From Octopus vulgaris (lineage: Eukaryota), in NCBI GenBank assembly GCA_951406725.2, contig OX597817.1, positions 120,094,001 to 120,158,000 of the forward strand: 64,000 bases of DNA. The letters are read 5' to 3'. Position 1 is the stretch's first letter. Each line of letters starts with the position of its first letter. Position numbers and translations under genes: made by a program. Of the stretch, positions 1 to 64,000 are shown piece after piece. The notes below the pieces were generated by a model. The model was not told the DNA's origin. It searched no databases and saw only the letters and a list, made by a program, of their open reading frames with translations.

Positions 1-217
1 CTCTATGATACTGAAATTTGAATACTGTACCATTCCCATACTACAAGTGCTTAATTTTTTACAGATGCCTTGCCTAAGGTTAGATTCTAAGAGGCATTCT
101 AGACTTCCCAAAAGAGAATTTTTGAGATATATACCAAAGTACCCACTTAACTTAATCTGGAAGTAAATCAAACTTAAATATATCAAAATAATATTAACAA
201 TTCAACCTTAAAGAACT

Positions 218-429
218 TTAATCTTTTAGCATACATATTACTCAGTGAAATGTAATGCTTATGTATTCACATTGTTTCAAATTAATCATGCATTATTTTG
301 TAGATTCACGAATATGATGATGTGATTTTTGTTTATTTTCAAAATGATATTGCAGGATAGGTGTGAGAGGCTGTTTTGAACATAAACAGAAAATTTGACC
401 AGATATGCCCAGATATGCAAATGGATCAA
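218..429. mobile_element. Degenerate TTAA-type (piggyBac-like) MITE
   Basis: Starts ttaa-tctttagcat and ends gcaaatggatcaa, resembling decayed TTAACCCTTTAGC...GCTAAAGGGTTAA ends. Family identity is recalled, not searched. Confidence 0.35.
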
Positions 430-844
430 CGATTAAAATATATTCTGAAGCTATCAATAGTTCATTAAAACTATTTAACTGCAGTGATATATCAACATTT
501 ATAATTAAATAATGATGCATAAATAATGAATTCCAGATTTTTGCAGTATGGCATAATTGTGTCAGTTACAGCCTCCTTATCTGAAAAGAAATTATCCTTA
601 AGATCTCAGAATATGATCAACTTGGTGATGAAATAGTCATTATTTATTAATGTTATTCTTCAAATTTAAAGTTAGACTCATTACTATATAATGGCAAATG
701 ATGGCTATTTTCATTGGTTCACGAAAAGCTCCAAGGTTTTCATACACATTACATTTGCCAATACAAAGAGAGGTTAGGAAGGGTTAAATTTCAGCAGCAA
801 CTAATACTGTAGACAAAAAGAAGAACCTCAATGGTAATGTCGAG

Positions 845-846
<2 letters not shown>

Positions 847-892
<46 letters not shown>
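847..892. repeat. (ATT)n microsatellite
   Basis: Perfect trinucleotide run, with a second run at ~1079-1111. Confidence 0.95.
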
Positions 893-893
<1 letters not shown>

Positions 894-1078
894 GCTTACA
901 ACAATGTGATTATTCATTATTAGCATCATCTCCATTACTACCATACTGCTGATAATTGCGTAATGTTCATAACATAAATATTTGCTGCTGCTTATGTGAT
1001 AACTCTACAAATAATGATGACAAAATCATCTTAAACAAGCTAATTAATTACCTTACTGACATCACCATCATCATCATG

Positions 1079-1117
<39 letters not shown>

Positions 1118-1229
1118 ACACGTGTTTATTTTACAATTTCAGTATTCATATATTTCTTAAATGAAAATCTTGGATAGTCATATCTAAAGCATTTCAATAT
1201 ACTAGCTAACAAATCATATATAACTAAGA

Positions 1230-1402
1230 GACTGTACACAGTCATTTGACCTACAAGAAATAGAAGCCACATCTAGAAATCATGCACTCACATTATAAGA
1301 AAACATGTAAAGCCACACCAGGAACGATGGAATGGTTAGAAGTGAAATGTATTTTAACATGAATTTATTCAGTCAAGGTTGACTGAGGCCTAAACAACAA
1401 CT
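1230..1402 (+). mobile_element. Old SINE 3' fragment
   Basis: gacctacaagaaatagaagcc...ggcctaaacaacaac tail. A possibly related antisense remnant lies at ~12560-12770. Confidence 0.35.
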
Positions 1403-1717
1403 CACTCATTTAAAATCTTAGGGAATATTCAGCTTTTTAAAAAAATCAAACAAATCTATCAACAAAAACAAATATCTCATCCCTTACTGCAAATGAAATT
1501 TGTTTTGTTTTAATTAAATAAATGAAAAGAGAGTACATGCAAGAAAGAGAAAACAATAAGTCACTTGCATTAAACAATATAATCTTATTTTTTCTCACAA
1601 AGAAATGCAACATATATCCATTTATGTCTATTTAGTTTTTAATAAATTATTGCGACATATTTTATAGGATATTTGAAGATACTTGGTTTTCTTGTCTAAT
1701 TATAAATCATACATATT

Positions 1718-1995
1718 TCTTTTACATGTTTCAGTCATTGGACTGCAGCCATTCTGGGACAGCAACTTTGAAGGATTTTACTCAAACAGATCTTACTTTT
1801 AAGTCTAGTGCTTATTCTATTGGTCTCTTGCCAAACTGCTAGGTTACAGTGACATAAACAAACCAGCACCTGTTCTCACAAGGCATTGGACAATCTGAAA
1901 CTATAGTAAAAAACACTTTCCCAAGATGATATGTAGTGGGATGGGACCAAGAACTATGTAGTTACAAAGCAAGCTTCTTACCCACACAATGACAT
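1718..1995 (-). mobile_element. Degenerate SINE, family A (as 22096, 29787, 43111)
   Basis: Shares tgtttcagtcattggactgcagcc, cttattctattggtctctt and ctatagtaaaaaacactttcccaag blocks with the 29787-30200 copy. Confidence 0.8.
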
Positions 1996-4496
1996 CTGTA
2001 CATTGTCTAATTATGAATTATATATATATGCTACTTATATTTAGAAACAAAATTATCTGGATAAGGTTATTGTTTTCAAAGTTAGTGTAGATTCATAGAC
2101 AATGCTGGAGGTAGTTCGATTGCTTGTATTTTCATAATAATAATAGTATTATAACAATTGTCATGGTAACATTCCTTTAAGTATGAAGGTGCATAATGTC
2201 TTTATGAAACATTTTGAAGAAATATAAATCTTCATAAAAGCCACTCGACTGGATGACCTTCACTTGAAGCCGATAGAATTCCGAAAGCTAAAGCATCATT
2301 AGAAAGTCTTCAAAATGAAAATCCACTGTGGCATGCAACTCCTCATCAATTTTGTTTGATACAGGGATTCCACATAAAACATTGCAAGACTTTTGTCTAA
2401 TGTTGTTTACCAAAAAAAAAAAGACAAAACTTTATAAAACAAAATAACAGAGGAAGTAAATGAATTTACTGAAGGTAAACAATGAAATGTTGATGGCAAT
2501 TTAAAATAACATATATAACAGAATAAAAGTAAAGGAAGCATGATCCTAAACTTAATTAGATCAACAATAAACCCCATTTTTACAGTCTAGCTTTGATACA
2601 ATGCATTCAGTTGAATGTTTTCTTTACTGGGTGTTATGAGGCAAATTAAAACTTGCAATAATTTTGGCTATTCTATACCTTATATATTCTATGAAATATG
2701 CTTCAGAATCGAATTTTTTTAATAATACATTTTGACCCTTGTTTATGTAATCTCTAAGTAAAAAAAATTGAATACAATTTTAAAATGAAGGAATACTAAT
2801 TTTATACCTCACTGAAACTGTAATAAAAGAAATGATAATGATCAAATAACAGGAATATAATGAGGTTCTAAAATACAAAGTAAAATTTTATGATGCCTTG
2901 TATTCAGATAATAAAAGTATATTATAATGGAATTTGCTAGTTTCCACAAGAACTAATACATATTAATTTCCATTCACTAACTCAAAACTTGCACTGAATA
3001 ACTACTATGAGGTGTATAATAACTCGAACTATTCAGGAGATACAGAGATTCATAATAATGAAAATAATAAAAAAAAAATTATGATTAGCTATTAGAAGCA
3101 CAAACAGAAATAGGTAAATTGAGATTAAATAAACTACTTTCAATGAGGGTACCCAGCTATAACTATGCAAATATTATTTTTAAAATATTCAGAAAACTAA
3201 TGGCTATTTTACTTCTATATGTATTAAGGCATGAAATAACAAAGTATTTACATAATTTAAATGATGTGTTGCTTGAAATAAAAACCAGCAATTGGCAAAA
3301 TACTGTATATATATATTACAGAGATGTACTTGCATAGCAAGTGACCTGATCTGAGGTCGAGTGCTGGAATGTGTGTTGTTGTATATATAAGCAAGAATAG
3401 ATTATCACACGAAAAATATTTTAACCAGTCGGATATCAGTCATACATTACTTTATTTTTAACTATCTACATTTTTCTCTGATCTAATGTTTAGGACACGG
3501 CCAAAACTTCTTACAGCAGAAGAATTATTTCCTGAGTTGATGAATGTGAGTTAAACTTACGAGATATGAATATTTCCAACTAATTAAATAAGGTCCAATG
3601 AGCATGAAAAGTTATCAGTTGAATTCCTAATCGAAAGCAACCACTGAACACAATGTCTTCTCAAGGATGAAAGATTGCTTCTGCCTTGAAGTCAATGCTT
3701 CATGAAAACTATCTTTCTCCTGGTTTCTGGGCATTAATTTGGCAGTATCCCTTAAATTTCTTAAGAACTATCAATACTTTAATGGTCTGATTTCAAACTA
3801 AAAGTAATTCTGTACCTCAGATATACTAAAATCAATTTTATTAGTATTTTAGTTTTAAATCCATGGATGTAATCTTTGACCCAATGCTATAATAAAATTC
3901 TTAAAAAGAGGTTTTCTGTCATTTCTTTACTTATATCTTGAAATTGATTATTCTGTAAATATATATCTCAGTATAAAATCTTTTATTATAAGAAAACTGA
4001 TGAAAAATGTACATGATCAAAGTTCTTAAAGCGAATTATGGAAATATACAGCACATACTAAAATGAAAATTTCTTTCAATTTTGCTGTTACAATCACATA
4101 AACTTAAATTTTGTTTTCCATGCCCAAGTCAAACACATTCATTTTATTTTTACTGGTTTCTGTCATTGACAATGGTCATGCCAGAGCACAGCATTTAGAG
4201 CTTTATTATTCTATATTTTAAACATGAACTAAGTTGATACTGCACCAGTCCAGTTTTTAACTGGCAGTACTGTGTAACACACACACACAATAAAAAGTGA
4301 TGACAAAGAAATATACAAGAATTATACTTTGAAATTCATTAGCTTATATCTGTTTCCACTATAAGATGCAGTGGACTCATATATTTGAGTGCCTTATTAA
4401 CACTTTATAGCTCCATCAGAACCTCAAACATGAAGTGCAATTTATTTGGGAAGACAATTACATTTATTTATTTATATATATATGTATAATAATAAT

Positions 4497-4677
4497 CATC
4501 ACCATTTAATGTTTGATTTCCATGCAAGCATGGGTGGGATGGTACCACAAGAGCTGCCAGGCCAAAGCCTGCACCAAACTTCTGTGACTGTTTTGGCAGG
4601 ACTTTTCACCTGGATGCCCTTCCTAACACCAACCACTCAGCAGAGTGGACTTAGTGCTTTTACATGCCACAAGCACG

Positions 4678-4708
<31 letters not shown>

Positions 4709-4890
4709 ACATACATACATAAACATATATGATGATGATGAACTTCTGAATAGTCTTCTTTTAACTAAATTCTTCAAACAAAGTATTGGCCATTCCAATG
4801 CTATAGTAGAACACATGTGCCAAAGATGCTATACAGCAAGAACAAATCTTGAACAACATGGTATTACAATACACAAACAAGCCTGTCTCT
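4497..4890 (-). mobile_element. Degenerate SINE/RTE-tail composite with (CA)n
   Basis: catc tail, ttccatgcaagcatggg and ggatgcccttcctaac motifs, then an antisense family-A-like head (gctatagtagaacacatgtgccaaag). Confidence 0.55.
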
Positions 4891-5261
4891 CTTAATATAA
4901 CATCATTATTCATGCTTTGTAAAACATTAACAATTTTACTGGTACATTATTTATTATTTACAGACATTTGTTACAGTTTGTTTTTAATATTTTATTCTAG
5001 TAAGTTCCAGGCAACATATTATTCTAATTTGATTTTCCAACTTATATTATGCTACTTCATTAAAAATCATATGTAATTGATGTTTCGGAGATGTACATGT
5101 ATATTTAAGACTATGACTCAGTTTTAGCAATTTCCCCTCTAATCATACCATTTCAAATCTTGTAAAATCTCAAAAGTTATATTTTTGTTAAAATTCTAGA
5201 TACAATTTACATAAATAAGCCCTTTAAATCTTTTCAATAATAATTTTTTTTTTCTTTGAAT

Positions 5262-5552
5262 GGATCCTGGGAAAACTGGTACTCTCTCAGTTATGACAAC
5301 AAGGGTTCCAGTTGACCTAATCAACAGCACAGCTTGCTCGTGAAATTGATAAGCGGCTGAGCATTTCACAGATACATGTATTCTTAACATAGTTCTCAAG
5401 GAGATACAGCACGACACAGAATGTGACAAGGCTGGTCCTTTGAAATACAGGTTCTACTCATTTTTGCCAGCTGAGTGGACTGGAGCAACATGGAATAAAG
5501 TGTATTTCTCAAGGACATAACATGCCACCAGGAATCAGACTCACAACTTTAC
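5262..5552 (-). mobile_element. tRNA-derived SINE, family C
   Basis: ctcatttttgccagctgagtggactggagcaacatggaataaagtg...caaggaca is shared with 25360, 26138 (sense) and 32630, 60960 (antisense). Confidence 0.7.
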
Positions 5553-8500
5553 AAGAGCTTCAAGCACACATAAAATTATACAAATAGTAACATGTAAATA
5601 CTGAATTATATCTTAAATGATCTTTAAAAAACACACACAAAAGAAATTTGTTGTATTTTTGGTTGTCTCACATTTTATTTTCCACATAGAACCTCTAATT
5701 TTATGAAAATTATAGAAAAAAACTCTTCCCTGTGCAGCATCCAACTTCAGAATTATATGATAGCCATTATGATTTTTACCCATTACATAATGCCATTTAT
5801 GCTCAATTGTACTACTTGATTCTTTTTTTCAACTAGCAATAACCACGCCTTGGATTTACCTCATTGGCCATGGTACTGAAACCAATCATTAACACACTTC
5901 TATATTGCACAGCCTAGTCGATTTGTTGATTATTTCAAATTTGACTAAATATTCCTAAAGCTTTTGCTAAATATATAGGATGGAGCTTTCCTCATTTTAA
6001 TAATACTGCTTATCAATGATTTCTCAAACAATACAGCTACATTTTATTGGCTCCACTTGTGTACATCTTCAAAAAAAAAAAACAGCTCACAAAAACACTG
6101 TTGAATAGTTATTCTTGGTGACATTATGAGCCAGAATACCTACATATTTTTCTCAATTGACAATAAATTACAATGATATTCATTATTGAAAATTCAATAT
6201 AAAAGAAACCCAATTACCATCATTTACACTTCATGTATACTTAACAATACGGACTAACACAGTAATAAAACTTTCCTTACATTTTGTAACCGATTAATGT
6301 GTAGTGTACATATGTATGGAAGTATTTGCGTACTTGTCATTATTTGTGATCATGTGCACTATGTACACTGAATTTAATATAGCCATACTGATGTTCAACT
6401 ATATTTTCTGGAAGTTCCAATTATTCCAATGTTGGGGATATATTTATCTTCATGCAAATAAATTTCCTCTGTTAAAACAATGAGGTAACCAATTAACTTT
6501 TCAGCTTGTAGCATCTGCTTAAGAATAGTAGAAACAGTTGTTCATTCATTTATCCAAACACAAAAATACAATTGATGCTTGTAAGTATATGCATGCTTTC
6601 TTCAAACATACATGGAAAATTTTAAATAGACATGTAGAGATTAAGTACCATTCTTTCAAGTAGATTTGCTCTAGAAATTGAAACACTGTAAATAATTATT
6701 TGATTATTATATCAACTAAATGAAACCAGAATCAAATATTTATAATAAAACAAAAGCTCAATCAATTAAAATGAAAACTAAACAATAAAATCATTTTAGG
6801 ACTTGTCACTGTAATAAAATTTATCTTAGGATTACATCAAACATTCTAGAAATGTTAGTTATTGATTTTAGATGTGAAATTAACCAAGGAAAATAAAGTT
6901 GAGATAAAAATAACAGAAGTCATTTTTTAACAATAAATGTTTGAAACAAAAAGCAAATATCAGTAAATCAAAGGTAGAAATAGTTTTGATGTCAGAAATG
7001 GAATTTATTTTATGCAACTTGGAAATATATGAATTGCTATCTCCTTCAGTTGAACTAACTTTCACTACATTAAATGATCCTATCAAGAAAGATATCCAGT
7101 TATTAATGGGAGAAAGAATACTTAAGAAAACAATGAATTTCTCAAACTGAATATAAGAATTTATTGTTCCATCTTTCCATTAATCTTCCCTGCCTACTCT
7201 TCCTGGGTAGGTTGTAAGGACAAAATCTTTAGTCACCTCTTTCATAGGGTCCTACCTGGAGCAACCACCATTACACTTCTGGTTAGATTCCCAAGCATGA
7301 TCAACTGAAACTATGGATAATATCCAACTATTTTATTCTCAGAATACCCTCAGGTCTGCTGCCACTAAGCTCAGTTTAAAGAACCCATCTTCAATTCTTT
7401 CCTATGATATTCTATTGTTGTTTATCAAATAAAGCAAATTCAATTTAAAAACACTAAATTACTTTTACTTAATTATTTTCAACTTTAAAATATCTCAAGA
7501 AATACATTTTTGAGTTTAACTAAGAAGTGCCGCAAAATCTTTTTGTTTTCTCGCACCAAATAAAAGGCAAATTTCACTAAGAATTGCCAGCACATATCAT
7601 TCAGTACATCACTACCTACACGAAATATCAAAATTCATGCCATTCACCAACTTGGGTCTTTTCTTTCTTTTTGTATCTGTTATATCACAATACTACACAG
7701 TGGCTGTGTGAGCATCTCATCCTCATTGCCACTGTTATATTGTACGTTCAGATGACCTCTACTCAACTCCCGATGTCTAGGCCTCTCCCTCTATATATAC
7801 GTATTGGGCTAGCCTACTTCATCGTCTGGGGGCGTCCACACAACAGTATCTTAGCTCACAAAGGTAAAAAATGAATTATTAGTTCATTATACATTGAAAC
7901 ACATTCAGTACATCTCACCCATGTCACTATTTATTTATTTTTTATGAAAGCTTTATCTAGTTTCTAGACCTGAAACACTATGGCTAAAACAATATCGACT
8001 TCAACAATTACACAATTTACAAGAATGTAATCTTAACATGGTTACTTCATTTTTACATAAATTTCTGTAATATCTTTGCTTCTTCTTTTCATTTTAGTAG
8101 TCTGTTATCAAGTAACTAATATCAGTATTGTATAAGGCTCCCTATCTATTCTAGTACTTAATCTGTTAAAGATCATGTATGGTTTCTTCTGTATTTGGGA
8201 CCATTTCATATCTCTCAATAGCACCATATTTTGTAGCTGATTATTGATTTTAAATGCAGTAACTCTTGAATACCTGCTGAAATCAAATCTGTATCTCTAC
8301 TACTTCAAAGGCCTTTTCATTATCTTATTTCCTTATACATGATGCAATTTATTCAAGAAAGTACATTTATATTTCTCCTGATTAGTGAGATAGATACTGA
8401 AACAGCAATATCACATTAAGCATTTCAATTTGAAATAGGAACATTATATTTAAGGTAATCCATATAATAAATATGACAAAAACGAGTTAATCCAGCAAAC

Positions 8501-9252
8501 ATCTATACTGATGTGAAGAGAAATTTTCAGATATTTCATAAACTAAAGCTAATCCTATATACCGTGTGTGTGTGTACACATTTCTTCCTATGTGTGTGTG
8601 TGATTATTAACACCTGTGTACTAACTACCACTTACCAAACTAAGGAAACTAATTGAAACAAAAATTTAATTTCTGACAAACTATTCAAAGTTTGGAGTTT
8701 ATGTTTCACATAATAATTAATTATACTTTAGCAAAATATTTTTCTCATGGCAAAAAGCTAGTTATCATTTGCAATTGATAACAAGAGATAGTATAATAAT
8801 GTAAATAAAAATATTACAATGCAGAAAAACAAAAGGATTTCAATGTGTGATAATTGTGCCTGATATTCTCAAATGATGCTTCATCACAAAAGCTGCTACT
8901 TAAAACAACCATTTAAAATGATGATCAAAGTGAACATTGTGTTGAAAAGAAAACCTGGTTTCTCAAGTAAAATGGAGAGAGTATATAGGCTACTAATTAC
9001 ATTCATACTAAAGTCAGAGCATTTAATTATAATGACTGCTGTGGTCGATCACAAGTAAATAATTTCATAAAAAGTCTTATTTCCTAAAGGAAATACTATT
9101 TGGAAGAAGAATTGATATAGAAGGAACATCTTCCATATTAGTTCTATTTTCATTTAATTTTCATATATTTTCAATGTGATTTTGAATAGAAGATATTCAA
9201 CTTCATTTTTCAATGCTATGTTGAAAATACAATAAAATGTACAGATATTATC

Positions 9253-9738
9253 ATGACCAATGTGTGACCAAAATGTTATTTTGTACCAAAATTTGCTTTA
9301 CTATGCCGTGAGCTTCAATTACATATACAAATACAATAGCAAATGCTACAGAGTTGTTATGTGATATCAAAGATACTACATAGTTTACGATGTATTTCAA
9401 CAATTATTATTCAATTCTTATTCATCATTATTTCAACTAAATTAATAACTATTACAACTTCATGTTAAGAATTACCTAATTGTATTTACATTTCTTAAAT
9501 CTTAAAATAAAAAATGGCAGCAAATTTTAACCAGCTAACACTATTGATTCTTTCACTGATTTCCATGTTGTAGAAAATGTTGCCTATCAAGACATAGAGT
9601 TTGAAAGAAATTGTAAATATTGTAAAAATCTATTTTGCTTTTGGCTTGCTCTAAATATATGACCAATGTGCAACCAAAATGTTATTTCATACCAAAACTT
9701 ACTTTATTATGCTGTGAGCTTCAATTACCTATACAAAT
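9253..9738. repeat. Diverged 80 bp direct repeat (9253-9332 and 9659-9738)
   Basis: atgaccaatgtg..ccaaaatgttattt...gtgagcttcaattac.tatacaaat occurs twice, with about 9 mismatches by eye. Confidence 0.85.
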
Positions 9739-11149
9739 GAAAACAGAAATAATACTGCTAAACTGTTTGATAATGATACATGTTACTTTTGTTGTTGTAT
9801 TAATTGCAACTGAAAAAGAGATTACTATACACAAATGTTTTGTTATTATAAGATGTATTGATAGTAGCTTATCACATTATTTTTTTCCACTCAAGAAATA
9901 AAATTGCAAAGAAAAATAAAACAGCTATAAACAAGTGTTGTTGCATTGAATTAAATGATCATCTTAAGTTTTGTTATTGCCCATTCTAGCTATAAAAGAA
10001 AACAACACTCCAGAAAAAACAAATACAGTAAGGAAATTATGTTATCTATAAAATATATTTAGTTTTCCAAGCTCAATATTTGTCAGTGAGCAAAACTACT
10101 TATAGGTCAATATTACTTTATATTATTTTTGTGTGTAACAAAAAAAGAAAATAAGTAATTTAATAATGTTCACATATAGGTATATTATTTAACTTTTGTT
10201 TTTTATCTCATTGTAAAAGTATGGCAGGAAAATACTAATGAAAAACCTTTTGTTTTGAAGATTAGAAGAGATCCAATTGACTTTATCTTCAGCAGTTTTT
10301 TTCCCTTGTCAGAGATAATTGTCATTAAAGTTCAGATTGATACACTCTGAAAACTATTTCCAGACTTTATCCTGACACTTAAATGTTGTTGTTTCTCGAG
10401 ATAAAAGTTTTATAATAAACGGTTTTGCACTTTTTATTAAATAAATACTGGCTGCTAGCAACAACAATGAATTATTTAGGCTAATCGAAAACAATAACAG
10501 AGAATAAATCTATTTCAGTAATAATAATAAGATAGATTAATGATTTTTTTTTTACTAAATGTTTGTATTCAAGCAGGAAACCAGTCAAATTTTTGTACAA
10601 TGACAGATTATATAATGCAGATTATTTGCATATTTGGAAAGTTGAGAATGTGGACATTGCCTTTTATTGATAGACTGTTTTCCAAGAATTAATTATTGTG
10701 GATGTATATTATATGTTCTTCATCATGGAAGAACTAAATACACTAAAAGCATGATTTTGATAACTGATCCTTGATTCTTTAATCCCGAAGATTATCAGCA
10801 GATATAAGCTAATAACAGTGCATCTGTGTTTCATAAAGTAGACTGAGTAATATATAGAAAAATGGAGGGACAAATCTCTTTGTGCAATCAAATTGTAATA
10901 ACAGTGCTGGAATTCATATGATTGCATTTTCTATCATGAGTAAAAGTACTCAATTGGAATTTGAGGTTTGTAATCACTTACGAAATGTTTGATTTTGAAT
11001 TTAACTTATTCCGTTACCAAAATTTAATGCTTACAGCAAGCAAGTATTAGGTGAATGTTCTCTACTGCATTTCTATATTTAATGATTCTATATTACTTTC
11101 TCAGCATGGATCATCTAGTTGTATAATATATCTATGAAGATGTAACCAT

Positions 11150-11480
11150 CCTTCTAGCACACATCAGTCAATGCTTTTGATCCAGCTGCTTTCTTATCTC
11201 ATTGTTTTCAGGCTTTCTCTTAGATTAATGTTGTATATCAAAGATTATAACTCCCTATCTGCATTCATTGTTCATAATTTACTGCCATACAGCATCATAC
11301 TTGTATGCCTCATAAAATATGCTTTCCACAAAGGGAGAGAAACTCAACAGAGGTACCAGTTTCCCAAATTTTATCCATCATATTTTAATCCTATTTACAA
11401 GATATTATAAAGCCACCTGCAGAACTAATTATATTGCCTAAATAGATGAAATGATGTACAACTTGCAGTGATGTGTCCCT
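11150..11480 (-). mobile_element. Decayed RTE-clade LINE RT C-terminal fragment
   Basis: Antisense translation SLQVVHHFIYLGNIISS...WIKFGKLVPLL...MMLYGS aligns by eye with the RTE fragment at 37820-38050. Confidence 0.65.
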
Positions 11481-11545
11481 TCAGTCATTAGAATTATTTC
11501 ATAGCTAACAACTTCTCTTGTGCATTGAGCCAACAAAATAACCTG

Positions 11546-11586
<41 letters not shown>

Positions 11587-13138
11587 GGTTGATCTGCTAC
11601 AATGAGCAATCAGACCTCTCTTAAATTATACACTACCTTTTAAAGAAAGGTAAGACATAGACATATAATATAGTTGTATGTACATTATCAATGAAACTAA
11701 AAGACTTGAGTGTTGCAAACTGGAAATGTTGTTGTTTATAGGCATACTTAATCAGGGATAGCATGACACTAAATAACAACAACAATACTAGTGCAATTAG
11801 TGTATCTGAAGGTTTGGTCAGTCTTATAGTCTTATAGACTTTTTCTATTGCATTTATACAGTTGTTTATTGATAAACTGAAATAAGCATGTTTCAAAAAG
11901 CTTTCATATGCACTTTTGATGAATTTTTCATGAGAATTCTGGTGACATCAAAAACTTAGTTTATAAAATGAAAATAAATGTGCTGCCAACACTTACAGCC
12001 TTTGCTTTGAAAGATTATTATATTGTTACAGCTGTAAGTATTAATAGTCAACCAAAATACCTTTTAATGTTTGATATTGACTATATTTTTGCTTGAACAG
12101 TGTTAAAAAATTACTTCCCCTTTATTCCAGCTTTCATCAAGCTAAATTTGTTCATATTTAGTTGAAAGGGGAGACATAATACTCATGACCTTTGCTTTCC
12201 TCTTAAATAGATACAATCAGTACAAAAAAGATATAGGTTGAGCCTTGCATGGGAAGATGGAATGAGAAGGCATTCTAGAGAGAAAACATTAAATATTAAA
12301 TATGAAAGTTTGTTGGGTGGCACTGCAATGCTGATGTTAGAAGTCTAGATTTATATCTAAATTATGCCAATGTGGGAAATGGGTGAGATTATCTGCATTT
12401 GAGTATAGGCAGTTATAAAGTAACAATAAGAATCCATAAAATGGGTTAAAAGAGAAGAGAGAGAGAGAAAGAGATATTGCCCACATATGAGCAACTTTGA
12501 AATGAAGCTGTTTAACCCCAAGTCAGTCTTTATTGAGTATATCAATGGATTAATCCTTTTCGTGAATATTATCTAATGTATTCGTGAAGTATATTTGCCA
12601 CTTAAATGTGGCTAACCACTAAGGGTGCATGCTTCTGTAGCTTATACCTCGTTCAGAGATTTATTATGTAATGTATTCTTCTATTATAAAAGACGGTAGG
12701 GAATAATTGTCAAGAGACTTGACTGCTGGGAAGCTATGTCGAGGTTTCTTAGTTGGTCTGTCAGTTCTTGTGCCCAACAAAACTAAAAGCATTTTTCTGT
12801 GTCAAACGTAACAACATTGTTCTCATTAAAGGACTTTGGAGTAAGAGAACATTGGTGCATGATACAGAAGATTAAATCTCAGCTTGATTCATCTCAATAG
12901 TAAAACTACAATAACTAAAGTAAAGGAGATGCAATGGAATTTAAATTTAAAAAAAAAGATTACATATAACCATTTCCATAATCTATGTTTGAATTCATGG
13001 TGGTGGAGGAGGGATGAAATAACAATTAAGAATGAGAGGAGAAAGATGCAAATGTATAGGAGAAAAATCACAATTTTGAACTGTCACCTAAGCCTAGCAA
13101 TAACTTTTTGTACAATTAGATTTCTTAAGTAACCTTGT

Positions 13139-13433
13139 GGAGGCGCAATGGCCTAGTGGTTAGGGCAGCGGACTCGCGATCGTAGGATCGTGGTTTCGAT
13201 TCCCAGACCGGGCGTTGTGAGTTTATTGAGCGTAAACACCTAAAAGCTCCACGAGGCTCTGGCAGGGGGTGGTGATCCCTACTGTACTCTTTCACCACTC
13301 TTTCTTCTGTTGGCCTGCTCGCTTAGCCAGCGGGGTGGCGTCATTCGAAGGCTAAAACAATGCGAACGCATTGTGACCAGCGATGTGTAACTACATCTGA
13401 TGGACTGGTCGGTCACTTAATGATGGTGATGAT
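13139..13433 (+). mobile_element. Young full-length tRNA(Arg)-derived SINE with 10 bp TSD
   Basis: A box TGGCCTAGTGG, B box GTTTCGATTCC, TCG anticodon-like loop and (TGA)n-like tail. Perfect TSD GTAACCTTGT at 13129-13138 and 13434-13443. CpGs retained. Confidence 0.9.
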
Positions 13434-16400
13434 GTAACCTTGTATGCATATATGTTTTTCATTTTATGACAACCTTTGTTTAGGAAATTAATTAAATATA
13501 TTGCAGAAATAAAATAGAGATCTTGGGGGAAGTAAAAAATAAAATATTACTGAGCCTTGCAAACTTATTTAAAATCTATTACCGTTTCTTGGTTAAATAT
13601 AAAAATAGATAGTGAATTTTGATAATTAATAACACATACATACTTCATTCTGCACAGGATGTGCAGTTTTCAGAGATTTTCCTTCCAATATTAAATTGCT
13701 GTTTATTTATAAACAATCAATTAATAATCTAAAACAAAACAAATAAGATTTAAAATAAATGGGTGCTGTTTTATTGTCTTAATATTATATTAAGCTCAAT
13801 TAACATACACACTCTGTAAATTATTCTATTGCTTTTTGTTAAAATATTAAAATGAATATAAATAAAAATATTTATATATACTAATCTTCATAATAATATA
13901 AAACTATAATTATTAGTTAATAGATTATCACTTCTTTATAACATATAGCAACAAGAGATTTGAAATATCATAAATTTAATCCATGTGAAACAACTTGTTT
14001 AACTACAAATTCAATAAATTATAGAAATCTCTCAATTTACAAAGGGGCAGTGATTTTATATCAAAGTATAAGTGAACTGTCCACTTATTCCACAAATACA
14101 GATACATGCATATGTGAATGCATTACATAAAAATCTATCAATAATGATGGAGGCAATACGATAGCATCTGTGTTGAAATGAAAACTTAGCTATTGAAGTC
14201 TTTGTATTTATTCCACACATATTTCATATAAATCTTGCTTGTTTTATTTGTTTTTCATTCAATATAATAAAGTGGGTAATGTTAATGTAGTCATTTTGTC
14301 TGGGTTTATGGGGTTCATATAAAATGAATAGCAATTATTGTCATGTATACACACCCACATCTTCATACAAATTGCATTACCAAGTGATGAATAATAACCA
14401 ATCAAAATATTCTGATGTTAACCTAGACAAAATGGCCACAAGAACATTATAGACAAAAATAAAGTTTAGAAAACAATCCTTCAAAATATTTGAAAAATCA
14501 CATAAAACATTTCTAATGCCAAGACCAAAGAAATTAAATTTGTCATTTGACCTCTAACTAAAAATAATGGTTATTAAGTCAGGAGAACCTTTGAAAAATA
14601 TAATGAGAATCTTTTTAGAAATATATGTAAGAGATATTTTGCTATTTTCCCCGATCTACATGAATACAAATTTACATACTTAAAAAAAACAAAATGTAAT
14701 GGAAGTGACGTGAGGCAAACTAGTTTTAATGAAATAAGTTGCCTTTGTGCAGAAGCAAATACAATCTCTGAAGCAATGTTTGAATTCATGACCTATCACT
14801 CAATTCAACACCTTAAATTTAGAGCCACTATGTCTCAACAGTCATTATTCCACTGTAAATGTAGAGGCTGGTTGGCTACAAATCAAAATTTATAAATAAC
14901 ACTTCAATAAAACTGAAAGAACATTGGTGGTCATTGCATAAGAATTAATAAATAATTAATGTATTGCTATGTATATTTAACAATAAATTTAAACACATAT
15001 GCAATGAAATTGGGATAATCTCTGATATTAAAATCTTGTACCATAATTAATATCAATTACATTATCAATAGATTATCTCTTAGACGCACCTTCATAAACC
15101 TTCAGTTTGTTATCATGATTTTCAGTTAATAGAAAGAATATATTTTATATATTTCCTGAATAGGTGTGATAAATTGAAATTCAGTGCTTATAATGCTATG
15201 AGTATCTATATATAGTTGAAATGAAGAACTTTACATACAATTTTCATGCAAAATTTGTCTTCAGCATTTAGTATTTTATAACTTGGTTTCAGTTACAGTT
15301 TGATTGATACATATTGGTAGATTTTTGTAGTATGTTATATATATATATATTTACTAGGTTTTTATAACTCTTTATACTTATAATAAATTTTGAAAATTAT
15401 CAATAAAATTCCCACTGAGGACAAGTCTTGAATATTTTCTTAGAGAAAGTGTGCAGGTATTTCTTTTACCCTCAAACACACTTCAGATTTTTTTTCTTCC
15501 TAAGGTTGCACTTCTCTGGAATTACCTCCTTGTTTAAGTTTTTTACCATTATTCCCTGGGTTATATCCTCCAAATTGAGGCTTAAGAAAAGGTTAAAAAT
15601 CAATTCCCTTTGTAACCTTCTTTCACAGACAGACAAATAAGAAAAAGAAGAAAAAAAAGGAATTGAAGAAAACTTATCTGCAAGAATTAAATTTGCCTCC
15701 CTTCTAATACAATTTTCTAATACATTTATTAATACTCTTTTATTCCTTATATTATTAACAAGACATTAATTATTAAAAACAAAATTCAGTTACATTGATC
15801 TATATGAAGTTCTCTCCATCTCTCTCTCCCTCCCTCTCTCTCTCTCTCACACACACCCTTTTCCCATTAGATCTCTTTATATATATATATGGAATGCTTC
15901 TGATCAAGCTGAGCAGACCAAGGGTTATATAAAACTAACATATACTTTTACTCATATGGATCATTTTCACACTGATTGTAATTATTATAAATAATATATT
16001 TATACGTAATAAATATTTAATCATAACAATTATTTGTAAGTAAGAGAAATATACTCATTATATTTACAAAATCTATCTTAAGATCTACAAACATCAAAGT
16101 ACGTAAACAAATGCCAATTATTTCAGCTTTTAAAGCAAAACATTGACAAACATTTTTACAAGTTTAATCTTTAAGACACCAAAATGTGCATCACTTGTCC
16201 TTATAAATTATGATAGATGAGTCTTAATTTGTTCAAATTACTAGATGCTTAACTTTGAGATATATGAAAAGAACAAGCTGGTATGGGAAGGAAATCTAAA
16301 GAGAAAAGATGTGATAGAGAAATAGTTAGAAAAGAAGACAGAGAAAGAGTAACAAAGATAGTGAGCAAATGAAAGCAAAGGAAGGGATAAAATTTCTCGA

Positions 16401-17004
16401 AAGGGAATAAGATTTCCAACTGGTTTACAATGTAAGGTGAAACATCTTTATTTGATGCCAAGAAGGAAATAGAAAAACTTTTTTTTTTTGCATATATTTG
16501 TTACAAGAATGCTACAGGAACTGAGATATTTAAGAAAAATAATTTGTTTACTTCCTTTCATTTTGTAAATATTCACTAAAACTTTATCAAATTTAAGTAC
16601 CTATAAAGGACTGTGATAAAATATTTATTCAATGAAAAAAAGTTTATATATCAACACCATCTATAAACAATTGAATGTGCTCAAGAAAGGAAGAAGAAAT
16701 ATTTTTGACATTTCAAATTACACCATTTATTTTATTCGATATATGAGAATTGATTGTTTGTTTTAGCATCTGGTGATTTGCAAAAAGTTTTGAAATTTAT
16801 GCTGAACAAAATAGTTAAGTTTTCTTTTTTGGCATAGGTAAGATGAACTTGTTTAATAACCTCTGCTCTTCATTTAGTTTTGTCTTGAGAAAGTTTTAAT
16901 CATTTCTAACTAGTTTTTTTACTAATTGTTTCACTAATTGTTTTAGTTATGTAAGTACATCCAAGCTGGCACAGACACTCTCTCAGTATTGATTTTAATG
17001 ATAC

Positions 17005-17606
17005 ACAGAGGGTGTCACAGGTTGAAGGAAGATGGGTGGGAGATAATCAACAACTAAAGTTGTATATGATCAGAAGAAAATAGCTTAAAATGGTATTACA
17101 AGTGTGCCAGAGAACCTTTGCTGATTCAGTTGAAAATGTTTGTTGGTAGAGTCAGGACAGATACTTGCACAGACAGAGACAGGTACAAAGGAAAATAAAA
17201 GTAATGAAGATGAAAGAAAATGGAATGGAAAAAAGATGAATGGGTACTTTGCAAAAGAGTTGAGAAAGAATATTGATGCCAACAGAATGTAGTGCTGGCT
17301 AAAGAATAGTGACTTGAAGCCACAGATAGAAGTGCTTATCTGTGCTGTGCAGGAACAAGCACTTAGGACAAATCACACCACATACAGGATTGAAAATACA
17401 GTTGAGAGTGACAAGAAGAGATTGTACTGTGATAAAAGTGAGGCTGTATAGCATAGTGTGTATGGGTTTACGAAGCTGGTTCTAAAAGAATACCAAAGAA
17501 GACAAAACACTATAAGAAGGATTCATTGGGAGCTCTGTGGAAAGTATGGATTGGATGAAGCAAAGAATGGTATGCACAAACTCCAGAAGGAGTAATTGAA
17601 AAAAGA
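17005..17606 (+). mobile_element. Decayed R4/Dong-like (RLE-type) non-LTR retrotransposon fragment
   Basis: Frame from 17221: WNGKKMNG...WLKNSDLKPQIEVLICAVQEQALRTN...KEYQRRQN...IHWELCGKYGL, followed after a frameshift by WY...PEGVIE. Matches the pre-knuckle/CCHC/RHD region of R4/Dong. In-frame stops are present. Confidence 0.8.
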
Positions 17607-19349
17607 TATGTGAAGGAATGCATGTGCACACACACACTCACATGTACATGCATACACATGTGCATGCATGCATGTACAGATGCACACACATATATGTGCC
17701 TAATAGCAAAATGACATTGTAATGAAATGGAAACCAAAAATCATTTTTAATATGTTGCTTTAAAAAGTATTCTAATACATAAAAGAAAATATAAATTCCA
17801 TAAAATCCAAAGTATACCTATAATAATGAAATCTTTTCAGTATTGAAATATGTCTGAAAATACACTGTTTTTGAACTATTTCCCAACAGCCTAACAAAGT
17901 CAGGAAAACTTATTATAAGTTGGCTTATATGTTGGCCCTAATTTAATATAGAGATCCAGTAGATTTATAAATTTTAGAAAATATGCACAAACATACATAT
18001 ATATGCTTAATAAATATTCGAGTATTTCAAATTTACCCAGAGAAAGCAAAATTTAGAGTATTAACACATACTGAAAGGAAAAGAAGAAACGAAATACAAT
18101 CTGAAAATAGCTAAGAATTTAATTCAAATAACTCTGGCAAAATATGATCAATTTAATCAAAGTTAAAGTGTAAAATATTTTCTCATAGAGTCTTTCAATA
18201 TTTTCGTCATCAATGGAAACGCAAAGGGATAAGGTTATATTTAGTACAAAAGAAATGTACCATTAGAAATAAGAAATATACAATTGCTACAGTGAAGAGC
18301 AGTAGATATACTTTATTCTTTGAAAAGTTCTTACTGGTGAAAATATATGAACATTTAGAATTCAGAGTTCAGAATCCATTTCAATTAAGTTTATTCAATG
18401 CAGTATGCATTTAAGTTTTCCACCATCAGGGAATACTGTGATTTTAAATGACAGCAATGAGCTATCATTACAAGGGAAATGGCTGAACAAGATAAAGGAA
18501 TTTCTAAAGCTTACAACCTTATCCTAAGTGGATGAGGTATTTTCTCATGGAACATGAGTTCAAATCTATTGCTGGAGTTTACTTATGTTGCTGAAAAAAA
18601 ACGATTATAGCAGCGACTCCATCTAAGAATATCTAAAGAAGGAATATTATTTCGAAATATCATATCAGGCATGGATGACAAAATTACAACAGGTATATAG
18701 CCCATTGTCTATATTATAGTGCATTGTTGTACCATTGAAAACTTTTTATTTGTTACAAACAATACACAATGCTTCAAGCAAACTACAATACTCTCCTACT
18801 ATATTTTATGTTATTCATTTTACACAAATAACTACAAATGTTATCTTTGAGAGGCTGGTAGCTTTATCAAAGAAAGAATTTGTTAGTCATCTACTTCCTT
18901 GTCATGAAACCAGAGTTATGCACTTATGGTTTTTTTTCCTTTTTAATAAAGCTTTAACAGAGGAGGAAAGAGTAAACTGACACATTTACAGTACTATTCT
19001 ACAAGTCACCTTTTGTTGATATCTTCTCAAGTCATCCTTGGCAACTCTGAGCAATGTCCAAGTCAGTTCCCTTCTCTGTGAAATATTCCTTCATCTGGCA
19101 TGACCATGAGCAATAATAGCCTAAAATTCCTGTCAAAATTCAGAACAGACCATGGGAAAAGAGAAGCATTCGGTTTCCACTACAACTAGGTTGTGCCTCT
19201 TAAGAAAACATCTACTAACATGTATCACCAATTCCTAAGCTAAAAAGCACATGTTCCAGTTACCATGGATTCCTCCCATTTAACCTGCTATATATAACAA
19301 CCAAACCACCTTCAAATTTTAGCCTACGATATTTTTTATATCCTTTCTA

Positions 19350-19528
19350 CTATAGGTACAAAGCATGAAATATTGAAGGAGGAGACTAATCAACTACATT
19401 AGCTCCAGTGTTCATCTGATACTTAATTCATCAATTCCCAAAGGATTTTGAACTCAGAGCAAACAGACATATGAAATGCTGCTAAGCAGTTTGTCTAACA
19501 TACTAATAATTCTGCCAGCTCACTGCTT
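19350..19528 (-). mobile_element. Degenerate SINE, family B (as 39913)
   Basis: tttgaactcagagc...gctaagca...ttctgccagctcactgc is the reverse complement of the family B head. Confidence 0.65.
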
Positions 19529-19552
19529 TTAGTAATATAGAAAAGTAGAAGT

Positions 19553-19595
19553 ATATATGTATATTCCAAGTTGCTGACTTGGAATATACATATAT
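19553..19595. repeat. Perfect 19 bp inverted repeat with 5 nt loop
   Basis: atatatgtatattccaagt-tgctg-acttggaatatacatatat. Confidence 0.9.
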
Positions 19596-20351
19596 GAATG
19601 AAATTTTGCAAACAAGTACATTTTCTTCAAAGAGAAAGTAATAGAATATATAATTTTTTGCAAAATTTCTTCCTTTCACCTCTTAAAAAAGCTAAGAATA
19701 TTGTAGACTCATAAAACCTGCAATAGACACTTAAAAATCAAGGATTTGAAAAATACCTAAGAATAATTACATAAATTAGTACAGTAGTCACCCTCACCTC
19801 GCAAAAACATCTTTGGTTAGAAAATAAAAACATGTAAGGCTAAAAGCTTATTTTTGGTAATTTTATTTTGTGTAATTTTATGGAACTTGACCGTACTGCA
19901 AGTTTTTGATAAAGAGGGATAGATTGAATAATATAATTACAGAGCCAATTTGGACAGACATGGGGATAAACAACAAAATTTTGCAACAAAAGAATACATC
20001 TGCTCCTTAAATATATAAGGACATATAAATTTCAAAAACCACTCAATTCATACAGAAGGCTTAAGATGGAAAGCACTTATTACATAACTTGCAGATTATA
20101 TTATGCTACAGTAATTATACTGCTCAATATTATACTAATGATGCAAATTACGCCAATTATATTGCTTGATATTATAATGAATGATAATTACTATACTAGT
20201 TATATTAATTTATATTTTAAAAACAAAATAAGTTAGCTGCCATCTAATTGCAATATATTACAGAAAATATTTTTCCACATCTTAACTACAAAATAATTAT
20301 GACAAAGTCTCAGATATGTAAAACATTTGAATCAGATTAAATTATCCATGT

Positions 20352-21131
20352 AAAATTAAGAGTTATATGATATCTTTGGTTATAATTTTTAGTATACTAC
20401 AAAGATCAGCAAAATATATAGCAAAATAATTTACAGACACACAGGATACAAAATGATTGCATTATTTCTTAAAATAATAATAGACTTACATGACTAATCT
20501 TAAAAATTAATTTAAGTTTTTTTGTTCATGTATTTCTATTTTGAACATTCTAATTTTACATGTCACCTTTTTTTTTTATTTAATAAATTAAACAATGTTT
20601 ACAGGCTAAATCAAAACTGAGTTTTGGTGAGTAACATATACTTTAGTGGGGTTTGATGAAATCAAAATGTGTTGAAAAAATATTTCTATATACCTGGAGG
20701 TGTGTGTAAAATAAAAAGACAAAATTCAAGGGAGGTATGTCCAGTATAACAAGTTGATTGAAATACTTGTATAATATAAACAATGCCAACTGAAGATAAT
20801 CTGGCATTTAAGCCTACTGGTGAAAACAGCCAACATGCTTTAGTTTTATTAAATCTCCTCAGTAAAGCATTTACCAAAAGTAACTTAATCTTGAACCAGC
20901 ATTAAAATTTTGTTTAATTTATTAAATAAAAACAGATAACAGATAACATTAGAATGTTTAAAATAGAAATAAATGTACAAATAAACTGTAATTAAGTTTT
21001 AAGGTACATCATGTAAGTTTTTTATTTCTTTAATAAAGCATGCAATCTTCCTGTATACCAGATGCCTGTAAATTATTTTAGCTAACCCTTGTAGTATATT
21101 CTAAAAAATGTCATGTAACTTTTAATTTTAA
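20352..21131. mobile_element. Degenerate fold-back / long-TIR MITE-like palindrome, centre ~20752
   Basis: Collinear inverted blocks include tttatttaataaattaaacaa (~20576) / ttgtttaatttattaaataaa (~20909), tatttctattttgaacattctaat (20531) / attagaatgtttaaaatagaaata (~20948), acttacatga / tcatgtaagt and aaataatttacag / ctgtaaattattt. Confidence 0.75.
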
Positions 21132-21678
21132 ATACCTGTATGGCAATAATATAAATTTGAAGTGGTGGAAGTCAATAAATAACTAATATTAAAGATTTCT
21201 TGATCTTTAGGCAAGATCAATAAAAGAAGAAAAAAATAAGCCTTTATACAATATTTGCTAAGGATTTTGGTAAATAAGGATAGACTTCCAGCAAAATGTC
21301 AACCTGAACATATTTTCAAATATCACTTCTGAGGTGATGAGATTTGTCAGCAGTGCACTTCATAGAAGCTCTCATTGATTATCTTATAACTACTGTTCTC
21401 TTAAGGCTACATAATTCAATAAGTTGCTTGACAGAGCAATATCAGGAGATTTTATATTTATTTGGATTGTACCATGTGCTATGCAAGATATATATTGAAA
21501 TAAGTAGAAAAGTAAAGTAGCCAAATAAGGCTGAAAGAACTAATTATAACAAGGGATTTTACAGTAGAGAAAAATTATGGATTGCATATAATTAACTTAT
21601 ATTTTACATAAAATTTGTTTGAAAATTCTTTCATCTATTTAATAAGGCTTCAAAAACATTGTGCAAAAAATTAGAGAC

Positions 21679-21805
21679 ACAAGCATGGCTGTGTGGTTAA
21701 GAGTCCACTTTGCAGCCACACAGTTTCAAGGTCAGTCCCACTGCATGGCACATTGGACAAGTATCCTCTACTATAGCCTCCAGTCAACACATGTCTAGTG
21801 AGAAA
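21679..21805 (+). mobile_element. SINE head fragment (family A-like)
   Basis: catggctgtgtggttaag...cagtcccactgcatggcacattggacaagtatcctctactatagcc. Confidence 0.75.
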
Positions 21806-22095
21806 ATTTAACATCTATTATAAATACATATATATTCTTTTATTTCACTCTAATGAACTTATATCTGTATACACCTGCATATATCTATTTAAAGGTACCC
21901 ACTATTTTGCTCTCATGAAAGTGCATCTCTCCATGTCACCCTACCAATCATTTTCCACTTAAACTATAACATTCTGTCAGGGTAAACCAATCCATTCTAT
22001 AGTCACTTCCCCTTTACCTAAACAATTTTAACTAGCATATCAGTTTCTATGGGACCATACAATTTAGGTGGACAACAATATGATAATATAAACAT

Positions 22096-22506
22096 AGGTG
22101 TAGGAGAGGCTATGTGGTAAGTAGCTTGCTTACCAACCACATGGTTCCGGGTTCAGTCCCACTGTGTGGCACCTTGGGCAAGTGTCTTCTACTATAGCCT
22201 CGGGCCAACTGAAGCCTTCTGAGGGAATTTGGTAGATGGAAACTGAAAGAAGCTCATCGTATACATATGTATATATATATATGCATATGTGTGTGTGTGT
22301 ATGTTTGAGTGTCTGTGTTTGTCCCCCCAACATCGCTTGACAACCGATGCTGGTGTGTTTACATCCCTGTAACTTAGCAGTTCAGCAAAAGAGACTGATA
22401 GAATAAGTACTAGGCTTACAAAGAATAAGTCATGGGGTCGAATTGCTCGACTAAAGGCAGTGCTCCAGCATGGCCACAGTCAAATGACTGAAACAAGTAA
22501 AAGAGT
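22096..22506 (+). mobile_element. Full-length SINE, family A (tRNA head, internal (TA)n(TG)n, GTAAAAGA tail)
   Basis: Collinear with the 43207-43608 copy and the reverse complement of 29787-30200. Contains A/B-box-like motifs and ACCTTGGGCAAGT. Confidence 0.92.
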
Positions 22507-22919
22507 ATACCAGTAATGATACTGAAACATTATAATAGCATTTTTGAGTAAATGATGGACTGATATAACTAAATGATTGTAGACAGATATAAACTATTAT
22601 GAATATCACAAATTCAGGTGAAAAGCAATATAATCTTGCCAGTAGATGTAATCACCAAATTATATGTACTTTTTTGAGTAAATAAACGACTGATATAACA
22701 TTGAATATTACACATTCTTTCTACATTCTAGAAGTGAGCTTTTAAGTCTCTGGTTGCACGTAAAAATAATCTCTGAGTGCTTGCTGATTATTTTATCATT
22801 ACATAATATCATTTCAAGTGTCTTTTCCAAGGAGAGGTCATACTCTTTTGAGTATGCATTATAAGGTTTGCATTTCTATTACTGTCCAAGTCATGCTGTA
22901 TTGTATTTTATTCCCACTC

Positions 22920-22922
22920 GAG

Positions 22923-22957
<35 letters not shown>

Positions 22958-22976
22958 TATATATATATATTGAGGT

Positions 22977-23030
<54 letters not shown>

Positions 23031-23034
23031 AGGT

Positions 23035-23066
<32 letters not shown>

Positions 23067-23110
23067 TGAGGTACACACACACATATATATATATATATAT
23101 TTATTGAGGT

Positions 23111-23155
<45 letters not shown>
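22920..23155. repeat. Higher-order compound microsatellite [GAGGT(AC)n(AT)nT] x5
   Basis: GAGGTAC anchors at 22920, 22972, 23030, 23068 and 23106. Confidence 0.9.
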
Positions 23156-23156
<1 letters not shown>

Positions 23157-24226
23157 GCTCATGTTAGCCCTTTACTACATTCATCTCATTTTTTACACTC
23201 TCATGAACTTGCATACTCATTCACTCTGTCCAATCTTCTGCATCACTTCTTTTATGTAAACCTTTCTCTAACTTGAGAATATGTGCTGACACCTATTCAC
23301 CAAATTTCTTTCCTTTTCCAACAGAGGTAGCCATGTATTTCCTCTACTGCAACACACCTGTTTCTGTTCCTCTGTCATACATTATCTTATCAGCTGGCGT
23401 AAATCCCCCTCCCTCAATACTACAACCCACTTCTGTTGAAGAGTTCTATCTTGCAAGTTATTTGGTGACCTCACTAGTCCAGTGCCATATAAAAACCACC
23501 CAGTACACACTCTGTGTTGATTTAATTAAAACCTTTGCACAAGACTGGACTAATGACATGAAAAATTCATCTTGGTGAAGTCAGAATATGTAAGTAAATA
23601 CTTCAAGACAATATGCCATCCATCCCTCTTTCAAATATACATGGATTTCTAACATGAGTAGAAGGCCACAAATTTGGTATAAGATGAGCAGTTTATTATA
23701 TAACCCCATTATTTCACTGGTATGTATTTAATAAACCCTGGAAAGATAATAAGCGACAATGATAACCTCAATAGAATTGAAATTTAGCATATATGAAAAC
23801 AACTAAATACACATAGAATTTTGTAAGCTTCTCCATTAATATTACCATCTATTGCCTGTATTTTCTATACATGTATAAATCATATGAAAATCTTTATAGA
23901 GAAAGTGATGTTAAAATCAGTTAACTTATGTGTATAATAAGTATAATAAGCTAATACTTATTTCAGTTATTGAAAAACAGAAATATTACAGATGTCATTG
24001 TTTCATCGATTTTTCATTTGTCAGAGAGGAAATCATGTCTAATGTTTCAAATGGACCAGTGACAACAACACTTACAACAGTTTGCAGTCATCTACTGTTG
24101 GGTTTTTCAATATGATGGTCCCCCTATGAATAACTTAGAAAGCAATAATCTGAAGAGGAAAACAGTAAAACTAGGTGTATGTCTTACTTATCAGACACAC
24201 GCAAAGGCTTCAATCAAAACCAAGAC

Positions 24227-24280
<54 letters not shown>

Positions 24281-24297
24281 TAACAACAACAACAACA
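24227..24297. repeat. (AAT)n/(AAC)n microsatellite
   Basis: Seen directly. It explains the poly-N and poly-L ORFs in the track. Confidence 0.95.
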
Positions 24298-25359
24298 AAA
24301 ATTTCATAAATAAAATTTGAATGTCAAGAAATAAGGTGAGGGCTATCAAAGACTGAGTAAATCTAAAATATTTGGCAGGCAAAAATTCCTGAGATAAGAA
24401 TCAACTTAGCAGAAGTAAAAACAATTATGTGCTTTCTTTTGCTACAATAATAGATTATATCTTATTACTTATTGTATTTATCTTACTGATATGTGTACCC
24501 ATTAAGTCTTATGTACCTTCATCATACTGACAATTACTTGAGAAATTGTCATCATAAACATAAAAGGTTTGAGAGAAACTAACAGTCACATGGAAAAATA
24601 TTTCATTTATTCATAATTGTTCTCTTATTAAAAATAAATCTAAGCTACTTAAATCTGCCACAAAATGATGCATTTCGAATAAAAAGCTATGAAAAGTCTC
24701 TAGCTTGTCACTCAGCCTTAATACACTAAAATATAGTCTTTCAAACATTGATTTATAACAATTGCCAAAACAAAATAAATATATTTCAACAAAACAAGGA
24801 ACAAAAATGTCTGATTTAAATATGTTACACTATTGCTATGTAAAAATTTAGCTACTGACTAAATACTAATTGAATTAAATGGTAGGTTTATCTAGTTATA
24901 GCAATTAATTCCATCATCATCTTCAACATTAGTGCATCATCATTATTCTCTGTTCTTTTCACTTATGAGGTTTAAATTTCTCATGACAAATGAATAAAAA
25001 ATGCATTAACAATCTAATTGAATTTGTCTGATGTAGTGATAATGATAGGCCTTGTAATTAACCACTTCTTTTATTGATATGGCAAAATTTTCTCAAATAC
25101 TAAGAGATAACAAGTAAGTTTGTCTTAGAAAATTAGATCTTAATAATTTCACACAAAAATGACACAGCTTTAAAATGAAGCAGATGTCAATTCTACCATA
25201 ATAACTCTAGTATATTCCATTGATTAATCTCAAGTGAATAAATAATGTAGACCACCTGTCCTACACTACTTTTTCAGTTGCTTCAGCTAAATATTTACTG
25301 AGTTTCACATACAGTATGAGAAATAATATACAAGAAATACAAATACAATTTTGTGTAGA

Positions 25360-25660
25360 GGCATGTTTCTCAGTGGTTAGGTTATGATGTTGTGCTCATA
25401 ATCATAAGATTCTTATTTCAATTCCTGGACCAGACAGTGTGTTGTGTTCTTGAGCAGAACATTTCATGATGTTGTGCTCATAATCATAAGATTCTTATTT
25501 CAATTCCTGGACCAGACAGTGTGTTGTGTTCTTGAGCAGAACATTTCATTTCATGTTGCTCCAACCCATTCAGCCAACAAAAATTAGTAATTTTGTGATG
25601 GGCTGGTATCACATCCAGGGGAAGAATATATATGCCACAAAATCTAGAAAACAGACCTCT
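25360..25660 (+). mobile_element. Old SINE, family C, with internal 82 bp perfect tandem duplication
   Basis: 25384-25465 equals 25466-25547. The head is homologous to 26138-26390. Confidence 0.75.
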
Positions 25661-26137
25661 GTATGTAACTTTCTAAGGCATTATCATATGCAAAGTATTA
25701 ATTTCCTACCAGTATACTTGCTTTAAATTGAGTTTAAGCACTGCCTAAAATATAACTAATTGTAATAACAAGATCTTCAAACTTTCACTTTACACTTTAA
25801 ACTAATCTTCTAATGTAAAATTAAATTCAATATACTAAATTAGGAAAAGAAATATTGAACCTTTGATTGGATTCAAAGTAACTATCTATCATTTTCCAGG
25901 TAACAGCATTACTCATTCCACAAGAAAGCATCTACCACAGCTTCTTAAATTAAATACAAAAATATAATTATTATAATTAAAAATAATTTGTTGTTATTTT
26001 ACTATGAAATATTTTATCCCATAAGATAATTACAGTCATACATTACATACATACACATATAACATGTATGGATACAGGTATACTAATGCCCAACAGAAAA
26101 AGGTGCCCCAATTTCACTTGATGTTTGTAACAACCAG

Positions 26138-26390
26138 CAGAAGCACGTGGTTCACTAAGTTAGGGTGTTGCACTCATGATCATAAGATTGTGGTTTTGAT
26201 TCTTGGACTGGACAATGTGTTTTGTGCTTGTGCAAAACACTTCATTTCACATTACTCCAGTCCCCTCAGCTAGAAAAAAAGAGTATTCCTGCAATGGACT
26301 GGCATCCCTTCCAGTGGGGAGTTAATTTGCCTAAGAATCCAAGGAACTGGTTCCATGAGTCTACATGACTTGGGAAGGAACTTTTTACCT
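26138..26390 (+). mobile_element. Old SINE, family C
   Basis: Degenerate tRNA-like head (gtggttcactaagttagggtgttgcactcatgatc...gttttgattc) followed by cacttcatttcacattactccagtcc. Confidence 0.7.
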
Positions 26391-27367
26391 TTGTAACAAG
26401 AAATAACTACGTGAATCAAAGGAAGAATTACAAACAATCTTTGCAAAAGCAGATATGATCAAATATGAACTGCTGAAAATTTAAATATAAAGTGATATTA
26501 GATATATGCACCAATCTGAGATACGAAAGTTTATTAGTTAATTCATACCTAACTTGATTCATCAGGTTGCTTCTTCTGACAAACATATCCTGATAATGCT
26601 AAAATATCATAGTAATTTTATTAATGCAAGTAAGAGTTAAAATTTAAAAAATTATAAATGAAACTGAATTCTATACAAAAATTAGTCTGGTACCTTCATT
26701 TATATCCTTGATTTATCTACAAGTTGACATAAGGATTTGTAATATTTCCCAGCTACATTTGCTATATAATACTTCATATGTACATTATTTATATTTCCCT
26801 TTTCTTTTCTGACATATAAATTTTAGCGTTATTCTTTCCTACAAAACCCAAAAAGAATTTTACATGAAAATGAACTTTAAATTCTAACATCTAGTATATA
26901 TTCTTCACACAGGTAATTCTTTTACTTGCATCCATGAAAAATGTATAAATGTATTCCACAGTCTTTAACCATTTTATGAGAATTTCTTTTCTAAATTTTT
27001 TTCAACTGCTAAAGGAAGAAATAACTTTCTAAATACTTTTCCTGGAGGAAAAATTACAAACAATCTTTGCAAAAGCAGATATGATCAAATAATTTTTAAT
27101 CTATTAGGGAAATAGTCTGTGATGGAATATGTATCTGTCACATTTAAGAAAAATTTATATACAAAGAAAAATAAAATAGAAACATAAACTTGTAATATTT
27201 TAGAAACTGAATTTAACATTGCAAAGAATAAATTCTAATATCTGAAATAAGAAAGTAAACATCAAAATAATGAACTTTATATAAAGGTCTAATATTACAT
27301 ATATTCCAGAGAAATACACGTTTCTTTCTCTCTTTCTCGATATATATATATATATACGTATATATAA

Positions 27368-27416
<49 letters not shown>

Positions 27417-28093
27417 CGTATATATAAACACACACACACATGCACACATATATATTTCATACATAAGCACACATATTTATGCATACACAAAACATAAATA
27501 CAAACATAAATTATTTCTGCTTTTTCAGAAGTATATATATATTCAAAATATCTCATTTTTCATCATTTATGTTTTTACTTTTATTTAAGTATATACAGTT
27601 TGCTCTGTTATTATTCCTGATATTCACTAGTGAAATTAGACATATTAATTGGCTTTGTGTAATACTTTAACAATGATGCTTTGTGTGATAAATTAACAAT
27701 GCTGCTTATGTTCATTATAAATGCAAACTTTCTAAAACAATTGTTTTTTTCCTATGTTGAAAATTCAAAATTTCCAATTGAAAATAATATGCACCTAAAC
27801 TACAAAATTATTCAGGTGCCACATTAGGCAGCTCATGAAATCCTAAGCTACATAAAAATAAAAGTAATAACAACTAGTGTTTGAAATCTTAATTCACAAG
27901 AGTGTTTTCTTTTTTTTTTTCCAAAATACAATTTTTTATTATCATTTCAAAAAGAGAAATGTACTCAATGTACTTTCTGGAAAGTATCAGCTGTTGAATT
28001 ATTTCTAACTGCATAATGTCATTCAAAAGATAAAAATTTGTGAAACATATAAACTTGTTCTTTCACTTATGTATTTTGCATGGTATAAACTAT

Positions 28094-28100
28094 CTCTCTC

Positions 28101-28170
<70 letters not shown>
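28094..28170. repeat. (CT)n(AT)n microsatellite
   Basis: Seen directly. Confidence 0.95.
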
Positions 28171-28176
<6 letters not shown>

Positions 28177-28254
28177 AAGAGAGAGATAGTTTCTTCTATT
28201 TTATTCTTTATAAACTGTGAATTTCTGTCTAGAACTTTCATACATAGTCACTTT

Positions 28255-28328
28255 GTCTCTGATGATGGAATACCCAGTGTATGGACATGCTAGCCTATCA
28301 CTTGGATACCCAGAAACAGCTGTAAGAC
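28255..28328 (+). ncRNA. Type I hammerhead ribozyme motif, canonical core, decayed stem II (probable PLE pLTR remnant)
   Basis: GUCU-CUGAUGA-[UGG...CCA]-GAAA-CAGCUG-UA-AGAC. Stem I GUCU/AGAC, palindromic stem III ACAGCUGU, GUA cleavage triplet. Confidence 0.7.
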
Positions 28329-28344
28329 TTTGAGCTGTAAGTCA

Positions 28345-28790
28345 TTGAGAAACTGATCATCAGTACAGGCAGGCATAAAGCCCAGGTAGCAGCACAAGAC
28401 GTAAGTATGAAAAGGTGCAGAGGAAAACATGAGGGTACTAATCCTGAATGAGATGTGAGCAAATATCAAGGAAAAACAGAACAGCAAACTTGCTGGAAGG
28501 CATCACTAGAAAAAGTGGTTAAGATGGAAGCAAGCAGTGTGTGTGTCAAGTAACATGGTTTCATCAAATTAAATTCTTGCTCCAAGTATTCAACAACATT
28601 CTACCAAATGCATCTAGCTTGTTCTGGAGAGAAGTGCAGTCACCAGTTTGACATCTGTGTTTAAGATAAGGGATCCTGGAGCACACCCTAAGCAGCTGCC
28701 TAAAATCCCTGGGTAAGAGGCGCTGCTGCTGTTTCTATAACCAAGTCCTAAAGCCATATGAGGCACTGTCTGCAATGGATTAGCCACTGG
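28345..28790 (+). mobile_element. Decayed HERO/R2-superfamily non-LTR retrotransposon fragment
   Basis: Frame from 28559: FHQIKFLLQVFNNILPNASSLFWREVQSPV*HLCLR*GILEHTLSSCLKSLGKRR...NQVLK. This fits a decayed CCHC knuckle plus the GRYxWRHdqVL region. Confidence 0.7.
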
Positions 28791-29786
28791 ATAAGCATCA
28801 CCACCCAACAAAGAAGCTCAAAATAGACTTGTCTCAGTCTCTCTTGTTTGTATATACGTAAATCAGTTCATTGAATTGAATTAAGCCCTTAGCAGGACAG
28901 GATTTACAAGCAGTATTTTCATAGGTAATTAAAATGAGTACTCAGTCACAGATATAATCACAACAAATGAATTGAAACTAATCTAGTAGATCCCTACTAT
29001 TTTGCTTTTTGTCCAAGAATATATTGTATATAAAATCATGCTATTTACATCTCTCTTTAACAAACACTGATAAAAATCTATAAATGTAAGGTAATACAGT
29101 ATTGTTTGATGCAAATTAACCACAAATAATCACATCATGGCAAATATATTGCCTGTAATTTCATCACAAGGTATTTACATAAGCCAGGACATTGCTGACA
29201 AATTCATTGTCATACCAAGTATATTGTCAGTAAACTCATCACCAAGATTTTTATCTGCAGAGTAATTTCATTACTAAACATTAAAGTTTTATTTACAATA
29301 TATAAAAAGATGATTCCATCCAACAATTTGTAAAATTTTAGAAATCTTGAGAAAAGAGCAATCAAGAAACATTGCAGGAAGAAATATAAAAAGACTACTG
29401 CAACAATTCAACATATCACAAATGAATATCAAAATTACAAAATACTGGTTTAAGAGGTACTGCTCATAATCTGTCATTTTAGAGTGTTTCTTCCTTCCAA
29501 TAATTCAAACTAGTGTTATCTTTTTACTGTGAGTATGTGTGATTTTATTCTTAATATAAATTTTGACATGTTTTCTTCATCAAGTATAAATTTAGGATTA
29601 GGAAATTAAAAATATTTTGTTCTTCAATTTTCTTTCGTTATTGATGGATTGCAGTGAGTTTACACTGCAATTAAAAACTTTAATGCTTAGTAAGATATTT
29701 ACACTATAGATAAAAAGCATGATGATGACTTCAACAGTACATTGGCTTATGATAAAATTACTAGGCAATGAAATTACAGATGATAT

Positions 29787-30200
29787 TACTCTTTTACTCT
29801 TTTACTTGTTTCAGTCATTTGACTGTGGCCATGCTGGAGCACCGCCTTTAGCCGAGCAAATCGACCCCAGGACTTATTCTTTGTAAGCCTAGTACTTATT
29901 CTATAGGTCTCTTTTGCTGAACCGCTAAGTTACAGGGACGTAAACACACTAGCATCGGTTGTCAAGCGATGTTGGGGGGACAAAGACAGACACACATACA
30001 CACACACATATATATATATATATATACATATATACGACAAGCTTCTTTCAGTTTCCATCTACCAAATCCATTCACAAGGCTTTGGTCGGCCCGAGGCTAT
30101 AGTAGAAGACACTTGCCCAAGGTGCCATGCAGTGGGACTGAACCCAGAACCATGTGGTTGGTAAGCAAGCTACTTACCACACAGCCACTCTTGCACCTAT
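29787..30200 (-). mobile_element. Full-length SINE, family A
   Basis: Reverse complement of the 22096 and 43207 copies, including the (TACTCTTT)n tail and internal microsatellite. Confidence 0.92.
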
Positions 30201-32629
30201 ATTTACAGTAATATATACATTATTAGCAAAGGAACTGGTATTAATACCAAACGTTAATCTTTATATCCAGCTTAATATAGATATCTTGTTAGAACAGTGA
30301 ATATTGTGTTATTAGTCTTGAGAGATCATCTTATATAGGAATTTGGTGCATAAAAGAACACACATAGATGATAGCAGACAAGAATTATCTGTCATGTGTG
30401 CAAGAAGTCCCATCTCATATAATTTCATTCCACTGGAAATTATCAGTCAGAGGTGTCCAGATACCACATGCCAGTCAAATCTCACAAAATATAGAATATT
30501 AACATTTTTTCAGACGCTAATGTCACAAATAGCTAGAATGCTCAAAGATTCTCATTACTACAGTCTATGTGTGTGCAACGAATTTGCCAAACACATGACA
30601 GTATAATATTAAAAGAGACTAATCTCAAAAAATATGTTGAAAAATAACAATGCTGAACTTATAGAAAGACTGAATAATTCTTATGAAATAAAAATGCAAA
30701 GAATAGTCCCTAATCATTAAAGCAATATTATATATTTACTACTTACAAAGAAAACATTTCATTTTGATCAAGTCTCTTCAATCAATACAACATAGGTAAA
30801 TGTGCTTGTAGTTATACACATAGAAAACAACAAACAACTAAGAGAAATTAAATATAATATAGTAAATAATTGAATTAAGACTGAACAAAACTAATTTTAA
30901 AGAGTGTTTTAGATGTCCAAGTGTACTCTGTATCCATGTACATGCTCGTGGGAGTGTGCATGCATTTATTTAATTAAACATAGTCTTTTCCATTTAACTT
31001 CTTTTAAATTTTAGCATAGCAAAGTTGGCAGTCAATTTGCTTGTCTTGATAATGAAATACTACTCTGTGAAGAAAATGCTTTTACATTTAAGAACAGCTA
31101 TCAAAATTTATTTCCAGATTTTGTTTAAAACTTTGATTATTGCATGTGTGTATGTGTGAGTGTGCATTGACGTGTGTGCATGTGTGTGTTCATGCATGCA
31201 TAATATGCTTCTGTTTACTGCATACATGTATGTATATCAATAAGTCTATGACAAGTGTATGCCTTTGAAAGCATATATCCAAAGTAGCTCATATACACAA
31301 TCAATTGCTTAGGTTTGTAGTCTTTAGTGTGTATATGTATTTATACTTAAGAATTTCTGTGCTAATGTAAACAGAACACTAAGATCCATATCCATATATA
31401 TAAGTTACTATACAATGGAACCACCAAGTTCATGCGATAATTTATGAAACCAAATCTGTTTTTGTCTAAATTCATTCTTACACAGAATTACATTACAGAT
31501 GCAATGCAAAATTTGGCACCAAGTTTATTGTTGTCCGTGCTTATTTTAAGATTTATACTAATTTGGTAGCTTTCTATTGCAGTATTCCTTTCAAAGAGGC
31601 ACAAATATTCCTGCTTATGTAGATCAAAATCATAATGTAATTTGCTTTATTTTGAAAATCTCTGCATAATTTCTAAGAAAAAACAGAGCAGAAACAATTT
31701 CATCTACGTGCATTCATTATAAATACAAATATCTTCTTTTTTTATTTTACTTTTTAATGTATTCATTAAGCTGTTTTTCGAAGACAGAAATATAGATAAT
31801 TAACTAGATGAACAAACAAATAAATAAATCCAAGAGTCAAACATAAATTCAACTCATGTAAGAGTTTTTGCATCAGTTATTTGTTCTGGAAATGTACCAA
31901 CTAATTTCTTTGGAATGAACCTCTTTGAATGTAGGTAAATATGTTTTAGACCTTAAATTATTTCGCTTGCCAAATACAAACTTGAATGACAGCAAAACTA
32001 ATATTGATGACAACATCAATGGTACTAACAACAAGGTAAGTATAATCAAGATGTATTTAATTCCTGACAAAATACTTTATTGTTCAAGTACACTGAAACT
32101 CACAAGCGGCCACCTATGTATAGATCACTCACTCCTACTCTATTCAATAACAGAGTTCCTAGCAGAGAAAGTAGTGTTGTTGAAATCAGCAAACACGGTA
32201 AATTGCTCTGGCCGGAAACTTATGAGGATTGGTTATCATCAATCCATCTACATACCATATGATGATAATGGATATCTCGTGGTAAAATGACTGTCAAAAT
32301 AACAATTATTTTTCACTTAACAAATAAGATATAGTTTTACCCATAAACTGAATAATATGCGAACTGAAAACTTAGTTTTTAGATTGAATTTTATCCCTGC
32401 TAATGCCTTCTTGCTGTTCATTCATAAAGTTAGAACAATTAAACACATCATCAATGTCATTATTTAATACCCATGTTCCATGCTTGCAGAAAATATACTA
32501 CATTTCATTGCAACTTGTTAGCAACAAAAATATCAATTCATACTGACATGTCTATATTACAAAGAAAACAAAAATGTTGAGTTATTATTGCAGTCATATG
32601 TCTACATTAAAGACAAAGATGAAAGCTCT

Positions 32630-32850
32630 TTCCAAAGCTGTAGGCTGGTTTTCCAGATTCTGTGACATATATACTCCCCAACTGGACAGAATGCTGGTCC
32701 ATTGCAGGATTATTCATTTTTGCTAGCTGAATGGAGTATCATGAAATAAAGTGTTTGATCAAGAACAGAACACATTGCCTGGTCCAGGAATCACATCCAA
32801 AATCTACCAATCATAAATGCAACAGACTACCAAACCACATGCCTCCATGC
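32630..32850 (-). mobile_element. Old SINE, family C
   Basis: ttcatttttgctagctgaatggag...aaataaagtg...cctggtccaggaatc. Confidence 0.6.
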
Positions 32851-34412
32851 CCACATGAATAAAAATAGGTAAAAACTTAGTTCTAGCACCATTATTGTTC
32901 CAGTGATGCTTTATCATATTGTTTTTAATAAATTTATCACTAACCACAAAATTAAGCTGAATATTTGATAATCTCAAACAGAATTGCCTACTAATATGTG
33001 TTAATCACACATACATCACTTTATACCAACAAATTAGAATCAGTATTTAGTTAAAAAATTAGTAGCAAATACATAGTAACAAATATTATTAAAGTATATA
33101 ATATTTTGTCAATTCCAACTAAAAAACGTCAACTTTGATTCTCATCATTCCAGATTTTAATATTTAAAATAATTGCACAAATAATATACTGAGACCTATT
33201 AAACTGACTTATAATTCATGCATACTGATTTATTTCAAGATATAAAGTATATTGAAATATACTTTTGTGAGATAATCATAATTTCCATGATGACTCAGAT
33301 ATCTCTTAGAAATATTAAAAAGCATGTTTTCACATTTCAGGAACAAGCAGAAAAATCCCACCAAGAATAATTTTATCTTTCATCCTTCCAGGGTCAAGAA
33401 AATAAAGTACCTGTCAAGAGCAAGTGCTTAGTGCCTATATTAGAAATAATTATCTCATACACTATGAAAAAAAAAACAAATTATTATTATTATTACTATT
33501 ACTAATCTCCTCACATACATTCTTTATACTAATTATAATTAGTATAATGGAATGAATAATTATTCATTCTCTTAACATACTTTTATTTACTTAGATGTAC
33601 TTTTTCTTTCCTCCTGATGTAAGCATAAGACAAAGCCTGGCAAATGCACATTGTAAGAGTGCACTTTTGATGCAAGTCTGATGAAGTGCTGCTCTTAATG
33701 TCTAGAACACAAATACTACACAAATTTTCATTTCAAACTTTTGCGCAAATTAGCATAGTAAGCAAATTTGATACAGAAACAATTGTAATCAATCATTAAA
33801 GATGTGTTATATTATTTCTTTATCTTATTATTTGGATTATATATATATATATATATATAAATGGGTTATTCAAAAAGAAAGAGCAGATTTCAAATTTATT
33901 ATTTAAACAAACAGTAAGAGACACAAACACATTCTACATATTTCTTGATAGGGGAAGTTTTAATGTTTGTAGCTGAACATGTTCAATTGAATTAACCCTT
34001 AAATAAAATAATCTTTTAATTTTGTTTTAATGTTTCATTTTATTGAAGTTGTATAATTTTCATTTGTGTAATCCCTTAGAAAATAGCAATGCCACGAGAA
34101 AAGTCTTTTTGTGTACTGTAGTTTGAGAAATGCAAATCGATTGTGCAAATGCAATGTGAATTTTGCCGTCAATTCAATAAAAATCTACCTTGTCACAAGC
34201 AAGTTTACGAATGGCATAAAAATTTCACAGAAAAAGGTTGCATTTGTAAAGGAAAAAAGCACCAGTGCTCATGGTGCTCATGCTGAGTGCATACTAACTT
34301 AAAATAAACTTTAAACCTTCCCCTACCAAGAAATATGTAGAATGTGTTTGTGCCTATTACAGTATATTTTTTAAATAAATTCAAAATTCTGCTCTTTCTT
34401 TTTGAATAACTC

Positions 34413-34414
<2 letters not shown>

Positions 34415-34461
<47 letters not shown>

Positions 34462-34467
34462 ATATGT

Positions 34468-34517
<50 letters not shown>

Positions 34518-34540
34518 GTACATATGTATATATGTATGTC
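34415..34540. repeat. (TA)n/(CA)n compound microsatellite
   Basis: Seen directly. Confidence 0.95.
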
Positions 34541-37204
34541 TTGCAGTACCTGATAATTTAGAATTACATCTAGAAGAGTATCAGAAATTATGCCAGTTTG
34601 ATTTGCTTTGCTATTTTTTTAATTACAGCTAATAAGAGAATAACAGATAAAATACATGAAAATGAATTACTTTTTAGCTTTTACCTTCTGCTGAAGAAAG
34701 AAAAAGTGGTTATATAAGACTATATGAGGAATTAACCTATAATTTGTCTATCCTTAGAAAGTCTAATCTTACTTATGATAACATTTTGAAAAATAAGTTA
34801 TTCTCAATAAATTGATTAGGCTAAGAATAAACCATTTTAATCCAATAGAAGTAATTTACATTGAAATGCTGTGATGAATACAACACAAATTTCTCTACTT
34901 GATTTTTAAATACAAGAAAACATTGTCTCTTTATTAAATTTGAAGCAAAAGGACTCAAAATTATTGACATCAAAATATATGATGTAAAGTGAAAAAAGAA
35001 AATTAATAAATTATTTATGTACAATTTATGTGTATTCAACAAAAGTTGAAAGCATATATTTACTTAAAAATCCACCATTTTGTTAGAAACCCACTCCAAT
35101 ATCAAATATTTTTCATTCAAAATTGACCAATATACAAAAGCAATTATTAACTTAGCATTAAAATACTAATATAAATATATACAATATTGATGCATATATT
35201 TTATTTTCATTTTTCATTTGTTTTAAACAATTGCTTTAAAATCAAACGTATTTTACTCCACTCTTTCTATTACTTAAAAAAAAAAGAATTTCTTTTTATT
35301 TAGTTTTTACAGACTACTAAATTAATGATTTTATATTTTTATTTATTCAATCCAATAATCATATTCCATTTTGAAGTTAAAAATGATTTTATTTTTAATT
35401 ATTATAACTTATATAATTTCGCTAGTTTGTTTTGGAAAGTTTTGAACGTTTTAGAATTGAGATATTAGTATTTCTTCAATTAATGTATGCTTACAAAGAT
35501 ATTTACCATATTTTTCAAATTTATTTTACTACTATCTACAAATATTGATCATTTAAAAAATAATTTATATAAATATTTATTAGAATTTTACTTTACAATG
35601 TAAAAAGCAACGTTGGATTTCAATGTAAAAAAAAAATCAATTGAAATATTTTAAAGTAACATTTGCTCTATTTCAGAAAAAAAAGTAAAAATCTAAATAT
35701 ATGAAAAAGAAGTGAATAACAGTTTGCTAATAATAACTTTGGTAAGTAACCAATGCAAGTAGGCAACTGAAATATTCCAATGAAAGCAGCAAGATGTTAT
35801 TGTAATCTAAATGAGTGTCTGTCTTAACATTGTAGGTCGTAAAACTCTCAATATGGCTATTAAAGCACATGACCTTAGTCTACATAAAAAAATACTACAA
35901 TGGTAACTCTAGTGATTACTGGTTGGTGCTTTGTGTCTTCTATTATGAAAAAAATTCATCTTTCCATGGAAAACACAAACAAACTGTTTTTTGATTTAGT
36001 CTTGACAGAATGTAGATAATGTATTTCACAGTTCAGTTGCCTCTAAAAGTTGTGTTTTTGTTCTTTACAATTAATAATTGGCTCATTATAGACACACACA
36101 CGTCCATATATACATATATGTGTGTGTGCGTGTACGTACACACCTATGTATACATACACATAAATACATACAAACATGTACATATATATATGCAAGGGAG
36201 AGAGAGAAATATAGAGAGAGATCGAGAGAAAAGAAGGTGTAAATATATTTTCCAGAAAGTTGATGTTAGAAGATATGAAGTAAATATGGGCATATTGCCA
36301 AATAATGACTTAAACAGTAATGGTGAAACATTTCAAACTTATTCCAAAAGATAGCAAAAAGAAATATATGTCTTCATTGGGATTTTGAAATGGTGAAATG
36401 ATTCTATGCTACACAATCTATTTCAAAATGCTATGATTAAAATTTCTTGAGATATCAGTGTGAAGGTCATTACCAATCAGACTCAGAACACTGTTAAAGA
36501 CGAAATTATCATCTACTAGACACAGTTTGAAGGAAGGGGTGTTTCTTTATAAGAATAAATTAATTCAACTTTGAATCATAAAATTAATCTTAACAGTCAA
36601 ATCACTTAATAAAATTCTAATTAAATTCACTTCTAAAAATGAACAAGAAGAAATAGTTCAATAATAACATATTATTTCTATTAATTCATCAATTATATTT
36701 TTAGAGCTGAAAAATTTCAGACACTTTTTTTTTCTCTTACAATATTTGATATATTACTAATAAAAGAATAACAAAAGAAAAAAGCAATAAATGACTTTAA
36801 AAATGCTAATGATTTTTTGAAGTAACATGCATTTTCTTACGTTTTTAGGCATTCTTCAAAAGTATTTTAAATTACACTAATATACAAGTCAGTAGAAGAT
36901 TGAAAATTTGTATTGAGGTATTTCTTGTAAAAATTTCATTTGTAGTAAAGTTTTATAACTTAATGAGATGAGGCAAGGCAATGTTCATGACCATCGAAAC
37001 TGGTGGATGGAAGGCAGGGGAAAAGTAACCATCACTCAGTAATAGCTAAGATAAGAAAGTAGTCTATCAAGAAATAAAGTTATCCTTAGGCACAGTCATA
37101 GCTGTTTGGTAAGAAGTTTGGCACTAACCAAGACATTGTGAGTGAATTTGACTGACAGAAACTGAATGATGTCCTACACACACACATATATATATATATA
37201 TAGA

Positions 37205-38205
37205 TATATATGGCTTTTCCTGACATGGAGAAGGTCTTTTACAGGGTACCCCACTCCTTCATCTGGTGGGCAATGTGGAAGCCAGGGATATATGAGTGGT
37301 TGGTGAGAGCTGCAGTACAAGTAATGTACATTGATGCTGTCAGTAACATGAAAGTCAGCAATGAGTACAGCAAGGAATTGAGTGTACAAGGAGTTCACCA
37401 AGGATCAAATCTCATCCCCACTCTTGTTTGTCAGAGTCTCCAGGTCATGACAGAGCGATTTAAGACTGGCTGCCCTTGGGAGCTCTTCTATGCCAATGAG
37501 CTTGACCTTACAGCTGAATCACTACCAAAACTATAGAAGAATTTTCAGTTGCGGAAGCAAGGTCCGGAAACAAAGGGCATTTGAGTTAACTAAGCAGAGG
37601 CCAAAGTCTTAGTAAGTAGGAAAACAGGCAAATCACAGATCCCTTCAGGGAGATATTGGAAGAAACTTCATACAGTGTACCCAGTGTAAAATATGAACAC
37701 AGGAAGTGCAGTGGTATCACAGGAAGGCTAACAGAGAAGGTAGTCTATGTTTGTGGCAGATGTGCAGGAACATTAAGCACTAGGAATGTACAGACAATAG
37801 ACTCTCTCAAATGTCCAGGGCGATCCTTAGAAGTAGTAGTTAGTATCTGTTACTTAAGCAACGAAGTTAGCAGTAGAAAAAGTAGTTCTGAAAGTGTAGT
37901 AGCAAGAATAAGAACTGGCTGGGTGAAGTTCAGAGAGCTTCTACCTTTGTTAGTAACAAAAAGCCTCTCCCTCAGAATGAAAGGTTGATTGTATGATGCC
38001 TGTGTATATACAGCTATACTATATAGCAGTGAGGCATGGACTGTGGCCACTGAGGATAAGAAATGAAGCCAGAAGGGTAGTATCAGTGTGCATGTGTAAC
38101 AGTGTAAGTGATTTGAGAGAAAAATTGTGTATAGAAGGCATCAGATGTAGTGTACAAGATACTGTGCTGGTATGGTCATGTTATGCAGATGGATGAGGAC
38201 AACTA
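37205..38205 (+). mobile_element. Decayed 5'-truncated RTE-clade LINE (RT domain fragment)
   Basis: MAFPDMEKVFYRVP (motif A), GVHQGS (motif B), WELFYANEL (decayed YADDL), then CYL...RIRTGWVKFRELLPLL and LYDACV...YSSEAW. Stops and frameshifts are present. Confidence 0.9.
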
Positions 38206-39912
38206 ATAAAAAAAAATAAGATGGTGGTGCTAAGTGAAGCAACAGATTAAGATTACAATTCAAATCAAGACACATTCCATTTAACTGGCTTCTACACATT
38301 TTCTGTTAACCTAATTTTACTAGCAAGACTCAGATTATCTCAAGGATATGAGGTAGAGCTATGTAGTAGGATTAAGCTTAGAACTATTTGATTGTGAAAC
38401 AAACGTATTAACTATGTAGCCACTACTGTGTCTAGATAGCTTTATTAGGTTTCTATCTTATTGTCTGTAAAAAAAAATGTAAAAAAGAAAATATTCATTC
38501 TGAATAAGAAATCAAAACATTCTCAAGAATTCAATACCATCACCTTTACCTTCTTCTGCACAACCAGCATCATAGAAAACATAGCTCATGAAAATTGGTC
38601 AAACCAGAATTGTTTTTGTTTTGAAAGCATATGAAGTTTAATTGCAATATTTTATTAGTTATTATGACAAATATGCTATTTTCTATTACTTCTTCTCAGA
38701 TATCACTTGAAAAATATTGAAGTAAAGAAAGCCAGTATCACTATATTTGTGTTTATTGCTAAATATATTACAAAGAAAATTACATAGCAGACCTAGAATG
38801 ACCTACATAGAGAAAGAGAAAGTGTCAGAGGGAGGGCGAATGAGACAGAGTGAGAAAAGTAAGAAAGAATCTGAGAATGCCTGATAATAAACATAATCTA
38901 TTTCTAAAGCTATTTTAGATTTCACTTCATAATTCCTTATTTGAAACATATTTTTATTTGTTAAGCTGAGAAGAAAAGGCACAGTCAGAGCATATCCCAT
39001 CTGGCAACTCTGTTCTATTATGACAGCTTGATGGGGGTGAATGAAATTTGAATAGATTTGAATAGTTGCACATTGATAGCAGGTGATAATAATTTGGGAA
39101 GAACTCCCAGAGTAAAGAATTCAATTAAAGAAAGGATGAAAAAGGAAAAAAAAGAGAGGATTTATGACAGTCACATTATGATGTTCCCATTTTACCATCC
39201 AGTCTGCTGACATTTGAAAAAGTTTTTGTCATAAAAGGAATAGAAATAAAGTCTACCTATCAGTGCTTGCTCGCTTCAGTTTCAGTGATTTAGAGCTATT
39301 TTGTAGTCCAGAATTTAGTATGGCATTTACCTGTTTATATTTATGATTGATTTTCAATAAAAGTCCATCACTTTTGTAAAGGAAAATTACATACTTTAAG
39401 ACAAGATTGAAAGTTGTTGTTATTGATATTTGACCCCAGTGATCCAGCTCACTTTATTCATGAATATACTGTCTTTTTTTGTCACATGAGTGAAGTATAT
39501 TAAGGGAATGGAGAAGAATAACTTCCTCAAAAATATAAGCAATATAGGTGTGCCACAAAAAGAATTAGCAGTTTTTCAAGAAATACTAAAACCATACAGG
39601 TCTGTGAGCTTCCAAAAGGACATTATTTCATATTCATTTTCCTAATGAATTTATCTGTGGTTTGGGTGGTGTGTTTCATCTAGATACATAGTATTTTGTT
39701 TTCAGTGCTATTGAATGTGTTGATATTTACATTTATTAATCTTTCTTATGAAGATTAATTTTCTACTTTATGAAGCAAGTAATTATCAGAATTAAAATAT
39801 ATGTATAAGAAAAAAAAAAGAAAGTTTGTTGATGTAAAGAAAAAGTATAATCAAGTAATTTGTTTGCATAAAGCATGATTAGTAAACCTCCAACAGAGAG
39901 AAATATGAAAAG

Positions 39913-40145
39913 AGGCGGCGAGCTGGCAGAAACATTAACACACCAGGCGAAATGCTTAGTGGGATTTCATCTGCCATTATGTTCTGAGTTCAAATTCCGC
40001 AAGGTCAACTTTGCCTTTCATCCTTTCGGGGTTGATAAATTAAGTACCAGTTACGCACTGGGATCGATGCAATCAACTTAATCCCTTTGTCTGTCCTTGT
40101 TTGTCCCCTCTATGTTTAGCCCCTTGTGGACCAAAAAGAAAACAA
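39913..40145 (+). mobile_element. SINE, family B, with 12 bp TSD
   Basis: ggcggcgagctggcagaa head and B box GAGTTCAAATTCC. TSD AAATATGAAAAG at 39901-39912 and 40146-40157. Confidence 0.88.
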
Positions 40146-43110
40146 AAATATGAAAAGTACTAATACCAAACTTTTTTTCTAAATCTTGGAGATAAGCTAT
40201 AGTTATTGTACCCAGATTCAATTTTTTTCTTATTTCTTCAAATCATACAACTTTATCTTATGCATCATTGCATGGATGTAACTTCAGACAAGTTGTAGAG
40301 GAAACAAGGCTCTGTGATGCAAATTATTTTCATGTTTGCATCACTGACTTCAAAAAAGTAACTAGTTCTAAAGATACTTATCCCTTTACAATGTCTAGCC
40401 AACTATGTTACTGTACTATCTTCTAATAGCTACATCAAAATAATATATTCTGCTAAAATTTGATGATATTCCATAGAGAAGTCTTTTTCAAGTTCTTCAT
40501 TTTCCATTGTCAGACCAGGCTCAACTTGAAATAATTTTAAATAAATGATATGTGACTAGATAGCTGATTGATTTTCTGAAGTCAGAGACTTGTTACTAAG
40601 TCATTTATTCAATAGAAAGAGGCTCAATATTTATGCTTCCTGATATAGCCATTAAAATTTCCAGCTATGATGACAATCTCAATGCCATCTGTCTTGCAAG
40701 TAATTTGAGTGGTGACCTCATAGAACTGGTATATTTGCCGATTCATTAATTAATTGTAATTGTGGAGTTTATGTAGAAACCACAGTGCTTATCACTATTC
40801 TACATTTCATATTTCTATCACATACTCAACAACTTGTCATTACTTAAAATATCATCAAAGCTTAAAATAATAACAATGGTGGCACTAATACAGAAAGAAA
40901 AGATAACAACTTTGTCTATTGTTATCTTATGCAAGGACACAGTATTCTGTGTAACATATTAAATGATTACATAATAACACTGTATTCATTAAATTACTTT
41001 ATATGGTAAACTTTTCATTGAAGTATTGGTAAAGGCTGTCTTGTGAGGAAATTTGATAGTTAAATTTTAAAGAAGAATTTAAAAGAATAATTTAAGGTAT
41101 TCATTAGATAATTGATCATTGAACAAAGCATGTATGTATCTAGTTTTGTAATTTCTCTGGACCATAATCTGATTATTAGAATGAAATAGCTATAATATTT
41201 ATGATAGATACTCCAGACAGTTTCTTTTATCTTTCAATAATCAAGATACGAAAGTATAATGTATGCAATATTTGATGATATCAATATATTGATTAATTGG
41301 TCCATCACTATCATTTCCTATCTGCATTTATGTTATACATTTTTCTATCATGCAAGTTGTACAGAGATAAGATAAAATATTTTTAATTTTCAAACAAACT
41401 AAATTTACACATGGAGCTAAAACAAATATTACTGAATCTTCATTTTCAATAATTTGACATTAGCTATTTAATACATCATATCATAGAATAATAACATTGA
41501 TATAGTCAGACACTCCTGCCAGCTAAATGTGGTTACTAAAACTCAACTTCAAATTATAAAAAGAAATACTCCAAAATAAGTATTTTATACATTTTATACA
41601 TATATATTGTATTTATTTTCTACAGTAAAGAATCTGAATCAGATTTTTCACTAGACTAAAACAATCCTAACCACAAATGTATAGAGCTGCATTTGGTGAG
41701 TTGTTTAAGAAGATACCAGAGCAGGATTGTTCCAATGATTGACCAAAGATAGAAATTTTAATAGTTTCTGAAGATATTTCCCGGCCATAATCGAGGCATC
41801 AATATTAGACACAAATATACACATACAAACCTGCATTGAACAACAAATATCAAATAAAAAAAATTTTCAAACACATGGCTATTAAAATTGACTGCATCTG
41901 AGGACATTTACTGACAGTTAGAAATCAAGGCTGTTAAGAGTGTTACAATGTATTTGCTAATGCTGTAAGTAGAAAAATTGTTAGTAGTGATGCTAATGCT
42001 ACTATAATCACAGTAATAATAATGATATTTATATTACTCTTACTGTGACTTCCAGTTACCCTACATTTTTAGTAACTTCAAATCTAGTCTCTCTCACTGC
42101 AACATTCCAGTGCAGTTGACGAAGTTGATGATATATGTATTAATAGCTTGCCAAAATACATTTAGCAGACTGAATTTCAATAAATTGTAAACATAGATTT
42201 AAGAGACACCCACTTAAAGACCAAAATAGATTAGTGGATTCTATCGTTAATGTAGAAACAGATAATAAATCCCAAAATTATAATTCTGTTACCTACTTAA
42301 ATGATTTCCTATATGCTTGCATACTCACAATAGTAGACTACGATAGATTAAACAAACAGTTTGTTGTTACAAAAGACAGAAAGTACTAACATAAAATAGA
42401 TAACTGGAAGATTTAATTAAAGACTGGAACACATATTCCCTGTAGGACAGCAAGTACAATAAACCAGCAGAAGGAAGTGTGTAACTCTTTTAGAAAAAAA
42501 CCCACAAAAATACTGTATGATGGATAAATAAACAATAAACAATGGATAAACATGACTGTAAACACGTTTGAAATAAAAAGAAATTATCTCCTCTAAATAA
42601 TAGATTAAAAAGGTATAGCATTCAAGAAAAACACTTTAAAAACTCTGCTTTTGAAAACAACCCACAAATTTTCTGTAGGACAATATACAGGAACAACATT
42701 GAAGTCGATAAGATACTCATTCTAGAAGTATTAGAAACCCATCGTTGAAAATGAAATTCAGTGTAACAAAACTGCAGGCTATAGGAGAATATAGCAATGA
42801 TAAAAACTGAAAAAAGAAAACAAAACATCTCCCCAAAGTATTATATCAAATTTAATGATTTGATGCTTGTTTTAAAGAGTATAAGAACTGAAAGTTTCGG
42901 CACTGACAACATTGAAAACTTGAGGTGTTTGTAAATTTACATGTTGCACTACCAGACATTGACCATCTTCAACAATTTCTTACACAATCTGGACCAAGTA
43001 CTCAGATTATTCCTTACCAATTTGACAACAATGATTATATCCTAGGTAATAAAAAAAAGGTAATAAAAATATAGGTAATAAAAATAGGTGATAAAATTAT
43101 ATATATATAT

Positions 43111-43608
43111 ATAGGCGCAGGAGTGGCTGTGTGGATAGGCACAGGAGTGGCTGTGTGGATAGGCGCAGGAGTGGCTGTGTGGATAGGCACAGGAGTGGCT
43201 GTGTGGATAGGCACAGGAGTGGCTGTGTGGTAAGTAGCTTGTTTACCAACCACATGGTTCCGGGTTCAGTCCCACTGCGAGGCACCTTGGGCAAGTGTCT
43301 TCTACTATAGCCTCGGGCCGACCAAAGCCTTGTGAGTGGATTTGGTAGACAGAAACTGAAAGAAGCCCGTCGTATATATGTATATATATATATATATATG
43401 CGTGTGTGTGTTTGTCCCCCTAGCATTGCTTGACAACCGATGCTGGTGTGTTTATGTCCCCGTCACTTAGCGGTTCGGCAAAAGAGACTGATAGAATAAG
43501 TATTGGGCTTACAAAAGAATAAGTCCCGGGGTCGAGTTGCTCGATTAAAGGCGATGCTCCAGCATGGCCGCAGTCAAATGACTGAAACAAGTAAAAGAGT
43601 AAAAGAGT
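43111..43608 (+). mobile_element. Young SINE, family A, with five tandem copies of its 24 bp 5' end
   Basis: ATAGGC(G/A)CAGGAGTGGCTGTGTGG x5 (43111-43230), then a normal body and GTAAAAGA tail. Confidence 0.93.
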
Positions 43609-46600
43609 ATATATAAATTATATATAAAATAATATATATATGGTTCAAAACTGTACGAAAACGAAAGGAATGAGGAAAGAAAACCTGGAGATAGGAAAAA
43701 AATGGAGAGAGAAAAATACTTGTATGGATTAACAGTTTCACTATACTTTCTCTCTGTCTGTCTGTCTCTCTCTCTCATTCACTCACTCACATACAATCCC
43801 TGACCTGGACATGCAAATCCAGCTTGAATGGAGTAGTAGAAGTAACAACACTCACAATATGAAAGTAGGCCATAAATACTAAATATATTGAAACAAATAT
43901 CTACAGCATCTATAATATAAAAGACAAATGTTGCATGTGTGGAGCATTTCCTGAGGCAGTAAACCACATTAATCAGCACTGGCTCTAATAAAATAGACTT
44001 GGATACCCAATTACATAACAAAGTTACTCAACATATGCTAACAACCAAATTTCTACTGCTTCAAGTAATGCTTTCCCACATAATGTGACATTACTGAGAG
44101 ACTTTAGCACACAAGCACACAACTAGATAGCAGATAATCCTGACAATTCTTCATGACAAATACGTATAACAATGGTGCTGATTAATAAATGTCATAAAAA
44201 AGTGAGCAGAAACTGTAAGAATTTGCACCAGCTTAGCTGATGAACTGGAAGCATTATGGCAGTTAAGTAATGTTCCTTGTAATTTATTTAGAATTAACAC
44301 AAATGAAGTTATACACAACCATCTAAGTAAATACAATGAAAATTACCTAAAAAGATAAACATATCAAGGTTCCATAAATAACCATATTACAATCTGTTAG
44401 TTGTTAGGTCACACAGCATTTGGTTAACCTTGGATATTTTGTTAAACATATTTGTTAATCCGCATTGATCATAAACATACTTATTAACAGTGAATTCTTT
44501 TGTGCATGTTTTTCATTGAACACTCAAATATTTTTTGTAGATATATCTCTATGCTTTGGTTAAATAGGTATAATACTAAAAATTCAAAATGTAAGGAAAA
44601 TTATATTTACGAAGTATACCTAAATCATCATTAAATTAGGTATTCTTTTTCTCTCTTATAGATTCTCAACTATGAAACTTCAGCTCAAAATACATTCACA
44701 AAAATAACCTCGCAAAAATACAGGTATAATAATATTGAATATCTTACCCTTATATTCTGAAACTAATGTATAATAAGAGGTTTCCATAAACCTAAATTCT
44801 CAACAAACCAAATCTAATATTTGGTTTCAGTTTGAACGTGACTGATTTCATAAATTAATCCCCTTAAAAACATTGTTTCTCCTTCTTTATAAACTTGAAG
44901 CTTTATACTTCAGATTTATAACGTAATAATGCACAACTTAGCTATAAAAAAAGTCAACTGAAGGAAAGGAAAACCTCTGGTGTAATATATTTAAGTAAAA
45001 ATATCTCACTTAGTAAAATCCAACATGGTTTGTAAATTTGATGTAGTATTTTACTTAACTATATAACTGAATGCAAGCATATTACAAATTAGATGTCTAA
45101 CTTGAATAAAATGTAATGGTCAGAATATATTTTATTAAAAATGTGCTTTTGAATCTTGATATTTCCATCTGCTTGCTCATTTAATATTTCAGTTACAAGC
45201 ACAAATACACAAACACATTCTAAGATGTGTCTATGAAAAGAAACTTCTCAAAAGCAATTGTATGATTTGTTAGGACATTAAAATGGTAAGAAAAAAATAA
45301 ACAACGGTATCCTTCAAGAATGATATAAAACATGAATTTATCCTAAAATATAGAATAGATAAAAAGGATTTACATGCTCTAAACCACTGATAAAATATGA
45401 CAATTTAAAACAGAAAATTGATATATTAACATGAAGCTGTATTATTGATAAAGAGAGGAATATATAAACCTAAAACTATTTCACAAAATTTTTTCTTAAA
45501 TTTTCAGATTTAAACTACATAAAAGAAAGTAATACGATTAATTTGAACATTACATTCCCTAATATTGTACAAATAGTGGAAAAGAAAAATTGTAAAAGTC
45601 AATTTTTTTATGAAACATGATTGTGAATGTTTTGAGAAAATTTAACGAAGACATTAGGTTGTTAGCAAACCGGTTATTTTGCTGCAAAAACTCAAATGTT
45701 TATCTAACATAAAAGAGAGATTGTCTAGAATATCAGTAGAATGTATATTAGCAATACTGGAATGATATAATACAATAGTATATTGTTCCATGGACTAGCA
45801 GTTTTAGGGATCCATAAATCTTCAAGTAATGTAACATATGTACCTTCAAGTTCAATGGCAGCAGACACATCTTCAAGCTCACATCTATTTTTCACAATAA
45901 TAACAGTAATAGAAATGCAAGTATAGAGAAAATGAATTGAAAAGAAGCCCTTTGTCTAAATTTCTTAACTGTTTGTATAAACATCTGCACATGTGAGAGA
46001 GAGTGGAGAGGGGGAAGAAGATAGAAGTAAAGAGAAAGAGAGAAAAAATAGAAAAAGAAAAAATATATAATGTATTCCTTACATTGAAAATTTTGATCAT
46101 GTTCATCAGATACAACACTACCCTGAATTGAATGATAATGTTTTAAGCTCATTAAGAATGTAAATCTATTTCCAGAGAGAAAAGAAATTGAAATGCAAGG
46201 AACAATCTAGGCGATACTGCTGATTATATGTGAACATAGATTCTTTATTTTGTTATTGGAAGTTTTGTAAACAAATAAATAAGTAAATAATAGAAAATTA
46301 CTCTTGCAATTAATTGTATTCTTCAAGCTAAATTTATTGCATTAAAAACTACTTTTATTTCTATTTGATATGCAATGCAGTGTATATAAAACAAAATTCT
46401 TTTTGTTACTCTTGCATTTTGTAAAGTTTATGTATCTATCTTTAAGACAAACTAAAATAGTGATTAATTTATACAAGAGAATATGTCAGTCTTTCTTTTA
46501 GTGAACTAGATTTCACATTTTGTTTTATATGTTACGTGTAAGTTTAATTATTCTATTAATAAGAACTACATGAAATATTACTGTGATAGTTGAGATACAT

Positions 46601-48764
46601 AAGAGAGAGCTATGATTTCTAAATATGTAGGTAACATACAGTATGATGTGTTTCATCCAAATTTACATTATCAATAAAATAATTGTTTACTGGGGAGAGG
46701 GGCATTTATTTTATAAGCTAAAATATCTAATAAAAGAATTAACCAAAATAATTTTAATTTTAAATTTTATGAATGGGTTTCAGAGGACTTCAGCTCCTTT
46801 GAAATGTCAAAACCTTATTCAAATATGAACTATCAAATGTAGTTCACAGAATCATAAAAAAGAAGAAGGAAATATATTTGTCAGACAAAATAACTCATTT
46901 ACGTGGAATTTATCAAGTAATATGGCTTTTAAAAATAATTGGTTGATCACATTCATGATACCTGATTAGTAAATAACAGCCACAACATAATTTAGTATAT
47001 ACCTGATGTGTATTTGTTGTTTCTTCAAAAGCAAGTCACAAGATAGGATTTGAAATATAAGATACATTTCAAATCATAAGCTACACAACATTCAGAGTTC
47101 TCATTGAACATAGTTACAATTGCTTTACAATTTTATTCTTAAGTTGTTCATTTCTAATAAAATTTATTCAACAAATGACAAGAGATTGAGGTAATTCTTT
47201 TAATAAAATGAAGGAACAGAATAGAATGTAAAGTAAAGGAGAGAAGAGATTTGCTTTGTTATAATCAAACATGATTTTTTATATTAACTATATAAATTAC
47301 ATATTATTACAAATCATACATGTTCCAACAACAGAAATATCTTTTTATATTATTTAATTTCAAAAGACTTAGTTAGTAAAATAAATATTTCTCATATTTG
47401 TACTCAAATATCAACATAATAAAATTAAATTGATCATTTTGGTCATCTGTAAAAACTATTTTATTAATCCAATGAAACTGCAACAAACAACAAACATAAG
47501 GTCATTATATAAATCTGTTTTATGTCAATGTATTTATATTTGTGTGAATATGCATTTATTTGCTAATAAATATGCACATGAGAATGTTTTTATATTCACT
47601 ATGTTCACACGTGTATGTATATGTGTATAAGAATGCATGTTTGTATAATTAAAATCTTATCACTATTCGACATTTGCATATATTATTATACACAAACATC
47701 TTTTAATATATATATATACATATATATATATATAAGACACACAACTCAATGTGAAACACATATATACACGCATGCACTCACACATTCACACATTAATGCA
47801 TAAGTAAGTTCCTATAATTAGATATAAGTACATTAAAATTTACTCACACACAAACACAGAAAAGCAGAATATTTAATTTCATTGATTCTACAACAAAGAG
47901 AATTCATTCTTTTATCTTTTATTCTCTATGAGTGCAACAAAGAAATTTTAAATTGTATTTGCAATGAATAAACAAATATGTAAGCAAGCAAGGAAATAAA
48001 TAAAAAGGTAAAATTAATTAGAGTTAAGTGTTTCAACAGACAGCAGCTTTTATCCAAAAGTAGAACAATACAATAACAGTGAGGCATTATGTATTATTTG
48101 GAAACTCTGGAAAGACCCGATTCTTTGTAAGTCAAAATCAAGAAAATATACCAACACAATATATGTGAGTAGGTAGATACTTAAAATTACACACAATCAC
48201 AAACATATCTCCTATACAGTGCTCAAGCTTTTGCTATACAACAATGTTGGACACAACTACTTCACATATATTCAGGAAGTTTTTTTTTAACATCATTGGA
48301 TAGTCAAGCCCAAAATGTAGCAAGATATATGCATGAATATAGCACTGACCTAGAAACAATTTAAAATTCAGCAAGGGCTGAATATTTTCTGCCAAATAAC
48401 ACTATGTAAGCCATTATCACATCCAGCAGACTAAACCAAATAACAAGCTAGAGCAAAAGCAGAATTTTTTTAATTTTCAGCTATCATAAAATTTGCCTTG
48501 GTTGGGAATATCTGCTATAGAAAAAAAATCCCAAAGAGAAGACTCACATTAACACAAATTTTGATGTTAAAAATATAGGCTCTTAGACTACTTATTCAAA
48601 TAATTTTAAATATTCAAATAATTTTAAATTAAGGAAATAATAATTAAATTGTTGCGAGTTGAAATATAGAATCTTTCTGATCCTCATCTTTGACAACTTC
48701 AAAAATTAAACACTGGTTTATCCATGATCTCAGTAATAAATTTTGTAATACATATTTAATGCAT

Positions 48765-49165
48765 TATCATCATCATAGTTATCTTTTTAACAACTGTTTT
48801 ACCCAGCTTGTATGGAGTGGATGAACCAACACAGTATCCTCTCAATTGTTGCATTCCTTTGTCATTTCCTATGTGAAATCCAGATTCCTGAGATCAACTT
48901 TCAACACATCTGCCTATGTCTTCTTTGGCCTTCCTCTTCCTTTGGATCTTTCCACACAAATCTTGCATGTCCTTACCAGAATATTTATTCCTCTTATACC
49001 TAATTCTTCTCTCACTTCCTCTAAGCCTCATCATCCAAAACATTTTAATCTAGAAAATCATGCTCACCTTTTTTCTTTCTAACTTCCATATATGCATTAC
49101 ATTCTATGCCCACATCTCACTACCATGCAGCATTGAGTTCATACACATGCATCATACAAATCATA
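48765..49165 (-). mobile_element. Decayed RTE LINE 3' end
   Basis: Antisense LYDACV...MLHGSEMWA and KGRGRPKKT*ADVLKVDL, ending in a (GAT)n tail. Confidence 0.7.
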
Positions 49166-52100
49166 GAATCTATAAATAAATATGTGATAATGAGGTAAAG
49201 TAACATTAATAATAGTCAATGATGATTATTTTTGTTCTCAGCAAGTATGGATGAAAAACTTCAGGCCAGTTTTGATCTTATTTAAAACCTCCACGACAAA
49301 GCAAAACCGTCAACATACCAAAATAGTGATAATGTAAAACAAAAGAATTGTGTACTAGTTTCATATATCAAAATAAAATTTTTCAGATAATAAACCAAAA
49401 TTGTTTAGAAATTAATAATTCTTACTACTCTAGGCACAAGTCTGAAATTTTAGTGGGTGGGGGAATTAGTTAATTGCATCGACATCTGAGGCAAAGATTA
49501 TTACACAAACTTCAAATAAAATTATCAACAAAAAGAATGTGAAATAATAGTCATAATGATATTTATGTCAGGAAGTAAAATTAAAATTAACTCATATCCA
49601 TAAACACATATGTGTGAAGATCAATAGTCAAGAAGACATAATTTCTGAGTCATATGTGAGCTTACATCAAATTATTTCAGTTGTTTGGGAATTCAATTTT
49701 ATGTTAACATTTGTAAATGGTAGATATCACTATGTTATAGCTGATACTTAATGTTGAGAGAATTTATGATTGTCATGGTAATAATCTGTCATGCCAGGCA
49801 TCTGCATAGCTAGTTAATATGAATGTGAGGAAATGCAAGCAAGATCTAAAATATGGCACAAGTGACTGCTTATTTTGTGTTCTCTAAGCAAAACCCCTCA
49901 GTTCTAAGACCTAATACCACAATATTTTTTTCACATTTTTCATTGCTAAGATTACATAAATCATAAAAAAAACGTTTAAGTCCACAGTTTAAGTCCAATG
50001 CTTTACACAATATTTACACTTCAGTTATTTTATACTTTTAATATAAAAAACGATTTTATATGCTTTTGTAGGGGGCAGGGTGATATTAACCTTATCAGGA
50101 ACCCTGTTAACTATGAGACCATTTTATTGGTTATTAGGAATGCCATCAAAGTCTCATTCATAATTTTTTTGTGATGATGATGATGATGATATGTGAAGTC
50201 AAGGAAAGAGATCTAATAGTAATTTAATATCTATTCAGCTTCCTATCTTTATACATCAGAGCATGTCCACAGTAGAGCAACATACATTTTCATAATTTTC
50301 TTCCATATCCATCTTATTTCCTACTGTCCATCCTTTTGAAACTTCACATTAACCACATCAGTCTTATATTTCTCTGCACTCCAAATTGATGCGTGTGTTC
50401 TTTCTTGCATGCAATAAACAGTGCTTTTACTTCATAGACTAATAATAAAACAAAACTCATATTTAGCTAGCTTGTCTCTATAACAGTTAAAATTTACCAA
50501 CAGCAGTAATCTCTCGGGAATCAGTGGGATATTAATAAATGAGGGGAAATGGCATTAGGTACTTTTAAATTATGTACTTTTAAAGTATGTACTTTTAGAT
50601 GCTTTTGATACAATGAACTTCTATAACAGAAGACATTCTACACTAGTTTTCATACAATATTACTTTCTGGACTATTCTATAGTTACTAGTATAACTTCAT
50701 CATTATTTGAATGGATATAAAAATACATACATTATTATATTAATATAAACTCATAAGCATTATCTGCCTATAGTTATCTTACACTATATTACTTTCCTTT
50801 TTCCCCAAAATTCATATATTCTATGTAACTCCATTTTCACACATCATTTCATTGGATGAGAGTGAATAGAAAGTTATTTCAATTTCTTTTTCTTTGAAAT
50901 GAAAAGGGAAGTAGCTTTTAAAGCAATTACAACATAAAAATAAATCTAATATACCAAAGGGCAGAGGTAACACATTTAGCATGGGGAAATTAAAAACACA
51001 TTTATTCACTGGCAAACTGGTTGGCACAAGTAACGATATTTAACCACAAAAACTGCTAACAAATCAAATATTTATCCAACCCATACTAGCTTGTAAAACA
51101 TATTGAACTAATAGAAAACGGAAATGGTTGAGAGCAAATACAATTTTTTTTGTTTATTGTAAGAGTACATCATATTTTATTGAGATTGTTATTTCTATAT
51201 TTTACACTGCTTATTTAGCAATAGGCTGCTTTTAAAATTACTATTTACACATGGTTAACAAATATATACTTTTGCTCCTAAATCACAAATGTACACTCAT
51301 ACATGCACACTTAACTCCACAGAAATTTATATAAAGAATTAGATGTCTCATGAAGATAAAAATAATGTTTTACCAGAAGGAGAAAAAGGCAGACAGATAA
51401 ACATACATAGGAAATGAGAGAAAAATTCATAGAAAGAGAGTGAGAGAGTATGTGCAAAGTAATTCAATATACCCAAGGAAATCAATAAGTCTTAAATGTT
51501 ATCTTTATTCACGAATATACACATAAAGCTTACACACACACACACACACACACACAATATTTTCTCAAAACCCTATCAAAAACAGGATTTTATATTTAAG
51601 ATATACTTTATATATAATATTGCTAATTATAATGCTTTCAGAATTTAAATATAAATATTATCATTTTATTAGTAACAGTAGATTTGCTTGAGCTTCACTC
51701 CCAACAATACTCTTATTAGTCCCTCAGAATATCCTTTAACTGCAGTTGGGCCTAAGAAATTAAAATTAGAGCCTTTTTATTATATTGTGAATGAGCACAT
51801 CTCACCAGCATAGTTTCCTTTGTGCTAAGATCTATAGAGCCAACAGGATAGTCAGCAATGTCATAAAGACTTTATACTTAATTGTTTCAAATTCAGAAAT
51901 TATAATTCAAATAAATGGCTGCATAGAAACCTGTTGGAAAATTGTGCTTACCAAATAAAACAAGATAGGAGCAAAAGAAAATAAGAACTGTTCAAGTCAT
52001 AGTTTTTGGCTTTCCTTTCTCTTCCTTTAACAATCTAATTATTTATCTTTATAATTGTTTCAGCTGAGTAAGGCTAAAAACTATTATCATCACAATTTTT

Positions 52101-52970
52101 TAATATATTAAACATAGCAAGTATCGTTTTTGTCAATATATTAAAAAATGCTAAGATTAAGACTACTGATTATATTATGTATGTCTATAAAATCAAAAAC
52201 ATATATTCAAATATAAAGATGCATTGCAATTGTTGAACATTTCCATATATTTAGCACTCACTAAAAATAGACAAGCCACACATATTATATATTGTTAGAA
52301 CCAAATGCACTCTGATTATATATAATACATGAATATATCATTAAAAACTCATAAGACAGAGCACAACCAGTACAACGCATAATCACAAATTCATAGTTTG
52401 AATATAATACATCAGAATGAAAAACCTCTTAATATGAACCTACAAACTAGCAAATAGGAAAACTTCAGATAAGCAATGCAATATACAAATGTAACCATGA
52501 CACTTTATAATTTAAACTGTTACATCAGTTATGACATCAGGTAAGACATTTTCTCACCAGTAGACCATTCACAACAAAGAGCCTTTGTAATTCCTTATAA
52601 GGTAGTAAACAAAGTGAAATTGGATTGAGAAACATAAGTTGAAACTATGCATGTCATTTATTAATGCCATGTCAATACTTTTCTGAGAAAAAGAAGGTGC
52701 ACAATATGAGCATTTAATGATCAGAATTCACAGTGACTGCATATTTGTTCTCACTAAAAAATATGTTTATCACACTAAAATTTGCTACAGAACTCCACAC
52801 TGTTACACATTCAGTGAAGTTGCCAATCATAAAGTTATTGTGAATTGCCGACTGATCAATAAGGGATGATTAGCTAGCTTATTAATATGCAATCAGGCAG
52901 ATAAAAATGTACTGAGGTGTTCTTTTTTCCAGCAATTATCTCTAGCTTTCCCAATCATCTATTGCACAGT

Positions 52971-53392
52971 AGGTACAGGCATGGCTGCATGGTTAAGAAA
53001 TTTGCTTCTCAACAACAATACTTTAGATTCAGTCTTCAACAATAGCCCAGAGCTGTCCAAAGCCTTATTAGTGGATTTGGGAGCTAGAAACTAACATATG
53101 TGCATGTGTGTGTGTGTGTGCGCACACACATGCATACATATGTATATGAGTGTGTGTAGGTTTGTATTTCTTCATCTTGACAGCATATGATAATTGTTAA
53201 TGCGTGTCGCTGTCATAAAAATACAGTCATTCATTTTCAGTATTCTACACAAACATATCTGTCAATGAAGAAATATTACCTTACTTGGAAGTAGGTGAAG
53301 GTTGGAAACAGGAAGGGCTTCCAACATTAGAAGATCTGTTTCAATAAACTCCAACCAAGCATGATAAAGTAAATGATAAAGATGATAACAAT
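52971..53392 (+). mobile_element. Degenerate SINE with family A-like head and RTE-like tail
   Basis: ggcatggctgcatggttaagaa head, (TG)n, then ggttggaaacaggaagggcttcca...aagcatg...gatgat tail. Confidence 0.65.
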
Positions 53393-53662
53393 CATAACCT
53401 GATTGTGACAAAAATTCAATATGTTTCACACACTTTGATCTGAAATGCCTCATGCAGTACCATGCCTCTATTGTAATCTGAAAGCCTTCACACCCCTGCT
53501 TTTCCTTTTTCAATACAGATTAAGCTCTCTTCTCTATGATAGTCCATATTAACATGCAAAGAAAAGTAAATTGTATTTGTTCACAGTTTTACACAGTCTC
53601 AGTTAAATCAATTATTGTTTTAATAGAGAGACATATATATATCCTATAATATTTTCAACTTA

Positions 53663-53822
53663 AGGCAGCAAGCTGGCAGAAACGTTAGGACATCAGGCGA
53701 AATACTTTGTAGTATTTCATCTACCTTTACGTTCTGAGTTCAAATTCCGCCAACGTCAACTCTGCCTTTCATGCTTTCGGGGTCGATAAAGTAAGTACCA
53801 GTTGTGTACTGAGCTCAATCTA
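53663..53822 (+). mobile_element. SINE, family B (3'-truncated)
   Basis: Collinear with 39913-40080 (gttctgagttcaaattccgc, gcctttcat, taagtaccagtt). Confidence 0.85.
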
Positions 53823-54153
53823 ATCTAATTTGAAACATCCTATGTGAACAAAAAATTATTGCTCACACTTACGGTATTTTCTGGCATACATATCAAATTT
53901 AACATACCAAAATTTGCAGACAGCAAAAAGCAGGTTAACTTAATACACCTAGATTACTTTCAAGTACCAAAAATTCCATGAAAAATGCAGCAGGATTTGG
54001 ACAAGTTGAGACAGTGCATGAAAGTTTACACTCTGCTACATTGATTTGTATGCCAGAAATACTATTTTGGCAATATGAAGCCAATGGTAATAACTTTGGA
54101 TGTGTGAATCAATTGCATAAATGTGTGTATACACACACACACACACACACTAA

Positions 54154-54613
54154 TACTCTTTTCCTCATTTACTTGTTTCAGTCATTTGACAGTGGCCATG
54201 TTTGAGCACCGCCTTTAGTTGAGCAGATCGACCCCAGGATTTATTCTTTGTAAGCCTAGTAATTATTCTATCAATCTCTTTTGCCAAACCACTAGGTTAC
54301 AGGGACATAAGCACACCATCATCAGCTGTCAAGCAATGGAGGGGGGACAGACATAGATGCACAAACATATATATATATATATATATATACGACAGGCTTC
54401 TTTCAGTTTCTGCCTACCAATAAAATTGATCTCAGGACCTCATTCTTTGAGCCAGGTACTTATTCTACCGGTCTCTTTAGATACAGGGACATAAACATGC
54501 CAACACCAGTTGCCAAACAGTGGAGGGGACAAACACAAACATTAAGACACACACACATAGATATATACATATATACATACACACACACACACACACACAT
54601 ATACATGTGCGTG

Positions 54614-54640
<27 letters not shown>
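54154..54640 (-). mobile_element. Family A SINE 3' half plus a second partial copy
   Basis: ttacttgtttcagtcatttgac...ggcttctttcagtttctgcctaccaa, then a restart at ~54425 (tacttattcta...cagggacataaaca...ggggacaaacac). Confidence 0.8.
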
Positions 54641-54646
<6 letters not shown>

Positions 54647-56134
54647 TTAATCTTAGGGAAGTTATTTCCCAGTCCACAGGAGAGAGAAGTTCAATTCAGT
54701 GGTACTAAAAGGAATTACTCACTGTATTATATACATATAAATAGATAGGTCTAAGAGACAGAATCACCCTCAAGCAACTCAATCATCATTGAATAACATT
54801 ATCCACAATATGTACATATAAGACTAAATATTAAAATTCTCAAAATTAATACCTTCAATTCTTATTACAAATCATATACTTTACATAATCTTGACTACGC
54901 GCATTTCATAACAACATATTCCTCGTTATTCCTGAATAGAATGTCTCTATACAATACCATATTAAAACAGTTATATTACCAATCTTCAGGTCTATCTTAT
55001 ATGAACTTATTTACATCGTATATTAAGACATAAACTAAAATTAAATAACTAGAAGTCGTTGGAATAATTTTACTTTAGGAAATAATGAACAGAAATGTGG
55101 AATAAAAGTAGGAAAAAGAAATGTTAGTAAAAAGAAATGTTAGTTTATCTGTATTGTAATTTTCTCTCCATGAATTAAACATGGCTACCATCAATTCTAT
55201 AAACCAACATTGAGAGCTACTTTGTAGGGTAGATAATTCTTAAAAGGTACTTTCTATTATTTATAATAATAATAAATCAGGAGAAGCCAGAAGTTAGTGC
55301 ATGATGGGAATAGTCTTTTTTTTTTCTTGTTAATTTATTTTTATGTTAACTTTGATAAATAATGAATATATAGGTTAGTATATAAGTAAACTAAATTGCT
55401 TGACATATATTTTGAAATAATTAAAAGATATTTTGAACTAAGTAAAAGACAGTAAAATTAGTAAAAATCAGTAAAATTCTAATTTTTTATTATTTTTATA
55501 ATTAGAATACAATTAATATATATTGATTATACTATTATTCTTAAAATTGACATTATTCTTAAACTTGATTTCTAAATTAAGATTAAAAGTTTAGAATAAT
55601 AATTTCTAATATTATACTATAGATTTTTATTAAGAAATATAATATCTGAAATTAGAAGTTAATGAAATACTATCTTCCATTTATATATAAATAAGTAGAT
55701 ATATTCTAGTTATACTAAATAATAAAAATATATATATATATAATTATACCTTATATGGTATAGAGACATTTTATTTCAGCAATATCGAGGAATATGTGGT
55801 CATGAAACGTGCATAGTCAAGATAATGTAAAGTATATGATTTGTAATAAGAATTTAAGGTATTTATTTTGATAATTTGGAATAGAAATTGTAGGTATTAA
55901 TGTTGATAATTTTAATATTTAGTCCTATATGTACATATTGTGGATAATATCATTCAATGATGATTGAGTTGCTTGAGGGTGACTGTCTCTTAAACCTATC
56001 TATCTATCTATTTATACATATATATATATATATATATAACGGGACGCTTTATGAAAATAAACAAAAGACGAAGGCAGGTGGAGTACAAACAAACAATTGT
56101 ATTAGTAAGGCACTCAGGAATAGAAATAAAACAA

Positions 56135-56174
56135 ATCTTTTACGTTTCGAGCCTACGCTGTTCAACAGAAAGAT
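56135..56174 (-). ncRNA. Minimal type I hammerhead ribozyme, CUGUUGA core variant
   Basis: AUCUUU-CUGUUGA-A-CAGC-GUAG-GCUC-GAAA-CG-UA-AAAGAU. Stem I 6 bp, palindromic ACGU stem III, GUA triplet. Confidence 0.8.
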
Positions 56175-56572
56175 ACACAGAAAAGAAACACGGAGAGAAA
56201 CAAGGAGAGAAAAAAAATGCGTGCAGGAGCTAACGATTGAACATGGCGGTCTGATTTCGGCCAGATGTCAGAGATCAGACGTTAGACGCAAGAGGGATAG
56301 TAGGGGAGATAACAGGGTCAAATGGCCTCGCCCCAACATAAGGGTGTGTGTGTGTATGAGAGAGTATGTTTGTGTGTATGAAAGGTCTGGATGTATGTAT
56401 GTATGATGTGATGTGTAATGTTGTATGGTGTAGTGTCGTATGGTGCAGTGTAGTGTGATGTGGGGAGGTGGGGAAAACCCATGTGGGGTGTGGGTTCGGC
56501 TGGGGGTTGGCTAGAGTGGGGGTTGTGGGGAGAGTGAAATGGGGAGAGGAGAGAGGAGATGAGGGGGAACAC

Positions 56573-56709
56573 AGACAAGTGTTGCAAAGAGTGACCAGTG
56601 GAGCAGAAATGGCGTGAGACTGGTGTGTCATTGGCAAGGCGGATGTCACGGAGGTGTTCCGCGAACCGGTCAGCCAAGCGGCGTCCCGTTTGTCCGATGT
56701 ACAGGGAAT

Positions 56710-56713
<4 letters not shown>
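56573..56713 (-). pseudogene. Partial PLE GIY-YIG endonuclease
   Basis: YIGQT-x6-R-x2-EH and SRHF motifs are present. The N-terminal GIY and C-terminal E/LN motifs are missing. Confidence 0.8.
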
Positions 56714-56742
<29 letters not shown>

Positions 56743-56745
<3 letters not shown>

Positions 56746-57573
56746 TCGTGCCATCCACCACATACAAAACGTAACATCCCATACTGCCTAGCCAGAAGAA
56801 TTTGTACTATTGTAGAAGATGCAAATATCAGGAACAAACGCCTAATAGAACTAAGAGAATTTTTGCTCAAACAAAAATACCCATCTCTACTTATAGAAAA
56901 TGGCATACAGCGGGCTATAAAAATACCTATACAACAACTTAGGACAACCCAAGGAAGAGGAAAACAAGAACAAGTCATACCATTCATAGTGACACACAAC
57001 CCATGTCACCAGAATATCTTCAACATTGCCAAAGCAAACCTACCAATCATTGCCCAAAGTAATGAATTAAAAGACATAATCAAGGATCGAGCTATGGTGC
57101 TTAGTAAAAGACAGCCTAAAAACTTGAAAACATTACTAACAAAGGCAAAATTTGACCTCAGCAACAAAGACCAAACATTCACGGTATCTAAATGCAATGA
57201 TAGCCGATGTGGCACATGCCAATTCATACATACCGGTCAATATATAAACACAAAAACCGGGAAAATATTCACAAACGCGAATATGAACTGCAAAAGCAGA
57301 AATTTAATTTACTGCATCAAATGCCCAAATTGTGAAGAAATATATGTAGGTCAGACGGGAAACGCACTATTAGAACGCTCACGTGTACACCGGCAACAGA
57401 TTAGAGACCCAGAGGTCCGTCAGATACCTTTGAGTAACCACCTAGCAACATGTGGTCGGAAAATATATATAATATTTCCATTCTACAAATTACACAGCCC
57501 AAGTGAAATCGAGAGGAAAATCAGAGAAAAGAATTTTATTGATAAATTCGAACCCAAGCTAAATAAGCAATAA
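56743..57573 (+). CDS. PLE polyprotein C-terminus: RT thumb, Cys linker, GIY-YIG endonuclease (5'-truncated, frame open)
   Basis: KSCHPPHTKRNIPYCLARRI (thumb), CNDSRCGTC linker, NCKSRNLIYCIKCPNCEEIYVGQTG...R..H...H, REKNFIDKFEPKLN*. Confidence 0.9.
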
Positions 57574-57890
57574 TAATAATACTTAGAGGTATTACTTCCA
57601 CTGCTACGACCATGACCACTAACAACAACAACAATACTAAAGGTGATCAAGACGAAGATAGCAGGAAAATTATCTTATTTTGGGTTAAAAGTTCTATTGC
57701 CACCACCATCACCACTAGCAACAATAATTAAGGTGCTGACAATGATGATGATGACAATTGAAATATAAAAATATAAAAATCTCTGACAAAGGATATTTAC
57801 AACATTTCTAAAAATAACCCAACAATTGCTGCTTCGGCCAGGGTCAAGATACAGGACTCTTGACCTGTCCAACAAAGCGTGATGCCTAAA

Positions 57891-58032
57891 CCAATCAGCT
57901 CAACCAACCAATCAGCTTAAGTAATTGAGTGATACTACACACTGATTGGTCAGAATACAGTTTGCAAAACCTAGCACTCTGGAGCCTACCCAGCTGTATT
58001 TATAGCACAGAATCACTCATCTTGCTACAGTC
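57891..58032 (+). promoter_or_regulatory. Putative Pol II promoter in the PLE pLTR
   Basis: CCAATCAGC at 57891 and 57908, reverse CTGATTGG at 57942, TATTTATA at 57997 and Inr-like CAGTC ~31 nt downstream. Confidence 0.55.
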
Positions 58033-58067
58033 AAAAATTGTGAAGCATGACTGTCAACACTACTACA

Positions 58068-58112
58068 TGAACTCGAAGATTGCAGAATTCAATGCATGAA
58101 AGTACTAGTTCA
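58068..58112 (+). ncRNA. Hammerhead-like motif, UCGAAGA core variant
   Basis: UGAAC-UCGAAGA-U-UGCA-(8 nt)-UGCA-U-GAAA-GUAC-UA-GUUCA, with palindromic stem III AGUACU. Confidence 0.65.
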
Positions 58113-58274
58113 ATCAGAATGAATATTTAACATTCTACTATTTCATTTTATTTTATTCAATTATAATATATTATCTTATAATATATCATTATAAGATTGT
58201 AAATAAAACGTGAAAATCAGACAAGGTTGGAATTCTTTTTATTAATATATTCTTCTATACACAATCACACACAC

Positions 58275-58332
<58 letters not shown>

Positions 58333-60959
58333 GATGGGCTTCTTTCAGTAGTTTGAACAGTACTAATTTAATGTTATTTCATTCTCTCGCATGCCACATG
58401 TTCTTTAACAACAATCTACCAGAGACTAATACTTGACCTGTTCTAATACTAGCTGCTATGCAGTGTACTACAGAACTGTAATGTGAAACTCTGAATAACA
58501 GCTTGTGAAGACGTTTTCAGGTTTATTAAAAAGAATATTGCTTTACCTTTGCTATTTGAATACTATTTTTCCCCACTTTGTTTTCATGTATGTGCTTACT
58601 TGTGTAAACAGTTATATATGAAGATTAAAATGTAGATAAAAACTGAGAATTAAAACTAGTGAAGAGAATTGCTTCTCAATTTCCCACTAAATTTTTAAAA
58701 GAGGAAGAAAATGAATTCTAATACACTTAAAATTTACTTCATCAACTACTTAACTGTTTAATTGGAAAAACTTACCCAAATGAACAATATCTGCAATTTT
58801 AAAATCTCCTTGTAATCAAGAATAAACTTCACAGAGTGATTATATTCTTCATATTAAATGCTTTATAAATGCCTACACATTATTATTTCAAATCAGCACA
58901 TGTGCCAGAGAAGTATATTGTGCAAATACAATGAGATAATTGTCATCTATTAGTGTTTACAAGAAGCAACATTTAATGAACCTGCAAACTAACATTAATA
59001 GTAGGAAAGGTTATAAATTTCAACATACAATATAAATACAAAAATATTCTTTATTTTCTTTGGCTCACTGTTCCTTGTTAAGTGGAACGAAAATGTGGTG
59101 AGACACTGTCAACCTATGGTGTTTATAAGAAGAAGCAAAATTGTAAACTTTCCAAACATATTTAGGGGAGTAAAGATTAGAAATTTCAATATACCATAGC
59201 AATGCAAAAATATGCTTAACAACAAAATGATTCGATTAGCTTTCATATAATTTGGTTTTCCTTTGCTCCCTTTTCCATGTGTAATGAATGTAATAATTTA
59301 AAGTTAATTTAAACTCCTCTATTAGAAAAATCAATAAGGAAAGGAGAAAAATAGAATGACAGTCTCAGAAAAATACTTCTCTTTAAAAACATTGTCATTA
59401 ATGGGTTGCAGTCATAGCAGTAGTAGCATTTATGTTCTTAAATGCCTCCTGCTAAAGTATTGTGCTTTTTTTTTTTTGTGAAGGTGACAGGAATATCATA
59501 CATAAAATGTGACTTTTATGAACAAAAAGAATTAGAGAAATTTCTTATGGGGATATAATGGAAGAAAAGGAAACTGAAATATTAGTCAAGAAAGAAATAC
59601 TCATATATTTTGTTGTTCTTTTTTCTAAAATTACAAAGGATGTTTCAGAAAAATTAACAGGGAAAATATTACTATATTAAATTATGAAGTTATATATATA
59701 TATATTTTAATGTAAGTATTCTAGAGGTTATCAATAATACAAATAGTAATTGTAATAACTTGGCCAGATATTTTAAATAAACATAGAGTGTATAAACAAG
59801 AGCAAAGTATAACAAAAGAAAAAGAACTATTAAGGACAAGATCGGATTTATAATCACTAGTTTCCTAATTTGATATTTATTGAAGATGAATAACATTCTT
59901 ACTATATATGATACTAACTTATCACAAATTACATTCCCAGAAGCTAGAGTATTTGAAGTCATATTAATGAAGGCAAGTAGAATTAAGATTTCAGTCACAG
60001 AAAAGAAATATCTGCAAATAGATAAACTTACGCCTTACTATCTAGAATTCAATACTTTAGCCACTGATTATTCTATCTTCTATCCAGAGAAATGTAATTT
60101 ATATTTAATACAACGCTAAAATAGTTATATAGTTTAAATTAAAGTCTTTTGCTGAGTTATTACTAAAAGCTTTCACTTTCTAATGTCTTGCTTTTATGAA
60201 GGGTGAAATATTTCATACTTATACAGCTTTATGAAATATACGAAATAGAATGATTGTCAACATATGCTCTAAAGATTTTAGTGAGTATATTTATTGAATG
60301 ACAGCACTAGAATAATGCATTAGTAGTACCAAAATTGAGTTTCAGTTTCAGTTGGCTTCTCCTATTTCAAAACCAGATATTACGGTATGTACTTTAAAAA
60401 TCCAAAATGATGCAAAATTAAATCATTTCTTTCAAATCCAGATCTATAAACTACTGAATAGTATTTAACACTTATGTATGTTAGATTGATGGTTAAGCTC
60501 TAAGAAATACTGCATTTATTTGTTTAAACCAAACATTTGGACTAAAAATCCATTTTTTCTGGCTTTAAGTGTGCTGCAATATTCAGGACAGATTAAACCA
60601 CTATAATACTGTTACACTTTTCAGTGACAGTCATAATACTTTCAATATTCACTGTTTCATAATAGTGTACATAAGATTGTATTGCCCAAAATTGTTGACT
60701 ATCTTACTAACATGCAGAAATGATTCTAAAGTAAATAGTAAAACCAAAAGAAGAAAGTAACAAAATGTACTTAGTTTCAATTTATATGCTACTACATAAC
60801 TCCATTTGTGTAATGTATAACACTAGAAGAACGGTTACTTCTTAAAATGTAATATTGTTTCAATAACTTGTCATAATAGGTAAACACACAAATGTGTTTC
60901 AATCATGATTATCCAGTCAATATATCATTTAATACATATATGAAATGTAATGAAAGACA

Positions 60960-61190
60960 TAGGTCTGTCATGAGCCCAAGGATTCATAAAGATGGCACTT
61001 CATCCAGTTTCTATAGTATATAAGTGACCTGTCTGTTGTAGGGATACGTTCCCAGCTATTGCTGGGACTTATTTACAGCTGAATGGATAGGTTGCAGTAT
61101 GAAACAAAGTGTTTTGCTCAAAAACACAAAATGTTGTTCAATCCAGAAATCAAAATCATTATCATTTGATTATGAGTGCAACACCCTAAG
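60960..61190 (-). mobile_element. Old SINE, family C
   Basis: cttatttacagctgaatggatag...gtgttttgctcaa...gagtgcaacaccctaa. Confidence 0.55.
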
Positions 61191-61410
61191 TGCTTTATTA
61201 CACTTTCATTCACATGCAGATGCACAATTAAAAAATTTAAATAATAACAACAACAACAACAATAATAACTCCATGTGTCACCATACTTGACAAATATCTA
61301 CATCTGTCCATCATTGCCTAGACTAAAACTCACGTGGCACTGAGTCACAGTTCAAGAAAGTTACAATCAATAAGTAAATGATTTGAAAAAGGTTACTATT
61401 ATAGAGTACT

Positions 61411-61451
<41 letters not shown>

Positions 61452-61674
61452 CATGTGCGCGCACACACACACACATGCACATATATTAGTTTCTAGCTCC
61501 CAAATCCACAGTTAAAATGCTTGGAATATTACATGAAAATATATCATTGTTTATATATATATACATATATATATATTGATAAAACGGTAAGATAACAAAA
61601 GAAAGAAAGAGACCTCAATATTATGTAAATAGAGGAAATTTATCTATACAATATGTTACATTACTCGGTAGTCA

Positions 61675-61737
61675 AGATAAAACTCTGAGTTTCAGATGCC
61701 GAAGTGGAAATCCACAACACCATCTCTTCGGTTATCT
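61675..61737 (-). ncRNA. Type I hammerhead ribozyme, CCGAAGA core variant, extended stem II
   Basis: AGAUAA-CCGAAGA-GAUG-[gugUU GUGGA uu UCCAC uucgg]-CAUC-U-GAAA-CUC-A-GAG-UU-UUAUCU. Stem I 6 bp, GUU triplet. Confidence 0.75.
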
Positions 61738-61931
61738 GGCTATTTGAAAACGTTATGAAAAAATACCATTAAAAATGAAGGGAAATTACTCTGTTATAAC
61801 TCTGCTTTGCCTGCGTACTTATACATCGCTCGCATTTTTCGTCATAAAAATTATATAAAATACATAAAAATATATAAAAATATATAAAAAATATATAAAA
61901 TCTTCTTGGGACATAACACAGAAAGCATGTT

Positions 61932-62564
61932 CTATCCGTTTTCTTTAGGGGACCAAAAACGTAACAGAAATTTAGTCACATGTGGGCATGATCCGAAAAG
62001 CTCTGTCCTTGTATTTAGACATGTGGTAGGGTCTAAGCTGCTTTTCCAGATAAGCCATCTCTCCATGTCACATAAACCGCACCTTCCGCTGCCGTTAGTG
62101 TAGGGCTTACATCTGGCCAAAATCTTCCATTGTATGTTATAATCGACACCTTTATCTCTTAAAGACCAAATATGATTGGATAATTGTGTGGCTTTTCTTT
62201 TGTTCCAGTGCCTAAAGCTCAAAGTGTGGTTATTGAACCTGGCCTTGAAATTACCCTCTGTCAGGCCCACGTATTTCTTCGTCGAAACGGTGTCTTTAGT
62301 GGTTATAGAGTTTACGGTAGCTTCATATATGATGGTCTTGGACATGCAAGCTCCATTTAGCGGGCACAATTCTTTATTCCTGCATGAACAGCTGTTTTCT
62401 TCTTGTGTTTTTTGTATGTTATGATTGATTATGTTTTTAAAATTGGTAGTTGAACTAAAACTAATTTTTAAATTGTGTCTATTGAAGAGTTTCCTATAAG
62501 AATGGTTAACTGGAAAATGTCTATCTATCAGTGCTAGGAAATATTTACCTATATTGAAGGCCAC
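61932..62564 (-). CDS. Naiad-type GIY-YIG endonuclease region within the inverted pLTR
   Basis: CSCRNKELCPLNGAC linker, IIYEA...YVGLTEGNFKARFNNH, TQLSNHIW, RCGLCDME, LNTRTELFGSCPH. Confidence 0.88.
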   Translation of the reverse strand: MAFNIGKYFLALIDRHFPVNHSYRKLFNRHNLKISFSSTTNFKNIINHNIQKTQEENSCSCRNKELCPLNGACMSKTIIYEATVNSITTKDTVSTKKYVGLTEGNFKARFNNHTLSFRHWNKRKATQLSNHIWSLRDKGVDYNIQWKILARCKPYTNGSGRCGLCDMERWLIWKSSLDPTTCLNTRTELFGSCPHVTKFLLRFWSPKENG

Positions 62565-62656
62565 CTCGGGTGAGTAAACCAGATGACCTTCCTATTTCTA
62601 TTATTCCTTTTCCTTACTGTTGGGCTGGTGATAGGTGTATATTTTATTTTTTCGCT

Positions 62657-64000
62657 AAATACACACAACTCTTACACAACAGCATTACTAATAATTATAC
62701 TAAGGCTAGGGCACAGACATATAACGAAATTAATAAAGAAGCTAGCGTCATCGCCGCTAAACTTAAATTAGATAAAAAAATAGAAAACCTCCCCCAAAAA
62801 GAGGCCTTTATTACTATTAAAGATCACAAAGAAAACTTCCTTTCCAACCCTAAATGTAGGCTTATCAACCCAGCCAAGTCAGAACTAGGGATTATTAGCA
62901 AAGAAATTTTAGATAAAATAAATACGAAAATTAAGACCGATACTAGGCTAGTGCAATGGTCCAATAGTATAGAAGTCGTAGACTGGTTTAAAGCTATTAA
63001 GAATAAGAAAAAGCGAGGTTTACACAATTCGATATTGTTGATTTTTATGCCTCTATCTCTAAAGAACTGCTAGATAAAGCCCTAATCTTCGCTAGTGACT
63101 TCATAGAAATTAGTACCAATGATAAGGATATAATCTTCCATGCTAGAAAGACATTACTTTTCAGTGAGAATGCAAAGTGGGTAAAAAACACCGACACGGA
63201 GGGCGCTTTCGATGTGAGCATGGGTTCATATGATGGGGCAGGCATCTGTGATCTAATTGGACTCTTTCTCCTAGATACCTTCGGTAAGACATTCCCTAAC
63301 GTACATTTCGCCATCTACAAAGATGATGCCCTCGCCTTAACAGCTAATACAAATGGACCAGCACAAGATCGTTTTAGGAAGGATATTATCCAGTTAATCA
63401 AACACTTCGGACTTAGTATAACTATAGACACTAACCTGACGGTTGTCAATTTCTTAGACGTTTCCTTAGATCTTAATAATAATATTTATAAGCCTTATAG
63501 GAAGCCCAATGATAGACTAAGTTATATTAATGTAGGTTCATGCCATCCCCCTATAGTATTCAAAAATTTAGTTAAAAATATTAGTAAGAGGATTTCTAGC
63601 CTCTCATCTAATAAGGACATCTTCAATAGCGTTGCCCCAGTTTATAATAAAGCTTTAAAAGATAGTGGTTTTAGCGAAAAAATAAAATATACACCTATCA
63701 CCAGCCCAACAGTAAGGAAAAGGAATAATAGAAATAGGAAGGTCATCTGGTTTACGCCCCCTTACTCACCCGAGGTGGCCTTCAATATAGGTAAATATTT
63801 CCTAGCACTGATAGATAGACATTTTCCAGTTAACCATGCTTATAGGAAACTCTTCAATAGACACAATTTAAAAATTAGTTTTAGTTCAACTACCAATTTT
63901 AAAAACATAATCAATCATAACATACAAAAAACACAAGAAGAAAACAGCTGTTCATGCAGGAATAAAGAATTGTGCCCGCTAAATGGAGCTTGCATGTCCA
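62657..64000 (+). pseudogene. PLE reverse transcriptase (Naiad-like), 5'-truncated, one frameshift at ~63008-63012
   Basis: AFITIKDHKENF..NPKCRLINPAKSELG in frame 2. Then in frame 1: QFDIVDFYASI (~63025), FDVSMGSYDGA (~63208), YKDD (63316-63327), VNFLDVSLDL, SCHPP and IWFTPPYS. Open to the window end. Confidence 0.92.

Follow-up and report, generated by a model that had tools for sequence, protein, structure and literature searches.

Three Penelope-like elements (PLEs) in the window, a 64,000-nt stretch of the Octopus vulgaris genome, each carry a pLTR hammerhead motif from a family that differs from the canonical core CUGANGA by one lineage-wide change: A6U in one family (A) and U4C in two (B and C). 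On sequence evidence, these changes probably slow cutting without abolishing it, and cutting would likely need a dimer and probably also the element's protein. The motifs are likely slowed versions of a known ribozyme in which the core change is common to thousands of copies. Their importance is moderate: PLE hammerheads and U4C were already known, and cutting by these motifs is predicted.

The window holds truncated copies of three PLE families

Element A (56039..56711, minus strand) is the 3' fragment of a Neptune-type PLE, 5'-truncated and internally deleted. It keeps a short GIY-YIG piece (56561-56710, minus strand) followed by the 3' UTR/pLTR, and matches the intact family-A element L230 in two pieces at 88-91% identity. 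A (TA)n tract evident in the sequence (56713..56741) separates its truncated 5' end from that of element B (56742..58290, plus strand), a young Neptune-type PLE, also 5'-truncated, whose ORF ends at 57573 and which has 3 differences over its 1,549 nt when compared with an intact tandem unit of 4,271 bp. Element C (61578..62664, minus strand) is a 5'-truncated copy of a Hydra-type PLE with a CxCx5C linker in its EN and a stop codon at 61932-61934; it matches the intact tandem unit L214 at 97% identity. Its inverted partner (62657..64000, plus strand) spans RT to EN with a frame broken at ~63007-63073 and extends ~700 nt beyond the window, where a second CCGAAGA hammerhead is found (L151, motif match from 604). 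Pfam matched GIY-YIG on all three fragments; that of element B (E 5.3e-6) is the only one past the curated cutoff, and that of element A (E 0.032) lies under it. The window copies are lone 5'-truncated passengers. Sequence and Pfam confirmed what an earlier note on this DNA had reported, namely that each element has, at the positions given there, a sense-oriented motif lying 3' of a fragment of a GIY-YIG ORF. Its description of the three PLEs as unrelated is loose: A and B are both Neptune-type, with proteins 30% identical over 746 aa. C is distant from B (best stretch 26% over 153 aa).

RT-EN ORFs are intact in L230 (A), L182 (B) and L214 (C), with tandem periods of ~4.47 kb, 4,271 bp and 2.58 kb, respectively. 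Traits of EN+ PLEs are present, including tandem or partial-tandem arrays that form pLTRs and an inverted 5'-truncated partner (the C pair in the window). With motif definitions taken from Craig 2021, the intact A and B ORFs show the Neptune features, i.e. a CX2-5CxxC linker, CCHH with two Cys between GIY and YIG, and DKG; the Neptune label is a motif-based, putative assignment, as Nematis also has a linker Zn finger. The ORF (708 aa) and unit (2.58 kb) of L214 suggest a Hydra-type element: CxCX5C linker, RWK, DKT, lack of CCHH, length <3 kb and (TA)n targets. In intact head-to-tail arrays, each unit carries one variant hammerhead between the ORF end and the next ORF start, and the intact tandem elements of all three families have a variant core. 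The motif lies some 200-700 nt before the next ORF (in family B, 210 nt upstream of ORF1), and copies continue past the predicted cut site.

Each element carries a type I motif with a palindromic helix III

Hammerhead A (56135..56174, minus strand) is a minimal type I motif with a stem I of 6 bp, the core CUGUUGA (A6U) at 56168-56162 and a privately broken closing pair of stem II. Its cleavage triplet is GUA (56143-56141, minus strand), with a predicted cut between 56141 and 56140. Hammerhead B (58068..58112, plus strand), also type I, has a 5-bp stem I, the core UCGAAGA at 58073-58079 and a 4-bp stem II opening with U-A; the predicted cut follows 58107 in the triplet CUA (58105-58107, plus strand). 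Hammerhead C (61665..61747, minus strand) is an extended type I motif with the core CCGAAGA (U4C) at 61731-61725, a long irregular stem II and a bipartite stem I, and would be cut after 61681 in GUU (61683-61681, minus strand). The distal part of its stem I is mismatched in the window copy, which belongs to the youngest C sub-lineage. All three had been described as minimal hammerheads, which applies to A and B but not to C, where stem I reaches about 14 pairs and stem II about 11 pairs across the superfamily. The palindromic or near-palindromic stem III noted for each was found as ACGU (A), AGUACU (B) and ACUC-A-GAGU (C); helix III is self-complementary in all three, with predicted self-duplex energies of -3.7, -5.4 and -9.8 kcal/mol.

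Other hallmarks of the fold (GAAA, the A15.1-U16.1 pair and an NUH cleavage triplet) are present in these motifs. Canonical CUGANGA is not the core of family A (A6U) or of young B and C copies (U4C), but it is that of older B and C lineages. The G10.1-C11.1 pair is kept in family A but broken in the window copy, which has C at 10.1 where the 29 other closest copies have G (28) or A (1); B lacks this usual pair. The window copies of A (10.1 pair) and B (C3U) have one extra private lesion each and are probably dead. The minimum-energy fold of the monomer is not the hammerhead fold in A and C, which counts against reading the motifs as slowed ribozymes. Rfam reported no hammerhead family at E up to 5 (54000-64000) or at E up to 10 (61600-61800); these scans yielded weak and microsatellite-driven matches only.

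A6U is a family-wide trait of family A

Genome-wide, only 227 of the 20,158 pattern matches of family A have CUGANGA. In a hand count of the first 100 listed, position 6 was U in 96, A in 2 and C in 2, and N7 was U in 41, A in 25, C in 23 and G in 11. A further set of copies was found via the 3' flank alone and 32 of 56 were kept, the other 24 being pattern-selected, duplicate, truncated or the window copy. Among these 32 copies, each of the ten canonical core positions is kept in 29-32 and U6 in 30, whereas N7 is kept in 13 only; N17 is A in 21, U in 10, C in 1 and G in none. G17 occurs in only 156 of the U6 family-A copies genome-wide, and the free positions N7 and N17 differ between family-A subfamilies. 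The positions that are free in hammerheads therefore vary in family A, and the catalytic ones are constant. Intact ORFs of ~1,080 aa are accompanied by CUGUUGA motifs, on both sides in L230. Together, these counts support A6U as a trait of the family and not as decay of single copies. The stems of family A are near-invariant and show no covariation, as they hardly vary; in this family the search for covariation proposed in the earlier note is uninformative. An alternative register with the core UUGAAGA was rejected: its U4 would take all four bases and its stem I would be unpaired.

The same counts bear on a different reading, in which the motifs are catalytically dead, their fold being kept for another job (a structure for protein binding or priming, or part of the pLTR promoter) or eroding as an inheritance, and cleavage is unneeded for transposition. 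We regard this as possible, though rather unlikely. In its favour, A6U is predicted to let core and palindrome pair within a monomer, which then takes a rod-like shape. Variation at N7 and N17 with avoidance of G17 is, however, the pattern of a cleavage-competent motif and not that of a generic protein or DNA element.

In families B and C, U4C is a mark of the youngest lineages

Young copies of family B have the core CCGAAGA and older copies CUGAAGA; CCGANGA accounts for 1,163 of 1,695 matches. Most CCG copies are 97-99.8% identical to the intact unit (2 of 10 are at 86% and 92%), and nine loci selected for CUG are 78-95% identical to it. These data support U4C as a mark of the youngest B lineage. 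UCGAAGA, the core of the window copy, was found in 4 of 1,695 matches, and C3 is missing in 22 of 1,695; C3U is a private mutation. A C3U lineage had been suggested by an initial DNA search, which returned mainly U3 copies but was biased by the skipping of common words, and was overturned by the pattern counts. Among the changes taken as family-specific in the earlier note, A6U stands for family A, as does U4C for the young lineages of B and C, and C3U is copy-specific decay, the outcome that the note had set against its own claim.

It is extremely improbable that decay of single copies, or CpG artefacts, produced all three variant cores from canonical ones. Such an origin does hold for C3U and for the 10.1 change in the window A copy. 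It is refuted for A6U, present in 96 of the first 100 listed matches, and for U4C, found in intact elements and tied to other sites of the young lineages. CpG decay was also rejected as the origin of the CUG copies of B: it would give CCA as often as CTG, yet no CCA occurs among the first 100 listed B copies, and CUG is tied to old-lineage sites.

Family C has 3,916 CCG and 2,327 canonical CUG matches. With position 4 masked, the tree of 63 C copies is ladder-like with CCG nested at the tip, and mean identity is 0.925 within CCG copies against 0.769 within CUG copies. Intact 708-aa ORFs within the 2.58-kb array are found with CCGAAGA. These results support U4C as a mark of the youngest C lineage as well. 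The stems of C do covary: 14 of 28 pairs changed on both sides, compared with 2-7 in slid controls, and none of 500 shuffles reached this value, a count that is not a probability, the set including related sequences.

Within C, the youngest sub-lineage, which holds the intact ORFs, has a distal stem I of -5.2 kcal/mol, where four older CCG copies range from -11.6 to -16.7, and a fold no better than shuffles (z -1.06). Both observations count against slowed cutting. Mismatches in distal stem I and in stem II of the youngest lineage are as expected if the motifs were dead. The group means do not support an overall weakening of the fold alongside U4C: CCG and CUG copies are equally stable on average (-18.1 and -18.4), and the weakness is confined to the youngest sub-lineage. 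Pairing between the CCGAAG core and CUUCGG of stem II, which would be inhibitory, was also discarded: the minimum fold predicted for the window copy lacks it, and subfamilies do not keep it.

Non-canonical hammerhead motifs are abundant genome-wide

Pattern counts in the genome ranged from 1,163 to 20,158, with 0-1 per strand for reversed-pattern controls. In 600 kb of random genome, a relaxed descriptor, which the window A copy escaped, gave 11 hits compared with 0.6 per 600 kb in 5 shuffles. Motifs A, B and C are not due to chance. The core was non-canonical in 10 of the 11 hammerhead-like hits; as anticipated, most motifs of this kind would escape a search for strict CUGANGA, and strict-core hammerhead counts are far too low in such a genome.

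A fourth hammerhead-bearing repeat, D, has 13,098 matches, giving ~33,000 for families A and D together. Among its first 100 listed, 66 are CCG, 26 CTG and 3 CCA, and CpG decay is a possible partial source of its CUG copies. No ORF of its own was linked to D within the three stretches examined. Core changes fall repeatedly on position 4, in B, in C and in D, and are not scattered across the eleven core positions, which speaks against dead motifs.

Slowed cutting may operate on tandem transcripts

In the mechanism that we favour, slowed cutting, a read-through transcript of an array would bring two motifs together via the palindromic helix III to form a double hammerhead, in which a slow cut after GUH or CUA would free unit-length RNA. 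Much of the array RNA would remain uncut and act as the template for reverse transcription. Cutting would need a partner copy in the tandem transcript and probably also the element's own protein. That the substitutions are tolerated, i.e. that the motifs still cut, is suggested by their conservation; conservation in young lineages says little because the elapsed time is short. The panel of tolerated core substitutions envisaged earlier shrinks from three cores to two substitutions, A6U and U4C, the latter already known (Perreault 2011). Intact elements with variant cores beside canonical-core relatives of the same family would provide matched natural pairs for the question of cleavage rate.

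A tentative and rather doubtful extension is that the CUGA U-turn was altered independently in the youngest or most abundant lineages of at least four repeats of this genome, by U4C (B, C and D) or by A6U (A, a sister of D), slower, protein-gated cutting having been selected because it keeps uncut tandem RNA as template; A6U would then be an undescribed functional natural core. If so, each family would offer matched canonical and variant ribozymes for probing the purpose of PLE hammerheads.

Relation to known hammerheads

U4C reduces in vitro activity, yet sustains the infectivity of a viroid (Perreault 2011, PMC3088659), and falls within CYGANGA search descriptors (PMC13481778). The substitution in B and C is identical to that of the viroid. 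A natural A6C hammerhead of phage Bcep176 cuts at <0.1 per min (Perreault 2011, PMC3088659), so a pyrimidine at position 6 is tolerated at low activity; in family A it is U, not C. Unlike known natural core variants, those described here are fixed in retrotransposon lineages of 1,000 to 20,000 copies, and their motifs are predicted to need dimers.

These precedents also bear on whether cutting is near-normal in its own context, with compensation by the dimer, by the element's protein or, through the extended stems of C, by tertiary contacts, so that the substitutions are neutral lineage markers. Tertiary contacts were argued to offset core variants (Perreault 2011, PMC3088659), the long covarying stems of C could form such contacts, and the lineages of B and C that succeeded most recently have U4C. 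We nevertheless find this reading quite improbable: A and B are minimal and have no obvious peripheral elements, even canonical minimal PLE hammerheads are slow, cutting weakly and as dimers (Cervera 2014), and position 6 changes reduced rates where tested (Perreault 2011, PMC3088659).

For dead motifs, the literature offers further points. Full mutagenesis of a type III hammerhead left every single CUGA mutant low in activity (Roberts 2023). Craig 2021 reported that Naiad PLEs proliferate while lacking canonical hammerheads, called the role of hammerheads in PLEs unclear and asked whether they are parasites of PLEs. Hammerhead-dead RNA of PAc, a Poseidon element of Anolis, is inserted normally in vitro, and no RNA-seq reads end at the cut site (Frangieh 2024, PMC11167929), so hammerhead activity may be dispensable. 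Slowed, protein-dependent cutting as we favour it has a counterpart in a PLE hammerhead whose cutting depends on addition of its protein (Frangieh 2024, PMC11167929).

Literature searches returned no paper on A6U and, for octopus or cephalopod PLE hammerheads, nothing on core variants. By its title, a 2017 paper by Lünse, Weinberg and Breaker (PMC5785218) concerns small PLE-associated hammerhead variants that cleave as dimers; it may already describe U4C or A6U in PLEs.

The motifs occupy the same pLTR position as the published PLE hammerheads. A shares with that set a loop-less palindromic helix III, an extra base after A9, G10.1-C11.1 and a short stem I; B and C resemble published PLE variants with a short palindromic helix III, and U at N17 is common in the set. 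In contrast to the families here, none of its 56 representatives (Fig. S3) has C4 or U6, partly by design, as the descriptor fixed the core. Where its cores deviate from the canonical one, they have U3-A8 or, in one case, U3 with G8, and it includes no cephalopod. In PAc (PMC11167929), the pLTR hammerhead lies upstream of an internal element end, and the families here likewise run past the predicted cut. The PAc motif conserves C3 and G8 and overlaps the start codon, whereas the cores of the octopus motifs are altered and some 200-700 nt separate the motifs from the ORF that follows.

Hammerhead motifs of three Penelope-like elements

Three Penelope-like elements (PLEs), termed A, B and C, are present in the window as 3' fragments surrounded by (TA)n tracts. 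A (56039-56711, minus strand) and B (56742-58290, plus strand) lie back to back, and C forms an inverted pair, with one arm at 61578-62664 on the minus strand and the other running on the plus strand from 62657 to about 700 nt beyond the window end. Just past this end (L151:604-690, L-numbers denoting stretches taken from the same genome for comparison), the opposite strand carries another CCGAAGA hammerhead of C, identical to the first, which completes the pair. A GIY-YIG domain was seen by Pfam in all three elements, the curated cutoff being passed by B alone. Each element has intact relatives: for A, a 4.47-kb tandem with an ORF of about 1,080 aa (L229-L231); for B, a 4,271-bp unit in which a 454-aa ORF1 frame overlaps a 775-aa RT-EN frame (L182, L183); and for C, a 2.58-kb tandem with an ORF of 708 aa (L214). 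A U-rich run is present within the overlap of the B frames (L182, L183), as expected for PLEs with frameshifted ORF1/ORF2, described in the Fig. 1 legend of Craig 2021 (PMC8557442). A and B are 30% identical and both carry a Cx4CxxC linker and a CCHH-type endonuclease; motifs, rather than a tree with references, indicate that they are of the Neptune type. C carries CxCx5C, RWK and DKT without CCHH, the combination that defines the Hydra clade in Craig 2021 (PMC8557442), and by these motifs, again rather than by a tree with references, it fits that clade.

A hammerhead-like motif with a self-complementary helix III was found on the sense strand of A, B and C where an earlier note had placed it. 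Genome-wide, the motif patterns gave thousands of matches, whereas their reversed controls gave 0-1 per strand. With a relaxed descriptor, 60 random stretches of 10 kb yielded 11 hits compared to 0.6 in shuffles; the motifs are therefore not due to chance. An Rfam search of the motif regions did not detect them. Hammerhead position numbering and the NUH rule are used here in their standard form. Overall, the observation made in the earlier note is confirmed in part and its interpretation partly supported.

Family A carries A6U

With positions 3-7 left free, the A pattern matched 20,158 sites in the genome, just 227 of them with the canonical CUGANGA core. A hand count of the first 100 listed gave C3 in 99, U4 in 95, G5 in 98 and U6 in 96, N7 being split 41/25/23/11. 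CUG with a non-U at position 6 was found in 751 matches genome-wide (C 73, A 19 and G 8 by hand count among the first 100 listed). A motif-independent sample was obtained from copies found via the 3' flank alone: 56 hits, of which 32 were kept after pattern-selected, duplicate, truncated or window copies (24) were dropped. The ten canonical core positions were kept in 29-32 of these copies, U6 in 30 and N7 in 13, and N17 was A in 21, U in 10, C in 1 and never G; many of their flank columns are split between subfamilies. Genome-wide, only 156 U6 copies have G17. As read from these sequences, the conservation pattern is that of a hammerhead with U6 fixed, and A6U, the change reported earlier in the CUGUUGA core, is indeed family-wide. 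The stems are nearly invariant and thus offer no covariation that could be scored. In the window's copy, the stem II closing pair is broken by a private C at 10.1, a position held by G in 28 of 29 other close copies.

U4C in families B and C

The B pattern had 1,695 genome matches, including 1,163 with CCGANGA, 22 without C3 and 4 with UCGAAGA; the first 100 listed comprised 69 CCG, 27 CUG and 4 other at core positions 3-5. The window's copy differs from the intact unit at 3 of 1,549 sites, C3U among them, and the four UCG copies are spread over more than one background. Compared to the intact unit, eight of ten other CCG loci are 97-99.8% identical (the remaining two 86% and 92%) and nine CUG-selected loci 78-95%. 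These counts and identities mark U4C as the derived state in the young B lineage and C3U in the window's copy as decay. Of the UCGAAGA core proposed as a family trait, U4C thus stands and C3U does not. A seeding-biased DNA search had also suggested C3U as a lineage trait, which the rarity of UCGAAGA and of C3 loss ruled out.

Family C has 3,916 CCG versus 2,327 CUG matches. A tree was built from 63 copies, using few columns and masking position 4; in it, CCG is nested at the ladder tip, with 3 changes and a single origin possible, and mean identity is 0.925 among the CCG and 0.769 among the CUG copies. U4C is upheld as a trait of young C lineages. The motif, described earlier as minimal, is not, because in 30 chosen copies stem I is extended and stem II is long. 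Both sides had changed in 14 of 28 pairs, a count that relatedness inflates but that 0 of 500 shuffles reached (slid controls, 2-7); the suggested check for stem covariation is thus positive in C and had nothing to act on in A. Mean fold energies are equal (CCG -18.1, CUG -18.4). Distal stem I is mismatched in the youngest sub-lineage, to which both the window's copy and the intact array belong.

Proposed working of the variant hammerheads

Intact tandem arrays carry one variant hammerhead per unit, located between ORFs. By analogy with known PLE hammerheads, two motifs of one read-through transcript would pair via helix III. This working would resemble that of the terminal-repeat (pLTR) hammerheads of Cervera 2014 (PMC4209133), but their canonical core is not shared. 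U4C and position-6 changes reduce rates where measured, according to Perreault 2011 (PMC3088659) and Roberts 2023. Paired variant motifs may cut slowly and may depend on the element's protein to do so, like the protein-assisted hammerhead of PAc, the Anolis Poseidon PLE (Frangieh 2024). Uncut RNA would remain usable as template, because PAc insertion proceeds without hammerhead cleavage (PMC11167929). We favor, with some reserve, hammerheads that are slowed but working; that the motifs are dead or repurposed seems unlikely, and full compensation of the variant cores quite improbable. Recurrence at position 4 shows tolerance, not that slower cutting is favored, and selection for slower cutting is doubtful.

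U4C is already known, from a viroid (PMC3088659) and from CYGANGA descriptors (PMC13481778). No publication describing a natural A6U hammerhead turned up in literature searches, a weak absence with the most relevant work, Lunse 2017, outside their coverage.

Other hammerheads

The 11 descriptor hits in random stretches comprised 4 A6U, 3 U4C, 3 U3-A8 and 1 canonical. All the U4C hits among them come from one further hammerhead-bearing repeat, D, the fourth after A, B and C (L292-L301 and genome-wide), with 13,098 minimal-hammerhead matches, mostly CCGACGA (66 CCG among the first 100 listed). D also has canonical CUGA relatives and is like A in stem II and downstream sequence; no tie to an ORF was found in the stretches examined. 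The U3-A8 covariant hammerheads (UUGAUAA, UUGAAAA; L243:9958, L268 and, weakly, L250) correspond to the variant known from Schistosoma. Single U4C motifs were also seen at two places in flanks (L013, L075), which hold additional distinct hammerhead-bearing repeats, CCGAUGA cores and a canonical motif with a long palindromic helix III among them.

In the window, one arm of an inverted repeat (54756-55990) holds a possible fourth hammerhead at 54890-55005, minus strand, with canonical CUGAAGA, a spacer of about 75 nt, GAAA, a near-palindromic helix III, UA and a 3-bp stem I. Its predicted fold shows no hammerhead (z -0.26), so it would be an old copy or chance. Two short-repeat copies at 54298-54573, 74% identical and 184 nt apart, look like a common SINE-type repeat.
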